DNA of 63,924 bases, the filler included. It is 6 parts of 6 records of this genome, joined end to end, with 100 filler letters (N's around TTAATTAATTAA, not from the genome) between each part and the next. Parts side by side here need not be neighbours in the genome. Positions count along the whole stretch, not along the records: positions 1 to 6,267 come from SRR20825010_2477; 5 more parts are not named here. One strand, 5' to 3'. The position numbers and the translations under genes were made by a program. Positions 1 to 63,924 of this stretch are shown here, piece after piece. The notes beneath the pieces were generated by a model. That model saw nothing but the letters and a program-made list of their open reading frames with translations. It had not been told where the DNA came from and did not search any database. Each line of letters starts with the position of its first letter. The stretch's first letter is position 1.

Positions 1-1
1 A

Positions 2-223
2 CCTTACGGAACGTGGATATTCCTTTCGGGCGCGGTCTTTGTGGCCGGTGCGCTGGGCATGGAAATGGTCGGCGGCCTCACCTTCGTCGCCTATGGCGAG
101 CGCGGCCTGCCCTATATCCTGAGTTTCGTGACGGAAGAAACGCTGGAAATTTTCGCAATGACGTCTTTTGTCATCGCGTTGATCAGCTATTTACGGCAAA
201 GCTACGGCCTTAAAGTCGGCTGA
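2..223 (+). CDS. Partial (5'-truncated) integral membrane protein, function unknown
   Basis: Open frame from the contig edge reads PYGTWIFLSGAVFVAGALGMEMVGG...EETLEIFAMTSFVIALISYL, with hydrophobic helices. Confidence 0.6.
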   Translation, partial: PYGTWIFLSGAVFVAGALGMEMVGGLTFVAYGERGLPYILSFVTEETLEIFAMTSFVIALISYLRQSYGLKVG

Positions 224-280
224 TGCCGGACCTGCCTGTTGCCTTGCGCCTGTCGCGGGCACACTTTGCCCAGAGCCCAG

Positions 281-949
281 ATGAACACGCCTGAAAAATT
301 CAAGACGGCCGACCCTGTTGCCTTTATCAGGGCCAATACGGCGCTGCACGAGCCGCCGCTCATCCCCGAGGTGAAGCTGTGGCTTGCCTCCGAGATTGTT
401 CCGATCTGGCAGATGACGGAAGAAGAATTGCAGGAAAGCGGATTACCGCCACCTTTCTGGGCCTTTGCATGGGCGGGCGGTCAGGCACTGTCGCGCTATA
501 TTCTCGACAATCCCGAAATCGTGGCAGGCAAGCGGGTGCTGGATTTTGGCTCCGGCTCGGGCCTCATCGCCATTGCCGCCATGAAAGCGGGCGCGGCGAG
601 TGTACTGGCCGCCGATATTGACACGTTCGCGGTCGCGGCGATCCAGCTCAACGCGGAAGTGAACAACGTTTCAGTTCTTGGAACCGCAGATAATCTGGTC
701 GGCGTGGCCAATCAGGGCTGGGATGTGATCCTGATTGGCGACATGTGCTACGAGCGCCCGCTGGCAGAAAGCATAGAAATCTGGGTTCGCGGCTTGGTGG
801 CTGAGGGTGCGACTGCGCTGATCGGCGATCCTGGCCGGACTTATCTGCCCAAGACAGGTTTGGAGAAGCTCGTCTCCTATGCCGTAATGACAACGCGCGA
901 GCTGGAAGACACGGATGTGCGGAACACCAGCGTCTGGAAGATCATCTAG
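281..949 (+). CDS. Class I SAM-dependent protein-lysine methyltransferase, METTL20/ETFBKMT-like
   Basis: PPPFWAFAWAGGQALSRY family motif, SAM motif I VLDFGSGSG, GDMCY and DPGR motifs. ATG at 281 preferred over the upstream TTG. Confidence 0.85.
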   Translation: MNTPEKFKTADPVAFIRANTALHEPPLIPEVKLWLASEIVPIWQMTEEELQESGLPPPFWAFAWAGGQALSRYILDNPEIVAGKRVLDFGSGSGLIAIAAMKAGAASVLAADIDTFAVAAIQLNAEVNNVSVLGTADNLVGVANQGWDVILIGDMCYERPLAESIEIWVRGLVAEGATALIGDPGRTYLPKTGLEKLVSYAVMTTRELEDTDVRNTSVWKII

Positions 950-953
950 AAAG

Positions 954-967
954 TGAACCTATATTCA
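954..967. promoter_or_regulatory. Palindrome TGAA-N6-TTCA upstream of the crotonase gene; possible repressor operator
   Basis: TGAACCTATATTCA in the AT-rich intergenic region. The palindrome is short and could be chance. Confidence 0.25.
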
Positions 968-1091
968 TTCTTATCCGTGCTTTTTTGGAACCTGCCATTG
1001 CGAAAATGAACTTTGCTTCTTGGCCCTATCCGAAGTGAAGATGCGAACCGAAATTCAAAAGCCCACCCATTTGCGACAAGAGAGCTCCTCC

Positions 1092-1880
1092 ATGACCGAC
1101 CATGTGCTTGTGACCATCGAAGACGGCGTCCAGATCGTGACACTGAACCGTGCCGACAAGAAAAACGCGCTGACCGCCGAGATGTACAAGGTGATGGCGG
1201 ACGCGATCGAGATTGCCGACCGCACACCGGAAATCCGCGTGACGCTCTACACTGGCTCCGGCGGCTCCTTCACGGCGGGCAACGATCTGGGCGACTTTGC
1301 CAAGGCGGGCACGACGCCGGTGGATGCAAAGCCGAGCGAGAAACCGCATGTGCAGCGCTTCCTCGAAAATCTGGCAGAAGCCAAGAAGCCGCTGATCGCC
1401 TCGGTCAATGGTCTGGCCGTCGGTGTGGGTGTGACCATGCTGCTGCATTGCGATCTCGTTTATGCGGGCACCAGCGCCACATTCCAGATGCCTTTCGTCA
1501 ATCTGGGTCTGGTGCCGGAAGCAGGCTCGACCTTCCTGCTGCAGCGCCAGATCGGCATCCAGAAAGCAGCCGATCTGTTTCTGACGGGCAAGAAGATCGG
1601 TGCGGAAAAAGCCGAAGCCATTGGGCTGGTGGCGGATGTCTTCCCCGACAATGAATTGCCCAGCGCCGCGCTTGCCGCCGCCAAGGCACTGGCGGCCAAA
1701 GCCCCCAATGCTGTACGCGCGACAAAGGCACTGCTGAAAGACAATGACCGCGCCCGTGTGGGCGAGGCTCGCGAAGCAGAAGGCCGCGTCTTTGCCGCGC
1801 AGCTGCGTTCAGACGAAGTGAAAGAGGCAATCAGCGCCTTCTTTGAAAAGCGCAAGCCGGATTTCTCGAAGTTCGGTTGA
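1092..1880 (+). CDS. Enoyl-CoA hydratase/isomerase (crotonase family, ECI2-like isomerase type)
   Basis: LNRADKKNAL, FTAGNDL oxyanion motif, VNGLAVGVGVTMLLHCD, PFVNLGLVPEAGS, C-terminal AFFEKRKPDF. Confidence 0.9.
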   Translation: MTDHVLVTIEDGVQIVTLNRADKKNALTAEMYKVMADAIEIADRTPEIRVTLYTGSGGSFTAGNDLGDFAKAGTTPVDAKPSEKPHVQRFLENLAEAKKPLIASVNGLAVGVGVTMLLHCDLVYAGTSATFQMPFVNLGLVPEAGSTFLLQRQIGIQKAADLFLTGKKIGAEKAEAIGLVADVFPDNELPSAALAAAKALAAKAPNAVRATKALLKDNDRARVGEAREAEGRVFAAQLRSDEVKEAISAFFEKRKPDFSKFG

Positions 1881-1951
1881 TAGCGGCCCTTGCGGACGGG
1901 GCAGGCGCAGCATTCGTCAATCGCGATGTGCGTGCGGTGCTTTGTGCGCCG

Positions 1952-2356
1952 CTACGCCCGCGCCGCGTGCGGAGACTGCAACAACGGTATAAGCGCAAAA
2001 CCCAACTGCCCCAAAAGCCCGACGAGCCCCGCCGCCTCGCCATAAGACGCTGTGATTTCTGCCGGACTGCGTCCGAAGGCCAGAACTCCGAGCGCCCACT
2101 CTGCCGCCATCAATAAAGCGAAAGCACTTGCACCCATCGCAAGGCGCGCGCCTATACCCTTGCCCACCCGCACCCGTGCCGTGACCGCACTGCAAACGAA
2201 CCATGAAATCGTCAGTATCAATGGCATTTCAAGAAGTACGGCGGGCAATTCGCCTAGCGCGGGGACAAGAAAGAGAACGCGCAACGTGCCGAGCAGGAAT
2301 CCCGCAGCGAAGACAGCAAGAAAGTAGATGAGGGCGGCTTTGAGGACCGTGTTCAT
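1952..2356 (-). CDS. Small 4-TM hypothetical membrane protein
   Basis: 134 aa, hydrophobic (YFLAVFAAGFLLGTLRVLFLVPALGE...AVLLEMP), plausible start. Confidence 0.7.
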   Translation of the reverse strand: MNTVLKAALIYFLAVFAAGFLLGTLRVLFLVPALGELPAVLLEMPLILTISWFVCSAVTARVRVGKGIGARLAMGASAFALLMAAEWALGVLAFGRSPAEITASYGEAAGLVGLLGQLGFALIPLLQSPHAARA

Positions 2357-2529
2357 AGGGACACCTGCAAATTGCGGATTATTGTCGGCAAAGAACAGAA
2401 TCGCAAATTAGGGCCCATCCGGTATTCGTGTCGGGTGCCCTTGCGGGCACATGCAAGAGACACGACATAGACGGGACGAACAATCAAACATGTCCTTATA
2501 AAATAAGGGCTATTCGAGGAAACCCGCCC

Positions 2530-3066
2530 ATGTCGCTCTCCCCAAACCCGCTAGGCATGTATCAGGCCAGCGTGCCGCCGATGCTGCAGATGTTTGCCAG
2601 CATGACCAATCTGCTCGACAAGGCTGTCGCGCATTGCGAGGCCCGCAAAATCGACCCCAACAAATTGCTGACCTATCGCCTTGCCGTGGACATGCATCCG
2701 CTGACCAACCAGATCCAGGCCATCTCGGATCAGGCCAAAGGTTCGATTGCACGTTTGGCCGGCATCGACATTCCCTCCATGCCCGACACTGAAGCAACAA
2801 TGGACGATCTAAAGGCGCGTATTGCCAAGACGGTCGAGTTCATCAAGAGCGTGAAGCCGGAACAGATCGACGGGACGGAAGACAAGGAAATCGTGCTGAA
2901 GCTCGGCCCTGCCGGTCCCAACCAGTTCGAAATGAAATTCACCGGCGCGCAATATCTGATGCATTTCGTGCTGCCGAATTTCTATTTCCACCATGTCACC
3001 GCCTACGACATTCTGCGCCATGCAGGCATACCGGTCGGCAAGCGCGATTTCATGGGAAAGATTTAG
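2530..3066 (+). CDS. DUF1993 family protein (DinB-like four-helix fold)
   Basis: Recognised motifs LLTYRLAVDMHPL..QIQ, ARLAG, PNFYFHHVTAYDILRHAG.PVGKRDF. GAGG RBS before ATG at 2530. Confidence 0.85.
   Translation: MSLSPNPLGMYQASVPPMLQMFASMTNLLDKAVAHCEARKIDPNKLLTYRLAVDMHPLTNQIQAISDQAKGSIARLAGIDIPSMPDTEATMDDLKARIAKTVEFIKSVKPEQIDGTEDKEIVLKLGPAGPNQFEMKFTGAQYLMHFVLPNFYFHHVTAYDILRHAGIPVGKRDFMGKI
2998..3056 (+). repeat. Direct repeat copy 1 (3' end of the DUF1993 gene; attL-like)
   Basis: ACCGCCTACGACATTCTGCGCCATGCAGGCATACCGGTCGGCAAGCGCGATTTCATGGG matches 4042-4107 apart from 4 substitutions and a 7-bp insertion. Confidence 0.9.
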
Positions 3067-4041
3067 CATCTTCTAATCAGCGTAATAAAAAGTGGTAGGC
3101 CTTTAAGTTCGACTGCTTTCTATTACAAACAATGAAAATCAGTAATCCGTTATTCTCTTATTCAACCTCCTCTTGACGGAGGGTGAACAGATGAAGTTTG
3201 ATTTTTGATTGAGGTCACAAACTCTCGCGACGAGCTGAATTTTCAGTTAGCTTCATCCTCCTTTCCCAAAATGACGTAAATGCCGTTTGATTTGGCCTCG
3301 CCTACCTCGTCCGCAGACGCAACAAAAGATGAAAGTAAGACATTTCGTCACTCCCAATGGGCGTTGAATTTGCTGAGAATTATATCCGCCTCTTTGAACA
3401 CAGAAAGAGACTTGATTGCTTGACTCTTAACTATTTCAAAAATTTGCTCTTGAAGTTCTGGATGTGGACGAAATTTTTTCAGCATGAACTGCAAGGCATT
3501 AAGTCTTTCGACCTCATAAACTACTTTCTGAATCTCGAAGCAAATTTTCGTACCGAAAATGTAAAACTCAGGCATTCGCTCTACAATCATATTTGGCAGA
3601 GCAATGATTTTCTCTCGTTGCGCTAGATACTCATAGAAATTTGGAGGGCCTTTCCCGTTGTAGTCCTCAAAGTGTGCAACAAGAGTTATAAGTTCGGCGC
3701 GAGTGTTATCAAGATGCGGCATTAGAGCCGTGTAAAGACTTTTTGCCTTCAGCAATCGCTCACTGCGAATTGCTTTCTTTTCTGTTAGACGCATATAAAC
3801 TGGCACGGCGACGGCTACCAATATAGCTAGTATCGAACCAATCGCCTGCACCCACGCTGCAGATGTATTCGACAGAAGTGAACTGTTAGGTCCAATCAAG
3901 ATTGCGGCGGATACAGACACGCCTGTAAAGACAATTGCACCAATCAGTATAGCATCGTTCCGGTTGCTCATGCCCCCCTCATTTCCGATTCCTATAAGCT
4001 ACATCATGCCTGAAGCGACGGACTGAAAGCAACGCACACAA
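3067..4041. mobile_element. AT-rich ~1 kb islet between duplicated DUF1993 3' ends; probable reduced integrative element or prophage remnant
   Basis: Abrupt compositional shift, bounded by direct repeats of the host gene end. Carries one intact orphan ORF and no integrase. Confidence 0.65.
3348..3971 (-). CDS. Orphan membrane-anchored protein (two N-terminal TM helices plus helical soluble domain)
   Basis: 207 aa, AT-rich codons, GAGGGGGG RBS-like sequence before ATG. TMs AILIGAIVFTGVSVSAAILI and AAWVQAIGSILAILVAVAVPVY. Confidence 0.75.
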   Translation of the reverse strand: MSNRNDAILIGAIVFTGVSVSAAILIGPNSSLLSNTSAAWVQAIGSILAILVAVAVPVYMRLTEKKAIRSERLLKAKSLYTALMPHLDNTRAELITLVAHFEDYNGKGPPNFYEYLAQREKIIALPNMIVERMPEFYIFGTKICFEIQKVVYEVERLNALQFMLKKFRPHPELQEQIFEIVKSQAIKSLSVFKEADIILSKFNAHWE

Positions 4042-4117
4042 ACCGCCTACGACATTCGACATTTTGCGCCATGCAGGCGTGCCGGTCGGCAAGCGTGATT
4101 TCATGGGCTCGCTGTAA
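4042..4117 (+). pseudogene. Displaced 3' fragment of the DUF1993 gene (direct repeat copy 2; attR-like)
   Basis: Encodes TAYDI-[CGACATT duplication]-LRHAGVPVGKRDFMGSL-stop (TAA at 4115-4117). Confidence 0.85.
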
Positions 4118-4128
4118 GCACCAACAAA

Positions 4129-4167
4129 AATGTGTCATGCGCGGAGCAAATCCGCGTGTGACACATT
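4129..4167. terminator. 17-bp stem hairpin; likely bidirectional terminator
   Basis: AATGTGTCATGCGCGGA-GCAAA-TCCGCGTGTGACACATT (two G-U pairs), between the displaced DUF1993 stop and the convergent DUF6101-like gene. Confidence 0.7.
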
Positions 4168-4185
4168 CTAAAATTTCTGGAAAAA

Positions 4186-4785
4186 TCAGTAAGCCGAGGG
4201 CCGTGAACCGGTCATCAGACGGTCGTGCCAGAGGCGCGGGCGACCTGTCATGCCGAATGTCATCGGGCGTCGTGCTGACAGCGGATTGGCACCGGCATGC
4301 GGCTGAGCCGTATCGATGCGGAGCGCGCCGAGGCGACGTTCGGCCATCTGCAATTCGCCTTCGCGATCTTCGAGCAACAGCGGCAGATTGAGCACGCGGC
4401 CCCATGAGCGCCAGCGGGCGGCCACATCTGCACCATCAAGCGAGGCATGCACAGTGACCGAGCGGCGCTCGTCGCGGCGATGGACAAGCTGCACAAGAAT
4501 GACAGGTTTGCCGCCCTTGTGGTCACGCCATGCCACACGCAAAGCCACGCCCTTGAAGGCGCTCATCGGCTCGTCCCAGACAAAGGGGCCGAGGATGGGC
4601 GATGAGTCTGTCACCTTCACGCCGTCCTTGTGCACAACCGCATAGCGGATGAAGCCGAAAATACGGTTCATGGTTTCATTGGCAGGAATTGTCACACGCT
4701 GCGGCAGCATGAAAGGATCGGAATCAAGTTCTCCGATAATCCAGCGCTGACGTTTCAGGTGAGGCTGCTTCTGGGCCATGGCCAT
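4186..4785 (-). CDS. DUF6101-like alphaproteobacterial hypothetical protein
   Basis: PMSAFKGVALRV...LVHR...SVTV...DVAARWRSWGRVLNLPLLL pattern. Start uncertain (ORF is open to 4845). Confidence 0.65.
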   Translation of the reverse strand: MAMAQKQPHLKRQRWIIGELDSDPFMLPQRVTIPANETMNRIFGFIRYAVVHKDGVKVTDSSPILGPFVWDEPMSAFKGVALRVAWRDHKGGKPVILVQLVHRRDERRSVTVHASLDGADVAARWRSWGRVLNLPLLLEDREGELQMAERRLGALRIDTAQPHAGANPLSARRPMTFGMTGRPRLWHDRLMTGSRPSAY

Positions 4786-5007
4786 GATGGTGCTCAACTC
4801 GGTACTGTTGCGAATGCGAAACTGCAATAAGCCGAGGCTAGGCAATCAAGGTTTGCATCGGATTAACGAAATCCCCCGTAATAGGGTTAATGCGGGTCAA
4901 ATTGGCGCGATTCACGCCCGCACAATTGGCTTATGGGCTGAACTGCGGCATTCTCCGCCCGACTTATTCTCCTGCCGCCCCCTCCGCCCCCGTTTCATGA
5001 GGCCCCC

Positions 5008-6267
5008 TTGTCCTATTCCTCCATGCGCGAATTTCTCGACAAGCTCGAAGCCGAAGGCGAATTGCTGCGGGTGAAGGAGCCTGTTTCCTCTGTTCTTGAA
5101 ATGACGGAAATCCAGACACGCCTGCTGGCCGAGCAAGGCCCTGCCGTGCTGTTTGAAAATGTGATCCGCGCCGATGGCACGCCGTCTCCCATGCCGGTGC
5201 TGGTCAATCTCTTTGGCACAGTGGAGCGTGTTGCACTGGGTGTGACCATGGGCGGTGTCGAGAGACGCAATGCCAAGGACATGCGCGAAGTGGGCGAGAT
5301 GCTCGCCTTCCTGCGCCAGCCCGAACCGCCGGGCGGCTTTCGCGAAGCTTTTTCCATGCTGCCGTTGCTCAAGACGGTGATGAACATGAAGCCGAAAACG
5401 GTTTCGTCCTCTGCCGCGCCCGTGCAAGAAGTTGTGTTGACGGGCGACGACATCGACCTCAATGCGCTGCCGATCCAGACCTGCTGGCCGGACGAACCCG
5501 CACCGCTCATCACATGGCCGCTTGTCGTGACCAAAGGTCCGTCCGGCTCGCGCGAGGATGATTTCAATCTCGGCATTTATCGCATGCAGGTGCTTGGCAA
5601 GAACAAAACCATCATGCGCTGGCTCGCGCATCGCGGTGGTGCGCAGCATCATCAGCGCTGGAAGGGCGAGAAGCGCGAACCGCTGCCAGTCGCTTGCGTG
5701 ATCGGTGCCGACCCCGGAACCATTCTCGCCGCTGTGACGCCTGTGCCGGACACGCTGTCGGAATACCAGTTCGGCGGATTGCTGCGCGGCGAGAAGGTGG
5801 AACTGGTGGATTGCAAAACAGTGCCGCTGAAAGTGCCGGCCCAAGCCGAGATCGTGATCGAAGGGCATGTCTCGCTCGACGACTATGCCGATGAAGGCCC
5901 TTATGGCGACCACACGGGCTATTACAATTCGGTCGAGAAGTTCCCCGTCTTCACGGTCAGCGCCATCACCATGCGCCGGAACCCGATCTATCTGTCCACC
6001 TTCACAGGCCGTCCGCCGGATGAACCTTCTGTTCTGGGCGAGGCGCTGAACGAGGTTTTCATTCCCCTGCTACAACAGCAGTTTCCCGAGATCATCGACT
6101 TCTGGTTGCCGCCGGAAGGCTGCTCCTATCGCATCGCCGTTGTGTCGATGAAGAAAGCCTACCCCGGCCATGCCAAGCGCGTGATGATGGGCTGCTGGTC
6201 GTTCCTGCGCCAGTTCATGTACACGAAATGGCTGATCGTGGTGGATGACGACATCAACGCGCGCGAC
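5008..6267 (+). CDS. ubiD: UbiD family prFMN-dependent decarboxylase, 3'-truncated at contig end
   Basis: [56 protein letters not shown]. Confidence 0.95.
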
Positions 6268-6367
6268 NNNNNNNNNNNNNNNNNNNNNNNNNNNNNNNNN
6301 NNNNNNNNNNNTTAATTAATTAANNNNNNNNNNNNNNNNNNNNNNNNNNNNNNNNNNNNNNNNNNNN
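6268..6367. other. Artificial contig linker
   Basis: 44 N + TTAATTAATTAA (stop codons in all six frames) + 44 N; identical at all five joins. Confidence 0.98.
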
Positions 6368-6539
6368 CATGTGGGACGTTTCTACTTTGCAGACCGGATG
6401 ACGTTTCAACTTGGTTGCAACAGCGTTTGTAGCCGCAAAGTCGACCTGCCCGGATGGCATGACCGCCCCGGCGCCCTGCCGCCACCTCTGCGGGCTCTGT
6501 CACGGTATGGGTCTTGACCGGCGGCGCGCGGAGCGGATG

Positions 6540-7508
6540 TCAGCCCTGACACCGCTCCAGCAGCATGTAATCCAGCGCAAAGTAATCGCGGATGAAATCC
6601 TCGATGTCGGGGGTCAGCATGACGTCGTTAGGCAGGTTGGCGTATTTGTCCAACTGCTTGGGCGGCGTGTCGGCCAGCTTTGCGTCCACTGTCTTTTTGT
6701 TGCGCGGGGCCACGTTGCGCATCCCTAGCCGCACCTCCTGCAGATCCTCCGGGCAGCGATCCAGCACAAAGCGTTCAAAGGCGTCGATGTTGTCGATGCG
6801 GAACAGGTGGTCCCAGCGCAAGGTTTCCAGATAGCGCGACTGCGGTGCCCAATGCGGGTCCATCGCGTCGCGCGGGGCGAGGTTGATGTAGTGGCAGAAC
6901 TGCCGAAAGGTGATGCCCTGTTCGATCTGCTCTTCTGTGATCTCTTCCTCGCTTAGCAGGAAACGGTAGACCGGGGTGGTGTGATGCAGCACCGAAGGCG
7001 TGCGGCGGTTGCGCACGAACTTGTCCCAGTAGCAGCTGATCAGCCGGTCGATCGGATCGCGCAGGATCGCCACCCGCGCCCAGTCCGGGTCGCGCAGGAT
7101 CTCGTTGAACTGCCGTTCGGAATGGTGGCGCGCCTGCAGCCGGATCTTGCCGCCATCCAGCAGCGTGTGCACCGGCTGGTCGGCCTTGTGGCCACACAGC
7201 CGCAGCGCCCAGTCCTTGACCGAGGTATTGGCCACCTTGGCGATCGGGCAAAACAGCATCCGCGCCGGTTTCACCACCAGAATGGATCCGTCCCACTGGC
7301 CGCGCCGGTGGGTCGCCAGCACCGGGCCTTTTTGCCAGTACTCGCGTGAGTTCACCATGTTGTTTTCCAACCGCCCCAGGGGCAGCTTGCGGTCGATCAG
7401 CGCGTTGATGGTGTCCAGATGCGCGCCCCGGCCAAGGTAGAACTGATAGGTCTCGCGGATGAGGGTCTTGTCGACGGGCGCCTTGGGGTCCAGGTCGATG
7501 CGGTCCAT
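6540..7508 (-). CDS. Sulfotransferase family 2 protein (carbohydrate sulfotransferase-like)
   Basis: 5'-PSB motif FCPIAKVANTSVK, 3'-PB motif LRDPIDRLISCY, DPHWAPQ, C-terminal YFALDY. Confidence 0.85.
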   Translation of the reverse strand: MDRIDLDPKAPVDKTLIRETYQFYLGRGAHLDTINALIDRKLPLGRLENNMVNSREYWQKGPVLATHRRGQWDGSILVVKPARMLFCPIAKVANTSVKDWALRLCGHKADQPVHTLLDGGKIRLQARHHSERQFNEILRDPDWARVAILRDPIDRLISCYWDKFVRNRRTPSVLHHTTPVYRFLLSEEEITEEQIEQGITFRQFCHYINLAPRDAMDPHWAPQSRYLETLRWDHLFRIDNIDAFERFVLDRCPEDLQEVRLGMRNVAPRNKKTVDAKLADTPPKQLDKYANLPNDVMLTPDIEDFIRDYFALDYMLLERCQG

Positions 7509-7518
7509 GTCGGGTCTC

Positions 7519-8688
7519 CTAGAGTCGGGCGGCAGGGATCAGGCGGGCGTAGGCCGGGGCCAGATCGGCCAGCGTTGCGTCCCATGTGTACCCGGCGACG
7601 TCCTCTGCCACGCGGGTGCCGGTGAGCTGTCCGGCAAAAAGAGCGCGCACATGGGCGCGGAATTCGGTTTCGGTCTCGGCCACATGAACACCGCCCAGCG
7701 ACATCGCCTCTTCAAAGCCGCGAAAGGCCGGGCGCATGGCGATCACCGGTTTGAGGCTCAACAGCGCCTCGGCGGTTTTCAGGTTGGTGCCGCCGCCGGA
7801 TTTGATCGGCAGGCAGATGCCCTTGGCATGGGTCAACAGCGCCTGCAGCACATCCTCTTCGACGCGGCCGGTGATCTGCACCAGATGGTCGTTGAGCTTG
7901 CGAAAATGGCGAAAGCGCGGGTCGGCGCGCAGCAGGTCGCCGACGCCGCCGACCACCGCCAGCCGCCCGTCGGGCGGGATGCAGCCGGGAATGCGGCCGA
8001 TCACGTCCCAGTACCCCTCGGCATTGGGACCATGGCCGCTGCCCGCCAGCATGAGGTAATCCTCGGCGATGGGGCGCGGCGCGGCGGTGTCCTGCGCCGG
8101 GGGCCAGCAGCCATTGGGCGCCACCACGACGGGCGCGCCCTGCCCCGGCGCGCGCCAGCGGTCCAGCACCTGCGCATCCGCCGCGCTGACCGCGATCACC
8201 ATGTCGGCGCGCCGGGTGGCCGCCTGTTCCAGCGCGTCGGTCTCATCGCGAAAGCGAGCGGGGATCAGCACGCTCTCGATGTTCTGCGAGCCGTAGACCA
8301 CCGCCGGGCGCGCGGCCTCTGGCAGGCCGTCCAGCAGCGCCTCCAGCAGCGGTAGCAGCCAGGGCTGTTCGAAATGCAGCGCGTCGGGGCGGATCTGGTC
8401 CAGCCGCTGGCGCGCGGCATCAAAGGCGGGCACGCCGGGGTGCAGCATCCGGTGCATGTGCAGGTCTTCGCGCAGCCCGGCGCGGGCAATGTCGCCGTGC
8501 ATCTCACCCGGCAGCGCGGTCAGCGCCTCATCGGCGGTATGCTGCGGGTAATGCGGACCAAAGAAAAACGGCATCGCCGTGACCTCATGGCCCGCGCCGC
8601 GCAACACCCGGGTGATGGCGTCAAGCCGTCTCTGCCCGCCGTGGAGCGGGTGGCTGACGGGATAGGTCGAAAGCGTGACGATCTTCAC
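7519..8688 (-). CDS. GT4-type glycosyltransferase
   Basis: N-terminal PLHGGQRR, SQNIES, C-terminal PIKSGGGTNLKTAEAL and YTWD. GTG at 8688 preferred because the longer start crosses a hairpin. Confidence 0.8.
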   Translation of the reverse strand: MKIVTLSTYPVSHPLHGGQRRLDAITRVLRGAGHEVTAMPFFFGPHYPQHTADEALTALPGEMHGDIARAGLREDLHMHRMLHPGVPAFDAARQRLDQIRPDALHFEQPWLLPLLEALLDGLPEAARPAVVYGSQNIESVLIPARFRDETDALEQAATRRADMVIAVSAADAQVLDRWRAPGQGAPVVVAPNGCWPPAQDTAAPRPIAEDYLMLAGSGHGPNAEGYWDVIGRIPGCIPPDGRLAVVGGVGDLLRADPRFRHFRKLNDHLVQITGRVEEDVLQALLTHAKGICLPIKSGGGTNLKTAEALLSLKPVIAMRPAFRGFEEAMSLGGVHVAETETEFRAHVRALFAGQLTGTRVAEDVAGYTWDATLADLAPAYARLIPAARL

Positions 8689-8780
8689 TGTAGGCAGTAC
8701 TCTTTGCGCAACTCGGCGGTGTATCGCCCTGATCGGCGGCGGAATGCAATGTGCAAACTGTTCGGTCCGCAGACCGCCGC

Positions 8781-8819
8781 CCATGCCCGCCCCCTCGGAT
8801 GAGGATGGGGCGGGCATGG
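8781..8819. terminator. GC-rich 13-bp inverted repeat just downstream of the Hint gene
   Basis: CCATGCCCGCCCC-N13-GGGGCGGGCATGG. No clear U-tract, so it may be a REP-like or mRNA-stability hairpin. Confidence 0.5.
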
Positions 8820-8829
8820 CGCGCGTTTG

Positions 8830-10062
8830 TCAGGCGCTTTGCGCCAGATCGCCCCCGGAGCATTTATCGGTGCTGTCCTCGGCAATCCCCAGCCGTGCCC
8901 GGATGGCCGCCGGCAGCAACCGCCGCGAGGAAATCCTCGGGCGGTCCATTTCGGGGATGAGGCGCTCATAGCCATACAGGTCGAGATAGTCCTGATGGTT
9001 GTCGAAACAGGCCCGCCCCGCCGCATCCATAAAGGTCTCAGCCGCTGCCCCATTGGCAAGGATGACGTCATGCGCCGTGGTCTCGATGTGATAGACGGTG
9101 AACCCGGCGGGAATATCCGCATCCGCCACCCAGTCGATTGTGCTGCCGTTCACCAGCGCAGAGGCATTGATCACCAGCCCGTCGACAATCATGCCATGGT
9201 CCGCTGTGACAATCAGATCCGTATGATTGCCCAAGGCACCGGCGGTAATGCGCACCGGCGCGCGGCGCGCGGCGATCCCGTGCGAGGCGTCGATTGTCTG
9301 ACGGGCCAGCCATAGCACCGTGGTGTCCCCGCCCTCTGCCGTCAGCACCCTGTCGCCCGCGCACAGCGTTTCAATGGCGCGCTCTCCGGTCGGGGTGGCG
9401 ATCATCGTGCCCGCCGCGAAACAGTTGATATTGGCGTCCTGGGTCGTATAGGTCGTTGTCCCGATGGTCGGATTGGTGTGGTCCACGGCGTCATCCGTTG
9501 ACACCCAGAACGCCGGATTGCTGCCCTGCGTCGTGATATCCGTGCCGTTGAACATTGCGTTGTCCGTCAGGCCGCCCACATGTTCGGCAATCGGGCTGAG
9601 TGTCGAATTTGCGAGCAGGAAACTGTCAAGCTGTGTCGTCGACAGGCCGGTGACATCAAGGTTGTTGTTCCATGCCGACCCGCTGCTGCTGGAATTGACG
9701 ATCGCGGCCAGAACCTGCCCGCCCTGCGCGGCGATGATGTTGTCGTTGTCGGTAATGCTCCACCCGTTTCCGGACACTGCGCTGGTGGACCCGCCGGAGG
9801 GGTCACTGGCCAGGATAATAGTGTTCGGAACTATGCTGCTTTCGACGATCGTGACACGATCAAACGCGCTTAACCCGGCCGCCCCGACGGTAAAGGTAAA
9901 AGACGAATTGCCAACGGTGGCGGCGCTTTCGGGGCCGTGAAATGTGATGACCTCCCCGGCGGCAATCGCGGTTGTGGCCACAAAGGAAAAGCTTTCGGCG
10001 CCATCCCCGCTCAGATCCGTCAGGTTTGCGGTAAAGTAGATATCGCCGACTGAAATGGCCAT
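8830..10062 (-). CDS. Hint-domain protein (Hint_2 / bacterial intein-like type B) with an extracellular-type N-terminal domain
   Basis: NIN|CFAAGTMIATPTGERAIETL (Cys214, codon 9421-9423), LIVTADHGM, YHIETTAHDVILANGAAAETF. The N-terminal 213 aa are Ser/Thr/Gly/Asn-rich. Confidence 0.9.
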   Translation of the reverse strand: MAISVGDIYFTANLTDLSGDGAESFSFVATTAIAAGEVITFHGPESAATVGNSSFTFTVGAAGLSAFDRVTIVESSIVPNTIILASDPSGGSTSAVSGNGWSITDNDNIIAAQGGQVLAAIVNSSSSGSAWNNNLDVTGLSTTQLDSFLLANSTLSPIAEHVGGLTDNAMFNGTDITTQGSNPAFWVSTDDAVDHTNPTIGTTTYTTQDANINCFAAGTMIATPTGERAIETLCAGDRVLTAEGGDTTVLWLARQTIDASHGIAARRAPVRITAGALGNHTDLIVTADHGMIVDGLVINASALVNGSTIDWVADADIPAGFTVYHIETTAHDVILANGAAAETFMDAAGRACFDNHQDYLDLYGYERLIPEMDRPRISSRRLLPAAIRARLGIAEDSTDKCSGGDLAQSA

Positions 10063-10197
10063 GGGACGTCCTTTGTCAAAATCTGATTGAAACTGCTTGC
10101 GCGCTCGGGGGCGAGGCTGTCAGATTATCGTGAAAAATCAAGCCGATTTCAGGAAAACCGCACCAAAAAAGACCGCCATGGCAGGGTTTATCCGGCC

Positions 10198-11694
10198 TCA
10201 GCCGACACGCTGCACGGGCACCGCGTCCTGAAACGCCTCGAAATCCGCGATCAGGTTTTGGCGGAAATCCTGCCAGCGGTAGCCGCCAAACGCCTCTGCC
10301 CGGTCCAGCGCCTCGGCATAGGCGTCGTTGTCGCCCATCAGCGCCAAAGCCCGCGCCGCCCATGCCTCGCCGTCCAGCAACGGCAGGCAATCCGCAGCCC
10401 CTTGGGCCGCCTCGACGATCGAGGGGGCGTCGGAACACAGGCAGGGTTTGCCGTGGTTCAGGCTTTCGACCACCGGCAGGCCCCAGCCCTCATAGTGGGA
10501 GGGGTACAGGGTAAAGCGGCAGTTGTCGTAGAGCACGCCAAGCGCCTCGTCGTCGACATCGGTCAGGATGCGGATGGCCTCGTGCGGCAGGCCCACATCC
10601 TCGGCCAGCATCTCGACGAAGGGGCCCATGCTCCACCCCGGCTGGCCGACAAAGATCAGCGGCAGCACCTTGTCCGGATGCCGCTGGTGCAGCTCGCGCC
10701 AGAGACGATAGGCGAAATCATGGTTCTTGCGCGGCTCCAGCGTGCCGACCATCAGCACATAGCCGCCCGCGTCCAGATCATGCCGGGCCAGCGTGGCGCG
10801 GGTGATGTCCGCATCTGCGGGCGCGGTGCTGTCGGCCCCCAGCAGGACCGGCGTCACCCAGCGGTCCTCCAGCGGCGGATAGCCGTGGTCGGCCACATGG
10901 GCCAGCAGGTCCTGACGGGTGGTGTCGGAGATGGTCCAGACCTGATCGACCCCCCAGAGCATCCAGTGCAGCGCCAGCGGAAAGGTTTCCTTGGTGGTGG
11001 GTTCGGTCAAGTGCCGCCAGAGCACCGGGATCAGGTCATAGATCAGGTAATGCACCGTCCAGCCGTGGTCCTTGCGGGCGTGGTAGGCGTATTCATAGCG
11101 GCTGTCTGACCAGAAGCCGCCGACCGACAGGTATTGCGTCACCTGCGCCGGATCGATGGCGTTTTCGGGGGCAAAGCGGTCGGGGGCCTGTGCATCCAGC
11201 TGGCCGTGGTGCAGCTGGTGGTTGACCAGATCGGTGCGCGACAGCACCGGGGCCAATTTCGGGGCGATCCGCTGCGCCATGCCCAGCCAGCGGCGCAGGC
11301 TGGAATATTCCTCAAGGCTGACGCGTGACAGCGCCTGCGCCAGCGCCGCGTCGCGGCGCAATTCGGTGATGGGGTCCGCGCCGGGAAAGCGGCGCACCGC
11401 CTGCCGGATATCGCGGGCCAGCCGAAAGCGGCGCATGTGCCGCCGCAGACGTGAGGGTGACATCGCGGCCCGGTCACGGGTCGGCACCACCCAGCGGCGC
11501 TCTGCCAAAATCGCGTCGATCTCTTCGGGAGGCACACGGTAATACCCCTCCAGCACCGGGTTGTAGATGCCAAAGGTCACTGCCTCGCCGTGCTGCGCGC
11601 GGAAGGCGCGGATCACCTCTTGCTCGACCCGCAGAAGGCCCATCGCCTTCCAGTGGCGGAAAGTGTAGCTGGTGGTGATATCGAGAAGGATCAT
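10198..11694 (-). CDS. GT4 glycosyltransferase (LPS/EPS mannosyltransferase-like)
   Basis: IYDLIP, VGTLEPRKNH, YPSHYEGWGLPVVESL. Start MILLDIT at 11694. Confidence 0.9.
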   Translation of the reverse strand: MILLDITTSYTFRHWKAMGLLRVEQEVIRAFRAQHGEAVTFGIYNPVLEGYYRVPPEEIDAILAERRWVVPTRDRAAMSPSRLRRHMRRFRLARDIRQAVRRFPGADPITELRRDAALAQALSRVSLEEYSSLRRWLGMAQRIAPKLAPVLSRTDLVNHQLHHGQLDAQAPDRFAPENAIDPAQVTQYLSVGGFWSDSRYEYAYHARKDHGWTVHYLIYDLIPVLWRHLTEPTTKETFPLALHWMLWGVDQVWTISDTTRQDLLAHVADHGYPPLEDRWVTPVLLGADSTAPADADITRATLARHDLDAGGYVLMVGTLEPRKNHDFAYRLWRELHQRHPDKVLPLIFVGQPGWSMGPFVEMLAEDVGLPHEAIRILTDVDDEALGVLYDNCRFTLYPSHYEGWGLPVVESLNHGKPCLCSDAPSIVEAAQGAADCLPLLDGEAWAARALALMGDNDAYAEALDRAEAFGGYRWQDFRQNLIADFEAFQDAVPVQRVG

Positions 11695-11764
11695 GTCACG
11701 GTCCGGGTTGCAGTCTGAGAGTTGGCGGAGTTCCGGCAAAATCCGGGGCCCCTGTCGGGCACGC

Positions 11765-12541
11765 TCAGCGCCAGAGGGCCTCAATCTGGGCGGCGCGTTC
11801 GACCGGCACCAGAAACCAGTCCCAGATCCCGCGATCGCATTCCGTCAGCCAGGCCTCGGGCGTGGTCAGAGGATAGCCGAACAGGTCAAAAACAGCATAG
11901 CCCGCGCTGTCGGCAAACTGCCAAAGATCCATCGCCTGATGGCCGTAGGGCGCATAGCCGGGCGCGCCGTATTCCACCGACAGGATCGGCCGGGCACGGG
12001 CCAGCGTGTCGCGCGCGCCGTCCAGCACGTCCAGCTCGGCGCCCTCGACATCGATCTTGATGTAATGGGGGTCGGGCAAGCCCTGTGCGGTCACCATGTC
12101 ATCCAGCCGGTTCACCATCACCGTGATCTGGCGCACCTTCGCCAGTTCGGGATGGTTGAACTGTCGTTCGATCAGGCCGCTTTCCTCCGGCGTGCCGGTG
12201 GCGAAGGCAAAGCTTGTCTTGCCGCTCTGGTTGGACAGCGCGGTCTCATGGATCGTGAAATTGCGATGCTGCGCGGCCAGCGAGCGCAGGCGTTGCGCCA
12301 TCTGGGGGATCGGCTCAAACCCGACGACCTGCCCGCCGGGGCCGACAAGTTCCAGAAAGGGCGTCGTGTGCCGACCGGCGTGACAGCCGATGTCGTAGAC
12401 GCATTGACCGGGCGCGATGACGCGGCGGTACATAGCTTCGAGAATGGCCTCGTAGTGCGGTATCAACGGGGAGAGCCGGTTGATCCGCGCCAGAAATTCA
12501 ATGCGGGAGGCCTGCTCGGCCGGACTTGACTGACTGCTCAT
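11765..12541 (-). CDS. FkbM family methyltransferase
   Basis: YDIGCHAG, VVGFEP, IKIDVEGAELDVLDGA. Confidence 0.9.
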   Translation of the reverse strand: MSSQSSPAEQASRIEFLARINRLSPLIPHYEAILEAMYRRVIAPGQCVYDIGCHAGRHTTPFLELVGPGGQVVGFEPIPQMAQRLRSLAAQHRNFTIHETALSNQSGKTSFAFATGTPEESGLIERQFNHPELAKVRQITVMVNRLDDMVTAQGLPDPHYIKIDVEGAELDVLDGARDTLARARPILSVEYGAPGYAPYGHQAMDLWQFADSAGYAVFDLFGYPLTTPEAWLTECDRGIWDWFLVPVERAAQIEALWR

Positions 12542-12699
12542 GGACCGAGCTTTAGAGCAAGCCCCCAGCCGTGCCAAGAGATCACCTCCCGTGGGGCCAG
12601 AGTAGGCGGCCAGAGGGCTGAGCCAGTGTGGTCAGGGCGCGCGTTCTGTGCCATGACACCGTGATGCCGCGCCGCTCGATTGGATGAAGACAAGACAGC

Positions 12700-13881
12700 A
12701 TGACAGAGCACAGCCAAGGCGCCCCGGTGCGGGCCATCCTGCATGTGGGGGCGCCGAAATGCGGCAGTTCCGCCCTGCAACGGGCGCTGAGCGCACAGCC
12801 AGAGCTGCGCGGCGCGGACGGGCGGCGGCATGTCTACATGGCGGGTCGCGTGACCGAGGACGGTCTGGTGCCGGTGACGGGCCGGCGGTTGGCGGCGATG
12901 ATGCGGCATTCGGTGCATGGCTATCTGTCGTGGCCCAATGTCACCCGGCAGGACAATCAGCCCGCCTATTGGGCGCAGGTCGGCGCGGGCGTCGCGGCGC
13001 AGACGCGCGCGGGCCGGGTGCCGATCCTGTCCAGCGAAGGCTGGATCGCCCATGCGGATCAGGCCCCGGCGCTGGCGGCGGCGGCCGGGCTGGAGACGCT
13101 GGATGCCATCGTCTTTGTGCGCCCGCCGCTGGACTGGATCAACGCCGCCTATTGGCAGTGGGGCATCTGGCACACCGGGTTTTTTCACAACCGTCAGGTC
13201 GAACGCTGGCTGGAACGGGCGCGCTATGACGTGGGGCCGCATGTGGCGGCCTGGGCCCGGGCGCCCAACGTGCGGCTGGCGGTGGACAGCGCGCGGGCCG
13301 ACGTGGTGGCGGGCTTTGCCGCCCGCTACGGCCTGCCGCTACAGGCGGGCGATCAGGTCAACAGCGCCCCGCCCCCGGCGCTGACCGGGTTTTTCCTGCG
13401 CAACCGCCGCTTTCGCCCCACCCCGCACGACAGTGCGGCGGAATTTGTGGTGCAGCGCTGGTGCCAGTTTGCGCCCTCGGACAAGCTCTGGGCCTTTTTG
13501 CCGCGCTTTGCGCAAGAGGTCTGGCCGCGCCTGCAGGACGACGTGGCCCGGATGATGGAGGCGCTGCCGCCCGAGACCGCCGAGCGGCTGCTGGCGGAAC
13601 CGGGCTGGACCTCGTTGGATCCCTATTGGGCGCGAATGAAGGCGGGGCCGACGCGGCTGGACGCCCCCGAGGCGCTGGCGGACCTGTATGACGGCATCGC
13701 CAAGGGCGCGCGCGCGGCTGGGGCCGGATCTGGGGCGGGCGATGTTTCGCGCGCGAAACCCGCCGCCTCTGCCCCGGTCGAGGACTGGGATGCGGCAATC
13801 GCCGTGGTACTGGACCGGCTGCTGGAGGCCGATCTGCGCTGGCGCAGACGCGGGGCGATGCGGCGGATGATCGGGGTATAA
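12700..13881 (+). CDS. P-loop sulfotransferase-like protein
   Basis: ILHVGAPKCGSSALQ PAPS-binding-like loop, ILSSEG, VFVRPPLDWINAAYWQW. Confidence 0.7.
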   Translation: MTEHSQGAPVRAILHVGAPKCGSSALQRALSAQPELRGADGRRHVYMAGRVTEDGLVPVTGRRLAAMMRHSVHGYLSWPNVTRQDNQPAYWAQVGAGVAAQTRAGRVPILSSEGWIAHADQAPALAAAAGLETLDAIVFVRPPLDWINAAYWQWGIWHTGFFHNRQVERWLERARYDVGPHVAAWARAPNVRLAVDSARADVVAGFAARYGLPLQAGDQVNSAPPPALTGFFLRNRRFRPTPHDSAAEFVVQRWCQFAPSDKLWAFLPRFAQEVWPRLQDDVARMMEALPPETAERLLAEPGWTSLDPYWARMKAGPTRLDAPEALADLYDGIAKGARAAGAGSGAGDVSRAKPAASAPVEDWDAAIAVVLDRLLEADLRWRRRGAMRRMIGV

Positions 13882-13888
13882 GCGCCCG

Positions 13889-14905
13889 CTAGAACAGGAC
13901 ATCGTCGCTGGTCAGGGTGATGGCGCTGTCGCCGGGATTGTCGATCACCAATGTGTCGGGGCCTGTCCCCAGCACCAGCCGCCCGCCCGCCGCCACGCTG
14001 ATCGAATGGCCCGGCACCATCAGCGCCGCGCGCAGCGCAAACGCCGCGCCGGTGAGGTCGATCAGATCCACCCCGTCCTCAAAATCGGCGATGCGGTCCT
14101 GACCCCGGGTGAAGACAAAGACATCCGCCCCCGCGCCACCAATCAGCAGATCGTCGCCCACCCCGCCTTGCAGGGTGTCATGGCCGCTGTGGCCGGACAG
14201 TGTGTCGTCCCCCGCCCCGCCGCGCAACAGATCGTGTCCGGCCCCGCCCGAGGCGGCATCGTTGCCGTCTTCGCCCAGCAGCGTGTCATTACCCGCCTCT
14301 CCGGCCATCCAGTCGTGGCCCGTGCCGCCCACCATCCAGTCGTTGCCCGCGCCCCCGACCAGCGTGTCAGCGCCCGCCTCGCCGCGCAGCCAGTCGTCAC
14401 CATCACCGCCCGCCAGCGTGTCATTGCCATCCCCGGCAAACAGCGTGTCGCTGTCCTGCGCGCCGCGCAGCCAGTCATCGCCCGCGCCGCCGGTCAGCAG
14501 ATCATCCCCGGTGCCGCCGTCCAGCATGTCGTCGCCCTCCTCACCGGCCATGGTATCGTCGCCGGTGGTACCGATCAGGGTGTCGCCCCCCGATCCGCCG
14601 CGCAGGTCGTCATCGTCAGAGCCCCCCACCAACAGGTCGCGCCCCGGCCCGCCCAGCAGCGCGTCCTCCCCGTCGTCGCCGCGCAGGGTGTCATCGCCGT
14701 CGCCACCCAGCAGCCAGTCCTTGCCGGGGCCGCCGATCAGCCGGTCATCGCCCGCGTCGCCTGCCAGCGTGTCATTGCCGGCCTCGCCGCGCAGCGTGTC
14801 GTTGCCCGCCCGCCCCGAGGCCCGGTCATGCCCGGCCATGAGCGCGATCAGCCGGGCCAGCGGGCCATCGGTCAGATCGTCGTCAAACGGTGTCGGTCGT
14901 GCCAT
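13889..14905 (-). CDS. RTX (hemolysin-type Ca-binding) repeat protein
   Basis: 26 consecutive GGxGxDxLx-type nonapeptides, then GADVFVF...DRIADFEDGVDLIDL and a T1SS-type end (LTSDDVLF). Confidence 0.9.
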   Translation of the reverse strand: MARPTPFDDDLTDGPLARLIALMAGHDRASGRAGNDTLRGEAGNDTLAGDAGDDRLIGGPGKDWLLGGDGDDTLRGDDGEDALLGGPGRDLLVGGSDDDDLRGGSGGDTLIGTTGDDTMAGEEGDDMLDGGTGDDLLTGGAGDDWLRGAQDSDTLFAGDGNDTLAGGDGDDWLRGEAGADTLVGGAGNDWMVGGTGHDWMAGEAGNDTLLGEDGNDAASGGAGHDLLRGGAGDDTLSGHSGHDTLQGGVGDDLLIGGAGADVFVFTRGQDRIADFEDGVDLIDLTGAAFALRAALMVPGHSISVAAGGRLVLGTGPDTLVIDNPGDSAITLTSDDVLF

Positions 14906-15125
14906 CGGTTCACCCCGTCCTTGCGTGTCGGCCCCCGCCCCACCGGGGCCGAATCGGCCCCGCGCCCCGTCCGTGGCGCGGCCGACAGCCCCTCTGTGGA
15001 TTTACCCCGAAGCGGGCCGTGGGACGCAGAGGAATTGGAAACATTGGTTAAAACCGTTCGAACCCCGCAAAATCACGGCCTTTCGGGGGGCTGGCTGCCT
15101 GTCAGCCCCTCCGATCCGGCAAATG

Positions 15126-15164
15126 TTCACGGTTTGTTAAGCGGGACACGCGAGGTTGTTAACC
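15126..15164. promoter_or_regulatory. CtrA-like sites between divergent RTX genes
   Basis: TTCA-N7-TTAA at 15126-15140, TTAACC at 15159-15164, GGTTAA at 15046-15051, all in otherwise GC-rich DNA. Confidence 0.4.
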
Positions 15165-15213
15165 AAGATGAAAGGGGCGGCCCCCTGTGGCCCGGTCCCG
15201 GGGGACACCGCCT

Positions 15214-16659
15214 ATGACCACCACCTATCAATCCAGCGCCTCGACCACGGTCTATGCCCCCAATGGCGCCACTGTCGTGCTGCGCGACTACAACGACATC
15301 TACACCGCCAATGGCGACGGGTTTCAGCTGATGGCCGGGACGCTGGTCACCAGCCTGTTTGCCTATGGCTTTGTCTGGGCCGACGACAATGGCGTCGAGG
15401 TGCGGGCCGACAATGCGCGGATCGCCAATTTCGGCACGCTGACCAGCTTTACCGGCGACGCCATCAACCTTGCCGGCGGGGCGGGGCTGATCGAGATCCT
15501 CAACTACGGCACCATGATGGCCAATGACGGGGAGCTGATCGACATCGACAGCCCCGGCGACAAGAACATCGACCTGTTCAACGCGGGCACCATGGTGGCA
15601 CGCGGGGCTGACCTGGTGTTTGACGGCGCGATCGGAAATTTCACCCTGACCAACTCGGGGCTGATGAATGGCCAGGATCTGGCCATGAGCGGCAGCGGAT
15701 TCAGCCGTCTGGTCAACACCGGAGAGATATTCGCCACCCGGATTGACATGCGCTCAACCGGGCCGGCGGTGCTGATCAACCGGGGCACGCTGACCGACCG
15801 CGACGGCACCGGCGATCTGGTGCTGACCGGCGACGCGGCGGCGGGCGACACGGTGGTCAACGCAGGCACCCTTCTGGGCAGCGTCGCCTTGGGGATCGGT
15901 GCGGATTTCTTCGAGAACGCAGGCCCGGGCGTGACCAGCGGCGCGGTGCGCGGCGAGGCGGGCAATGACACGCTGGTGGGCGGCGAAAGCGCCGACTTGC
16001 TGGAGGGCGGCAGCGACAATGACAAGCTGGTCGGGCGCGGCGGCGACGACGCCCTGCACGGCGGCGCGGGCGACGACCTGATCCTTGCCGGGCTGGGCAG
16101 CGACGTGGTCACCGGCGGCGACGGCACCGATACGATCTCTGGCGGCGGCGGCGACGACGACCTGTCGGGGGACGGCGCGGCGGACGTGCTGGCCGGGCAG
16201 GACGGGTCGGACCTGCTGGAGGGCGGCGCGGGCAACGACACGCTGGACGGTGGCGACGGCAATGACACGCTGGAAGGCGGCGATGACAATGACGTGCTGC
16301 GCGGCCGCGCCGGAGAGGATGAACTGGCGGGCGGTCTGGGGTTGGATTTTCTGACCGGCGGCGCGGATGCGGATGTCTTTGTGTTCCGCACCACCGCCCA
16401 TGCGGGAACAGGGGCCGTCCGCGACCAGATCCTTGACTTTGAGCAGGGGGTGGACCTGATCAACGTGGTCAGCATGTCGCCGGGGGTGTTTGCCTTTGTC
16501 GGCACGGCGGCGTTTTCGGCCCCCAACCAGATCCGGGTGATCGAGACCGCGACCGGGTCCAGCATCGTGCAGTTCGACGTGGACGGGGATGGCACGGCGG
16601 ATGCCGAGATCCGGGTGGGCGGTGTCACCGGGCTGACCGCAGATGATTTCGCGTTGTAG
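15214..16659 (+). CDS. RTX Ca-binding protein with beta-helix-like N-terminus and serralysin-like C-terminal domain
   Basis: Recurring NxG motifs in the N-terminal half, 16 nonapeptides, RDQILDFEQGVDLI, DVDGDGTADAEIRV, ends LTADDFAL. Confidence 0.9.
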   Translation: MTTTYQSSASTTVYAPNGATVVLRDYNDIYTANGDGFQLMAGTLVTSLFAYGFVWADDNGVEVRADNARIANFGTLTSFTGDAINLAGGAGLIEILNYGTMMANDGELIDIDSPGDKNIDLFNAGTMVARGADLVFDGAIGNFTLTNSGLMNGQDLAMSGSGFSRLVNTGEIFATRIDMRSTGPAVLINRGTLTDRDGTGDLVLTGDAAAGDTVVNAGTLLGSVALGIGADFFENAGPGVTSGAVRGEAGNDTLVGGESADLLEGGSDNDKLVGRGGDDALHGGAGDDLILAGLGSDVVTGGDGTDTISGGGGDDDLSGDGAADVLAGQDGSDLLEGGAGNDTLDGGDGNDTLEGGDDNDVLRGRAGEDELAGGLGLDFLTGGADADVFVFRTTAHAGTGAVRDQILDFEQGVDLINVVSMSPGVFAFVGTAAFSAPNQIRVIETATGSSIVQFDVDGDGTADAEIRVGGVTGLTADDFAL

Positions 16660-16921
16660 CGCCAGCCCGCCAGTCCCGACCGCCCCGGCGGGGGTGAAAT
16701 GATCATTGGGAGAGATCCCCGAAGATCACTCCACCATAAGAAGAAAGCCCTTTGTATTTGCCCCCGCCCCCGCGCTTTTGCGGGGATTTCTTTGACCTGA
16801 CGACAATTTTGGCAAACCATGGTGGCCTGTCCCTCATCAGACCGGCCTTTTGTCGTCCTTGTCCCTTGGGATCGCCGGGCCGTCCTTTTGCATATGCATT
16901 GACCAACAGGAGATTTCCGCC

Positions 16922-18298
16922 ATGGCCTCGTTCAACATCAACAGCTTTGTCACCGCCCAGCAGATCCTCAACAACGGAGAGGCTGGCATCATCGGGCCGC
17001 AAGGTTCCCTGCAGGTGTTCGCCTTTCCCGTGATCATGAACGGCAGCGCGAGCCTGCTGGTCGACGGATCCATTCTGGGTTTTGGCAATGGGGTGGATGC
17101 CCAGGACGCCACCGTAGTCACAATGTATGTGGGACCAAACGGGTCGATCCAGACCAATGGCCACGGCCTCATCGCCAATGTGACCGACAGCACGCAGATC
17201 ATAAACCACGGCAGCATCATCGGCAGCCTCAGCGCGCTGGAACTGACGACGGATGCCGCCGCCGTGCTGCCCATCAACCATGATGTGATCAACACCGGTC
17301 TGCTGTCGTCGATCTCAGAGGCTGCTGTTATTCTGGAAATCACCAACACCGGCTTTATCGAATTCACCAACAGCGGTGTGATCAGCTCTAGCAGCCGGGG
17401 CATCGACAATTCCCTGACCGGCGTGTCGGGCGGCCTTAGCATCTTTCGCAACACCGGCGAGATTCTGGCCGGGCAGGACATCGGCGGTACGCCGGACTAT
17501 GCCTTTCTGGGCGGCGCCTCGACCGATTACCTGATCAATTCCGGGATCATCAGCGGCGAGATCGACATGGGCGCGGGCGCGGATTTCTACAACGCCAACG
17601 GCGGCACCACCTCTGGCCGGGTGCTGGGCGGCACCGGCAACGACACGTTGCAGGGCGGGTCAGAGGCCGACCAGATGCTGGGCGGCAACGATGCCGACCT
17701 GCTGATCGGGCGCGGCGGCGACGATATCCTGAGCGGCGAGGCGGGCAATGACTACATCCTGGGCGGCGCGGGCAACGACAGCATGACGGGTGGCACCAAC
17801 TTCGACACGATCAACGGCAATGCCGGCGACGACACGCTGTACGGCGAGGCGGGCAATGACATCCTTGTCGGGCAGGACGGATCGGATTTCCTCGATGGCG
17901 GCGATCTGGACGACACGCTGGACGGCGGCAATGGCGATGACATCCTTGAGGGCGGCAGCGGTAACGACATCCTGCGTGGCCGCGCCGGTGAGGATGATCT
18001 GGCGGGCGGCACCGGGAGGGACCTGTTGACCGGCGGTGAGGGCGCGGACAACTTTGTCTTTCGCGGCATTGCCGATGCCGGCATCGGGGCCACCCGCGAT
18101 CAGATCCTTGATTTCGAACAGGGCGTCGATCTGATTGTCGTGGCGGGTCTGTCGCCCGGCGTGTTCGAATTTCGCGGCACCGCCGGGTTTGCCCCCTCGG
18201 GCAATCCCGAACTGCGCCTGTTCGAGACGCCCACCGGGTCGACCATCGTGCAGATCGACAACAATGGCGACGGCACCATCGACGCGGAAATTCGCGTG
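16922..18298 (+). CDS. RTX Ca-binding protein paralogue, 3'-truncated at contig end
   Basis: AGGAG RBS before ATG at 16922; same architecture and the same 16-repeat register as 15214-16659. Confidence 0.9.
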
Positions 18299-18398
18299 NN
18301 NNNNNNNNNNNNNNNNNNNNNNNNNNNNNNNNNNNNNNNNNNTTAATTAATTAANNNNNNNNNNNNNNNNNNNNNNNNNNNNNNNNNNNNNNNNNNNN
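18299..18398. other. Artificial contig linker
   Basis: 44 N + TTAATTAATTAA + 44 N. Confidence 0.98.
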
Positions 18399-18595
18399 GT
18401 TCTACCCGATCATTCCTGCCGACCTGCTGAGTCCAATCTGGACCGCCGCCGATTGGTCACGGGTTGGATGTGCCGGCATGGATTGCAGTCGTTGCGAAAC
18501 CCATTGTGCCCAAAGAAAAAGCCACGCTCGGATGATGAGCATCCAGGCGTGGCTTCAGAGTTGAGTCGATAAGATTCTTCAAAACTACGTGTCGA

Positions 18596-20395
18596 TCAGC
18601 GAGTTCCGCTGGCGACTCGTGGGATTTCTTTGGACGCGACGAAGAAATTGTCAATCTCAGCAGTTTGTTTGAGTTCGTCGTACTTTAAGCTCATCGCAAC
18701 GTTCATCTTCTTTTCAATCAAAACGCTACGCAATTCTTCTTGAACGGCTTCGAAGTCGGAAACGACTGGTTCGGTGAATCCTTGGCAACGTAGGATGATG
18801 TATTTGTCACCCGTTGCGATGATTCCGCTGAGGTCACCCGGTTTCATTTGGAAGACTTCCTTCTCTACGGAAGGCTGACCACCGTGTTGTCGAATCGGCG
18901 GAACCTTGCCGAAGTTGCTAGATGAGACCGGTTCGATGCTGTACTGGTTTGCCAATTGGCCAAAGAACTGATCCGTCGGATTGTCGCGAGCCATCTCCCA
19001 AACCTTTTGAGCGCTTCGTTGGTCGGACAGGACGCAGGCCAAGACTTCAGCACGAGGTCCATAGTGTGATTCGAAACCAATTTGCAGGTCTTCTTGTGTT
19101 AGCACTGTTTCATCTTCGACCAGTTTCTTCAGTGCAACGCTGGGCCACACAACGTCTTCGATGTAGACTTCGCGAGTTCCTGGACCGCCTTCCAGAACGG
19201 CATCAAACCAACCTTGAACGTCAGCGGATCCGTTGTCGGTCATGTAACCAAAGCTGATGGCCGCTCGTTCGATTTCGGCTTTCAAATCTTCGTTGGTGAC
19301 TTTCTTTCCCGCTTTGGCGAGAGCTTGCGTGAGCAGCTTGCGATTGATCTCGCCTTCCAAGACGCTTTCGCCGTGTCGCTTGATACATTCGGCGGCAACG
19401 TTGGAGATGGAAACCTGTTGTCCGTTGATGATGGCGGCGACGCCGGGGTGTTTGGCGGATGCTTGTGGGTCACCCAAAATCTTCACCACTTGAGCTTGTT
19501 CTTGAAGCTGTGCGAAGAGCTGGCTGGCGGCCGTCTTCATTTTTTCGTCGCGAATGCGATCTTCTATTTGGTCTTTGATCGCCGGCATTGCTTGCGGTGA
19601 TGGTGTGCTGGCGGGCATCCGGCGAACGGCTTGCAAGAACATCCAATGATCACCGACTGGCAACAGTTCGGAAACTTCATCGACCTTCAAAGCAAACGCG
19701 GCTTCTTCGATGGTTTCGTCACCCATGTATCGGCGAATGGGCGGAATCAATCCACCGACGCTGGCGCTTGTGGGGTCTTCGCTGAACTCTTTCGCGAGGC
19801 GGGCAAAACTGCTTGGTTCAGCAACTGCTTGAGCACGCAGCTGGGTTGCTTGAGATTTGTCTTGCACCATCACCATTCGGCACTTAATTGCTTCGCCGAA
19901 CTGCGAAACGATTGCGCGATTGAATTCATCTTGGGAGACGGCAACTTCGTCGGCCACCAATTTTCGCAGTGCCAGCATCGGCCAAATGATTTCACGACTG
20001 TATTGATCAGGCGTGATATCGCGTTCCTCATTCAGAAGTTGCAGATAGCTCTCAACGTTCAGGCCGAACTTCTTAGCAACTCGGTTGATTTCGGTGCGAA
20101 CTTCTTCGGTCGTGACACCCAAGCCGCGACGTTTGCATTCCTGCATGATCAAGTGTCGGTTGATCAGGTTGTCCAACACGTCAGTTCCGTAACGCTGAAC
20201 GCTGGCGGTGGCCAACGAATCTCGCGAAATCGGATCGGCGTTCACTACGGCGACGACCGAGTTTTCGGCCGCTTCGACTCGCATGGTCGAGAAGCCACTC
20301 AGGATCGCCACGAAGGCGGCGGCGAGCAAGAGATGCCGACGAGTGATGTTCTGCGGGGGCGATTGTCGCAACGCCATGCGTGATTGATTCGTCAT
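18596..20395 (-). CDS. PpiC/parvulin-type peptidyl-prolyl isomerase (SurA/PrsA-like foldase, internally duplicated)
   Basis: Signal peptide. Two modules, each with a VAVVN/AAIING chaperone part and a rotamase motif (FARLAKEFSEDPTSASVGG; FGQLANQYSIEPVSSSNFG). Confidence 0.85.
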   Translation of the reverse strand: MTNQSRMALRQSPPQNITRRHLLLAAAFVAILSGFSTMRVEAAENSVVAVVNADPISRDSLATASVQRYGTDVLDNLINRHLIMQECKRRGLGVTTEEVRTEINRVAKKFGLNVESYLQLLNEERDITPDQYSREIIWPMLALRKLVADEVAVSQDEFNRAIVSQFGEAIKCRMVMVQDKSQATQLRAQAVAEPSSFARLAKEFSEDPTSASVGGLIPPIRRYMGDETIEEAAFALKVDEVSELLPVGDHWMFLQAVRRMPASTPSPQAMPAIKDQIEDRIRDEKMKTAASQLFAQLQEQAQVVKILGDPQASAKHPGVAAIINGQQVSISNVAAECIKRHGESVLEGEINRKLLTQALAKAGKKVTNEDLKAEIERAAISFGYMTDNGSADVQGWFDAVLEGGPGTREVYIEDVVWPSVALKKLVEDETVLTQEDLQIGFESHYGPRAEVLACVLSDQRSAQKVWEMARDNPTDQFFGQLANQYSIEPVSSSNFGKVPPIRQHGGQPSVEKEVFQMKPGDLSGIIATGDKYIILRCQGFTEPVVSDFEAVQEELRSVLIEKKMNVAMSLKYDELKQTAEIDNFFVASKEIPRVASGTR

Positions 20396-20584
20396 CTTCG
20401 GACATTCCTTTATCCGGGTGATTTTCGGTCCTGAAGCCGCGACTTTAGGAAAATCGCATTTTTGGCTCAAGTTCAATCAAACGACGCATTTCATAAACCA
20501 GGATCAAAATGAACGCCGCGGTTTGGCAGATTGGGTGGTTCGCGTGATTCAGCGAGGCCTGACGCCGCGTTTATCCGCGATTTC

Positions 20585-23413
20585 TCACGCGGTTGGCTCG
20601 TCATGTTCGAAGTAGCAGATGCGAGCATGATTCGGCAGCAGTCCCTCCGTCAGGCGTTCGCCAAATGCTTCCATTGAATCGGCGAGCAATCGCCATGAAT
20701 CGGGCGAGGCGCCTTCCGGGCGCGACGGCAATGGATCGATTGCTGACGGTTCGTCGACGGAGTCGTCCTCAGTGAGGGGTGACAATCGCACCATCACCTG
20801 CAATGCCTCGTTCGGCGTTTGATAGCTGAGTGAATAAAGGTTGGCTTCGCAATTGACGTCGACGCTGAAGTTCTGTGGAGACAGCAGTCCTGACCCGACG
20901 AATTGCTTGCGGATCGAGATCAATGTCTTGTACCAATTCCGCATTGTCTCGCTGCCCAATTCAACGCTGCCAATCACCGAGGATCGCATTGCTTCCTCGT
21001 CCGTTGGTAGTACACCATCGCTCCAATCGTGTTGTGGGTATTCGCGTTTGCGTCCTCGGACAACGGCACGTTGCAGACGTGGATCACCAAAGTCGACAAA
21101 GAAACGAAACGGGTTGGGCGATGCAAACTCTTCTCCCATGAACAACATCGGAATGGATGGCAGCAACATGGCCAGCGTCACGGCGGCGGCTTGCGTTTCC
21201 GGTGAAGTCAATTGATGCAAACGCATTCCCGTGGGATGATTGCCGATGAAATCGTGATTTTGAATGCACACGATGGACGACCGTGTGTCGATGCGTTTGA
21301 GCATCCCGTCCGTATCAAGCGTCGGTTCAGCCTCTCGGCCTCGATCGCCACGGACGTCACCTGCGAAAACGAAGCCTCGGCGAAGCGTTTGTTCCAGGTC
21401 ACTGCCCGGTGAGTAGATTCGTTGGGTCAATTGTTCACCGGGGCGGACGGTGGCGAACATGCTGTGCACAAAATCATCGCTCCACTGAGCGTCGAAGCCG
21501 GTGCCGCCTTCGCTGAGCGGTTTGACCATCGCGGCGTCGTAGACGTTTGTTTCCGCAATCAGCCAAACACGTCGGCCGGCTTTGTCAGACCAACGGCGAA
21601 TCTCTTCGCTCATTTGAGTCGTGATGTGTTTGGCGGAGTCATCTTTCATGCAGTGGATCGCGTCGACGCGAAGACCATCCAGGTTGTATTCTTTGAGCCA
21701 CATGATTGCATTATCGATCACAAATCGGCGTACAAGATCGCCGCGTTTCGGATCGTCAAAGTTGGGTGCCGCTCCCCAAACCGTGTTGTGTTTTCGGGAC
21801 GTATACGGACCAAACTCGGTCCAGTAGTTGCCTTCCGACCCGAAGTGGTTGTAGACGACATCGACCATCACAAGCAGCCCGCGAATGTGCGCGGCATCGA
21901 CGAATTGTCGGAATTCATTGGGGCTTCCGAACGCGGTCATCGGTGCGAACCAGTGCGTTCCGTCGTAACCCCAGTTCCAATGTCCGGCACAGGCGGCGAT
22001 CGGCATCAACTCGATTGCCGTGATTCCAAGATCGACCAGTTCGTCCAATCGTTCGATCGCCGACAGGTAGGTCCCTTGTTCGGTGAAGGTCCCGAGATGC
22101 ATTTCGTAGATGATCAGTTCGTCCAGCTCGTCTGCGGCTGAGTCAGCTGTTGCTTGGAAAGGGAACTGCGCGTCAACGATGGAGGACGGACCATGGACGC
22201 CTTCGGGTTGGTATCGAGATGCAGGATCCGGCAAAGCGTGCAACAGCATGTCGACACTCAGTTCGGTATTTGGATCAGCGAAAGCGGCGACGTGTTCATC
22301 GCGAACGAATCGATATTGATAGCGGGTGCCATCAACGACACCGTCCACGATGCAGCGGTGAAAGCCTCTGTCTTCACGCTGCATGCGAACCAGTCGGTCC
22401 GGCATCAATTCCAGAACCACCTGTTTTTGTTTGGGAGCCCATAGTGTGAACTCGGCACGATTCGCACCGATCAGTCGTGCTCCCCAGGGAATTGATTCGG
22501 GCAGGTCGGTCGCATTGAGGGGCGACGTGGCTTCGATCGATGTTTCTTCGATCGAGTTTTCAAACAGACCAAACCAACGAGCGCCTTCAAGAACGCCGGA
22601 TGTGCTGGTGCCGCGAGCGAGTTTCAATCGATCGACCCAACCTGCCGCCTGATGCGCATCGGCGACCTTGCGCGCGATCTTGCGATCAGCGTTGCCAACA
22701 ACCACTGACCGGTAGCCGGCGATCAATGCGGCAGTGTCGTTTCCGGAGTCACCGCAGAACACAATTTGCTCTGGCTGCAACTCATGTTGATCGCACCACC
22801 AATGCAGAGCAAAAGCTTTGGAAGCGCCGTGCGGAAGAACGTCGACCAAACCATCGTTGTTGAATGGATCGATGCTGCTGACAATGCTGCAGGGAAGCTC
22901 GTGAAGTTTGAGATAGGCCTCGACCGCTTGATGACAAGCTTCCAATTGATCGGCCGGAACATAGTAGCTCCACTTGTGCCGCCCTTGCTTGTACGACTCT
23001 TGCAAGGTGAAATCTTCGAGTTCACCAATCGCGAGACGATGCTTGTGAATATCAATGTCGCCGAGCACTTCGTCGAGGATCTGCTCATACGCGGACTCAC
23101 GAATGTAGCCGCCTTCACCGTCGGCTTTGTAGATACTGACACCGACGTCACACAGAATCCACTGCGGCTTTGGCAAATCAAATTCACCAATCGCATCTCG
23201 CACCGAATCGAAATGGCGACCGGTGACGAAAACCAATGGCACATCGATTGCTTCGAGTTGCTCCCGGATTTGTTTCATCGAAGCTACGGCGGCATCATCC
23301 CCGTCGAGCGGCAAGAACGTTCCGTCTAAATCCGTTGCCAAGACTTTTGGTGGCAAGGACGTGATGGAAACAATTCGCGAAGACGTCGGGTTGGATGCGA
23401 TCGTGGAATTCAT
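20585..23413 (-). CDS. treZ: Fusion of HAD-IIB (sucrose-phosphatase-like) phosphatase and GH13 malto-oligosyltrehalose trehalohydrolase
   Basis: N-term ATDLDGT, VTGR, ASKA, GDSGND. C-term DPASRYQPEGVHGPS, NWGYDG, DVVYNHFG, GLRVDAIH, IAET, QNHD, PMLFMGEE. Confidence 0.85.
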   Translation of the reverse strand: MNSTIASNPTSSRIVSITSLPPKVLATDLDGTFLPLDGDDAAVASMKQIREQLEAIDVPLVFVTGRHFDSVRDAIGEFDLPKPQWILCDVGVSIYKADGEGGYIRESAYEQILDEVLGDIDIHKHRLAIGELEDFTLQESYKQGRHKWSYYVPADQLEACHQAVEAYLKLHELPCSIVSSIDPFNNDGLVDVLPHGASKAFALHWWCDQHELQPEQIVFCGDSGNDTAALIAGYRSVVVGNADRKIARKVADAHQAAGWVDRLKLARGTSTSGVLEGARWFGLFENSIEETSIEATSPLNATDLPESIPWGARLIGANRAEFTLWAPKQKQVVLELMPDRLVRMQREDRGFHRCIVDGVVDGTRYQYRFVRDEHVAAFADPNTELSVDMLLHALPDPASRYQPEGVHGPSSIVDAQFPFQATADSAADELDELIIYEMHLGTFTEQGTYLSAIERLDELVDLGITAIELMPIAACAGHWNWGYDGTHWFAPMTAFGSPNEFRQFVDAAHIRGLLVMVDVVYNHFGSEGNYWTEFGPYTSRKHNTVWGAAPNFDDPKRGDLVRRFVIDNAIMWLKEYNLDGLRVDAIHCMKDDSAKHITTQMSEEIRRWSDKAGRRVWLIAETNVYDAAMVKPLSEGGTGFDAQWSDDFVHSMFATVRPGEQLTQRIYSPGSDLEQTLRRGFVFAGDVRGDRGREAEPTLDTDGMLKRIDTRSSIVCIQNHDFIGNHPTGMRLHQLTSPETQAAAVTLAMLLPSIPMLFMGEEFASPNPFRFFVDFGDPRLQRAVVRGRKREYPQHDWSDGVLPTDEEAMRSSVIGSVELGSETMRNWYKTLISIRKQFVGSGLLSPQNFSVDVNCEANLYSLSYQTPNEALQVMVRLSPLTEDDSVDEPSAIDPLPSRPEGASPDSWRLLADSMEAFGERLTEGLLPNHARICYFEHDEPTA

Positions 23414-23491
23414 CGTGTAAGATCAGCGTTGTCGCGTGAGGATGATGTTTGAATTTTCAATCAGTTCGCTGCTCAAGGATTACAACGCACG

Positions 23492-24520
23492 ATGACCGAT
23501 TCGTCGATTGCCCGCAGTCAAGTTCCTCAGGCAGGCGTCGCGATCATTGTGGGAGAAGTGTTGTGGGATTGTTTCCCCGATCGTCAAGTCCTCGGTGGCG
23601 CCCCGCTCAACGTGGCATGGAATTTGGCGGGTTTCGGGCTGGAGCCGTTGTTTGTCAGTGCCGTTGGCGATGATGATCTCGGCAACGAAATCCTTCGGCG
23701 AATGCGCGAGTGGGGATTGTCCACCGATGCCGTCGCGGTGTTGCCTGGCGTTGCCACTGGAACAGTTGCCGTGACTTTGGAAGACGGTGAACCACAATAC
23801 GAAATCGTTCGTGATGTGGCGTACGATCAAATCCCTGTGCCGCGCGATTCCGTTCTGCAATCGATCAAGAAACGAATTCGCGAAGCCACCGCGGCTGGTT
23901 TTCCCTCGCTGCTGTATCACGGAACGCTCGCGTACCGCAGCCAACGCAATCGAGAGACCATTCACGCTCTTCGCGATCAATTCGCGGCCGACGGCGATCT
24001 CAATCTCGACGTGTTCTTCGATATTAACGTTCGCAAACCGCATTACGATGTGGCTTGGCTGGACGATTTGATGCCAGGTGCCGGACTGGTGAAGCTGAAC
24101 GAAGACGAGATGAGCGATTTGGCTAGTCGCGAATTGTCCAGTTCGAACGATCGGCGAGCGGCGGCACATGAATTGCTTTGCAAATACAGCAGCCTCAAAT
24201 GCCTGCTTGTGACGCTCGGCGCGGATGGTGCGGAGTGTCATTTGAGCGAATCCAGCCAAACAAACGTTAGCGGTGGTTCGGAACCGATCAGTGTGGCAGC
24301 TCCGCAACCAGACCCATTGATTGATCCCGTCGGAGCCGGTGACGCGTTTGCATCGGTGATGATCGCCGGGCATTTGAGAAAGCTGCCGGTAGAAGAATCC
24401 TTGAAGACCGCGACTCGTTTCGCGTCTCAGGTGTGCGGTTTACCGGGAGCCACCAGCGACCAAAAAGAGTTTTATCGGATTGATTTCACCGAGGATCCGC
24501 ATCGCGTTCCAGACGACTGA
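23492..24520 (+). CDS. PfkB family carbohydrate kinase (fructokinase)
   Basis: [34 protein letters not shown]. Confidence 0.9.
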
Positions 24521-24561
24521 ACGCGGCCCGTGGACTCGGACCTTCTATCGACAGGATTACC

Positions 24562-26877
24562 ATGAGCATGCCCGCCAGCGGGACACTTCGCGTCACTTTG
24601 CTTAGCTTGCACGGATTGATCCGTGCTCGAGATTGCGAACTCGGACGAGACGCGGATACGGGAGGACAGGTCAAATACGTTCTCGAGTTAGCGGAAGAAC
24701 TTTCGCGACGAGAAGAAGTTGAATCCGTCGAGCTGGTCACGCGGCAAATTTTTGATGAGCGAGTCGGACCGGACTACGCCCAGGTGGAAGAAATCATCAA
24801 TCCGAAGGCGAAGATCGTTCGCGTGCCGTTTGGGCCAAAACGATACCTCCGCAAAGAAGGGCTGTGGCCGTATCTGGAGACCTTCATTGATCAGATGCTA
24901 GGGCACTACCGACGTGTCGGCCTGCCCGATTTGATTCACGGTCATTATGCCGACGCCGGGTACGCGGGCGCCCAATTGGCTCGGCTGCTTCATGTGCCCT
25001 ATGTCTTCACTGGACACTCACTTGGACGCGTCAAACGTCAGCGACTGATCGCGGCGTCGCAAGAGTCCAAGGCTCCGAAGCCGCCTCGCGAGTTGGACAA
25101 GAAATTCAAATTCACCGTTCGAGAAGAAGCGGAAGAATTTGCACTCGAAACCGCATCGATGGTGATCACCAGCACCGGACAAGAAGTCGAAGAACAATAC
25201 GCCGTCTACGATCATTACCAACCGGACCGCATGGAAGTGATTCCGCCGGGTGTCGACTTGGATCAGTTTTATCCGGTTGACGAATCCGAGCCTTTGCCGC
25301 GAATCCATGATCTGCTGACGCCGTTTCTGAAAGATTCGGAGAAGCCGATGGTCGTGGCGATGGCTCGGCCAGATGAACGCAAGAACATCGAGATGCTTGT
25401 GCGTGTCTTTGGTGAGAATCCAAAGTTCCGCGAGATGGCGAATCTCGTTCTGGTCCTTGGCTCACGAGACGATCTTCGTGAGATGCCATCTGGGCAGCGT
25501 CGTGTTTTGACCAATGTTCTGCACTTGATCGATGTGTATGACCTCTATGGTCACGTTGCTTATCCAAAAGCACACCGTCCCAGTGACGTCCCCGAGTTGT
25601 ATCGCCTGACCGCGCGGCGGAAGGGAATCTTCGTCAATCCGGCGTTGACTGAACCGTTTGGTTTGACGCTTTTGGAAGCCGCAGCCAGTGGAGTTCCGAT
25701 CGTTGCGACCAATGATGGCGGACCACGCGACATCATCGCGAATTGCCAGAACGGTCTGCTCATCGATCCGCTTTCGGCAGAAGACATTGACCACGCGTTG
25801 ATGCGTTGTTTGACCGAGCCGGAACAGTGGCAGACTTGGTCCGAAAACGGGATCGAAGGTTCTCGAACGCATTACAGTTGGGCCAATCACGTCGATCGCT
25901 ATCTGCGTGATGTCACAGAGATCATTGAGCAGTCCGCGACTCCCGCGTTGGCACAGTCGATGGGACGGACGACGCGGCGATTGCCGGAATTCGACCGGAT
26001 CATCATGACGGATCTGGACAACACACTGACCGGCGATGACGAAGCTCTCGCCGATTTTGTTGATCTATTGAATACGGCGGGACGTGATGTCGGGTTTGGC
26101 ATTGATACCGGGCGTTCGCTGGACGAAGCGATGTCGCTGATCACGAAACTGAATCTGCCTCGACCCGATGTTCTGTCGGCGGCGGTTGGCACCGAACTGT
26201 ACTATGGCGAAGGGCTCACCCCTGACCTGTCGTGGCGGAAACAGATCAAACATCACTGGCAGCCAAAGCTCGTTCACGAAGTGCTCGATTCCATTCCCGG
26301 TTTGTTTTTGCAGACCGAGAAGGATCAAACTGAATTCAAGATCAGCTACCGGATCGACCCGGAAGATTCACCTTCGGTTGCTCAAATCCGCAAAATGCTT
26401 CGATCGGCAGGATTGCGAGTCAAAGTCGTGTTGTCGTTGGGATCATTTTTAGACATCATCCCGCTGCGTGGCGGCAGCGAATTGTCGCTGCGGCACCTGG
26501 CTTATCGTTGGGGCTTTGAACCCGAACGATTGTTGGTCGCGGGCGACTGCGGCAACGATGAAGGCATGCTGAAGGGTGGCACGTTGGGCGTCGTGGTGGG
26601 TAACTACAGCCCCGAGCTTGAAAAGCTGCGACGACTGCCACGGATTTACTTTGCCGAAGGCAACCACGCTCGTGGGATCATGGAGGGAATCGAATACTAC
26701 GATTTCCTGAATCATATCCGGATTCCGAACGATAAGATCGAACACGAGCCCGGGAAGCATCGAACAAGCGAAAAGGCGGGTGAAGAATCGAACGAACATC
26801 AAGACGACGAACCCGCAGGCGATACGAATGACGACCGCAACCAACGTCAATCTTCCGAAGCCGCCGCCGCTTCCTGA
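24562..26877 (+). CDS. sps: Sucrose-phosphate synthase (GT4) with C-terminal HAD/SPP-like domain
   Basis: [62 protein letters not shown] domain begins TDLDNTL. Confidence 0.93.
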
Positions 26878-28885
26878 ACCAGAATCCGCACCAGCAGAAA
26901 CCATGAACGCAATGCTCACCAACGCGCTGATGCACGCGGTTCGCAACGGCGTGAAGGATTCGCGGGCACAGAGTGCGCTGAATCGTTTGCTGCCGAAGTT
27001 GGAATCGTTTTGGGAAGTTGAGAATGTTTCCCAGCAAGAAGCCGACGAAATTCAATTGCGGATCGTCCAGCACTGGGACGATCTGTTTGGTTATCTGCTG
27101 CACTTGTACGGCGACCAATGGGATTTCTTCTACCACCTCGAACAAATCTTGCTGACGATCATTCGTGGGTGGCGGATGCGCCCCGAACAGTTGAAGCAGG
27201 ATGACGAGCACCGCATCAACAACCCGGAGTGGTACCAATCCGAAAAGCTGGTCGGCGGTGCTCTTTACGTCGATTTGTTCAGCGAGAACCTTGGCGAATT
27301 ACGAAAGCAAATTCCGTACTTCCAAGACCTGGGGTTGAGCTACCTGCACCTTATGCCGCTGTTTGCTGTCCGGCCCGGAAACAACGACGGCGGATACGCC
27401 ATCAGCAACTACCGCAGTGTCGATCCTCGTGTGGGGACAATCGACGATTTGCGTTTGCTGGCGGACGACCTTCGCGAAGCCGGTATTTTGCTGGTGTTGG
27501 ATTTTGTCTTCAACCACACCGCGGATGACCACTACTGGGCACAACAGGCTCAGTCGGGGAACGAGGAGTACCAAAAGTACTACTTCATCTTTCCCGATCG
27601 CGAAGTGCCGGATCAATACGAGCGTACGCTGCGTGAAATCTTCCCGACCGTTCGTCGCGGGAACTTCACCTGGCATGATGGAATGCAACAATGGGTTTGG
27701 ACGACGTTCAACAGCTTTCAATGGGATTTGAATTATCGAAACCCCGAAGTCTTCCGAGCGATGTTGTCCGAGATGCTGTTCATCGCCAACACGGGGGTCG
27801 ATCTATTGAGGCTCGATGCGGTGGCGTTCATTTGGAAACAAATGGGGACGAACTGCGAGAATCTTCCCGAGGCACACACGCTGATTCGCGCTTTCAATTC
27901 GTGCGTGCGAATCGCGGCACCAGGATTGGTGTTCAAGAGCGAGGCGATCGTTCACCCGGACGATGTCGTTCGGTATATCAGCCACAAGGAATGCCAGACC
28001 TCGTACAACCCAACGTTGATGGCGTTGATGTGGGAGTCTCTCGCGACTCGCGACACGAAGTTGTTACGTCGTTCGTTGGCTCGACGTCACAAGTTGCCCG
28101 AACGAACGACGTGGGTGAACTATTTGCGTTGTCACGACGACATTGGTTGGACGTTCGATGATGCGGACGCGGCAGCGGTTGGCATTGATGCGTTTGGGCA
28201 TCGTCAGTTCCTCAATGCGTTTTACACCGGCCAGTTTGAAGGGTCGTTTGCTCGCGGGGTGCCGTTCCAGCACAACCCTGACAACGGCGATATGCGAATC
28301 AGTGGAACATTGGCTTCGCTCGCAGGGCTTGAGCAGGCGATCGAGTCGGACCGAGATGATTGGAAAGAGCTCGCGATTCGCCGTATTCTCCTGCTCAATG
28401 CGATGATGCTCAGTGTCGGCGGGATTCCGCTGGTGTATCTGGGGGAAGAATGGGGAGCGCTGAACGATTACGACTTCGTCAAAGATCCGGCGAAAGCAGG
28501 TGACACTCGGTGGGTGCACCGACCCAAGATGCAGTGGAAATTCTTGGAGGAGCTCGGTGATGACGGTTCCATTCGTGGACGTATCTATCGGTCGATTCGC
28601 AAACTGATTGCGATTCGAAAGATGACGCCGGCATTCGGTGGGTTGGACATGGAGCTATTGGTGCTCGAGTCACCGCATCTGCTCGGTTATGTCCGGCAAC
28701 ACGAAGGCAACCGTGTGATCGTGATCGCAAACTTCTGCGAGCATGCTCAGGAGATCGACAGCAACCGATTGCGGACGGCGGGCATGGGACGCTTCTTCGA
28801 AGATTTGTACTCCGGTCAGACGATCACCACATCGCATCCGTTGACGCTCGGCCCCTACGAATTCATGTGGCTGCACCGCGTCTGA
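26828..28885 (+). CDS. Amylosucrase / sucrose hydrolase (GH13)
   Basis: [57 protein letters not shown]. Start could be 26828 or 26903. Confidence 0.9.
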
Positions 28886-28992
28886 TTCAGTCGGTCGGGC
28901 CCACCGACTTAACAACGGGGCGTCAATGACGGTCGTGGTGGACGAGGCAACGCGTCCTTTTGGTAGCGTGACGCCGATTTTACGAGCGATGC

Positions 28993-30510
28993 TCAGTAGT
29001 CCTGGCCCGTTAAACTCTCTAGTACCGATTGTTGCCAGGCCTGCAATTGGTCCGTCAGGCTTTGGGCAATCTCAGGCTGGTTGGCGAGCACGTTTTTGGT
29101 CTCATTCGGATCCGCCTGCATCGCGTAGAGTTCCTTGGAACCATCCGCGGAGACAACCAGCTTGTAGCGATCGTCCATAATCACACGGGTGCCACCAAAG
29201 TCTTGCGGCTCGATTTCGCGATGATGATAGTTGACAAAATTTCGTGTTGCGTTGCCCCTCATCAATTTCACCAGTGGCGTGGTGCCCTGTTGGGCTTCTT
29301 CGGGCAAGTATGGATCCCGGTTGGATTCTCGGCGGTGATCAAAACTCCAGAAACAAATTGGTTGATTGCGTTGCTTCATCCGACCCTCTAGCAGAGGAAC
29401 CAGACTGACGCCGTCGAGTGGTCGTCGCGGTACGTCGACATTTGCCAGCTCACAAAGTGTTGGCAGGATATCGGTTGTCACGGAGGGGATCTGTGAAGTA
29501 GTCGGCTGGCCAATTTTCGCGGGCCATTCGATTAGTCCTGGGACCCGAATTCCGCCGTCATACAAGTCCGACTTTTGACCACGCAGTGGAGACGTGACGA
29601 TTCCATCACCCGAAGTGCCGTTGTCACCGCAATACCACAGCAAGGTGTTGTCACGAAGTTCATTCGCGGCCAGCCAGTGACGAAGCGTTCCGATCGAACG
29701 ATCCATCGCAGTGATTTCCGCATAACGTTCGCGGAGCACATCACCCAGTGGTCGCTGCACGGGCAGCCCTGTTTCATTGGAGGTCAGGCGAGTCGTCTGA
29801 TCGGCAAATTGACTTGGAAGTTCATCGTACAACGCCAAGTCTTCTGGCAAGCCGCTGTAGGGTTCATGCGGTGATCCATACCAGATGACGAGAAAGAATG
29901 GTTCGTCACTTGGGACCTTTTGAAGGAACTCAATGGCGTGATCGATCAACAGTTCTGAACTCTCGCCTTGAAACTGTTGAGGTGGGCCGCCGTTGCGTGA
30001 CAACCAAGGGTTGAGCTCGAAGAAATTGTCATGTGACAACCACTCGTCAAAGCCGAACGCTCCGGGATTCGTCGGCGAGGATGCTTTGACCGGTCCAAGG
30101 TGCCATTTGCCGAAGTGTGCGGTGTGGTAGTCCGCTTGTTTCAACAAGCTGGCGACACCGATCTCTTCGGGGCGAATCGAATAGTTTGGTGTGAACGTTC
30201 CATAGCGGTTCGGATGCCGTCCAGTGATCACACTGCCCCTTGTCGGAGAGCACGTCGGATGGGCAGCATAAAAACGATCCAGTCGCAGTCCCGTCGCCGC
30301 CATTTGGTCCAGGATCGGAGTCTGCAGGTGCGGATGGCCGTTGTATCCCGTTTCATCCCAACCATGATCGTCTCCCATCAGCAAAATGACGTTTGGTCGA
30401 TCAGCTGCGGAAGCGTTGCCAATCCAAATGCTGAGTGCCATCAGGCTCGCGAAGGCAACAAGCACCGAGAGGTTTATCGCTCTGGTTCGAGAGACTGGCA
30501 GGGTGGGCAT
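28993..30510 (-). CDS. Secreted formylglycine-dependent sulfatase (S1)
   Basis: RPNVILLMGDD, CSPTRGSVITG, GKWHLG, DNG; signal peptide. The upstream ORF extension to 30693 is unlikely. Confidence 0.92.
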   Translation of the reverse strand: MPTLPVSRTRAINLSVLVAFASLMALSIWIGNASAADRPNVILLMGDDHGWDETGYNGHPHLQTPILDQMAATGLRLDRFYAAHPTCSPTRGSVITGRHPNRYGTFTPNYSIRPEEIGVASLLKQADYHTAHFGKWHLGPVKASSPTNPGAFGFDEWLSHDNFFELNPWLSRNGGPPQQFQGESSELLIDHAIEFLQKVPSDEPFFLVIWYGSPHEPYSGLPEDLALYDELPSQFADQTTRLTSNETGLPVQRPLGDVLRERYAEITAMDRSIGTLRHWLAANELRDNTLLWYCGDNGTSGDGIVTSPLRGQKSDLYDGGIRVPGLIEWPAKIGQPTTSQIPSVTTDILPTLCELANVDVPRRPLDGVSLVPLLEGRMKQRNQPICFWSFDHRRESNRDPYLPEEAQQGTTPLVKLMRGNATRNFVNYHHREIEPQDFGGTRVIMDDRYKLVVSADGSKELYAMQADPNETKNVLANQPEIAQSLTDQLQAWQQSVLESLTGQDY

Positions 30511-30696
30511 CGAAGGTGACTCCGGGGCAGCAAAGACGAAGGAAGGACACGAATGTAACCGTTTCCTCACGCGGTTGCCCACGTTCGCGATATGTACCCG
30601 TCGTTGCTTCGAACGAAGCATTGGCTCGGGGGCCAGGTGAGAACCGCACAGCATGTATGCCATGATCTGCAGGATGCCTCGGCTCTGGTTCATTGA

Positions 30697-30731
30697 TCAG
30701 ACGATCAGCATCGCGTCTCCGTAGCTGAAGA
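30697..30731 (-). CDS. queA: Extreme C-terminus of QueA (tRNA ribosyltransferase-isomerase), truncated by contig edge
   Basis: Minus strand reads FSYGDAMLIV-stop, the characteristic QueA terminus. Absent from the ORF track. Confidence 0.75.
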
Positions 30732-30831
30732 NNNNNNNNNNNNNNNNNNNNNNNNNNNNNNNNNNNNNNNNNNNNTTAATTAATTAANNNNNNNNNNNNN
30801 NNNNNNNNNNNNNNNNNNNNNNNNNNNNNNN
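30732..30831. other. Artificial contig linker
   Basis: 44 N + TTAATTAATTAA + 44 N. Confidence 0.98.
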
Positions 30832-30844
30832 ACGCTCGCTTTCC

Positions 30845-30962
30845 GACCCCTCCCGCTGCACGGGCGGGGTTCTCAATGCGTTACTGGCGATGCACGTAAA
30901 AATTCACAACCTCCTTGAGGGGGTGTGAAGTAAGTGCCATTCGGCTAACGCCAATCGGCTAA
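30845..30962. repeat. REP-like GC hairpin elements at contig start
   Basis: ACCCCTCCCG..CGGGCGGGGT, CCTCCTTGAGGGGG and CGGCTAACGCCAATCGGCTA. Their position at an assembly break suggests multicopy sequence. Confidence 0.4.
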
Positions 30963-31036
30963 TTGTTGTCATTCGGTATACGACTCAATCAGCAGGCTGT
31001 CACGCCTCGGGTTGCCGAGCAACCGAAGAAACCGGA

Positions 31037-31867
31037 TCACTCAGGTTGCCGGATCCAATGACGTTGCCGCTCCATCACGCTGGGGGCTGGCGGCATCGCT
31101 GGCATTTCGACATCTGGGATTCGAAAGGAACGCGTCCGAGCTGACTCTTGAGAGGAGGGCGAACGATGCAGATCCATCGTCGGCGGACGAAGAACTTGCT
31201 GCCGCGTATCCGGCCTCATTCGAGATTCAGGAATCGAACTGGCCAACTGAGCCGGTGTCGACTCCTCGTGAACAGCCGGACTGGATGCCAAATTTGCCGA
31301 CGCGGTCGTCGCGGATTGAGCTGCGACTTGTTGCCCGCTTGGTGGCGACGCTCCGTGAACGCGAGCCTCTGCTTTGCCGATCGGCGGCATCGACTGACGT
31401 GGCAACGGATTCGAAGGCGATCCCGACAACGCATTGAATCGTTGATCGGGGAAGTGGGGATTGCTCAGCGGAACCGCCAAGTCGTTGTATGTCAGCGGCA
31501 ATCGACCGTCCCGGCGTGGACGAGCCGGCTGGCGTGACGGAATTGTGTCCGGACCAGTTGCGGCAAAGGCGTCCGAACGCGAAGGAGCGGCAAAACCTTG
31601 GCTGGGCGGGTCCGGCAGATACTGATTGGGCCAACCGTTCGATGCAGAACGACCGGAAGCCAGATCCGATTGACCGGCCAGCGAAGGTTCCGTGTCCCAA
31701 GGCGGATTGAGCGGAGCGGACGTGGCGATCGCGAACGGTGCCGACGTCGGACCGGTTGCCAAAGCGTTGGGATCGGAAGACTCAGGATGAACCGCGTCGC
31801 GACGAAATGGAATTGCGGCGAGGAAGCCACCGACAACGATGATCGTGCCGAGGGTGAGATTTCGCAT
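31037..31867 (-). CDS. Pro/Ser-rich hypothetical protein with N-terminal membrane anchor
   Basis: MRNLTLGTIIVVGGFLAAIPFRR, low-complexity body, C-terminal RQRHWIRQPE. Confidence 0.65.
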   Translation of the reverse strand: MRNLTLGTIIVVGGFLAAIPFRRDAVHPESSDPNALATGPTSAPFAIATSAPLNPPWDTEPSLAGQSDLASGRSASNGWPNQYLPDPPSQGFAAPSRSDAFAATGPDTIPSRQPARPRRDGRLPLTYNDLAVPLSNPHFPDQRFNALSGSPSNPLPRQSMPPIGKAEARVHGASPPSGQQVAAQSATTASANLASSPAVHEESTPAQLASSIPESRMRPDTRQQVLRPPTMDLHRSPSSQESARTRSFRIPDVEMPAMPPAPSVMERQRHWIRQPE

Positions 31868-32184
31868 GAGAAGGACTCGAAGGCTGGGGGGAAAAGAACA
31901 TTCCAGCTTCGTCCATGAAATGGCACCGTCGATCGCTTCATGCGGGTGCCTATCGAGTAGATCGGCACCGGGAGTCGCAATAGACGCAACAATTTCTCTG
32001 CCGACGCACGACCGCTGCAAACGAAAAGGTCCCGGGCGAATAGCTTCATCGACCGGAATAAACGGGCGCCAAGCAACCTTTAGCTCGCTGGTCTCCTACC
32101 GAGAGCTGACTGTTTTTTCAGTGCTCGGCTCGCTGGAGGGCCCCAGCGAGCGACGTCTTTACGAGCGACGGTCTTCGATCCGAA

Positions 32185-32946
32185 TCAGGCGGCTTGGGGT
32201 GTCGCTTCGGGGGTCACTTCGCGAATCGCGTTTGCGAGCACTCGCAGGACCTCGCGTCGACGACGGACCGGACGAGCTGCCCAAGCTCGATTCAGCACAA
32301 CTTCAACGCCCAAGTAATGCACATCGTAAAAGTGCTTTCGCATCGCTTTCGTGAGCGAATCATTCGTCCCGCGGCCCGGATGATTTCGGCGGACACGAAG
32401 ATCAGGCATCGCGAAATACAACTCGTCGGATAGATCCAAGCACCAATCCAGCTCGTCGGCACGCCCGGGATCGTAGAGCAACCCCACGTCGCCACGCTGC
32501 CATTGCCCCGACGCTGATCGAGCCGCGAAAGTGCGAATGGACAGATGAACGACATACGGGAATTCCAGCAGCATGCCGCTCACCCGGCGCCGGACCGCAT
32601 CCCGGTACGGGGTGCGAATCTCCGACAAAATTGATTTTCGAATCTTCGCTGGCAACTTCCGAATCGCCGGTGGAAAAAGATTGCGGTGGTGGACCGATCG
32701 GCCGACATCCACCAAATCAGCCCGGAAGGGGTTTGCTATCAATTCGCACCCGGCGTGCTCAGCAATGATCCGAGAAGCAAAATGGGCGTCGCGATCGACC
32801 AGCGGCAATGACAGACGGGACGCCGGCGATGAGATGACCGCATCGACGCCTGCGAAGGTATTCTTCCACCCGGCATGTGCCAAAGGCTCGCGCAGTGATT
32901 CTGGGATCCGGTCGCCTCCGGAGTCGCAGGTCACTAAGAGAGCCAT
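32185..32946 (-). CDS. N-formylglutamate amidohydrolase-like protein (degenerate active site)
   Basis: LLVTCDSGG, LVDVGRS, PYRDAV, HLSIRTF, DVGLLYDP, VRRNHPGRG, YLGVEV. Confidence 0.7.
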   Translation of the reverse strand: MALLVTCDSGGDRIPESLREPLAHAGWKNTFAGVDAVISSPASRLSLPLVDRDAHFASRIIAEHAGCELIANPFRADLVDVGRSVHHRNLFPPAIRKLPAKIRKSILSEIRTPYRDAVRRRVSGMLLEFPYVVHLSIRTFAARSASGQWQRGDVGLLYDPGRADELDWCLDLSDELYFAMPDLRVRRNHPGRGTNDSLTKAMRKHFYDVHYLGVEVVLNRAWAARPVRRRREVLRVLANAIREVTPEATPQAA

Positions 32947-32961
32947 CTCTGTTCTCCCGGA

Positions 32962-34353
32962 TTATTCCGCCGTCCAGTGGTGTGCCCGGCCGATCAACTG
33001 CTCCAAATCCGACCAATAATTCGGATAGGTCTTGCCGGTGCAGGCGGGGTTTTCGATCTCGATCCCGCCAAGTCGCAGCCCCGCCAACGAAAAGCTCATC
33101 GCCATTCGGTGGTCGTGGTAAGTATCCAAGCGTACCGGACTTTCGTCGCTGACAGCGGGTTCACTCAACGGATGAATCGTCATCCCGTCGTCATGTTCCT
33201 GGATCGTCGCCCCAAGCTTTCGAAGCTCGCTGGCCAGATCGCCAATCCGGTCAGTCTCTTTGAACCGATTGTGAGCGACGCCACGAACGCGCGTTGGCGA
33301 ATTAGCGAACAACGCCACCATCGCCAACGTTTGAACCGTGTCGCTGATCGCATTCATGTCGACATCGACACCGCGAAGCTGGCCGCCGGGCAAATTCGTT
33401 GCGATCACGCGGATCGAATCTTCACCTTCTTCGATTTGGCAACCCATCATTTCCAAGACATCGACAAATGCGACGTCGCCCTGAGTTGCTGCTCGACTCA
33501 GCCCGTTCACGGTGACATCGCCGCCGGAGATTGCCGCGGCCGCCCAGAAATAACTGGCTGCCGAAGCATCGGGTTCAATTGACCAACCAATCGCGTCGTA
33601 GTCGCCAGAGATTTGAACCAGAACATCGTCCTGAGCAGCCGCCGGCCACTGCAATTCGACAGACGCACCAAAGACCTGCATCGCATCGGCGGTCATCTCA
33701 ACGTAGGGACGCGAGACCAATTCGCCGACGACTCGGATCGTAACGGGCTGGTTCGAGCGACGACTGGCCAGCGGCGCGGCCATCATCAAACCGCTCAGAT
33801 ATTGACTGCTCACACTGCCGGCAACGCTCAGCTCATGCTTCGCCCACCCCGCCGTTTGAATATGAACGGGCGGACAACCGCCTTCGGAGACCGCTTCGAT
33901 GCGACCGTCAACGACTGGCGAAAGAGCGTCCACCAAATCTCCGATGGGACGCTCGTGCATGCGGGGGACACCCGACAGAACATAGTTGCCACCCAGAGCG
34001 GACAAAGCGGCGGTCAAAAACCGGACCGTCGTTCCGCTGTTAGCGATGTACAAATCGTACGGCGAGTCCGATTCCGGTGCGGACTGGACGCCGGTGACCA
34101 CGAGGGTTCGTCCGGCATCATGCGACTCGATTTCGACACCAATCTTACGGAGCGAATCCGTCATGACATGGGTGTCTTCGCTGACCAAGGCACCTTCTAG
34201 CTGACTGGTGCCACGACCGAAGGCGGCCATCAACAGGGCTCGATTGGTCAGACTCTTGCTACCGGGAGGCCGAATAGAACCGCAGACTGGACCACCGGGA
34301 ATGACTCGGACAGTGGCGATCGCGTCGGACGGTGATTCGGTGGTCGAGTTCAT
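32962..34353 (-). CDS. aroA: 3-phosphoshikimate 1-carboxyvinyltransferase (EPSP synthase)
   Basis: PGSKSLTNR, NSGTTVRFL, RMHERP, SSQYLSGL, EPDASAASYF, KETDRI, DHRMAM, KTYP. Confidence 0.96.
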   Translation of the reverse strand: MNSTTESPSDAIATVRVIPGGPVCGSIRPPGSKSLTNRALLMAAFGRGTSQLEGALVSEDTHVMTDSLRKIGVEIESHDAGRTLVVTGVQSAPESDSPYDLYIANSGTTVRFLTAALSALGGNYVLSGVPRMHERPIGDLVDALSPVVDGRIEAVSEGGCPPVHIQTAGWAKHELSVAGSVSSQYLSGLMMAAPLASRRSNQPVTIRVVGELVSRPYVEMTADAMQVFGASVELQWPAAAQDDVLVQISGDYDAIGWSIEPDASAASYFWAAAAISGGDVTVNGLSRAATQGDVAFVDVLEMMGCQIEEGEDSIRVIATNLPGGQLRGVDVDMNAISDTVQTLAMVALFANSPTRVRGVAHNRFKETDRIGDLASELRKLGATIQEHDDGMTIHPLSEPAVSDESPVRLDTYHDHRMAMSFSLAGLRLGGIEIENPACTGKTYPNYWSDLEQLIGRAHHWTAE

Positions 34354-34655
34354 GAACCGGCTAGAGTCGGGTGTTCGGGTGAGGACGAAGTCCGGGGTGG
34401 ATGCTGCCCGGGAATCCAAAGGGATCCAACAATCATGACCGCCAAGGTCACCGTGTGGATCAACCAAGTCGGTTCGCTGGTGGTCACGGTATGGGCCGTG
34501 ATCACGCTCATCATAACCAATAATGCCAAAAAACGCCGTTCAGCACGACGGGCCGCAGCTCCCACGGACAATTTACTGACCATCAACATGATCAATGCGA
34601 TCAAAGGCAATCCGATGGCACTGGTGGCGGTCGCCAAAAAAATTAACTGAGGCAT
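34350..34655 (-). CDS. Small 3-TM hypothetical protein
   Basis: Three hydrophobic segments; its stop overlaps the aroA start (ATGA). Confidence 0.6.
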   Translation of the reverse strand: MPQLIFLATATSAIGLPLIALIMLMVSKLSVGAAARRAERRFLALLVMMSVITAHTVTTSEPTWLIHTVTLAVMIVGSLWIPGQHPPRTSSSPEHPTLAGS

Positions 34656-35022
34656 CACTGGCATCCTGCGTGAAGCGGAACAAAAAGAAGAGACCGGTTG
34701 AGAGCGTTCCTTGCTCGCCGGGAACGCTCTTGTCACATGTTTGCCCCGGTTCGTGGAAGAGCGAACTTGAGCGGAACTTCAAAATTTTTGCCGGAAAATT
34801 CGGACCAACCGAAATAATCGACAAAAACTCCCCAAATTACCTCACCCGAAATCTGCTGGATTCCGATAGGGATGGTGGAGGGTTTTGTGTCCTGACGTTT
34901 TTGCAAACCGCTTGCCAATCGTCGAGCTCAAGCCCCGGGAAATGGATGCCGGAAGCAATTGTTTCCGTTCGCCCGCCTTCCCACCCGTCACAACCTCCCC
35001 CCTTTCACCTCTCCGAACCCAC

Positions 35023-35493
35023 ATGTCCGCTCGAAGAACCGCCTCTGCCGTTTTTTCGCTGATCTTGCTGGTCACGCTGGTGGTCCCATCAACCGGCTGC
35101 CGATTGTGCGGTGATTGCGATATGGATGCCTATCCAGCTTATGGCGGAGCTTGGGAAAGAACGCTTCGCGAAACGGGGCGGGTCGGCAGTGTCTTCGATC
35201 CCGGTGGCGTGCGAGCGGCTGATATCGAGGCCCGGACCGATCCGGAAGCCGCCGATCGCCGAATCCGCGCCCAATCGCGGTACGACAACGATGGCTCATC
35301 CGATTCGGGTGAAGATCGTCAAAAGAAGTCCGACGACGAGCAACGGAAGCTTGACGAAGAGACTCGCGACAACGACAAAACGCCGGAACAACAGAAAGCA
35401 GAGCTCGAGGAACTGGAAAAGCGTCTGGAGGGCCTGAATTTGCAAGATATCCGTTACGTCGAACCACGCGAAAACCAATCGGATTGGAATTAG
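35023..35493 (+). CDS. Hypothetical lipoprotein
   Basis: Signal peptide ending STGC, then RLCGDCD..YPAYGG...GRVGSVF and a charged helical tail. Confidence 0.65.
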   Translation: MSARRTASAVFSLILLVTLVVPSTGCRLCGDCDMDAYPAYGGAWERTLRETGRVGSVFDPGGVRAADIEARTDPEAADRRIRAQSRYDNDGSSDSGEDRQKKSDDEQRKLDEETRDNDKTPEQQKAELEELEKRLEGLNLQDIRYVEPRENQSDWN

Positions 35494-35529
35494 CAAGCTT
35501 CGGCGGCTCCTAAAACAAAGCCCCTGTGC

Positions 35530-36492
35530 GTGAAATTCGATCCCCGCAAGCTCGTCGGCCCGTTCATGGCGTTGCTGCTGTTCGGCTTGGCCGTCCGGCT
35601 GCTGATCGGCGAAGCCCAAAAGGTGTCGTGGGATGACTTCGTCGCTGGTTTGACCGGCGTCCCCACCGCCTACCTGATCATCGCGACATTCCTGGTCGCT
35701 CTGAACTACGGACTGCTGATCTGCTACGACATTTTGGCACTCCGATACGTTTGCCGGGCACTTCCATTGCGACGGGTGTCGTTGGTCGCGTTTCTTGGCT
35801 ACGCTTTGGGAAACAACCTGGGCACGCTGCTGGCCGCCGCTCCGATCCGCTATCGGTTCTACCACCGTTGGGGCCTGACGCACCGGCAGATTGTTGCCCT
35901 GATGAGCGTTCTGGCGTTGACGTTCTGGTCGGGCGTCTGCGTGCTGGGCGGAGTCGTTTTGGTCCTGCACCCCATCGAACTGCCCGCCAAGTTTGATCTG
36001 CCCTTCGGTGTGCGAACGCTGGGCGCCATCCTGCTGTCGATTGCCGTTTTTTACGCAGTCATTTGCTTGGTATGGCACAAACCATGGCCGATTGGAAAGC
36101 TGCATCTTCGGCCACCAAGCCTGGGACTTGCGACCGCACAGGCCTCCGTCGCAATCGTTGACCTGACAATCTCCGCCACGGCACTCTACTTGGTGATGCC
36201 CGGTGACGCGGTCGTTCCATTTCCAACCGTATTGGCAGCGTATTTGGTGGGAATTACGGTTTCGCTGATCACGCAGGTCCCCGGCGGACTGGGAGTCCTC
36301 GAGCTGATCCTTTGGACGCTTCTGAAAGACACCGTCGGAAAACCCGTGCTCGCATCCGTTCTCATCTTTCGCGTTATCTACTACATTTTGCCGCTACTGG
36401 TCGGAATGGTTGTTTTGGTCGCGCATGAGATCTACAGCGGCGCGATGGAAGCACGCCACGATGCCGAAGCCTTTGATTCCACCACCACCTAA
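35530..36492 (+). CDS. Lysylphosphatidylglycerol synthase TM / flippase-like domain protein (YbhN/MprF N-terminal type)
   Basis: YDILAL, ALGNNLG, IRYRFYHRWG, VPGGLGVLE, FRVIYYILPL. No C-terminal synthase domain. Confidence 0.85.
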   Translation: MKFDPRKLVGPFMALLLFGLAVRLLIGEAQKVSWDDFVAGLTGVPTAYLIIATFLVALNYGLLICYDILALRYVCRALPLRRVSLVAFLGYALGNNLGTLLAAAPIRYRFYHRWGLTHRQIVALMSVLALTFWSGVCVLGGVVLVLHPIELPAKFDLPFGVRTLGAILLSIAVFYAVICLVWHKPWPIGKLHLRPPSLGLATAQASVAIVDLTISATALYLVMPGDAVVPFPTVLAAYLVGITVSLITQVPGGLGVLELILWTLLKDTVGKPVLASVLIFRVIYYILPLLVGMVVLVAHEIYSGAMEARHDAEAFDSTTT

Positions 36493-36755
36493 CGTTCTAC
36501 TGAGCGTGCGCCGGTTGGTAATTTGAGCCAAATTCGTGTCATTGCACCAACCAAATTGCCGGTTTGCTGCGTAGAACGATGCGATAAAATAGATGCGGAT
36601 GCGGAGCATGCTTGAGCATTCACCATGCGTTTGCATCTCGTCATTGTGAATGAACACTATTCGAGCGATTAAACGAGCGAGTCCTGTTCTCACCGCTACG
36701 CTGCTTCTACCCACCTCAATTGCCCCTTCCTTGCTTTCAACCACAAGGCCGAACG

Positions 36756-37460
36756 ATGCCACTGCTCTCAAAGCCTCTTTGGAAACACGTTTTTGGACTC
36801 GCGATTGCGGGCGGCCTCGTTTTCGCGGTCGCCGGATGCGGTGAGCCAATGGCATCGACCCAGGCGAATGACGCTCCGGTGACGAAGTCTTCTGGCACAA
36901 AATCAGGTGACACCGAAAAAACCGCCAAGACTGAAACGGCGTCGACAAGCAAGAAGACCACGCCTCTCCTCACCCACAACCGATATGAGCTGAAGATGGA
37001 TTCGAGCCCGTTCAACAAGCTAACCGAAGCGGAAGCCTACGTGATTTTGCACAAGGGCACCGAACCACCTGGAGATGGCGGCTACACACTGACCAAAGAC
37101 CCGGGCACGTATATCTGCAAACGCTGCAACACACCGCTGTATCACGCGAAAGACAAATTCATCAGCCACTGCGGTTGGCCCAGTTTCGATGATGAAATCG
37201 AAGGTGCGGTCAAGCGCCAACGCGATGCCGATGGTCGCCGAATCGAAATCGTTTGTGCCAATTGCGACGGTCACCTCGGTCACGTTTTTCACGGCGAACG
37301 TCTGACGCCCAAAAACGAGCGTCATTGCGTGAACTCCATTTCGATGAAGTTTATCCCGGAAGGCAAAGAAATGCCAAAGCCGATCAAAGCCAGCGACGTG
37401 AAGAAAGCCGAAAAGGCGATGGAGTCGAAAGCGGCCAAGAAAGAGACCGCTGCCGAGTAA
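36756..37460 (+). CDS. msrB: Methionine-R-sulfoxide reductase with lipoprotein signal peptide
   Basis: KGTE, CKRC, HCGWPSF, RIEIVCANCDGHLGHVF, RHCVNS; lipobox VAGC. Confidence 0.92.
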   Translation: MPLLSKPLWKHVFGLAIAGGLVFAVAGCGEPMASTQANDAPVTKSSGTKSGDTEKTAKTETASTSKKTTPLLTHNRYELKMDSSPFNKLTEAEAYVILHKGTEPPGDGGYTLTKDPGTYICKRCNTPLYHAKDKFISHCGWPSFDDEIEGAVKRQRDADGRRIEIVCANCDGHLGHVFHGERLTPKNERHCVNSISMKFIPEGKEMPKPIKASDVKKAEKAMESKAAKKETAAE

Positions 37461-37482
37461 TCTTCGCTCGATCTAAAGGTCT

Positions 37483-38385
37483 TCACTCGATCCAATCAAG
37501 TGATTTTAGAAACGCGACCGTCTTCTCCATCGTGTCGCGATAAATCTTTCCTCCCCCATCGGTCTTCTTCGCGTTGAAGAAACCATGGGGCTGGCCTTCG
37601 TAGAGATGCAGCTCACTGCGAACGCCAACTTCTTTGCAGTCGTCGCGAAAACGCTCTGCGGTTGCAACTGGGATTAAGTTGTCTTTGGTTCCCAAGAAAA
37701 CGATCGATGGTGGGTCATCTTTCGTGATGTTGTGAGCGGGCGAGTACTTCGCGAATTCGTCGCCGACGCGTGCCGTTCCCCATCCGCCGGGACCATTGTC
37801 GTAAACGGGATTGAACAGCAACATCGCCGCGGGTTTTCGCGAAGCTCCATCAACAACCTGGTCATCCATCGTGCCCAAGTAGGCTGCCAAATGACCGCCG
37901 GCGGAGCCACCACCGGAAGCCATCCGCTTGGGATCGATGCCAAATTTGCTGGCGTTTGCTCGGATATAACGAAACGCATCCGAGGCATCTTCCACACAGT
38001 TGTCCGGCGGAGTTTTGGACTTCTTGCCCAGCAAACGATACTTCACCCGAAAGCAAACCATTCCGTGACCGGCCAGTTCCTTGCTATGCAAAGCAAACTG
38101 CCCCGGCTTTCCACCCGTCCAACCACCGCCGTGGAAAAACACCGCGGCGGGACGAGAATCCTCGGCCGACCAATCCGCCGGTCGCGTCCAGTCGACGAAC
38201 AGTTCCGTCGACTTTCCTGAGGAATCATCCGTGACTGTTTTGTAAATGAACTGGTCTTCCACCACATCGCTCGATGACGGCGCGTCGAGCGTGGCGTCTT
38301 GACCTAGAACGCGATCGCCACTTCCAAACGATTGGCAAATGAGTGCGGTGGCAAAAACAAATGCAATCAAATGTCGGTGACTCAT
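37483..38385 (-). CDS. Secreted alpha/beta hydrolase (HSL-like esterase)
   Basis: FHGGGW, GGSAGG, D-x-L-I, HGFFN; signal peptide. Confidence 0.88.
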   Translation of the reverse strand: MSHRHLIAFVFATALICQSFGSGDRVLGQDATLDAPSSSDVVEDQFIYKTVTDDSSGKSTELFVDWTRPADWSAEDSRPAAVFFHGGGWTGGKPGQFALHSKELAGHGMVCFRVKYRLLGKKSKTPPDNCVEDASDAFRYIRANASKFGIDPKRMASGGGSAGGHLAAYLGTMDDQVVDGASRKPAAMLLFNPVYDNGPGGWGTARVGDEFAKYSPAHNITKDDPPSIVFLGTKDNLIPVATAERFRDDCKEVGVRSELHLYEGQPHGFFNAKKTDGGGKIYRDTMEKTVAFLKSLDWIE

Positions 38386-38392
38386 CGTGTCC

Positions 38393-38857
38393 TCAGCTCT
38401 TTTGAAGTGCGTCGCGAATTTCTCGCAACAGTTGAATGTCCTCGCTCGGCTTGGCGACTTCTTCCTCTTCCGGTTCATCTTCCATTCGCGACCGAGCAGC
38501 GTTGATCAGCTTAATCGCTACGAACAAGGCTAGGGCGATCAACAGGAACTCAAAAATGGTTTGAGTGAATGGTCCGTAGTTCAAAATCGGATAATCCTGA
38601 ACGACCAACCCGGCACCGTCGCCTTCGATGATCTTGCCTGCATCGTCCAGCTTGGGCGACTCCGTTTCAATCGTTAGAGCGGCCTCTTTGAAGTTGACTC
38701 CGGAGCGAGCTGTCAACAGATTGATCGGAGGCATGATGATGTTATCAACCAATGATTTCACGATGCCGCTGAAGGCACCGCCGATGACAACGCCGACCGC
38801 CAAATCAATGACGCTGCCCTTGAGCGCAAACTCTTTAAACTCTTGAACCAAACCCAT
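38393..38857 (-). CDS. mscL: Large-conductance mechanosensitive channel
   Basis: EFKEFALKGSVIDLAVGVVIGGAF, SLVDNIIMPPI, NYG.F, LLREIRDAL. Confidence 0.96.
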   Translation of the reverse strand: MGLVQEFKEFALKGSVIDLAVGVVIGGAFSGIVKSLVDNIIMPPINLLTARSGVNFKEAALTIETESPKLDDAGKIIEGDGAGLVVQDYPILNYGPFTQTIFEFLLIALALFVAIKLINAARSRMEDEPEEEEVAKPSEDIQLLREIRDALQKS

Positions 38858-39219
38858 AACGTCCCCTCGCTCTTTTTGGTGTGCACCACATCCAACAAAA
38901 CGCAAACACAACGCTTGCGATGAATGCGGACAGACTAGGCGAGTGACACCTGTCTACCAAGCCACTGGCTTCAATTTGCATTTGCATCGTTGTTCAATTG
39001 AGCCTGCTTTTGAATAGTCAAAACCGCGACAGGATTGGCAACTTCAGAGGTGAGCCATCTTCCATTCCGGTGGCGTATTGGTGGTGAGGTTTCCGGAAAC
39101 GACAGGCTCATCAATCGTCACCGCCAATGCCAAATCACGGATCAAATCAGCAAGTACACTGGCGATCTGGCGGACCGCGTCTTGAATGCTTCCCAAATAT
39201 CACAACTGAGATGGACCCG

Positions 39220-40755
39220 ATGAATTGGAAATGTTTCGCGAGCTTGTTGATGCTGTTTTTCCTGAGTGCTCAGGTGAACGCCGATGACACGGCTTCGTCG
39301 AAAGACACAGCCGCTGACGAAAAATCAAGCGACGAGCTAACGGACAAATTCGTCACGACCGAGCATTCTTTCAGCGTTGCCGGCGAGACCATTGACTACA
39401 CCGCCACCGCCGGTCGACTCGTCATGCAAACTGACGAACTGGATCCGAAGGCCGAGGTGTTCTTCGTCTCCTACACAAGAAAAACAGACGACGTCACCAA
39501 ACGTCCGATCACCTTCTGCTTCAACGGAGGGCCAGGTTCATCATCCGTTTGGTTGCACTTGGGGATGTTGGGGCCAAAGATCATTCGCTTTCCCGATGAC
39601 GCGTCATTTTTGCGACCGCCCTATCACTTGGATGAAAATCACCAAAGCCTGCTCGACATCACCGATCTGGTTTTCATTGATCCGGTGAGCACCGGATACA
39701 GCCGTCCGGCAAAGGACGTCAACAAAAGTGAATTCCATGGATACAACGAAGACGTTCGTAGCGTCGGTCAATTCATTCACGACTACACCACGATCTTCGA
39801 ACGTTGGCTCTCACCCAAGGTCATCCTGGGTGAAAGTTACGGTGGACTCCGCGTGGCGGGACTGAGTGGTTACTTGCGTGATCACTACAAAATGGAACTC
39901 AATGGCGCCGTCGTCATTTCCGGCGCGATCAACTTTCAAACGCTTCGGTTCTCGCCCAGCAACGACGTTCCCGACGTTTGCTTTCTGCCGACCTACACCG
40001 CAACGGCTTGGTACCACAAACAACTGAACGACGAACTGCAATCGTTGCCCCTGGCCGACGTTGTTGCGGAATCGGAAAAATTCGCCTATCGGCAATACGC
40101 TCCCGCACTGCTGAAAGGAACCAGTATTGGCAAGAAGGAGCGTGAACGTGTCGCCAAAGAACTGGCTCGTTTAACGGGTCTGTCTGAAGACTACCTGCTG
40201 TCGTCCAACTTGAAGCTCTCGATGCAACGGTTTGGCAAAGAACTGCTTCGCGACGAAGGTTTGACGGTCGGCCGGTTTGATGGTCGCTACACCAGCATCG
40301 ATCGCGACTCAGCCGGCGAAACACCTGAATTCGATGCCAGTGGTGCTGCAATCTTCGGCCCCTTCACGGCATGCCTGAACGACTACATGCATCGCGATTT
40401 GAATTACAAGGATCGCCGCGTTTATGAAATCCTGACTGGCAACGTGCACCCGTGGAGTTACAAACCGTTTGAGGGTCGCTACGTCGACGCTTCAGAAACG
40501 CTTCGCGGCGCGATGGCCGCCAACCCATCGCTGAAATTGTTCGTCGCCTGCGGTTACTTCGACTTAGCAACGCCTCACTTCGCGATGGAATACACCATCG
40601 ATCACATGGGGCTCTCACCGGAAAGAAGCAAGAACCTGACGATCAAGCACTATGAGGGCGGACACATGATGTACATCCACGAACCGTCGCTCAAACAACT
40701 CCGCAAGGACTTGGTCGAGTTCTATGACGACGCCGTTGGGCACTCGGCGGATTAA
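39220..40755 (+). CDS. Peptidase S10 serine carboxypeptidase (secreted)
   Basis: FNGGPGSSS, FIDPVSTGYS, GESYGG, DLATP, YEGGHMMY. Confidence 0.92.
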   Translation: MNWKCFASLLMLFFLSAQVNADDTASSKDTAADEKSSDELTDKFVTTEHSFSVAGETIDYTATAGRLVMQTDELDPKAEVFFVSYTRKTDDVTKRPITFCFNGGPGSSSVWLHLGMLGPKIIRFPDDASFLRPPYHLDENHQSLLDITDLVFIDPVSTGYSRPAKDVNKSEFHGYNEDVRSVGQFIHDYTTIFERWLSPKVILGESYGGLRVAGLSGYLRDHYKMELNGAVVISGAINFQTLRFSPSNDVPDVCFLPTYTATAWYHKQLNDELQSLPLADVVAESEKFAYRQYAPALLKGTSIGKKERERVAKELARLTGLSEDYLLSSNLKLSMQRFGKELLRDEGLTVGRFDGRYTSIDRDSAGETPEFDASGAAIFGPFTACLNDYMHRDLNYKDRRVYEILTGNVHPWSYKPFEGRYVDASETLRGAMAANPSLKLFVACGYFDLATPHFAMEYTIDHMGLSPERSKNLTIKHYEGGHMMYIHEPSLKQLRKDLVEFYDDAVGHSAD

Positions 40756-40973
40756 TCTCTGGTGCTTCGTTGGGCGAGCGTCACTTTGGATGCAATTCAA
40801 CGCGATTCGTAGCAACCTCCGTTCGCATTTGCGAGCTGTTGATTCAATGAGCCGTACCGCGCTCGCAGCGGTTGACAGGACGCCAACCGAGACGAACGCC
40901 CCAATAGCTCATCCAACGTGACTCAGTCGAATCAGCAACTGTTCCGGAACGAGGCCGCAAACGTCGCGGCGAT

Positions 40974-41678
40974 CTATGAGTTTGAGATCAATGCGGCTTC
41001 GGACCACAACGATGGATCTTCCGCGACGGGGAAATCAGTGCTCAGCGTCAACGCTTGATTGCCCAGTTCCCGGTCTGCGACGAGGTAGTAGAAACCGATC
41101 TGAGATTGATCCTTCGGGTCGTAGCCCGTCAAAGCCTCGGCGGGTATCAAACCCGATAACTCATAGCCATCATGACGCGGAATCGCGTGAATCTTCAAAG
41201 CGTCCGGCCGGATCGGCTTTGGATTCGTCCGTGCCCGATTGATGGGCACCATCGCTGCGACGGGGCGCTCCCGCTTTGGGCCACCGCCGGCGGGCAACCA
41301 CAGAAACCGGTGGCAATGCTGTGTGGCTCGGTGAATGTTGGGACTGTTCCGCGTGTCCATCCACAAATGCAGACCATCGCTCTCGTCCAACCGCGTCTCG
41401 CGGCACCATGGCAGCTGACGCTTTCCGTTGACGAGCAAATGAAATCCGATGCCGGACACGTCCCAGGCGATGCGTACATCCGCGTAGATCGGACCGCCTG
41501 ACAGGGCAGCAAACGATGGCACCCGGCACGATGTCGGCAGAGACAAACCTCGCGAGGTCCAATCCAACGCGTGTTGTTGCAGCCGAACTTCGAATCGGAA
41601 CAACATCGTGGGATCGAGAAGGGGACCTTTGGCAGAACTCAAGACTACAAACCTGCTCGTGACATTCTTTGGGACCAA
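40974..41678 (-). CDS. DOMON/CBM9-like domain hypothetical protein
   Basis: ADVRIAWD, DGLHLWMDTR, GYELSGLIP, IGFYYLV.D pattern. Start uncertain. Confidence 0.6.
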   Translation of the reverse strand: MVPKNVTSRFVVLSSAKGPLLDPTMLFRFEVRLQQHALDWTSRGLSLPTSCRVPSFAALSGGPIYADVRIAWDVSGIGFHLLVNGKRQLPWCRETRLDESDGLHLWMDTRNSPNIHRATQHCHRFLWLPAGGGPKRERPVAAMVPINRARTNPKPIRPDALKIHAIPRHDGYELSGLIPAEALTGYDPKDQSQIGFYYLVADRELGNQALTLSTDFPVAEDPSLWSEAALISNS

Positions 41679-42140
41679 TCAGCCGCGGTGACATCGCTGC
41701 GGCAATCAAAAGCGTACCGGGTTCGTTCCGATTGGGAATGGTGGGAAGCTCGCAGCACCGCTCCCCGTTCTGGCAATTTCCCATCGCTGGCTTCATCCGG
41801 AAGCGCGCCGTGAACGTCGTTTCAGTAGGCGAATTGTGGAGGTTTCTTCAATAAAGCGGGCGTGAAACCGACCGGACTTTACCCAACCGGAACAACCTGA
41901 ACGGTCGAGGTGAAAACGAAATGCTTTCCCAGGCGATTTCAATTCCCCAGCCCTCCAAGTCGCCGATAGCGTGCGTTGGAGCGGGATCTCCATCAGACGA
42001 TTTTGGCGGCGCCAACTTCGGCAATGCCTTGCCGCTCTGTCCCACCTCACAGCCCACCATCACATTTATACAAACTCCGGTTTCGCAGTGAACTTATTAT
42101 TCCAAGACGTCGTTCGCTGACCTCCGGCCCAAATAGAATC

Positions 42141-43877
42141 ATGAAAACTCTTTCCCCCATTCGTCATTGTTCCAATACCGCCAAACGCCTCGCTTTGTCG
42201 GTCGCAATCGCCGGTTCAGTCTTCGCTGCGGGACTGGCCCCCTCACTCGCCCACGCCAAGCGAGTGGACACGGCTCTGACCGGCGGCATCTCGATTCTCG
42301 TCCATCGCTTTGACGAAGAAGCCGCCCCCATCGATCCGACACCAGTCGTCGTTGAAGAAGCCAAAGACGAAACCGAAAGGAAGACCGACGAATCCGCCAA
42401 GCCAACCGAAACAGCCGCCACCGACCAAGCCCGGCAAAAGATCGTCGCGATTCCTGGCACGCACGATTCGATCCCAACCGTCACCGTCGACCTCTCACCT
42501 GAAGCCGCCCCCGCAGAAGCCGACCTGCCCGCCACGGACGACGCCGAAACAAACTCTGGACTGCAACTCGCCGCCGCCGACACTGACGTTGCTCCCGCTC
42601 AAACCACCAGCGTTCGACGCACGTCATCTGACTTCAACGAAATGCTGGCCGCCGTCGCTGCTTCGACCGCAGCCAAAATCGGCATTCCTCTGGAACAGTT
42701 CCTTGAACCGTTCGCGATGATTCGCACCAAAGCAAAGTTGCCACCGGTTGCCGGCGAACTGGATCCTTCCATCGGAGCAGCCGTCGCCGACGACGAAGCC
42801 TTGGCTCAAGCGGTCGCTCTGAACCGTTGGTGGTTGGATGAATCCAAACCGGAAGTCGACTCCGACGAGAACGTGCTGCAAAGCCAAGTCGTTGAAAAGG
42901 CATCGAAGCCAATCCCGACGCCTCACAAATTCACGATCGACGTTCGCGAAGAGTTGGCTGCTCTCGCAGCGGAAGAACCTTTCGATGTCACTCAGCCCTC
43001 GGTGATCTTGCCCTTCATCGCCAAGCATGACTTCTCGGCCCCGGCGATCGACTCGCCCCCCGCGATCGAGACATCGGCTGAGTCCGCGACTGAACCCGAA
43101 GTTGTCGAGGAAGACATCGATCGCTTGGCGGGAAGCTCGCCCGTCATCGTGACGTTGGAAGAAGCGTATCTGCCATACGATTTGAATGAAGGCGACATTC
43201 ACCAAGCCCAGGTGGTGAAGTCGTCACCGGACTGCTTGCTCGATGAAGCGGTTTGGCAAGTCAGCAAGTTGGCAGATCAGGCGGAATGCTTCACGCCGCG
43301 TGAATTGGGTGGATTGTTGGCAGATGTTTCGCGTCGGCGGGCGAGCATCGAAGCGGATGTGTTGGATGTCGTCGCCCACGACTTGGCGTCGATCGTCGCG
43401 ACACCAGTCCCGATGATGTTGGTCGATGGCGAACCGGTGCCGAAGCCGGTCGCCGATGCGGAGCCGGACGCCGTCCACTCGATCGACACGATGGTCGTCG
43501 ACGGCGAAGTCATTCCGGCTCCGATTCCGGACGCGGTTCCCGATGAGTTGCCCAACTCGGCGATCATCGAAATCATGTTGGTCGATGGCGATTTGGTTCC
43601 CGCACCCACGCCCGACACCGCACCGGATGCACCTGAGTCGGCACCAGCCATTCCGACCATGCTGGTCGATGGCGACGCGATCCCGGCACCCACGCCGGAT
43701 GGAATTCCCAATGGGCTCGTGAGCTTGGACACGGCCACCGGAATCGAATCGATTGTCGCCGTCGATGTGGTCCCTGAATCGGCTTATCCGAAGATGAACC
43801 CAGGATTGGATCCGGCCGCGATGGATGCTGAAACTCAATTGGCCACGCGTCCCGAAGACGAGAGCGTTCAACGCTAG
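42141..43877 (+). CDS. Acidic Pro/Ala-rich secreted hypothetical protein with C-terminal repeats
   Basis: Signal-like N-terminus (..SLAHA); four M(L/V)VDG(E/D)x(V/I)PxPxxD repeats. Confidence 0.7.
   Translation: MKTLSPIRHCSNTAKRLALSVAIAGSVFAAGLAPSLAHAKRVDTALTGGISILVHRFDEEAAPIDPTPVVVEEAKDETERKTDESAKPTETAATDQARQKIVAIPGTHDSIPTVTVDLSPEAAPAEADLPATDDAETNSGLQLAAADTDVAPAQTTSVRRTSSDFNEMLAAVAASTAAKIGIPLEQFLEPFAMIRTKAKLPPVAGELDPSIGAAVADDEALAQAVALNRWWLDESKPEVDSDENVLQSQVVEKASKPIPTPHKFTIDVREELAALAAEEPFDVTQPSVILPFIAKHDFSAPAIDSPPAIETSAESATEPEVVEEDIDRLAGSSPVIVTLEEAYLPYDLNEGDIHQAQVVKSSPDCLLDEAVWQVSKLADQAECFTPRELGGLLADVSRRRASIEADVLDVVAHDLASIVATPVPMMLVDGEPVPKPVADAEPDAVHSIDTMVVDGEVIPAPIPDAVPDELPNSAIIEIMLVDGDLVPAPTPDTAPDAPESAPAIPTMLVDGDAIPAPTPDGIPNGLVSLDTATGIESIVAVDVVPESAYPKMNPGLDPAAMDAETQLATRPEDESVQR
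43410..43715 (+). repeat. Four ~26-28 aa tandem protein repeats
   Basis: MLVDGEPVPKPVAD / MVVDGEVIPAPIPD / MLVDGDLVPAPTPD / MLVDGDAIPAPTPD. Confidence 0.85.
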
Positions 43878-44033
43878 CAGAATCAGGCGATTCGCATTCC
43901 ACCGCGAATCACCATCATCACTTCGAAGCCGAAACCCACGATGTTGAATACCAACGTCGTGGGTTTCGCTCGTTTATACTTGCCGCACAAGTCTCTATCC
44001 CCGTGTCTCAATCCTCGTGCGGAAGTTGCATTG

Positions 44034-45566
44034 ATGAACCTCAAACGGATCTTTGGTCTCGGACTCCTACTCGGCTTTGCTCTCAGTTCTCAATTCTCTT
44101 TTGGACAAGAACCGGACGCAAAAAAAGCCAGCCAGCGCAAGAATGTTCTCTTTCTCATTTCCGATGACTTGAACACTCGCATCGGTTGCTACGGCGATCC
44201 GATCGTTCAAACACCCAACATCGATCGCTTGGCCGCTCGAGGTGTCTTGTTCGAGAACGCCGCCTGCCAATACCCGCTCTGCGGACCGTCACGCAATTCA
44301 ATGCTGTGCGGTCTCTATCCCGACACGACGGGCATTCACGGCAACGCCCAAATCTTCCGAGATTCCATTCCCCAGCGTTGGTCGCTGCCGCAAGCATTTC
44401 GCTTGGATGGGTACTTCGCCGGACGAATCGGCAAACTGTACCACTACAACGTTCCCAAGTCGGTCGGAACAAACGGCCACGACGATCCCGCGTCTTGGGA
44501 ATTGGAACTGAACCCTGCCGGTTGCGATCGACTGATCGAAGAACCAGACATCTTCACGCTTCGAAAAGGTGCGTTTGGCGGAACACTCTCTTGGTATGCA
44601 TCCCCTCGCCCCGATGAAGCTCACACCGACGGAATGCTCGCCGATGATGCATTGTGGGTCTTGGAACGATGTGCCAAACGCAACGACCGCCCGTTCTTCT
44701 TGGCCGTCGGTTTCTATCGACCTCACACGCCCTATGTCGCGCCGAAGGAATACTTCGAGCCATACAAGTTGGAAGACATGCCTTTGTTCGACGACGTGGA
44801 AGAAGACAACGCGGACGTCCCCGCCGCGGCTCTGTTGAGCAAGAAGAAGGAACAAGATCAACTCAACGACGAGCTGCGTCGGCAAGCGATTCAGGCTTAT
44901 TACGCCAGCACAACGTTCATGGACGCGCAAGTCGGCAAGGTGCTCGACACGCTAAAACGCACCGGTTTGGACAAGAACACGATCGTGGTCTTCACCAGCG
45001 ACCACGGTTACTTCCTTGGCGAAAAAGGATTGTGGCAAAAGCAGGCTTTGTTCGACAAAGTCGCTGGCGTGCCATTGATCATCGCCGAACCGGGACGCAC
45101 AGAAGGTTCAATCGCGAAGTCACCTGTTGGCTTGGTCGACTTGTACCCGACACTCGCTGAGCTGTGCGACGTTCCCACGCAAAAGTTGATGCAGGGACAA
45201 TCCCTCGTGCCGATGTTGCGCGATCCATCGCAAGCCGGTCGCGGCTATTCCATGTCGATGGTCGCGCGAAACGATCGCCAGACCAAGCAACGCTATTACG
45301 GCTATTCGATTCGAACCGAGCGATATCGTTTGACACTTTGGGACGACGGCAAGCGAGGAACCGAACTCTACGACCATCAAAACGATCCCGAAGAGTTCAC
45401 CAACTTGGCCCACGGGGAACGAAAGAACGACCCCAACAACGCCAAAGTGATTCGCGAGCTGACTGAGAAACTAAAAGCCGAAATGGCCAACGGGATGCCC
45501 GCCTCCGGAAAACGGACGGAATACAAAGTCGGCAACTGGAACCCAATGCTTCGAATCGACAACTGA
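44034..45566 (+). CDS. Secreted S1 sulfatase (iduronate-2-sulfatase-like)
   Basis: NVLFLISDDL, CGPSRNSML.G, GKLYH, GFYRPHTPY, SDHGY.LGEKG.W.K. Confidence 0.92.
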   Translation: MNLKRIFGLGLLLGFALSSQFSFGQEPDAKKASQRKNVLFLISDDLNTRIGCYGDPIVQTPNIDRLAARGVLFENAACQYPLCGPSRNSMLCGLYPDTTGIHGNAQIFRDSIPQRWSLPQAFRLDGYFAGRIGKLYHYNVPKSVGTNGHDDPASWELELNPAGCDRLIEEPDIFTLRKGAFGGTLSWYASPRPDEAHTDGMLADDALWVLERCAKRNDRPFFLAVGFYRPHTPYVAPKEYFEPYKLEDMPLFDDVEEDNADVPAAALLSKKKEQDQLNDELRRQAIQAYYASTTFMDAQVGKVLDTLKRTGLDKNTIVVFTSDHGYFLGEKGLWQKQALFDKVAGVPLIIAEPGRTEGSIAKSPVGLVDLYPTLAELCDVPTQKLMQGQSLVPMLRDPSQAGRGYSMSMVARNDRQTKQRYYGYSIRTERYRLTLWDDGKRGTELYDHQNDPEEFTNLAHGERKNDPNNAKVIRELTEKLKAEMANGMPASGKRTEYKVGNWNPMLRIDN

Positions 45567-45588
45567 GCGGGGGCGACGGCGGTCGCCG

Positions 45589-45628
45589 GCTTCTAGCTTC
45601 TAGCTTCTAGCTCGTGCTCGTGCTCGTG
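45589..45628 (+). repeat. Simple sequence repeat (GCTTCTA)3(GCTCGT)3 at contig end
   Basis: Directly visible, preceded by the hairpin GGCGAC-GGCG-GTCGCC. Confidence 0.85.
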
Positions 45629-45728
45629 NNNNNNNNNNNNNNNNNNNNNNNNNNNNNNNNNNNNNNNNNNNNTTAATTAATTAANNNNNNNNNNNNNNNN
45701 NNNNNNNNNNNNNNNNNNNNNNNNNNNN
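45629..45728. other. Artificial contig linker
   Basis: 44 N + TTAATTAATTAA + 44 N. Confidence 0.98.
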
Positions 45729-45729
45729 C

Positions 45730-46002
45730 CTTGACGGTATCGAGAACAAGATCCACCCAGGCGACGCGATGGATAAAGATCTCTACGCCCTGCCGGCTGA
45801 AGAGCTTCTCGGTGTTCCAACGGTGGCAAGCTCGCTACGTGAAGCACTTGAATCCCTGCATAACGACCGCGAGTTCCTCAAGAAAGGTGACGTGTTCACC
45901 GATGACCAGATCAGCGCGTACATTGAGCTGAAGATGGAAGAAGTGAACAGGCTGGACCTCGCACCACACCCTGTTGAGTTCGAGATGTACTACAGCGCCT
46001 AA
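45730..46002 (+). CDS. glnA: Glutamine synthetase type I, C-terminal fragment
   Basis: [19 protein letters not shown] (adenylylation loop), [20 protein letters not shown]. Confidence 0.95.
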
Positions 46003-46023
46003 GTGCGACAAATAAACAACAAG

Positions 46024-46055
46024 AGAGGAAGCGCATGCCGCTTCCTCTTTTTTTT
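46024..46055 (+). terminator. Rho-independent terminator of glnA
   Basis: AGAGGAAGCG-CATGC-CGCTTCCTCT followed by a T-run. Confidence 0.85.
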
Positions 46056-46091
46056 GAGCTAAATATATATAGTTTCCTCGTCGTTTACGAT

Positions 46092-46107
46092 TTAACAACC
46101 CGTCAAC
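46092..46107 (+). promoter_or_regulatory. CtrA-like box (one mismatch)
   Basis: TTAA-CAACCCG-TCAAC upstream of the gene at 46186. Confidence 0.5.
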
Positions 46108-46185
46108 TATACAGTCGATCTTATAAGTGGTGTTGTAAGCACGACCTATGTTACCGCAAAACCTTCAGGACGGGATTGCACCGTA

Positions 46186-46719
46186 ATGCACATCGAGTAC
46201 TCAACTGAACAGGCAGCCATCCAACCGCGCCTCGCCAGTGCCAACATTAACCCGGATACTTTCCTCGCGACGGACTATCTCAATCATTTCAATGAGATAG
46301 TGATGCTTCTTGAGATGGTTCCGGACATGCCTGAGCTTGCGGAAGATGCTGCCGAATGGGCCCCTAAAAGCTATAATCAACACTTTCTGGATAGTGGCTT
46401 TCAAGCAAAAGAGCTCGCCGTGCAGGCTTACAACCTCGCGCCCATGGAAATTCGTTCGGTATTTGAGAAAATCTGCGCAGACCTGGACCAACTTATCCAG
46501 TCCACACTTGCGGGGATGGCCGCAGTAAACGTGGCGGAACGTGGCTTCACTCCCAAAGCGCAGGAACTGATCCGCATGCGCGTGGAGGCTATCCAAGCCC
46601 TTTTGATGAAACTTAATCAGGTCATTCACGGCAAGCTTGAAGACGCTGTTGAAGTGATTGAAGAGCATCCGGAAGAAAGTGCGCAAACACAGGAAGATAT
46701 CGACAAGCTGTTCGATTAA
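46186..46719 (+). CDS. Alphaproteobacterial helical hypothetical protein with CheZ-like C-terminal peptide
   Basis: NINPDTFLATDYLNHFNEIVMLLEM motif; ends AQTQEDIDKLFD. Confidence 0.75.
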   Translation: MHIEYSTEQAAIQPRLASANINPDTFLATDYLNHFNEIVMLLEMVPDMPELAEDAAEWAPKSYNQHFLDSGFQAKELAVQAYNLAPMEIRSVFEKICADLDQLIQSTLAGMAAVNVAERGFTPKAQELIRMRVEAIQALLMKLNQVIHGKLEDAVEVIEEHPEESAQTQEDIDKLFD

Positions 46720-46788
46720 GCCTGCCGACACCCACTACAAACTTTAATGAAAACAAAGCCCTTACAACGGGCACCGTATCACCCGAGC

Positions 46789-47052
46789 CTAGACCGCCGG
46801 ACGATAGTCCTCGCCTTCCTCAATCACGGCAAGAGAGACCGTTTTCTTGAGATCAGGTCGCCCTTCACGAGCCAAGCTCACCAGCGGGTAGGTGCTTGCA
46901 CCAATGCTGCTGATCCGCTCAACAACCCAGACAGAAGTCATATGATGACGATCTGAATACCGAGCACCCACTACAACACCTGGCACGATGCTTGTTGTGC
47001 CCTCGCCCCGGAAAAGGCGCTTGAGTAATCCAACCGAGCTACCTTTTTGCAT
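46789..47052 (-). CDS. Small hypothetical protein (87 aa)
   Basis: GGAG RBS before ATG at 47052; LLKRLF amphipathic N-terminus, beta-rich body. Confidence 0.6.
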   Translation of the reverse strand: MQKGSSVGLLKRLFRGEGTTSIVPGVVVGARYSDRHHMTSVWVVERISSIGASTYPLVSLAREGRPDLKKTVSLAVIEEGEDYRPAV

Positions 47053-47101
47053 TTGTGATCTCCAATGAGTTGCCGAGACATTCAAGGCTACAAACAACCC
47101 C

Positions 47102-47116
47102 TTAACGAAGTTTTAA
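47102..47116. promoter_or_regulatory. CtrA consensus box TTAA-N7-TTAA
   Basis: TTAACGAAGTTTTAA, 50 nt upstream of the small gene, in the intergenic region shared with parE. Confidence 0.65.
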
Positions 47117-47262
47117 ACCGCCTGTGAATTCTATGTGAATTTTACGAGAACACACACTATATTTTCTTTCGCACAACATAGATACCCCTATATATTGTTA
47201 CGCTTGACGGCGGGGCGCCCTTGGTTTACCCCCTCAATATAACGCGTTTACCGGGGTGGGTT

Positions 47263-49239
47263 ATGAGCGATCTGTTCGAAGTTACACAAACAAAATCTGA
47301 CTATTCAGCCAAAGATATTGAGGTCCTTGAAGGACTTGAGCCGGTCAGGCAACGACCAGGCATGTATATTGGCGGTACGGACGAACGCGCAATTCACCAT
47401 CTTGTTGCCGAAATTCTCGATAACTCAATGGATGAGGCGGTTGCAGGTCACGCGAGTCGGATCATTGTATCCATGCATGACGACGGTTCCGTGTCAGTCT
47501 CCGATAACGGCCGTGGTATCCCGATCGACCCTCACCCAAAATACCCTGAGAAATCCGCCCTTGAAGTGATCATGACCACCCTGCACTCTGGCGGCAAGTT
47601 TAGTTCAGACGCCTACGCAACCTCTGGCGGGTTGCACGGTGTGGGTATTTCTGTGGTCAACGCGCTCAGTGAATGGATGACCGTTGAAGTAGCGCGAGAC
47701 AAACAGCTTTGGCGCCAAAGCTATGCTCGCGGCAAGACAACCAGCAACATTGAAGATATGGGTGCGGTGAACAACCGCCGCGGCACGCAGGTTAGCTTCC
47801 TGCCGGACCATGAAATTTTTGGCACTAAGCTGAAGCTGAAACCCGCGCGGCTTTACCGCATGGCGCGTTCTAAAGCGTATCTATTCCGTGGTGTTGAAAT
47901 CCGCTTCCGTTGTGCGCCAAGCCTGATTGCCGAGGACGATGACACCCCGGCAGAAGCAACACTGCACTTCCCCGGTGGGCTCGCAGATTTCCTCGCTGAT
48001 ACGGTGAAGAAACGTACCTGCGTAACCGAGGCACCTTTCAGCGGTTTTGTGAAGTTTCCGGATGATGCCGGCCGTGTTGAATGGGCAATACACTGGCCAG
48101 AATTTGGGGACGGCTTTTCAAACAGCTACTGTAACACCATTCCAACACCCCAAGGTGGCACTCATGAGAATGGTATGCGCAGCGCCCTTGTACGCGGCCT
48201 GAAAGCTTATGCTGAACTCACGAACAACAAAAAAGCCACCCAGCTTACCGGCGATGACATCCATGGCTCATCTTGCACGATGCTGTCTGTATTTATTCGT
48301 GACCCTCAGTTCCAGGGGCAGACCAAGGACAAGCTTTCGACACTTGATGCTTTCAGGCTCACTGAGAATGCCATCCGTGATGCATTTGACCATTGGCTCG
48401 CTGATCACCCTGACCGTGCCAACAGCCTGCTCACCTGGGCGCTGGAGCGCCTGGAAGACCGCCTGCGCCGCAAACAGGAACGCGAGATCAAACGTGCAAC
48501 AGCTGTAGGCAAGCGCAAACTACGTCTGCCTGGCAAGTTGACGGATTGCTCAAGCGCGTCCCCCGAAGGCACTGAAATTTATATCGTGGAGGGCGATTCC
48601 GCTGGAGGTTCAGCCAAACAGGCGCGGGACAGAAAAACACAAGCGGTGCTCCCGATCCGCGGCAAAATCCTCAACGTTGCCTCCGCTACACGAGACAAGA
48701 TCGCAGCCAATCAGGAAATTCGTGACCTGACGCAGGCTCTTGGTTGCGGTACAAGAGACGGGTATGACGGGGCGTCGCTCCGTTACGAGAAAGTCATCAT
48801 CATGACCGATGCTGACGTCGACGGCGCCCATATTGCCACCCTCCTCATGACCTTTTTCTTCCAGGAGATGCCGCAACTTGTGAAAGACGGCAGGCTTTAT
48901 CTGGCGCTGCCCCCACTTTACCGCATCGCAAAAGGTGGCAAGGTAATTTACGCGCGGGATGACGCCCATAAAGACGAGTTGATGGCCACCGAGTTCGCAG
49001 GCAAAGGCAAGATTGAGATCAGCCGGTTTAAGGGCCTTGGTGAGATGCCACCCGGCCAGCTCAAAGAGACCACCATGGCGCATAAGAACCGCACACTACT
49101 GCGCGTCACCCTGCCTTCAGAGTATGGCGACAGAGCCATCGTGAACCAGCTTGTTGACGACCTGATGGGCAAGAAGCCTGAAAAGCGCTTTGAATTTATT
49201 CGCGACAACGCCCCTGCGGTCGATGAGCTTGATATTTAG
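47263..49239 (+). CDS. parE: DNA topoisomerase IV subunit B
   Basis: LEGLEPVRQRPGMYIG, DNSMDEA, GLHGVG, VEGDSAGGSAKQAR, MTDADVDGAHI, RFKGLGEM. No GyrB insertion. Confidence 0.95.
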   Translation: MSDLFEVTQTKSDYSAKDIEVLEGLEPVRQRPGMYIGGTDERAIHHLVAEILDNSMDEAVAGHASRIIVSMHDDGSVSVSDNGRGIPIDPHPKYPEKSALEVIMTTLHSGGKFSSDAYATSGGLHGVGISVVNALSEWMTVEVARDKQLWRQSYARGKTTSNIEDMGAVNNRRGTQVSFLPDHEIFGTKLKLKPARLYRMARSKAYLFRGVEIRFRCAPSLIAEDDDTPAEATLHFPGGLADFLADTVKKRTCVTEAPFSGFVKFPDDAGRVEWAIHWPEFGDGFSNSYCNTIPTPQGGTHENGMRSALVRGLKAYAELTNNKKATQLTGDDIHGSSCTMLSVFIRDPQFQGQTKDKLSTLDAFRLTENAIRDAFDHWLADHPDRANSLLTWALERLEDRLRRKQEREIKRATAVGKRKLRLPGKLTDCSSASPEGTEIYIVEGDSAGGSAKQARDRKTQAVLPIRGKILNVASATRDKIAANQEIRDLTQALGCGTRDGYDGASLRYEKVIIMTDADVDGAHIATLLMTFFFQEMPQLVKDGRLYLALPPLYRIAKGGKVIYARDDAHKDELMATEFAGKGKIEISRFKGLGEMPPGQLKETTMAHKNRTLLRVTLPSEYGDRAIVNQLVDDLMGKKPEKRFEFIRDNAPAVDELDI

Positions 49240-49934
49240 GCGCTTATAAGGGCGGCCAGAGCAGTAGTAAGCATTGCGGGTGCCTCAAGCGGTACCAGAT
49301 GACCACACTTTGGCACTTCAACATACCTGCAGTTCGGTAGACGCTTAGCCATTTCCTGCTGATGCGCGTGATCCGCCAAGGTGTCCTCCCGCCCGAACAT
49401 CACCAGCGACGGTACCGCGATGTCACATAGGCTGGCTTCACGGCTGGTCCGTTCCATGATAGCCCGCTGCTGCCTGACCAGCACATCGGCGCCTAAATCC
49501 CGCGCCATTTCACGCACTAACGGTGCATGCCTCATCCGGTTATTCTCGCTCAAGGCGCTTTCAACATATCCATCAACAAAGGCTGTAAATTTACCGCGGT
49601 CAGCAAGTTTGATCGCTTGCATGCGTTTCTTCCGCGCCTCAGTGCTATCAGCATGCGCATTGGTGCCGATGAGCGCCAGGTGGCTTATGCGGTGCGGCAC
49701 ACGAGTGGCAATTTCAAGGGCAAGATACCCTCCCAATGAATTACCAACGATAGCAAACCGGTCCGGCATATTCTCGATTGCGCGGGCGGCCATATCCGCG
49801 AGATTATCATCTGCCTGGGTATCCGCCACTGATACTTCAACGCCTTCCGCGAAGTGATTGATCACGCTTTTATATAGCCGACTGTCACATAAAAGTGCCG
49901 GTAGTAAGAGAATTGCATCAGTATTAAAAGCCAT
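49236..49934 (-). CDS. Alpha/beta fold hydrolase
   Basis: LLPALLCD, GNSLGG nucleophile elbow, GRED, CGHLVPLE. Confidence 0.85.
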   Translation of the reverse strand: MAFNTDAILLLPALLCDSRLYKSVINHFAEGVEVSVADTQADDNLADMAARAIENMPDRFAIVGNSLGGYLALEIATRVPHRISHLALIGTNAHADSTEARKKRMQAIKLADRGKFTAFVDGYVESALSENNRMRHAPLVREMARDLGADVLVRQQRAIMERTSREASLCDIAVPSLVMFGREDTLADHAHQQEMAKRLPNCRYVEVPKCGHLVPLEAPAMLTTALAALISA

Positions 49935-50016
49935 GAAGCCGTATCCCGCATTGACATTGCGCCCTGTGCACCTATGCTGCGCCCGAATTTGTAGCTTATA
50001 AATTGGCAGGATGCGA

Positions 50017-51276
50017 ATGGGTTTCGACCTTTTAGGACTGAGTGAACCAACAATGAAAGCCGTGAATGAGGCTGGCTATACAGAGCCAACACCCATTCAG
50101 GCACAAGCAATTCCGCAGGTTTTGATGGGGCGGGACGTGCTTGGCATCGCCCAGACAGGTACGGGCAAAACGGCTTCCTTTACCCTGCCGCTCATCGATA
50201 TCCTTTCTGAAGGCCGCGCTCGGGCTCGTATGCCGCGCTGTCTGATCCTCGAGCCAACGCGCGAGCTTGCAGCTCAAGTTTCCGAAAGCTTTGAGAAATA
50301 TGGCAAAGGGCACAAGCTCACCATGGCGCTTCTCATTGGCGGCGTAAACTTTGCCGATCAGGAAAAGCTGCTGGATCGCGGTGTTGACGTGCTGATCGCA
50401 ACACCTGGCCGGCTGCTTGACCATTTCGAGCGCGGCAAGCTGCTGCTCACCGGCATCGATATCCTCGTTGTTGATGAAGCCGACCGTATGCTCGACATGG
50501 GCTTCATCCCGGATGTTGAAAAGATTTGTGAACGCATCACAAAAAATCACCAGACGCTTTTCTTCTCCGCGACCATGCCGCCACCAATTGAACGCCTTAC
50601 CAAGCAGTTCCTTGATGACCCCCGCGTGATCGAGGTGGCAAAGCCCTCTTCCGCAGCGCAGACCATCGAGCAAAAAGTTCTGTTTGTTGGCCCCCGCGAA
50701 AAACGTGTGGCCCTTCGTAAGCTGCTGAAAGAAGAGCCTATTAAAAACGGCATCATCTTCTGTAACCGTAAGGTTGACGTAAAAGACGTGTATAATTCCC
50801 TCGCGCGTCACGGTTTCAACGTGGGCCAACTGCACGGTGATATGGAACAAAGCGAACGGCTTGAAGTTCTGCGCCAGTTCAAGGCAAATGAGCTTCAACT
50901 GCTTTGCGCTTCTGATGTTGCTGCCCGTGGTCTGGACATTGCAGACGTTAGCCACGTGTTTAACTTCGACGTACCAAGCCACGCGGAAGACTATGTACAC
51001 CGGATCGGCCGTACTGGTCGTGCAGGCCGTAAAGGTAAAGCCTTCACCATCGCGACAACTGGCAAAAACGATACGAAGTTTCTTGATGCTATTGAGAAAA
51101 TGCTCGGCAACAAGCTGCCCCGGCAAGAGAAGGTAGACCTGACGCCGCCAAAGCCGAAGGTTGCAGCTGACGACATGCCGAAAAAGCCATTTGTGGGCAT
51201 GGGCCCTCATATGCCAGCCTTTCTTGCGCGCCCTGTAGACCTGAGCCGCAGCAAAAGCGACGAACCAATCGCTTAA
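50017..51276 (+). CDS. DEAD-box RNA helicase (RhlE-like)
   Basis: Q motif, AQTGTGKT, PTRELA, DEADRM, SAT, HRIGRTGRAG. Confidence 0.95.
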   Translation: MGFDLLGLSEPTMKAVNEAGYTEPTPIQAQAIPQVLMGRDVLGIAQTGTGKTASFTLPLIDILSEGRARARMPRCLILEPTRELAAQVSESFEKYGKGHKLTMALLIGGVNFADQEKLLDRGVDVLIATPGRLLDHFERGKLLLTGIDILVVDEADRMLDMGFIPDVEKICERITKNHQTLFFSATMPPPIERLTKQFLDDPRVIEVAKPSSAAQTIEQKVLFVGPREKRVALRKLLKEEPIKNGIIFCNRKVDVKDVYNSLARHGFNVGQLHGDMEQSERLEVLRQFKANELQLLCASDVAARGLDIADVSHVFNFDVPSHAEDYVHRIGRTGRAGRKGKAFTIATTGKNDTKFLDAIEKMLGNKLPRQEKVDLTPPKPKVAADDMPKKPFVGMGPHMPAFLARPVDLSRSKSDEPIA

Positions 51277-51361
51277 GATCTACTGATACACCTCGCGCAC
51301 CTTGTCCCTGCCCCACTGGGCACTAGTTCATCAGGAATGGGACAAATGCGGGAGGAACCAC

Positions 51362-52150
51362 GTGTCAGAATTCAAAACGCTCATCTTGGAAATTGAAGAC
51401 GGTCTGGCGATCATTCGACTGAACCGACCAGAACGACTTAACGCCCTGAGTGTAGCGTTGAAGCAAGAGCTTCTTGCGGCCATTCGCCAGATTGCCAAAC
51501 CAGGCAGCGGCGTAAGAGCCCTGATGATCACCGGTGAAGGCCGCGCTTTCTGCTCCGGCGCAGATCTCGCGGAAGGTGGCATGAGCGCTGACCGTGATAT
51601 GGGCGCAAACCTCATTGAAACCTACCACCCCATCCTCCTTGAGCTCGTGGCCCTTGATATGCCGGTAATCTCTGCGGTAAACGGCGTGGCAGCGGGCGCC
51701 GGTATGAGCATCGCCATCTCTGCCGATATCGTGCTCGCCGCACGTTCCGCTTATTTCCTACAGGCTTTTGTCAACATCGGCTTGGTACCAGATGCAGGCA
51801 GCACCTACATCTTGCCTCGCCTGATCGGCAGTGCTCGCGCCCGCTCCATGATGATGCTCGGTGAACGTCTCCCTGCCGATAAAGCATTGGAGTGGGGCTT
51901 GGTCTATGACGTTGTGGATGACGACAAACTCGTAAGTGAAGCCCTCTCCCTCGGGAAACGTCTGGCAAGTGGCCCAACAATGGCCTTGTCTAGCATACGC
52001 AAACTGCTCGCTGACAGTGAGAACAGCAGCTATAGCGAACAACTAACCGCAGAGGCCGCAGCGCAGCGAAAAGCCGGGCGTTCCGAGGACTGTATCGAAG
52101 GTGTCATGGCGTTTATCGAAAAACGTGAAGCCCGCTTTAAGGGCCACTGA
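51362..52150 (+). CDS. Crotonase family enoyl-CoA hydratase/isomerase, PaaG-like
   Basis: GGGAGG RBS plus GTG start; FCSGADL, VNGVAAGAG, FLQAFVNIGLVPDAG. Confidence 0.88.
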   Translation: MSEFKTLILEIEDGLAIIRLNRPERLNALSVALKQELLAAIRQIAKPGSGVRALMITGEGRAFCSGADLAEGGMSADRDMGANLIETYHPILLELVALDMPVISAVNGVAAGAGMSIAISADIVLAARSAYFLQAFVNIGLVPDAGSTYILPRLIGSARARSMMMLGERLPADKALEWGLVYDVVDDDKLVSEALSLGKRLASGPTMALSSIRKLLADSENSSYSEQLTAEAAAQRKAGRSEDCIEGVMAFIEKREARFKGH

Positions 52151-52270
52151 CCGGACATTTTGAGCCAATTCATATCGGGTGTCGCCAAATCGCCACTTTT
52201 CATTTCTATTCGGGGGCGTTACATAGAATGAATACTAACGAGAACATAACGGCAACAAAGGCATTCATTT

Positions 52271-53056
52271 GTGCGGAACCCCCTTGCATTAGTCGGCCAG
52301 ATATTTCTGTCGGCCCTGGCAGAGATCGGCAAACTGTCCCGTTTTGCGGGAACGGCTATCTACAGCCTTGCCATGCCGCCCATATATTGGCGTCATATCC
52401 TCAAACAGATGTGGCTTATCGGCTACAATAGCCTCCCTGTTGTTGGCCTCACGGCACTTTTCACAGGCGCCGCGCTCGCGCAGCAAATTTATGTGGGTGG
52501 AAGCCGATTTAACGCCGCTTCTGTGGTGCCCGGTGTTGTGGTTATCGCAATCGTGCGTGAGCTTGGTCCCGTACTTGGCGGCCTTATGGTTGCTGGCCGC
52601 GTTTCTAGCGCCATGGCGGCCGAGCTTGGGACCATGCGTGTGACAGAGCAGATCGATGCGTTGGTGACCCTCTCAACCGACCCGTTCAAATACCTCATCG
52701 CGCCTCGCCTTGTTGCTGCGGTGATCACCCTGCCCATCCTCGTGATAATTGCGAATATCATCGGTGTGCTCGGTGGCTTTCTGATTGGTACAGAGAGGCT
52801 GGACCTCAACGCAGCGACCTATCTGCAAGTGACAGCAGACTTTCTGGAACAGACAGATGTGATCTCATCCCTTGTTAAAGCCGCGGTTTTCGGCTTTTTC
52901 ATTGCGCTGATGGGCAGCTACCACGGCTACCATAGCCGAGGCGGCGCACAGGGCGTAGGAAAAGCAACCACCAACGCGGTCGTCTCCGCCTTCATCACCA
53001 TCTTGCTCGCGAACCTTATCATCACTGTGATCGTGTTTGGGGGGCGTGTGGCATGA
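52271..53056 (+). CDS. mlaE: MlaE family lipid ABC transporter permease
   Basis: RELGPVL, AELGTMRVTEQIDAL, GAQGVGKATT. Confidence 0.93.
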   Translation: MRNPLALVGQIFLSALAEIGKLSRFAGTAIYSLAMPPIYWRHILKQMWLIGYNSLPVVGLTALFTGAALAQQIYVGGSRFNAASVVPGVVVIAIVRELGPVLGGLMVAGRVSSAMAAELGTMRVTEQIDALVTLSTDPFKYLIAPRLVAAVITLPILVIIANIIGVLGGFLIGTERLDLNAATYLQVTADFLEQTDVISSLVKAAVFGFFIALMGSYHGYHSRGGAQGVGKATTNAVVSAFITILLANLIITVIVFGGRVA

Positions 53057-53829
53057 GTGGCTCTCCTATGATTCAGTTGGAAGACGTTCACAAAGGCTTC
53101 GGTGCCAAACAAGTGCTCAAGGGCATTGATCTCACGGTTACCAAAGGCCAGTCCGTTGTTATCATCGGCGGCTCAGGCACCGGGAAATCCGTCATGCTCA
53201 AATGTATTCTGGGCCTGTTGGAGCCTGATACAGGCACCATTCACGTGGACGGCAAGAATGTCACGCATCTTAAAGGTCGCGCCCGCAAGGAAGTTTTGAC
53301 CAAATTTGGCATGCTTTTCCAGGGTGCCGCGTTGTTTGATAGCCTGCCAGTATGGGAAAATGTGGCCTTTGGCCTCATCCAGGGTAAAGGCATGAACAAG
53401 CGCGATGCCCGCGAGATCGCGACCGAGAAACTGCGCCGTGTGGGCTTGTCGCCGGATGTGGGGCTATTATCCCCCGCAGAGCTCTCGGGTGGTATGCAGA
53501 AGCGTGTTGGCCTTGCCCGCGCTATCGCGAGCGAGCCGGAAATCATCTTTTTTGACGAGCCAACCACGGGCCTAGACCCCATTATGGCTGATGTGATCAA
53601 CGACCTTATCGTTGAATGTGTGCAAGACCTTGGTGCCACAACACTTTCCATCACTCATGACATGGCCAGCGCCCGCAAGATCGCAGACCGGATAGCCATG
53701 CTCTATCACGGGCAGATTATCTGGGAAGGCGCCAAAGATGAAATCGACCATTCAGGCAACGAGCATGTCGATCAGTTCATCAATGGCCGTGCACAAGGCC
53801 CGATCGAGATGGAAATACTGAAACTCTGA
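53053..53829 (+). CDS. mlaF: MlaF family ABC transporter ATPase
   Basis: GGSGTGKS, FQGAALFDS, LSGGMQKRVGLARA, DEPTTGLDP. Confidence 0.92.
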   Translation: MSGSPMIQLEDVHKGFGAKQVLKGIDLTVTKGQSVVIIGGSGTGKSVMLKCILGLLEPDTGTIHVDGKNVTHLKGRARKEVLTKFGMLFQGAALFDSLPVWENVAFGLIQGKGMNKRDAREIATEKLRRVGLSPDVGLLSPAELSGGMQKRVGLARAIASEPEIIFFDEPTTGLDPIMADVINDLIVECVQDLGATTLSITHDMASARKIADRIAMLYHGQIIWEGAKDEIDHSGNEHVDQFINGRAQGPIEMEILKL

Positions 53830-55199
53830 TGGCCAAGAAGCTCACATCATATGTTTGCACCGCCTGTGGCGCGGCCTATGTTCGCTGGCAAGGCAAGTGC
53901 GAGGAATGTGGTGGCTGGAATACGCTATCAGAGGAGAAAGCAGCTGTTTCCGGCGTGCCCAAAGGCCTATCTGGCAAAAAAGGCAGCCGCGTTTCCTTCG
54001 TATCGCTCGATACACCGCTCGATGAAGCTCCTCGCCTCCTGACCGGCATTGCGGAGTTTGACCGCGCGCTTGGCGGCGGTCTGGTACCCGGGAGCGCAAT
54101 CCTGATTGGCGGTGACCCGGGTATCGGCAAATCTACCATCCTTTTGCAGGCCATGGGCAAAATGGCCCTCAAGGGCGAAGACTGTGTCTATATCTCTGGC
54201 GAGGAAGCAACCGCACAGATTCAGATGCGTGCAAATCGCCTAGGCCTCAAGGGCGCGCCGCTTAAGCTCGGCTGCGAAACCAGCCTTCGCGATATTCTGA
54301 CCACGTTGGACGAAGGCAAGCCGCCCCGCGTTGTGGTTATTGATAGTATCCAGACGCTATTTGCAGACCATGTTGAATCTGCGCCAGGCACCGTCAGTCA
54401 GGTTCGCGTGTGCGCGCACGAACTCATCAGCTTCGCAAAACGCAAAGGCACCATCGTGCTGTTGGTCGGTCACGTTACCAAGGACGGCCAAATTGCCGGA
54501 CCGCGTGTTTTGGAGCATATGGTTGATACGGTGCTTTATTTTGAAGGCGACCGCGGCCACCAGTTCCGCATTCTGCGCGCCGTGAAAAATCGCTTTGGCG
54601 GCACCGACGAGATTGGTGTGTTTGAGATGACTGGCGCCGGGCTCAATGAGGTCACAAACCCTTCTGCGCTTTTCCTCGCGGATCACAATGCCCGAGAACC
54701 CGGTTCTGCAGTCTTTGCAGGCATTGAAGGTTCCCGCCCCGTCCTTGTAGAAATTCAGGCCCTTGTGGCACGCTCAAGCGCCGCCAACCCTCGCCGTGCG
54801 GTCGTTGGCTGGGATGGCGGCCGCCTTGCCATGGTACTTGCCGTATTAGATGCGCGCGCAGGGCTGGGCCTGGCCGGGTGCGATGTCTATCTCAATGTAG
54901 CAGGCGGCCTCAAGATCACCGAACCCGCTGCAGACCTTGCGGTTGCAGCTGCGCTGATCTCGAGCCTTTCCCAAACACCTGTGCCTGATGAAACCGTCGT
55001 GTTTGGTGAAATCAGCCTCTCAGGCGACGTGCGTAACGTCTCGCAGACAGAGGCGCGACTGAAAGAATCTGCAAAACTTGGCTTTACTGGTGCCCTCACA
55101 CCAAAAGTGAAGAAAAACCCGGTCAAAACAATCAAACAACAAACCATCGCCCGTGTCGGAGACCTGGTTGCACAGTTTTTCCCCCATGGGTTACCCTAA
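53829..55199 (+). CDS. radA: DNA repair protein RadA/Sms
   Basis: C4 zinc finger, GDPGIGKST, KNRFG, Lon-like C-terminal domain. Confidence 0.96.
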   Translation: MAKKLTSYVCTACGAAYVRWQGKCEECGGWNTLSEEKAAVSGVPKGLSGKKGSRVSFVSLDTPLDEAPRLLTGIAEFDRALGGGLVPGSAILIGGDPGIGKSTILLQAMGKMALKGEDCVYISGEEATAQIQMRANRLGLKGAPLKLGCETSLRDILTTLDEGKPPRVVVIDSIQTLFADHVESAPGTVSQVRVCAHELISFAKRKGTIVLLVGHVTKDGQIAGPRVLEHMVDTVLYFEGDRGHQFRILRAVKNRFGGTDEIGVFEMTGAGLNEVTNPSALFLADHNAREPGSAVFAGIEGSRPVLVEIQALVARSSAANPRRAVVGWDGGRLAMVLAVLDARAGLGLAGCDVYLNVAGGLKITEPAADLAVAAALISSLSQTPVPDETVVFGEISLSGDVRNVSQTEARLKESAKLGFTGALTPKVKKNPVKTIKQQTIARVGDLVAQFFPHGLP

Positions 55200-55288
55200 G
55201 CCACTATAGTATTTGATATGTGATTTGCCTTATAATTGGCGAATTGACGCCCCATATCTGAAGTTGAAAAGCCTAAGGAGTGACGTGA

Positions 55289-55966
55289 GTGAACTTGTCG
55301 AGCAATACGCTAACAGCCTTTGATGCTGCGGTGCTGATCATCATTGGCCTGTCGACACTGTTCGCATTTGGCCGAGGCTTCGCCACAGTGGCCCTGTCTT
55401 TTGGCGCCTGGGCAGGCGCTTTGCTTGCAACTGTGTTCGGGTTTGAACTTGCCAAGTCCTACGGCCGCGACATTATCAGCCCACCAGAGCTTGCTGACCT
55501 CATCACCCTCGCTGTTATCTTCTTCGTCACCCTTTTTGTGCTCAAACAGGTTGCCGAGTTTATTGGCGGCATGGTGAAAGACAGCCCCGTCGGTCTGCTG
55601 GACCGTTCACTTGGGGCATTGTTTGGCCTATTGCGCGGCGTTGTTATTGTTTCCGTCATTTATCTCGGTTTCGACAAACTCTTCCCGTCTTCTAGCCAGC
55701 CTGACTGGATCAAGGAGGCGCGTCTGAAGCCGCTTGTTGCCTGGTCAGCCGGTATGATCGAAGGTTTTGCGGGTGAGGCCATGGGCAAAGACCCCACCGG
55801 GGTTGGCAGCGACTATCTACAAAAAGCAGCCGATTCTGTGCCAAGCCAGTTCATCAATGAAAAGCTTGAAGAACAGGCCGCCAAATATATTGAGGAACAA
55901 CGCGACCAGCTTGACGACCTCGTTGGCGAGCTCGCGAAAGAGAAAAAGAAGAATGACGGAAACTGA
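55289..55966 (+). CDS. cvpA: CvpA family membrane protein
   Basis: DRSLGALFGLLRG motif; canonical position upstream of purF. Confidence 0.88.
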   Translation: MNLSSNTLTAFDAAVLIIIGLSTLFAFGRGFATVALSFGAWAGALLATVFGFELAKSYGRDIISPPELADLITLAVIFFVTLFVLKQVAEFIGGMVKDSPVGLLDRSLGALFGLLRGVVIVSVIYLGFDKLFPSSSQPDWIKEARLKPLVAWSAGMIEGFAGEAMGKDPTGVGSDYLQKAADSVPSQFINEKLEEQAAKYIEEQRDQLDDLVGELAKEKKKNDGN

Positions 55967-56095
55967 CACCACTTAGCTGTGTCTTTTTACCGCAATATTT
56001 CTGTAATTCTGAATTATCCCTAGGCAGCGAGGCCATCAGGCGATATACGGGGCGGGCAACATCACCTTTGCGCCCCGTTTATGCAGGAATGACGA

Positions 56096-57577
56096 ATGAC
56101 AACAGAGCATCCGGATTTCACCACCAATCCATTTGATGACGACAAATTACGCGAAGAATGCGGCGTTTTTGGCATCTTCGGCACCCCAGATGCCACGGCA
56201 CACTGTACGCTCGGGCTACACGCCCTGCAGCACCGCGGCCAAGAAGCCGCCGGCATTACAGCTTTTGATGGCGAAAACTTCTCTACCAAACGCGTTCTTG
56301 GCCATGTTGCCGATAACTTTACCAGCAAAGAAGTGATCGAGAGCCTGCCTGGCCACGCAGCCATCGGCCACACACGCTACTCAACAACAGGTGACACGGT
56401 CCTCCGGAACTGCCAGCCTTTGTTCGCAGAGTTTTCATCCGGCGGTTTTGCCGTTGCCCACAACGGTAACCTCACCAACGCAGCGCACCTCCGAAAATCG
56501 CTGGTGCAGCGCGGCTCTATCTTCCAAAGCACGTCAGATTCAGAGGTGATTATTCACCTTATCGCCATGAGCCGCTACCGCACACTGATGGACCGCTTTA
56601 TTGATGCGCTCCGTCAGATTGAAGGTGCCTATTCGCTTGTGTCACTCACCAAAGAAGGCCTTGTTGGTGTGCGAGACCCGATGGGTGTTCGCCCGCTCGT
56701 GCTTGGCAAACTCGATGACGCCTATATCATGTGCTCGGAAACCTGTGCACTTGATATCATTGGCGCGGATTATGTGCGTGATATTGAACCCGGCGAGCTT
56801 GTGGTTATCACAGAAGAAGGCATCACGAGCCACAAACCTTTTCCTGAGGAAAAGCCGCGCCCTTGCATCTTTGAGCATGTCTATTTCGCGCGCCCGGATA
56901 GCTATATGGACAGCATGAACGTCTATGAAGTTCGCAAGCGCATTGGTGCGGAACTGGCCCGCGAAAACGGGATTGATGCTGACCTCGTGATCCCCGTGCC
57001 GGATAGTGGCACACCTGCTGCGATCGGTTACGCGCAGGAAAGTGGCATCCCATTTGAGCTCGGCATCATTCGTAACCACTATGTGGGCCGTACGTTCATT
57101 GAGCCAAGCGACCAAATTCGCCACTTTGGAGTGAAGCTGAAGCACAACGCCAACCGGTGGCACATTCAGGGTAAGCGTATCATCCTGGTTGACGACAGTA
57201 TCGTACGCGGCACTACGTCCATGAAGATCGTGAATATGATGCGGGAGGCCGGGGCCACTGAGGTGCATATGCGCATTGCATCACCACCAACGGCACATAG
57301 CTGCTTTTATGGTGTTGATACACCGGAGCGGAAGAAGCTTCTCGCGGCCCGCATGGACATTGACGCCATGCGCGAGCATATCGGCGCAGATTCTCTGGCG
57401 TTTCTCTCAATTGACGGCCTGTATCACGCGGTAAACCAGCCCAATGGGCGGGACAATAAATGCCCGGCCTACTGCGACGCCTGCTTTACCGGTGACTATC
57501 CGACCGTGTTGACTGACCAGTCTGAAGCTGAAAAAGACGACAACCAACTCGACCTCATCGCGTCTACAGGGGCTTAA
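56096..57577 (+). CDS. purF: Amidophosphoribosyltransferase
   Basis: EECGVFG, LQHRGQE, GHTRYST, PVPDSG, VDDSIVRGTT. Confidence 0.97.
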   Translation: MTTEHPDFTTNPFDDDKLREECGVFGIFGTPDATAHCTLGLHALQHRGQEAAGITAFDGENFSTKRVLGHVADNFTSKEVIESLPGHAAIGHTRYSTTGDTVLRNCQPLFAEFSSGGFAVAHNGNLTNAAHLRKSLVQRGSIFQSTSDSEVIIHLIAMSRYRTLMDRFIDALRQIEGAYSLVSLTKEGLVGVRDPMGVRPLVLGKLDDAYIMCSETCALDIIGADYVRDIEPGELVVITEEGITSHKPFPEEKPRPCIFEHVYFARPDSYMDSMNVYEVRKRIGAELARENGIDADLVIPVPDSGTPAAIGYAQESGIPFELGIIRNHYVGRTFIEPSDQIRHFGVKLKHNANRWHIQGKRIILVDDSIVRGTTSMKIVNMMREAGATEVHMRIASPPTAHSCFYGVDTPERKKLLAARMDIDAMREHIGADSLAFLSIDGLYHAVNQPNGRDNKCPAYCDACFTGDYPTVLTDQSEAEKDDNQLDLIASTGA

Positions 57578-57580
57578 TCT

Positions 57581-58318
57581 ATGAGTAAAATTCTTGAAGG
57601 GCGCCGGGCGCTAATCACCGGTGCATCCCGCGGTATTGGAAAAGCAGTTGCGCTCGCACTCGCCGACGCCGGTGCTGATATTATCGCCATTGCCCGCGCG
57701 CGCAGCCAAGGCGCCCTTGAAGAACTGGATGATGCTATCAAAGCCAAAGGCCGGAGCTGTACGCTTGTGCCGATGGACCTTAGGGATGGCGACGCAATCG
57801 ACCGGCTTGGCGGTGCTATTTTTGAGCGTTGGGGGAAATTGGATATCCTGATTGGCAGCGCGGCTGTTCTCGGCCCCATCTCTCCACTCGGACACGTCAC
57901 CGTAAAAGACTGGGCCGAGCTGATGGACATCAACGTGACAGCCAATTGGCGGCTGATCAGGTCCATGGATCCACTTCTCAAGCAGTCCGATGCCGGGCGC
58001 GCCATTTTCGTAACTTCAGGCGCTGCGGGTAAACACAAACCTCACTGGGGCGGCTATGCAGTTACCAAAGCAGCACTTGAAGAACTCGCCTTAACCTATT
58101 CTGCTGAAAATAGAATATCAAACATTAGGGTCAACATGATTGACCCTGGCCCGATTGCCACGCACATGCGTGCCCGTGCGGTGCCCGGCGAAGATGCCAG
58201 CAAGCTTCCCCTGCCAGCAGACATTGCGCCCCTGTTTGTTGAGCTCGCTTCTCCAGCGTGCGAGAAATCCGGCGAACGCATCAGTTTCTATGACTGGGCA
58301 GGCATTAAACGCACCTGA
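57581..58318 (+). CDS. Short-chain dehydrogenase/reductase (YciK-like)
   Basis: TGASRGIG, YAVTK, DPGPIAT.MR. Confidence 0.9.
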   Translation: MSKILEGRRALITGASRGIGKAVALALADAGADIIAIARARSQGALEELDDAIKAKGRSCTLVPMDLRDGDAIDRLGGAIFERWGKLDILIGSAAVLGPISPLGHVTVKDWAELMDINVTANWRLIRSMDPLLKQSDAGRAIFVTSGAAGKHKPHWGGYAVTKAALEELALTYSAENRISNIRVNMIDPGPIATHMRARAVPGEDASKLPLPADIAPLFVELASPACEKSGERISFYDWAGIKRT

Positions 58319-58340
58319 GCATCGCGCCGCTTTGCTCGGG

Positions 58341-59333
58341 TTAATCTCTCTGGAAATCTTTTAGAAGACGCGCAACGGCGGATGATACCGTCATTTCTCC
58401 TGCGCGAACGGCGTTGGTCAATCCGCTCAAACTCGTTTTTACCGCAGGGTTACTGTAGAAATCAGACAACAGTCTGTCCCTGATTTGAGCATCAAGCCAC
58501 GTAAGGCGTTGCTCACGCCGCCGCGCTTCACGTTCCCCGCTCTCGCTCATGATGCGCCTGTGCTTCTCAATGCGCCCCCAAAGCTCCGGCACGCCCTCGC
58601 CCTTAAGGCCCGAACATGTAACAACAGGCGGATGCCAGCTAGGGCTCGCGTCAGTCAAGATGTGAAGCGCTGACTTATATTCGCGCACAGCCTGCTTGAG
58701 TTTTTCTGCGAAGATATCAGCTTTGTTGATCGCCACCATGTCGGCAAGCTCAAGGATACCCTTCTTGATGCCTTGAAGCTCGTCCCCAGCGCCCGGGAGC
58801 ATCAGAACCAGGAAGAAATCAACCATATCGGCCACCATGGTCTCAGACTGGCCCGTGCCCACAGTCTCCACGAGCACAGTGTCAAAACCCGCGGCCTCAA
58901 GCACGACTATCGTTTCCCTTGTGGCCCTCGCCACACCACCAAGAACACCTGAGCTTGGGCTTGGCCGAATAAACGCTTTCTCAGAGGCTGAAAGCTGCTC
59001 CATCCGGGTTTTATCACCCAGAATAGACCCGCCCGTGCGGCCGCTTGATGGATCGACAGCCAGAACGGCAACTTGGTGGCCCTCTGCAACCAACCACATA
59101 CCAAGATTTTCAATGAATGTGGATTTGCCCACGCCCGGCACACCGGAAATACCGACACGCTGAGCTTCGCCCGAATAAGGCAGCAGCTTGTGCAGCAGCG
59201 ACTGTGCTTTTTCCTGATGCGCAGGGTTACGGCTTTCGATCAAGGTGATCGCACGGCCAATAAACGCGCGATCACAAATGCGCACGCCCTCAAATAACTC
59301 ATCTACAGTTGGCTGCCTGACCGTCCCTGACAC
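58341..59333 (-). CDS. meaB: Methylmalonyl-CoA mutase-associated GTPase
   Basis: GVPGVGKST, AVDPSS, GDKTRM, ETVGTGQSE, GDELQGIKKG. Confidence 0.95.
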   Translation of the reverse strand: MSGTVRQPTVDELFEGVRICDRAFIGRAITLIESRNPAHQEKAQSLLHKLLPYSGEAQRVGISGVPGVGKSTFIENLGMWLVAEGHQVAVLAVDPSSGRTGGSILGDKTRMEQLSASEKAFIRPSPSSGVLGGVARATRETIVVLEAAGFDTVLVETVGTGQSETMVADMVDFFLVLMLPGAGDELQGIKKGILELADMVAINKADIFAEKLKQAVREYKSALHILTDASPSWHPPVVTCSGLKGEGVPELWGRIEKHRRIMSESGEREARRREQRLTWLDAQIRDRLLSDFYSNPAVKTSLSGLTNAVRAGEMTVSSAVARLLKDFQRD

Positions 59334-59341
59334 AAAGCCTC

Positions 59342-60814
59342 CTAAGCCACAGCCTGCTCGTAACCGAGCCGCTTGTTGAGTTTCTCAATCAACTCACCAG
59401 CCGCGTCGGCAATCACGGTCCCGGGCGGGAAGATAGCCTCCGCCCCCGCTTTATAAAGCGCGTCATAATCCTGTGGCGGGATAACACCACCTGCAACAAT
59501 CATGATGTCTTCACGGCCAAGCGCCTTCAGCTCCGCCTTAAGGGCTGGTACAAGCGTCAGATGCCCCGCCGCCAGTGAGGAGGCGCCGATGATATGCACA
59601 TCGTTCTCTACGGCCTGCCTAGCGGCTTCTGCGGGGGTTTGAAACAGCGGGCCGATGTCCACATCGAAGCCGAGGTCTGCAAAAGCAGAAGCAATGACTT
59701 TCTGGCCGCGGTCATGGCCATCCTGCCCCATTTTTGCGACAAGGATGCGGGGCCGGCGTCCATCTGCAGCTTCGAACTCATCGACAAGCGCATGAACGCG
59801 TTTCACCGCCGGGTTGTTCTTGCCAACTTCTGCCTTATAAACGCCTGTCACAGCCCTGATCTCCGCCTTGTGGCGTCCATAAATTTTCTCAAGCGCGTCG
59901 GTAATCTCACCAACAGTGGCTTTAGCTCGTGCCGCATCAATCGCAAGCGCAAGCAGGTTACCCTCGCCTCTTTCCGCTGCATTCGTCAAGGCATCAAGGG
60001 TCCGCGCCACGTCATCGCTATCTCGCTCGGCTTTCAGGCGCCTCAGCTTATCAAGCTGCGCAGCCCTTACCGCGCTGTTATCCACCTTCAGGACATCAAT
60101 GTCCTCAACCTCATCGAGCTGGTACTTATTGACGCCCACAACCGTCTGGCGTCCACTATCGATCCGCGCCTGCGTACGGGCCGCAGCATCCTCGATGCGG
60201 AGCTTGGGAATACCGGCCTCAATGGCCTTCGCCATGCCGCCCTGGGCTTCAACTTCCTGAATATGCGCCCATGCTTTAGCAGCGAGCTCCGCTGTCAGTT
60301 TTTCTACATAGTAGCTGCCGCCCCAAGGATCGATCACCCGGTTCGAACCGGTTTCCTGCTGAATGAAAAGCTGGGTATTCCGGGCAATGCGGGCTGAGAA
60401 ATCAGTCGGCAACGCAAGCGCTTCGTCCAATGCGTTCGTGTGCAAGCTTTGCGTGTGCCCGTGCGCAGCTGCAAAAGCCTCAATGCACGTACGGCTGATG
60501 TTATTGTATACATCTTGAGCAGTCAGTGACCAGCCTGAGGTCTGGCAATGGGTACGTAAGGAGAGTGATTTGGGATTCTTCGGCTCAAACTGCTTCACGA
60601 GCTTGGCCCACAGCATGCGCGCAGCACGCATTTTGGCCACTTCCATGAAATAATTCATGCCAATTGCCCAAAAGAAGCTGAGACGCGGAGCAAAAGCATC
60701 CACGTCCATGCCAGCTTCAATGCCAGCCCGGATATATTCCACACCATCAGCTAGCGTATATGCCAGCTCAAGATCAGCCGTCGCACCCGCTTCCTGCATG
60801 TGATAGCCGGAGAT
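59342..60814 (-). CDS. scpA: Methylmalonyl-CoA mutase, 5'-truncated
   Basis: [26 protein letters not shown]12-binding GQDGHDRG. Confidence 0.96.
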
Positions 60815-60914
60815 NNNNNNNNNNNNNNNNNNNNNNNNNNNNNNNNNNNNNNNNNNNNTTAATTAATTAANNNNNNNNNNNNNNNNNNNNNNNNNNNNNN
60901 NNNNNNNNNNNNNN
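60815..60914. other. Artificial contig linker
   Basis: 44 N + TTAATTAATTAA + 44 N. Confidence 0.98.
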
Positions 60915-61883
60915 GCCGAGTGTATACTGACCGCCGATGACCCAAGTTGTCTGCTCATCGAGAGTAAGAGTGTCCGGAGCGGTACCAACCGTCTGAACCT
61001 GATCAAATGTTGTTCTGGAATACTGAACACCAACAGCCCACGGACCCATGCCGTATTTGACACCAGCAGACCATGCCTTGCTGTCATTATCAGCAATACC
61101 ATCAATGTCTTTGTCAACACCGTAACCGCCACCAACTGTGAAACCGGCAACGCCGACAGACACACCGAAGCTGTATTCACTGTAGTCTTCAGCTGCATTG
61201 AAAACTTTTGCTTGCTGATAGCCACCGGAAATCGCTACATCTACCATACCAAACTTGTTGACATAGTTAGCCGCTGCTGACCAGCCGCTGTCGAGACCAG
61301 CGTGGTATGCAGGAGCAGCGTACTGCGAGTTCTGGCCGGTTTCTGAATCTCCGTCGGGAACATAAGACGCGCCCAACTGGAAGCCAGCGAAACGAGGCGT
61401 GAAGTAGGTGACCTTATCTTTGTCAGAGAACATGTTCGGACGAGTCGTGTTGCTTTGACCCGTAGGATAGATATTCGCTGAGTCAGCGGAGTACATCGGA
61501 ACCGGTGACGGGCTGTCGTAGTGCATCAGATAAGCTGCAGAGTCTTCAGAACCCAACAGAACGCGACCGAAGGAACCTTCGATGAAAATGTAGGTTTCGT
61601 CGATCTGGTCAGTTGCCTGATAGGCCTCGAGCTGAACGTTGACGCCGAATTTCAGGCCATTGTCCAAAGTGGTTGAACCGGTGAAGAAGATTTCACCTTC
61701 CTGCGTTACACGATCAGACGTACGAGCTGGTGTGCCCGCTGGCTCATCCGCGTCCTGATAAAAATAGGTGGACTGCATATAGCCGCCAACACCAAGTGCG
61801 ATTTTGTCAGCGGCAGATGCCGGTGCTGCAGCGAGTGCACCAACGGCAACGAGCGCTGTCGTACCCAAGATTGCTTTTTTCAT
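60915..61883 (-). CDS. Gram-negative porin, paralogue 1 (3'-truncated)
   Basis: MKKAILGTTAL signal, TTLDNGLKFG, IEGSFGRV.LG, KVTYFTPRFAGFQ. Confidence 0.92.
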
Positions 61884-62248
61884 TTTGTCTCCCCTCTGCT
61901 CACAACAAGCCAGAGAACTAAGATTAAAATACAGACGCAAGGCCGTAGAGGCCATAAGTCAAGAGGGAGTAAAGAAGGTTAACGGCCATCCGGTCAAGCG
62001 TAAGACGATGGCGTTTTTGCCAAATTTACCGAACTGTGCTTAAAAAGTCACATTTAAGTCATAGTTAGCTAATCATGTCTGTATTGGCACATCAGGAAGA
62101 CGACATAACACCATTGTTTTTTCGCGGTTTTAAGAGGCTGGACGTAAAAATGGGTCCTGTGCCCTTATGGGCGCCTCGTTTCGGGCGTCAGATAATCCAA
62201 ACGACGGCGCAGGCGGAGCTCGCCTTCATCTATCAAGAATCTGTCATC

Positions 62249-62280
62249 AAAAAAAGGGGGCAAAATTTTTGTCCCCTTTT
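62249..62280 (-). terminator. Rho-independent terminator of porin paralogue 2
   Basis: Minus strand reads AAAAGGGGACAAAAATTTTGCCCCCTTTTTTT, ~25 nt after the stop. Confidence 0.8.
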
Positions 62281-62303
62281 CAAGTTCTCCAAAGTGTGAC
62301 GGA

Positions 62304-63374
62304 TTAGAAATTAACCGCCGTACCCACAAAGAAAGTATTCGTTTTTCCGGCCATACGGGTTGCCGTACTTGCGGTCAGATCATTGTCATCGATTTCAACA
62401 CCACCGAACGCCGTGATCCCCGGGCCAAGGGCGTACTGACCGCCAATGATCCATGTCGTGGCGTCCAAATCCGCGCCAGCCGCGGGCTCATCCGTCGTTT
62501 TGGAGTACTGTACACCAACCGCCCAGGGGCCCACGCCATACTTGACACCGGCAGACCAGGCTTTCCTATCACTGTCGGAAACACCGGCGAGATCTTTATC
62601 GATTGCGTACCCGGCGCCAACGGTGAAGCCAGCAACCCCTAAAGATGCGCCCAGACTGTATGCGGATTGGTCTTCCGATGCGGCGGCGACTTCCGCCTGT
62701 TCATAACCTGCAGACACGCCAACATCGACACCGCCGAACTTGTTGACATAATTGACAGCAACAGAGTAACCGCGATCAAGTCCAGCTTCGAAGGCCGGTG
62801 CCTGAAACTGTGTATTTCCACTTGATCCCGTTTCCGCATTTCCGTCAGGAACATAGGAAGCGCCGAACTGGAAGCCCGCAAAGCGCGGCGTGAAGTATGT
62901 GATCTTGTCCGCATCAGAGAACATATTGTTATATGTCGTGTTGGCCTGTCCTGTCGGCGCGATGTTGTTCGAATCCGCAGAGAACATCGGAACCGGTGAC
63001 GGGCTGGTGTAATGCATCAGGTAAGAAGCACTGTTTTCAGACCCGAGAAGGATACGACCGAAGGAACCTTCAACAAAGATGTAGGTTTCGTCAATCTGGT
63101 CGGTTGCCTGATAGGCTTCGAGCTGAACATTGACGCCAAACTTCAGGCCATTATCGAGTGTGGTTTCCCCGGTGAAATGAATCTCACCTTCTTGTGTTAC
63201 CCGATCAGAAATACGAGATGGCGTGCCTGCTGGCTCATCGCCGTCCTGATAGAAGTATGTGGACTGCATATAGCCGCCAACTCCGAGCTGAATTTTGTCA
63301 GACGCGGAGGCCGGTGCGGCGGCGAATGCTCCAACAGCGACAAGCGCTGTCGTACCCAAAATTGCCTTTTTCAT
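62304..63374 (-). CDS. Gram-negative porin, paralogue 2
   Basis: Same motifs as paralogue 1; terminal Phe (..GTAVNF), the usual beta-barrel signal. Confidence 0.93.
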   Translation of the reverse strand: MKKAILGTTALVAVGAFAAAPASASDKIQLGVGGYMQSTYFYQDGDEPAGTPSRISDRVTQEGEIHFTGETTLDNGLKFGVNVQLEAYQATDQIDETYIFVEGSFGRILLGSENSASYLMHYTSPSPVPMFSADSNNIAPTGQANTTYNNMFSDADKITYFTPRFAGFQFGASYVPDGNAETGSSGNTQFQAPAFEAGLDRGYSVAVNYVNKFGGVDVGVSAGYEQAEVAAASEDQSAYSLGASLGVAGFTVGAGYAIDKDLAGVSDSDRKAWSAGVKYGVGPWAVGVQYSKTTDEPAAGADLDATTWIIGGQYALGPGITAFGGVEIDDNDLTASTATRMAGKTNTFFVGTAVNF

Positions 63375-63504
63375 TTTGACTCCTGGCAGCATAAGAGCTG
63401 CTGTATAATGGATTGATAATAAAAGCGAAAGACCGATACGCCCCAGCGGTCACGCGAAAGTAATGATGATTGAAATAGGCCTCGTCAAGCGATCCGGGCC
63501 CCCT

Positions 63505-63520
63505 TGTGACTAGCGTCACA
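63505..63520. promoter_or_regulatory. Perfect CRP-family box TGTGA-N6-TCACA
   Basis: TGTGACTAGCGTCACA in the divergent porin/lipoprotein intergenic region. Confidence 0.55.
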
Positions 63521-63714
63521 AACTTTCCCGTGAAACTTTTATGACGACAATTTATTTCGGAGCGGATGGTCAAACGACGGGTTCCTCTGATATATTGGTT
63601 CGCGACCATTTTCTCCTGTTCTCAAAAGCGGAAAGCTGGCATAAACTCACCTTTTCTTGATTTCGCCCTAATTTGAGCGTTTAGTAGCCAGAGGAAACGA
63701 GGATTCTGACAGAT

Positions 63715-63924
63715 ATGACACGACAAAAATTATTTGCGGTGGCAGCAGGCAGTTGCCTGGCTTTATTGCTGGCCGGGTGTGAATCTGACCTGAGTTCGAA
63801 TTCAACATTCCCCACCACGGCACGCGGACAGGTATATCAAACGGGCAACGCGCCGGATGACACGGTTTTCGGCAAGGGCGGTCTTTTTGGCGGCGAAGAA
63901 GATAAGAACCTTGACGGCAGCGTC
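63715..63924 (+). CDS. Lipoprotein, probably DUF3576 family, 3'-truncated by window end
   Basis: MTRQKLFAVAAGSCLALLLAGC lipobox, ...TVFGKGGLFGG. Family call rests on this and on its position divergent from porin genes. Absent from the ORF track. Confidence 0.65.
   Translation, partial: MTRQKLFAVAAGSCLALLLAGCESDLSSNSTFPTTARGQVYQTGNAPDDTVFGKGGLFGGEEDKNLDGSV

Follow-up and report, generated by a model that had tools for sequence, protein, structure and literature searches.

Insertion of 1 kb of foreign DNA with a replacement gene end in a DUF1993 gene on a marine Parvibaculum-like contig

Our analysis confirmed that 1 kb of foreign DNA is inserted in the last 18 codons of a DUF1993 gene and supplies its own gene end, leaving the gene whole. 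The locus lies on a marine Parvibaculum-like contig that covers about positions 1-6269 (a 6.3-kb contig part) of the window, i.e. of the whole 63,924-nt stretch of DNA that was analysed. The window consists of several contigs of a metagenome-type assembly, strung together by spacers of N and TTAATTAATTAA. The empty and the occupied state are both found in close relatives, the junction is legible to the base, and one arm of the insert can be traced to the chromosome of another lineage. Single genes caught between a gene and an orphan copy of its tail, with mobility genes absent, are usually dismissed as 'old scars'; the DUF1993 locus is a clean case for asking whether defective phage-like elements or host recombination give rise to integrase-free cargo hotspots. 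Our best explanation, held with moderate confidence, is that the DUF1993 tail recombined with a phage-like integrative element in the form of a defective or mini derivative; its attachment arm would consist of host DNA that had been captured. The locus alone does not establish a new element family.

Gene ends, empty sites and boundaries of the insert

The DUF1993 protein of 178 aa is completed by the in-frame copy of its tail and matched positions 1-161 of the 161 positions of the Pfam model. The last ~20 codons are present twice, at 2998-3056 and 4042-4107, and flank an AT-rich insert. This repeat is composed of a block of 16 nt with 100% identity (2998-3013 and 4042-4057) and a block of 51 nt with 92% identity (3006-3056 and 4057-4107), the latter showing 4 differences at 3013, 3028, 3030, and 3045. 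By hand calculation, the chance expectation for a 47/51 match within 2 kb is ~1e-24. The two blocks are 7 nt out of register because the right copy contains the motif CGACATT in tandem (4050-4056 and 4057-4063), a feature absent from the earlier, sequence-only reading of this DNA. Together with the copy at 3006-3012, the motif occurs three times in the occupied and once in the empty site. The extra unit frameshifts the orphan tail. The in-frame copy ends with GIPVGKRDFMGKI, and the orphan copy reads GVPVGKRDFMGSL up to a stop codon at 4115-4117. G+C content is 43.8% in the insert versus 54-60% in the flanks, and GC3 is 0.42 in the single gene of the insert versus 0.65-0.75 in host genes. Genes flanking the insertion on the contig part were assigned to ECH, DUF6101, and UbiD by ORF calls and Pfam.

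The comparison set comprised 73 genomes of the Parvibaculum MAG family, reached via the related locus L001; another starting point, G001, proved to be no kin of the DUF1993 locus contig, and none of the 41 genomes searched around it gave a match. At the DNA level, positions 2461-3056 are 94% identical to L078, a related locus, and the stretch 2909-3012 is near-identical to it (2 differences in ~100 nt). Past 3012, L078 differs at 3013, 3028, and 3030, and after 3056 divergence is total. The bases C3013, A3028, and A3030 of the in-frame tail also differ from those of the orphan copy and of two further relatives, L001 and L047; at these diagnostic bases the orphan copy agrees with the relatives and the in-frame copy does not. 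Judged by this comparison, the orphan copy is the native gene end (FMGSL before the stop codon), and foreign sequence starts at base 3013 in the in-frame copy. The clade contains two DUF1993 allele types, and none of the relatives compared has a second DUF1993 gene at the locus.

Assembled contigs of sequencing runs (X1, X2, and X4-X9) rather than raw reads were used for comparison. A contig of run X1 represents the empty site: it joins 3005 to 4057 and runs on through the same hairpin, with 11 differences in 444 letters, and 7 letters at the joint fit either side. Empty sites were also present in L078 and X2, in which the tail leads to DUF6101 via a different spacer of 105 nt, so that precise empty sites are known from three related sources. 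Runs X4-X8 contained small shares of the stretch only (X4 just 4088-4393), and the parts they leave uncovered were not interpreted.

The hairpin behind the native end has arms of 17 nt and folds at -32.5 kcal/mol (z -6.2; 0/200 shuffles as good). On the minus strand, TTTTTGTTGG follows the hairpin, which is therefore probably a terminator of DUF6101 as well. A promoter and terminator scan of 2900-4300 returned one promoter-like site and zero terminators, with no excess over shuffled sequences. The right end of the insert comprises 15 nt of DUF1993 tail, which begin sharply at ACCGCC. Inspection by eye of the surroundings of CGACATT for inverted core-type sites, as expected for a tyrosine recombinase, gave no convincing symmetry.

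These data agree with several claims of the sequence-only reading. It had described the direct repeat of the DUF1993 tail around an AT-rich insert, the strong hairpin, and an insertion through which the gene receives a replacement end and its native end is moved downstream together with the hairpin; the empty sites and the match of the orphan copy to relatives bear out the latter. Its prediction of an empty site with FMGSL directly before the hairpin came true in the X1 contig.

Table 1. Features of the DUF1993 locus; positions count along the window.
Feature	Position	Strand	Evidence or remark
Intact, chimeric DUF1993 gene (native sequence as far as 3012, tail from 3013 on foreign)	2530-3066	+	Pfam PF09351, E 6e-59
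15-nt block ACCGCCTACGACATT common to both repeat copies	2998-3012	+	Recombination joint must fall here
1,051-bp insert by empty-site definition (equivalently 3013-4063)	3006-4056	.	Skipped exactly by X1 contig
Foreign replacement tail, GIPVGKRDFMGKI and stop	3013-3066	+	Differs from orphan copy; GKI end common only to L008
Decayed terminator region, homologous to L008 just past the DUF1993 stop	3067-3130	+	Local alignment, z 10.1
Decayed copy of a ~150-bp hairpin-rich dispersed repeat of Parvibaculum-type genomes	3173-3290	+	Alignment to L008 intergenic region, z 27.5
Cargo gene, 207-aa putative membrane-anchored all-helical protein of an unnamed family	3348-3971	-	ORF call; sole gene of the insert
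Region upstream of cargo gene, to right junction (CACACAA/ACCGCC)	3972-4041	-	Sequence reading; no promoter-like sites scored
Partial tail on element side, ACCGCCTACGACATT plus extra CGACATT unit	4042-4063	+	Sequence reading, repeat comparison
Displaced native DUF1993 end, GVPVGKRDFMGSL and stop	4057-4117	+	93% identical to L078 tail; contiguous with gene body in X1
Native hairpin between convergent DUF1993 and DUF6101 genes	4129-4167	.	Repeat search and folding
DUF6101 gene, conserved right flank	4186-4845	-	Pfam PF19596, E 1e-14; protein 97.7% identical to L078

Left arm and cargo gene

Homology to the native region downstream of DUF1993 in L008, a locus of another Parvibaculum lineage, extends over the 280 bp that follow the replacement tail. 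The replacement tail itself is 85% identical to the L008 tail, and L008 was the sole match of the GKI-tail pattern in genome contigs. For 3067-3130, L008 was the only significant target among 7, with 0/500 shuffles as good. The fold of this region is weak (-13.6 kcal/mol, z -1.3) compared to its L008 counterpart (-31.8 kcal/mol, z -6.7). The repeat segment that follows has at least 10 more copies with 76-88% identity in the L008 genome, parts of it occur in 33 of the 73 family genomes, and the folding energy of the copy in L008 is -73.7 kcal/mol (z -4.6). The left arm thus forms one homologous block with the tail, terminator, and repeat of L008, and the other loci tested remained unmatched. 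Since it is homologous to the chromosomal flank of another lineage, what might be taken for an attP arm appears to be captured host DNA. The arm is no evidence for a dedicated family of DUF1993-targeting elements, which the sequence-only reading had envisaged as a possibility.

At 50 positions the arm has A/T where L008 has G/C, and the reverse applies to 20. With 41% G+C the arm differs from all sampled loci of the family (56-71%). This shift towards A+T suggests a long stay of the arm outside the Parvibaculum-type chromosomal background. In an Rfam search of 2000-5200 only a sub-threshold hit to Ysr283 was obtained (18 bits versus a gathering score of 58), and elsewhere in L001 and L008 only terC elements were reported. 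Therefore, the dispersed repeat is not a known RNA family.

The cargo protein had no match in Pfam or NCBIfam, and 35 members of its family had none in Pfam either. Homologues amounted to 88 representatives at E<1e-3, the best with 35% identity, compared to 2 proteins in a word-based search. The AlphaFold2 model (mean pLDDT 89) predicts a helix at the N-terminus, a second helix that continues into one of 70 residues, and a helical bundle. A Foldseek search with the model against the PDB yielded nothing at E<=1e-3 and only generic helical bundles at E >= 0.15, and the Atlas structure search returned unnamed clusters only. When the single cargo protein was used as query, no related locus was detected in genome or metagenome contigs.

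Viral or proviral contigs contained 17 loci with relatives of the cargo gene. In 5 of these a tyrosine integrase lies within 4 kb and in 6 a C5 methylase, based on 91 of the 166 neighbouring ORFs that were scanned. Terminase, tail sheath, fibre, SSB, and HNH genes were seen at some of the other viral loci. The best viral match, L121 (32% identity over 139 residues), has an AlpA and integrase pair 1.5 kb away. For 9 aligned viral ORFs the similarity to the cargo protein is confined to a transmembrane motif of 30 columns (hhalign probability 98.7%). The surroundings of five relatives in genome contigs, for which 25 of 40 ORFs were scanned, are mixed and for the most part not those of a phage. 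PADLOC reported a weak match to a 2TM effector (E 0.023) and PHROGs a match to phrog_33632 (E 0.0016), which is annotated as function unknown. The unnamed family, with its confident structure model and putative links to prophages, is a candidate exclusion or defence gene.

Integrase, hotspot and possible modes of insertion

ORF calls and Pfam revealed neither an integrase nor a remnant of one within the insert or elsewhere on the 6.3-kb contig part, and none of the 42 ORFs inspected downstream of DUF1993 in 9 other taxa encodes one. The tail pattern is carried by 15 of the 73 family genomes, once in each and with no second orphan tail; likewise, none of 20 further DUF1993 loci that extend 1 kb or more downstream has a second tail. 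Viral contigs, phages, and plasmids yielded no copy of the repeat at all, the genome loci searched yielded none linked to an integrase, and a 30-nt tail pattern had 0 matches in viral contigs. The insert DNA itself was not matched in phages, plasmids, or viral contigs. Further copies of the insert were not present in the window, and the 73 family genomes gave a single weak match of 51 nt.

The gap between DUF1993 and DUF6101 contains an FkbM methyltransferase gene, a PIN protein gene with a partner ORF, or a PAS/HWE kinase gene elsewhere. Such unrelated cargo occurs without mobility genes in 4 genomes, and no tail duplication accompanies it. DUF1993 is absent from the interval in 3 of 7 widened loci. 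A full-text literature search for 'DUF1993', judged by titles and abstracts, returned no description of DUF1993 as an integration target. Regarding the sequence-only reading, its insertion at the 3'-end and its suggestion of a cargo hotspot can be retained. It had further named as possible support occupied sites with varied cargo and an adjacent integrase, and a copy of the repeat next to an integrase in phage or other mobile DNA; the varied cargo exists, and the integrase, the recurrence of the duplicated tail, and the mobile copy of the repeat were not encountered in the material listed above.

According to our best explanation, a small circular DNA derived from a phage-like or integrative element would have recombined in Campbell fashion with the last 18 DUF1993 codons. 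Besides a copied DUF1993 tail, this circle would carry a single accessory gene for a membrane protein, the joint lying within the 15-nt block ACCGCCTACGACATT. The incoming DNA had tail sequence at both ends, which implies a circular form or a unit with tail repeats as its borders. On the left, the host gene body would run into the tail of the element (GKI and stop), with the gene remaining whole and unchanged in length. On the right, the partial tail of the element would abut the displaced native tail (GSL and stop) and the hairpin. The tail arm would not be a purpose-built attP and presumably represents a block of host chromosome with tail, terminator, and dispersed repeat from a different Parvibaculum lineage. 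It may have been captured as in an aberrantly excised, lambda-bio-like prophage and have drifted towards A+T later. The recombinase may have been lost in the capture step or by later deletion. As the insert is devoid of its own recombinase, integration would need a recombinase in trans or host recombination, for which 15-59 nt of homology would be available.

A further-reaching interpretation, which we regard as doubtful, takes the 3'-end of DUF1993 as the att site of undescribed temperate phage-like elements of marine Parvibaculaceae and the 1-kb unit as a naturally fixed, integrase-less 'transducing' derivative. It would have been excised aberrantly from one lineage together with tail, terminator, and repeat and have re-integrated in another via the captured tail. 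If true, this mechanism would give rise to integrase-free cargo hotspots at ordinary gene ends.

Several findings speak against our best explanation. The 1,051 bp are almost fully used by the arm and the cargo gene and contain no integrase fragment, the insertion is a single instance, and the extra 7-nt CGACATT is not left by clean site-specific recombination. Also unfavourable are the integrase-free downstream regions in the 9 other taxa, the lack of matches to the insert DNA (one weak hit in family genomes aside) and to the cargo protein in genome or metagenome contigs, the narrow similarity of the 9 viral ORFs, the mixed surroundings of the relatives in genome contigs, and the other cargo of the gap, which comes without tail duplication.

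The main rival, possible though less than likely, is an exchange of chromosomal DNA. Cargo that already resided in the DUF1993/DUF6101 hotspot of another Parvibaculaceae lineage would have entered through transformation, vesicles, or a gene-transfer agent, to be integrated by host recombination with no dedicated element taking part. The joint might result from homology-facilitated illegitimate recombination, or from a single crossover by RecA or short homology with a looped-out circle. The native-type sequence of another lineage in the left arm argues for such an exchange, as do the general hotspot character of the gap with its cargo free of mobility genes, the intervals from which DUF1993 is missing, and the integrase-free surroundings in the insert, the contig part, and the other taxa. 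A like logic has been proposed for displaced 3'-ends at T6SS and Rhs loci (PMC5361080). However, the donor tract starts only at 3013 and is preceded by ~100 nt that are near-identical to L078; therefore a long homologous anchor is missing. The right joint, too, is no microhomology joint; it consists of 15 nt of tail and the extra 7 nt, so that the donor must already have had two copies of the tail. The low G+C content of the arm relative to every sampled family locus and the leaning of the cargo relatives towards prophages are likewise at odds with an exchange of this kind.

Relative to the empty site, the insert may also be defined as 3013-4056 with CGACATT on both sides, which would be the 7-bp target-site duplication of a non-autonomous element inserted by a transposase-type staggered cut. 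We consider this very improbable. The repeat search revealed no terminal inverted repeats at the ends of the insert, a transposase is lacking, and transposition leaves unexplained that the joined ends of the insert rebuild a continuous DUF1993 tail. Moreover, the extra CGACATT could equally be a duplication that the incoming copy of the tail already possessed. With the crossover placed in the second CGACATT unit, exactly the two observed products would result, and only in this register does DUF1993 stay in frame.

A chimeric assembly from two strains that occur together, or a tandem DUF1993 paralogue in decay, objections already considered in the sequence-only reading as mis-assembly and duplication, might be suspected from the metagenome-type, spacer-joined assembly and the two allele types of the clade but is scarcely credible, since a 3,284-nt contig of X9, probably the source run, spans 2600-4500 with both junctions at depth 10 and 0 differences, the tail copies share no identical run >16 nt, which makes a k-mer mis-join between them unlikely, a DUF1993 pair is absent from the locus in all relatives compared, and gene body and orphan tail are both orthologous to the single L078 gene.

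Comparison with known systems

The putative phage-like derivative can be set beside several established systems. Integron cassettes, IMEX/dif modules, and CIMEs are units without a recombinase that use one in trans. Like them, the DUF1993 insert is a unit of one gene that has a recombination site and encodes no recombinase; it differs by the lack of an attC- or dif-like site, an array, recurrence, and a partner recombinase.

At Rhs, CDI, and T6SS effector loci, orphan 3'-tips are ascribed to homology-facilitated illegitimate recombination (PMC5361080). As described there, a new 3'-end and an adjacent gene arrive and the old end is orphaned downstream without an integrase, as it is at 4057-4117. 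In contrast to the loci covered there, DUF1993 is not a polymorphic toxin, its two tails encode a nearly identical peptide, a long upstream donor tract is missing, and the right joint consists of tail homology instead of microhomology.

Specialised-transducing derivatives of the lambda-bio/gal type arise by aberrant excision of a prophage, gaining host DNA and losing phage genes of the opposite end including the integrase, and they can re-integrate through captured homology or a helper. The DUF1993 insert likewise appears to carry host DNA beside the attachment site and has no integrase. Unlike these derivatives, it has no phage structural or packaging context and is far below the size of a phage genome, and hence further deletion or another vehicle must be assumed.

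Insertion at gene 3'-ends with provision of a replacement end is known from e14 and phage 21 in icd and from islands specific for dusA, guaA, and prfC. The same arrangement is reported for tRNA/tmRNA islands and tycheposons (bioRxiv 10.1101/2020.12.28.424599). In contrast to 3'-end integrative elements of this type, the DUF1993 insert is a single instance of 1 kb with one gene and no recombinase gene, its arm runs 280 bp past the gene end, and the right junction has the extra 7-nt unit. It shares with them the direct repeat of the target end on both sides of the insert, the incoming copy that restores the gene with the native end downstream, the precise empty site in relatives, and the A+T-rich cargo.

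Architecture of the DUF1993 locus

The locus lies on the first contig of the window (see table), where the UbiD gene is truncated at 6269 by the contig end; the spacer at 6270-6367, an N run with TTAATTAATTAA in its middle, links separate contigs. Scans of public contigs point to marine Parvibaculum-like bacteria as the source. DUF1993 is 86% identical to its counterpart in L001, a Parvibaculum MAG, and 97% identical at the protein level to that of L078, a marine metagenome scaffold with 91-94% identity in the flanking DNA. DNA and protein searches did not recover the locus from genome G001 or its 40 relatives (0 of 41), and G001 matched neither the first contig nor window 6400-16400.

Genes of the DUF1993 locus (window positions)
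Feature	Position	Strand	Remark
PrmA-like methyltransferase	239-949		
Enoyl-CoA hydratase (ECH)	1020-1880		
134-aa membrane ORF	1952-2356	minus	no Pfam, NCBIfam or PHROG match
DUF1993	2530-3066		
207-aa ORF (cargo)	3348-3971	minus	
DUF6101	4186-4845	minus	
UbiD	from 5008		

The sequence-only reading had described a duplicated DUF1993 end around an AT-rich insert, which was borne out. The 16-nt sequence ACCGCCTACGACATTC is found at both 2998-3013 and 4042-4057, followed by 51 nt at 92% identity (3006-3056 versus 4057-4107), and the G+C content between the two tail copies is 43.8% as compared to 54-60% in the flanks. The left copy closes an ORF spanning the entire DUF1993 model. The right copy, an orphan, carries an extra CGACATT unit (4050-4056 and 4057-4063) and ends with ...FMGSL* at 4117; downstream of it, positions 4129-4167 form a strong hairpin (-32.5 kcal/mol, z -6.2).

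In L078 the gene order is compact (ECH-DUF1993-DUF6101-UbiD), and DUF1993 ends with ...GVPVGKRDFMGSL*, 91 nt ahead of the DUF6101 stop codon. The left copy differs from L078 at just two positions across 2909-3012, then mismatches it at 3013, 3028 and 3030, and shares nothing with it past 3056. At the sites equivalent to these three mismatches and in the final codons, L078 and the right copy agree; by this comparison the orphan is identified as the native DUF1993 end.

Contigs of four public sequencing runs were placed on window 2600-4500. A single 3,284-nt contig of X9, probably the source sample, covered all of this region with 0 differences. In X1, a run from another study, a single 6,413-nt contig joins 3005 straight to 4057, with 7 letters fitting either side, and continues ungapped through the hairpin region (21 differences in 378 letters, then 11 in 444). 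The insert length is therefore 1,051 bp. One contig of X2, a marine metagenome, passes from 3056 to 4190 with 105 other letters in between, which is the L078 arrangement. The occupied site contains 3 CGACATT units and the empty site 1. At the level of assembled contigs, occupied and empty states of the site both exist in relatives, and the locus is a real insertion scar, resolved at base level with both states documented. The L078 comparison and the X1 empty site, which runs directly into the hairpin region, thus confirm the earlier proposal of an insertion into the DUF1993 3'-end that displaced the native end and its hairpin.

Origin of the insert and variability of the site

The tail copy carried by the insert ends with GKI*, and among all loci collected this ending occurs only in L008, another Parvibaculum MAG, whose DUF1993 is a second allele type at the same locus (67% identical). 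The roughly 45 nt that follow the stop codon align to the terminator region of L008 with z 10.1; none of 500 shuffles scored as high, and nothing comparable was obtained with 6 other targets. Window 3173-3290 aligns to the L008 intergenic region with z 27.5, as compared to z of at most 1.5 for 9 other intergenic regions. Together, the tail ending and these two homologies identify the 280 bp at the left side of the insert as one block derived from the sequence that follows DUF1993 in another lineage. This block is diverged and A+T-shifted relative to L008 (window A/T versus L008 G/C at 50 positions, the reverse at 20), and every sampled family locus has at least 56% G+C.

The aligned L008 block (L008 6600-6793) is a dispersed repeat rich in hairpins; it is about 150-190 bp long, has the ends GAGGGAGGGT...ACCCTCCCTC and matched no Rfam family. 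At least 10 further copies (76-88% identity) were found in L008's own genome (G043), and 50-60-nt parts in 33 of the 73 Parvibaculum-type genomes reached via L001. The predicted fold is stable in L008 (-73.7 kcal/mol, z -4.6) and not strong in the window copy (z -1.0). The repeat resembles a Parvibaculaceae element of the MITE or REP type.

DUF6101 is present in 67 of these 73 genomes, and DUF1993 is convergent to it in 12 of 30 loci (1.5 kb fetched on each side), with gaps of 8-944 nt. Wider gaps hold an FkbM methyltransferase gene (G042), a PAS/HWE histidine kinase gene (G090), or an A+T-richer cassette that resembles a toxin-antitoxin pair and consists of a 115-aa ORF and the gene for a PIN-domain protein of 142 aa (Pfam E 1e-7; G068, L042 2408-3187). 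Of 7 widened loci, 3 lack DUF1993 in the interval from ECH to DUF6101, which in one of them, that of G089, is taken up by a methyltransferase-like ORF together with a gene for DUF1330; two of these three genomes carry a DUF1993 tail elsewhere. No duplicated tail was found at G042, G068, G090, G089 or the other loci missing DUF1993. One and the same locus (L001, L008, L011-L047) carries either of two deeply diverged DUF1993 allele types, whose proteins are 82-97% and 61-67% identical to that of the window, and the ECH and UbiD flanks are 82-97% identical among genomes carrying either type. In view of the diverged alleles and the absences, DUF1993 itself therefore acts as part of the variable region.

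A second strain-specific insertion, comprising the 134-aa membrane ORF and its surroundings, is located at 1893-2460. L078 has 17 nt in its place, and the ORF and its surroundings recur in L080 with 79% protein identity. The insertion is bordered by the 10-nt direct repeat GCCCTTGCGG (1886-1895 and about 2437-2446), and its empty site contains GCCCTTGTGTG once. A few kb from the DUF1993 locus, ordinary terC RNA elements (Rfam RF03067, 62-64 bits) precede a gene for a TerC-like membrane protein (L001 11591-11648, L008 10174-10231).

The cargo protein

The 207-aa cargo belongs to no Pfam or NCBIfam family and matched only weakly the PADLOC '2TM effector' model (E 0.023) and phrog_33632 (E 0.0016), to which PHROGs assigns no known function. 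When 1.8 billion representatives were scanned in full with HMMER, 88 proteins were obtained at E<1e-3, mostly of about 200 aa, the best being 35% identical. The cargo and 34 aligned relatives have the motif AAWVQAxGSIxAIxVAIAVP within a membrane helix in common. AlphaFold2 derived a confident all-helical model from this 35-sequence alignment (mean pLDDT 89), which had no informative PDB neighbour (best E 0.15).

Related loci were found in 17 viral contigs, with 91 of 166 neighbouring ORFs covered by the Pfam scan. Five of them (L121, L126, L128, L130, L135) have a tyrosine integrase at most 4 kb from the cargo relative, and 6 have a C5 DNA methylase near it; others contain a terminase (L124), tail sheath and fibre (L125), or SSB and HNH genes (L123). 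For 9 viral ORFs the profile-profile match is limited to the 30-column membrane motif. Five relatives in genome contigs have mixed surroundings (25 of 40 ORFs scanned), one adjoining Abi_alpha, SRAP and a UmuC fragment. We regard the cargo as a probable prophage-type accessory membrane protein.

Mode of integration

DUF1993-tail sequence is present at both ends of the incoming DNA, and head-to-tail joining rebuilds a continuous tail; the incoming DNA would hence have been circular, or else a unit with tail repeats at its borders, and may have recombined with the host tail within the 15-nt identical block. This geometry is the one expected when an integrative element has an attachment site that restores the target gene. 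The extra CGACATT could be a 7-bp footprint of a staggered cut or repair. It could equally be a duplication that the incoming tail fragment already contained; crossing over in its second unit would then give exactly both observed products, and no other register preserves the DUF1993 reading frame.

The sequence-only reading went further and inferred a decayed element that had targeted DUF1993 genes, perhaps of an undescribed family. Neither a decayed integrase-bearing element nor a new DUF1993-targeting family found support. No integrase or integrase fragment was detected in the insert or on contig part 1-6269. The tail pattern occurs exactly once in each of the 15 of 73 family genomes that have it. 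Among 28 DUF1993 loci searched, self-searches of the 20 with at least 1 kb downstream revealed no second tail; L001-L047 contained no orphan tail, and among the 42 ORFs that follow DUF1993 in 9 taxa of greater distance, none encodes an integrase. The insert DNA gave one weak 51-nt match in the 73 family genomes, and searches of phages, plasmids and viral contigs for the tail repeat or the insert found no trace. Titles and abstracts of the literature found did not tie DUF1993 to integration.

Aberrant excision is a classic route to transducing derivatives. A phage-like element may formerly have been seated in the tail of DUF1993 in a host of the L008 type; its aberrant excision would have taken along host DNA next to the attachment site, with loss of the integrase end, and integration here would have employed an integrase in trans or host recombination on 15-59 nt of homology. 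The captured flank in the left part of the insert, its A+T drift and the prophage leaning of the cargo family fit such an element, and we give this course of events an even chance. In the main rival reading, which is possible though less likely, no element was involved: the cell would have acquired DNA of another lineage's hotspot and integrated it by its own recombination, as has been proposed for displaced 3'-ends in T6SS and Rhs loci (PMC5361080). This parallel favours such uptake. Against it stand the lack of a long donor tract ahead of 3013, the ample tail homology at the right joint and the low G+C of the left part of the insert.

The locus provides a tractable example of single-gene islets arising at gene ends without visible mobility genes, and its insertion scar is a variant of an already known kind.
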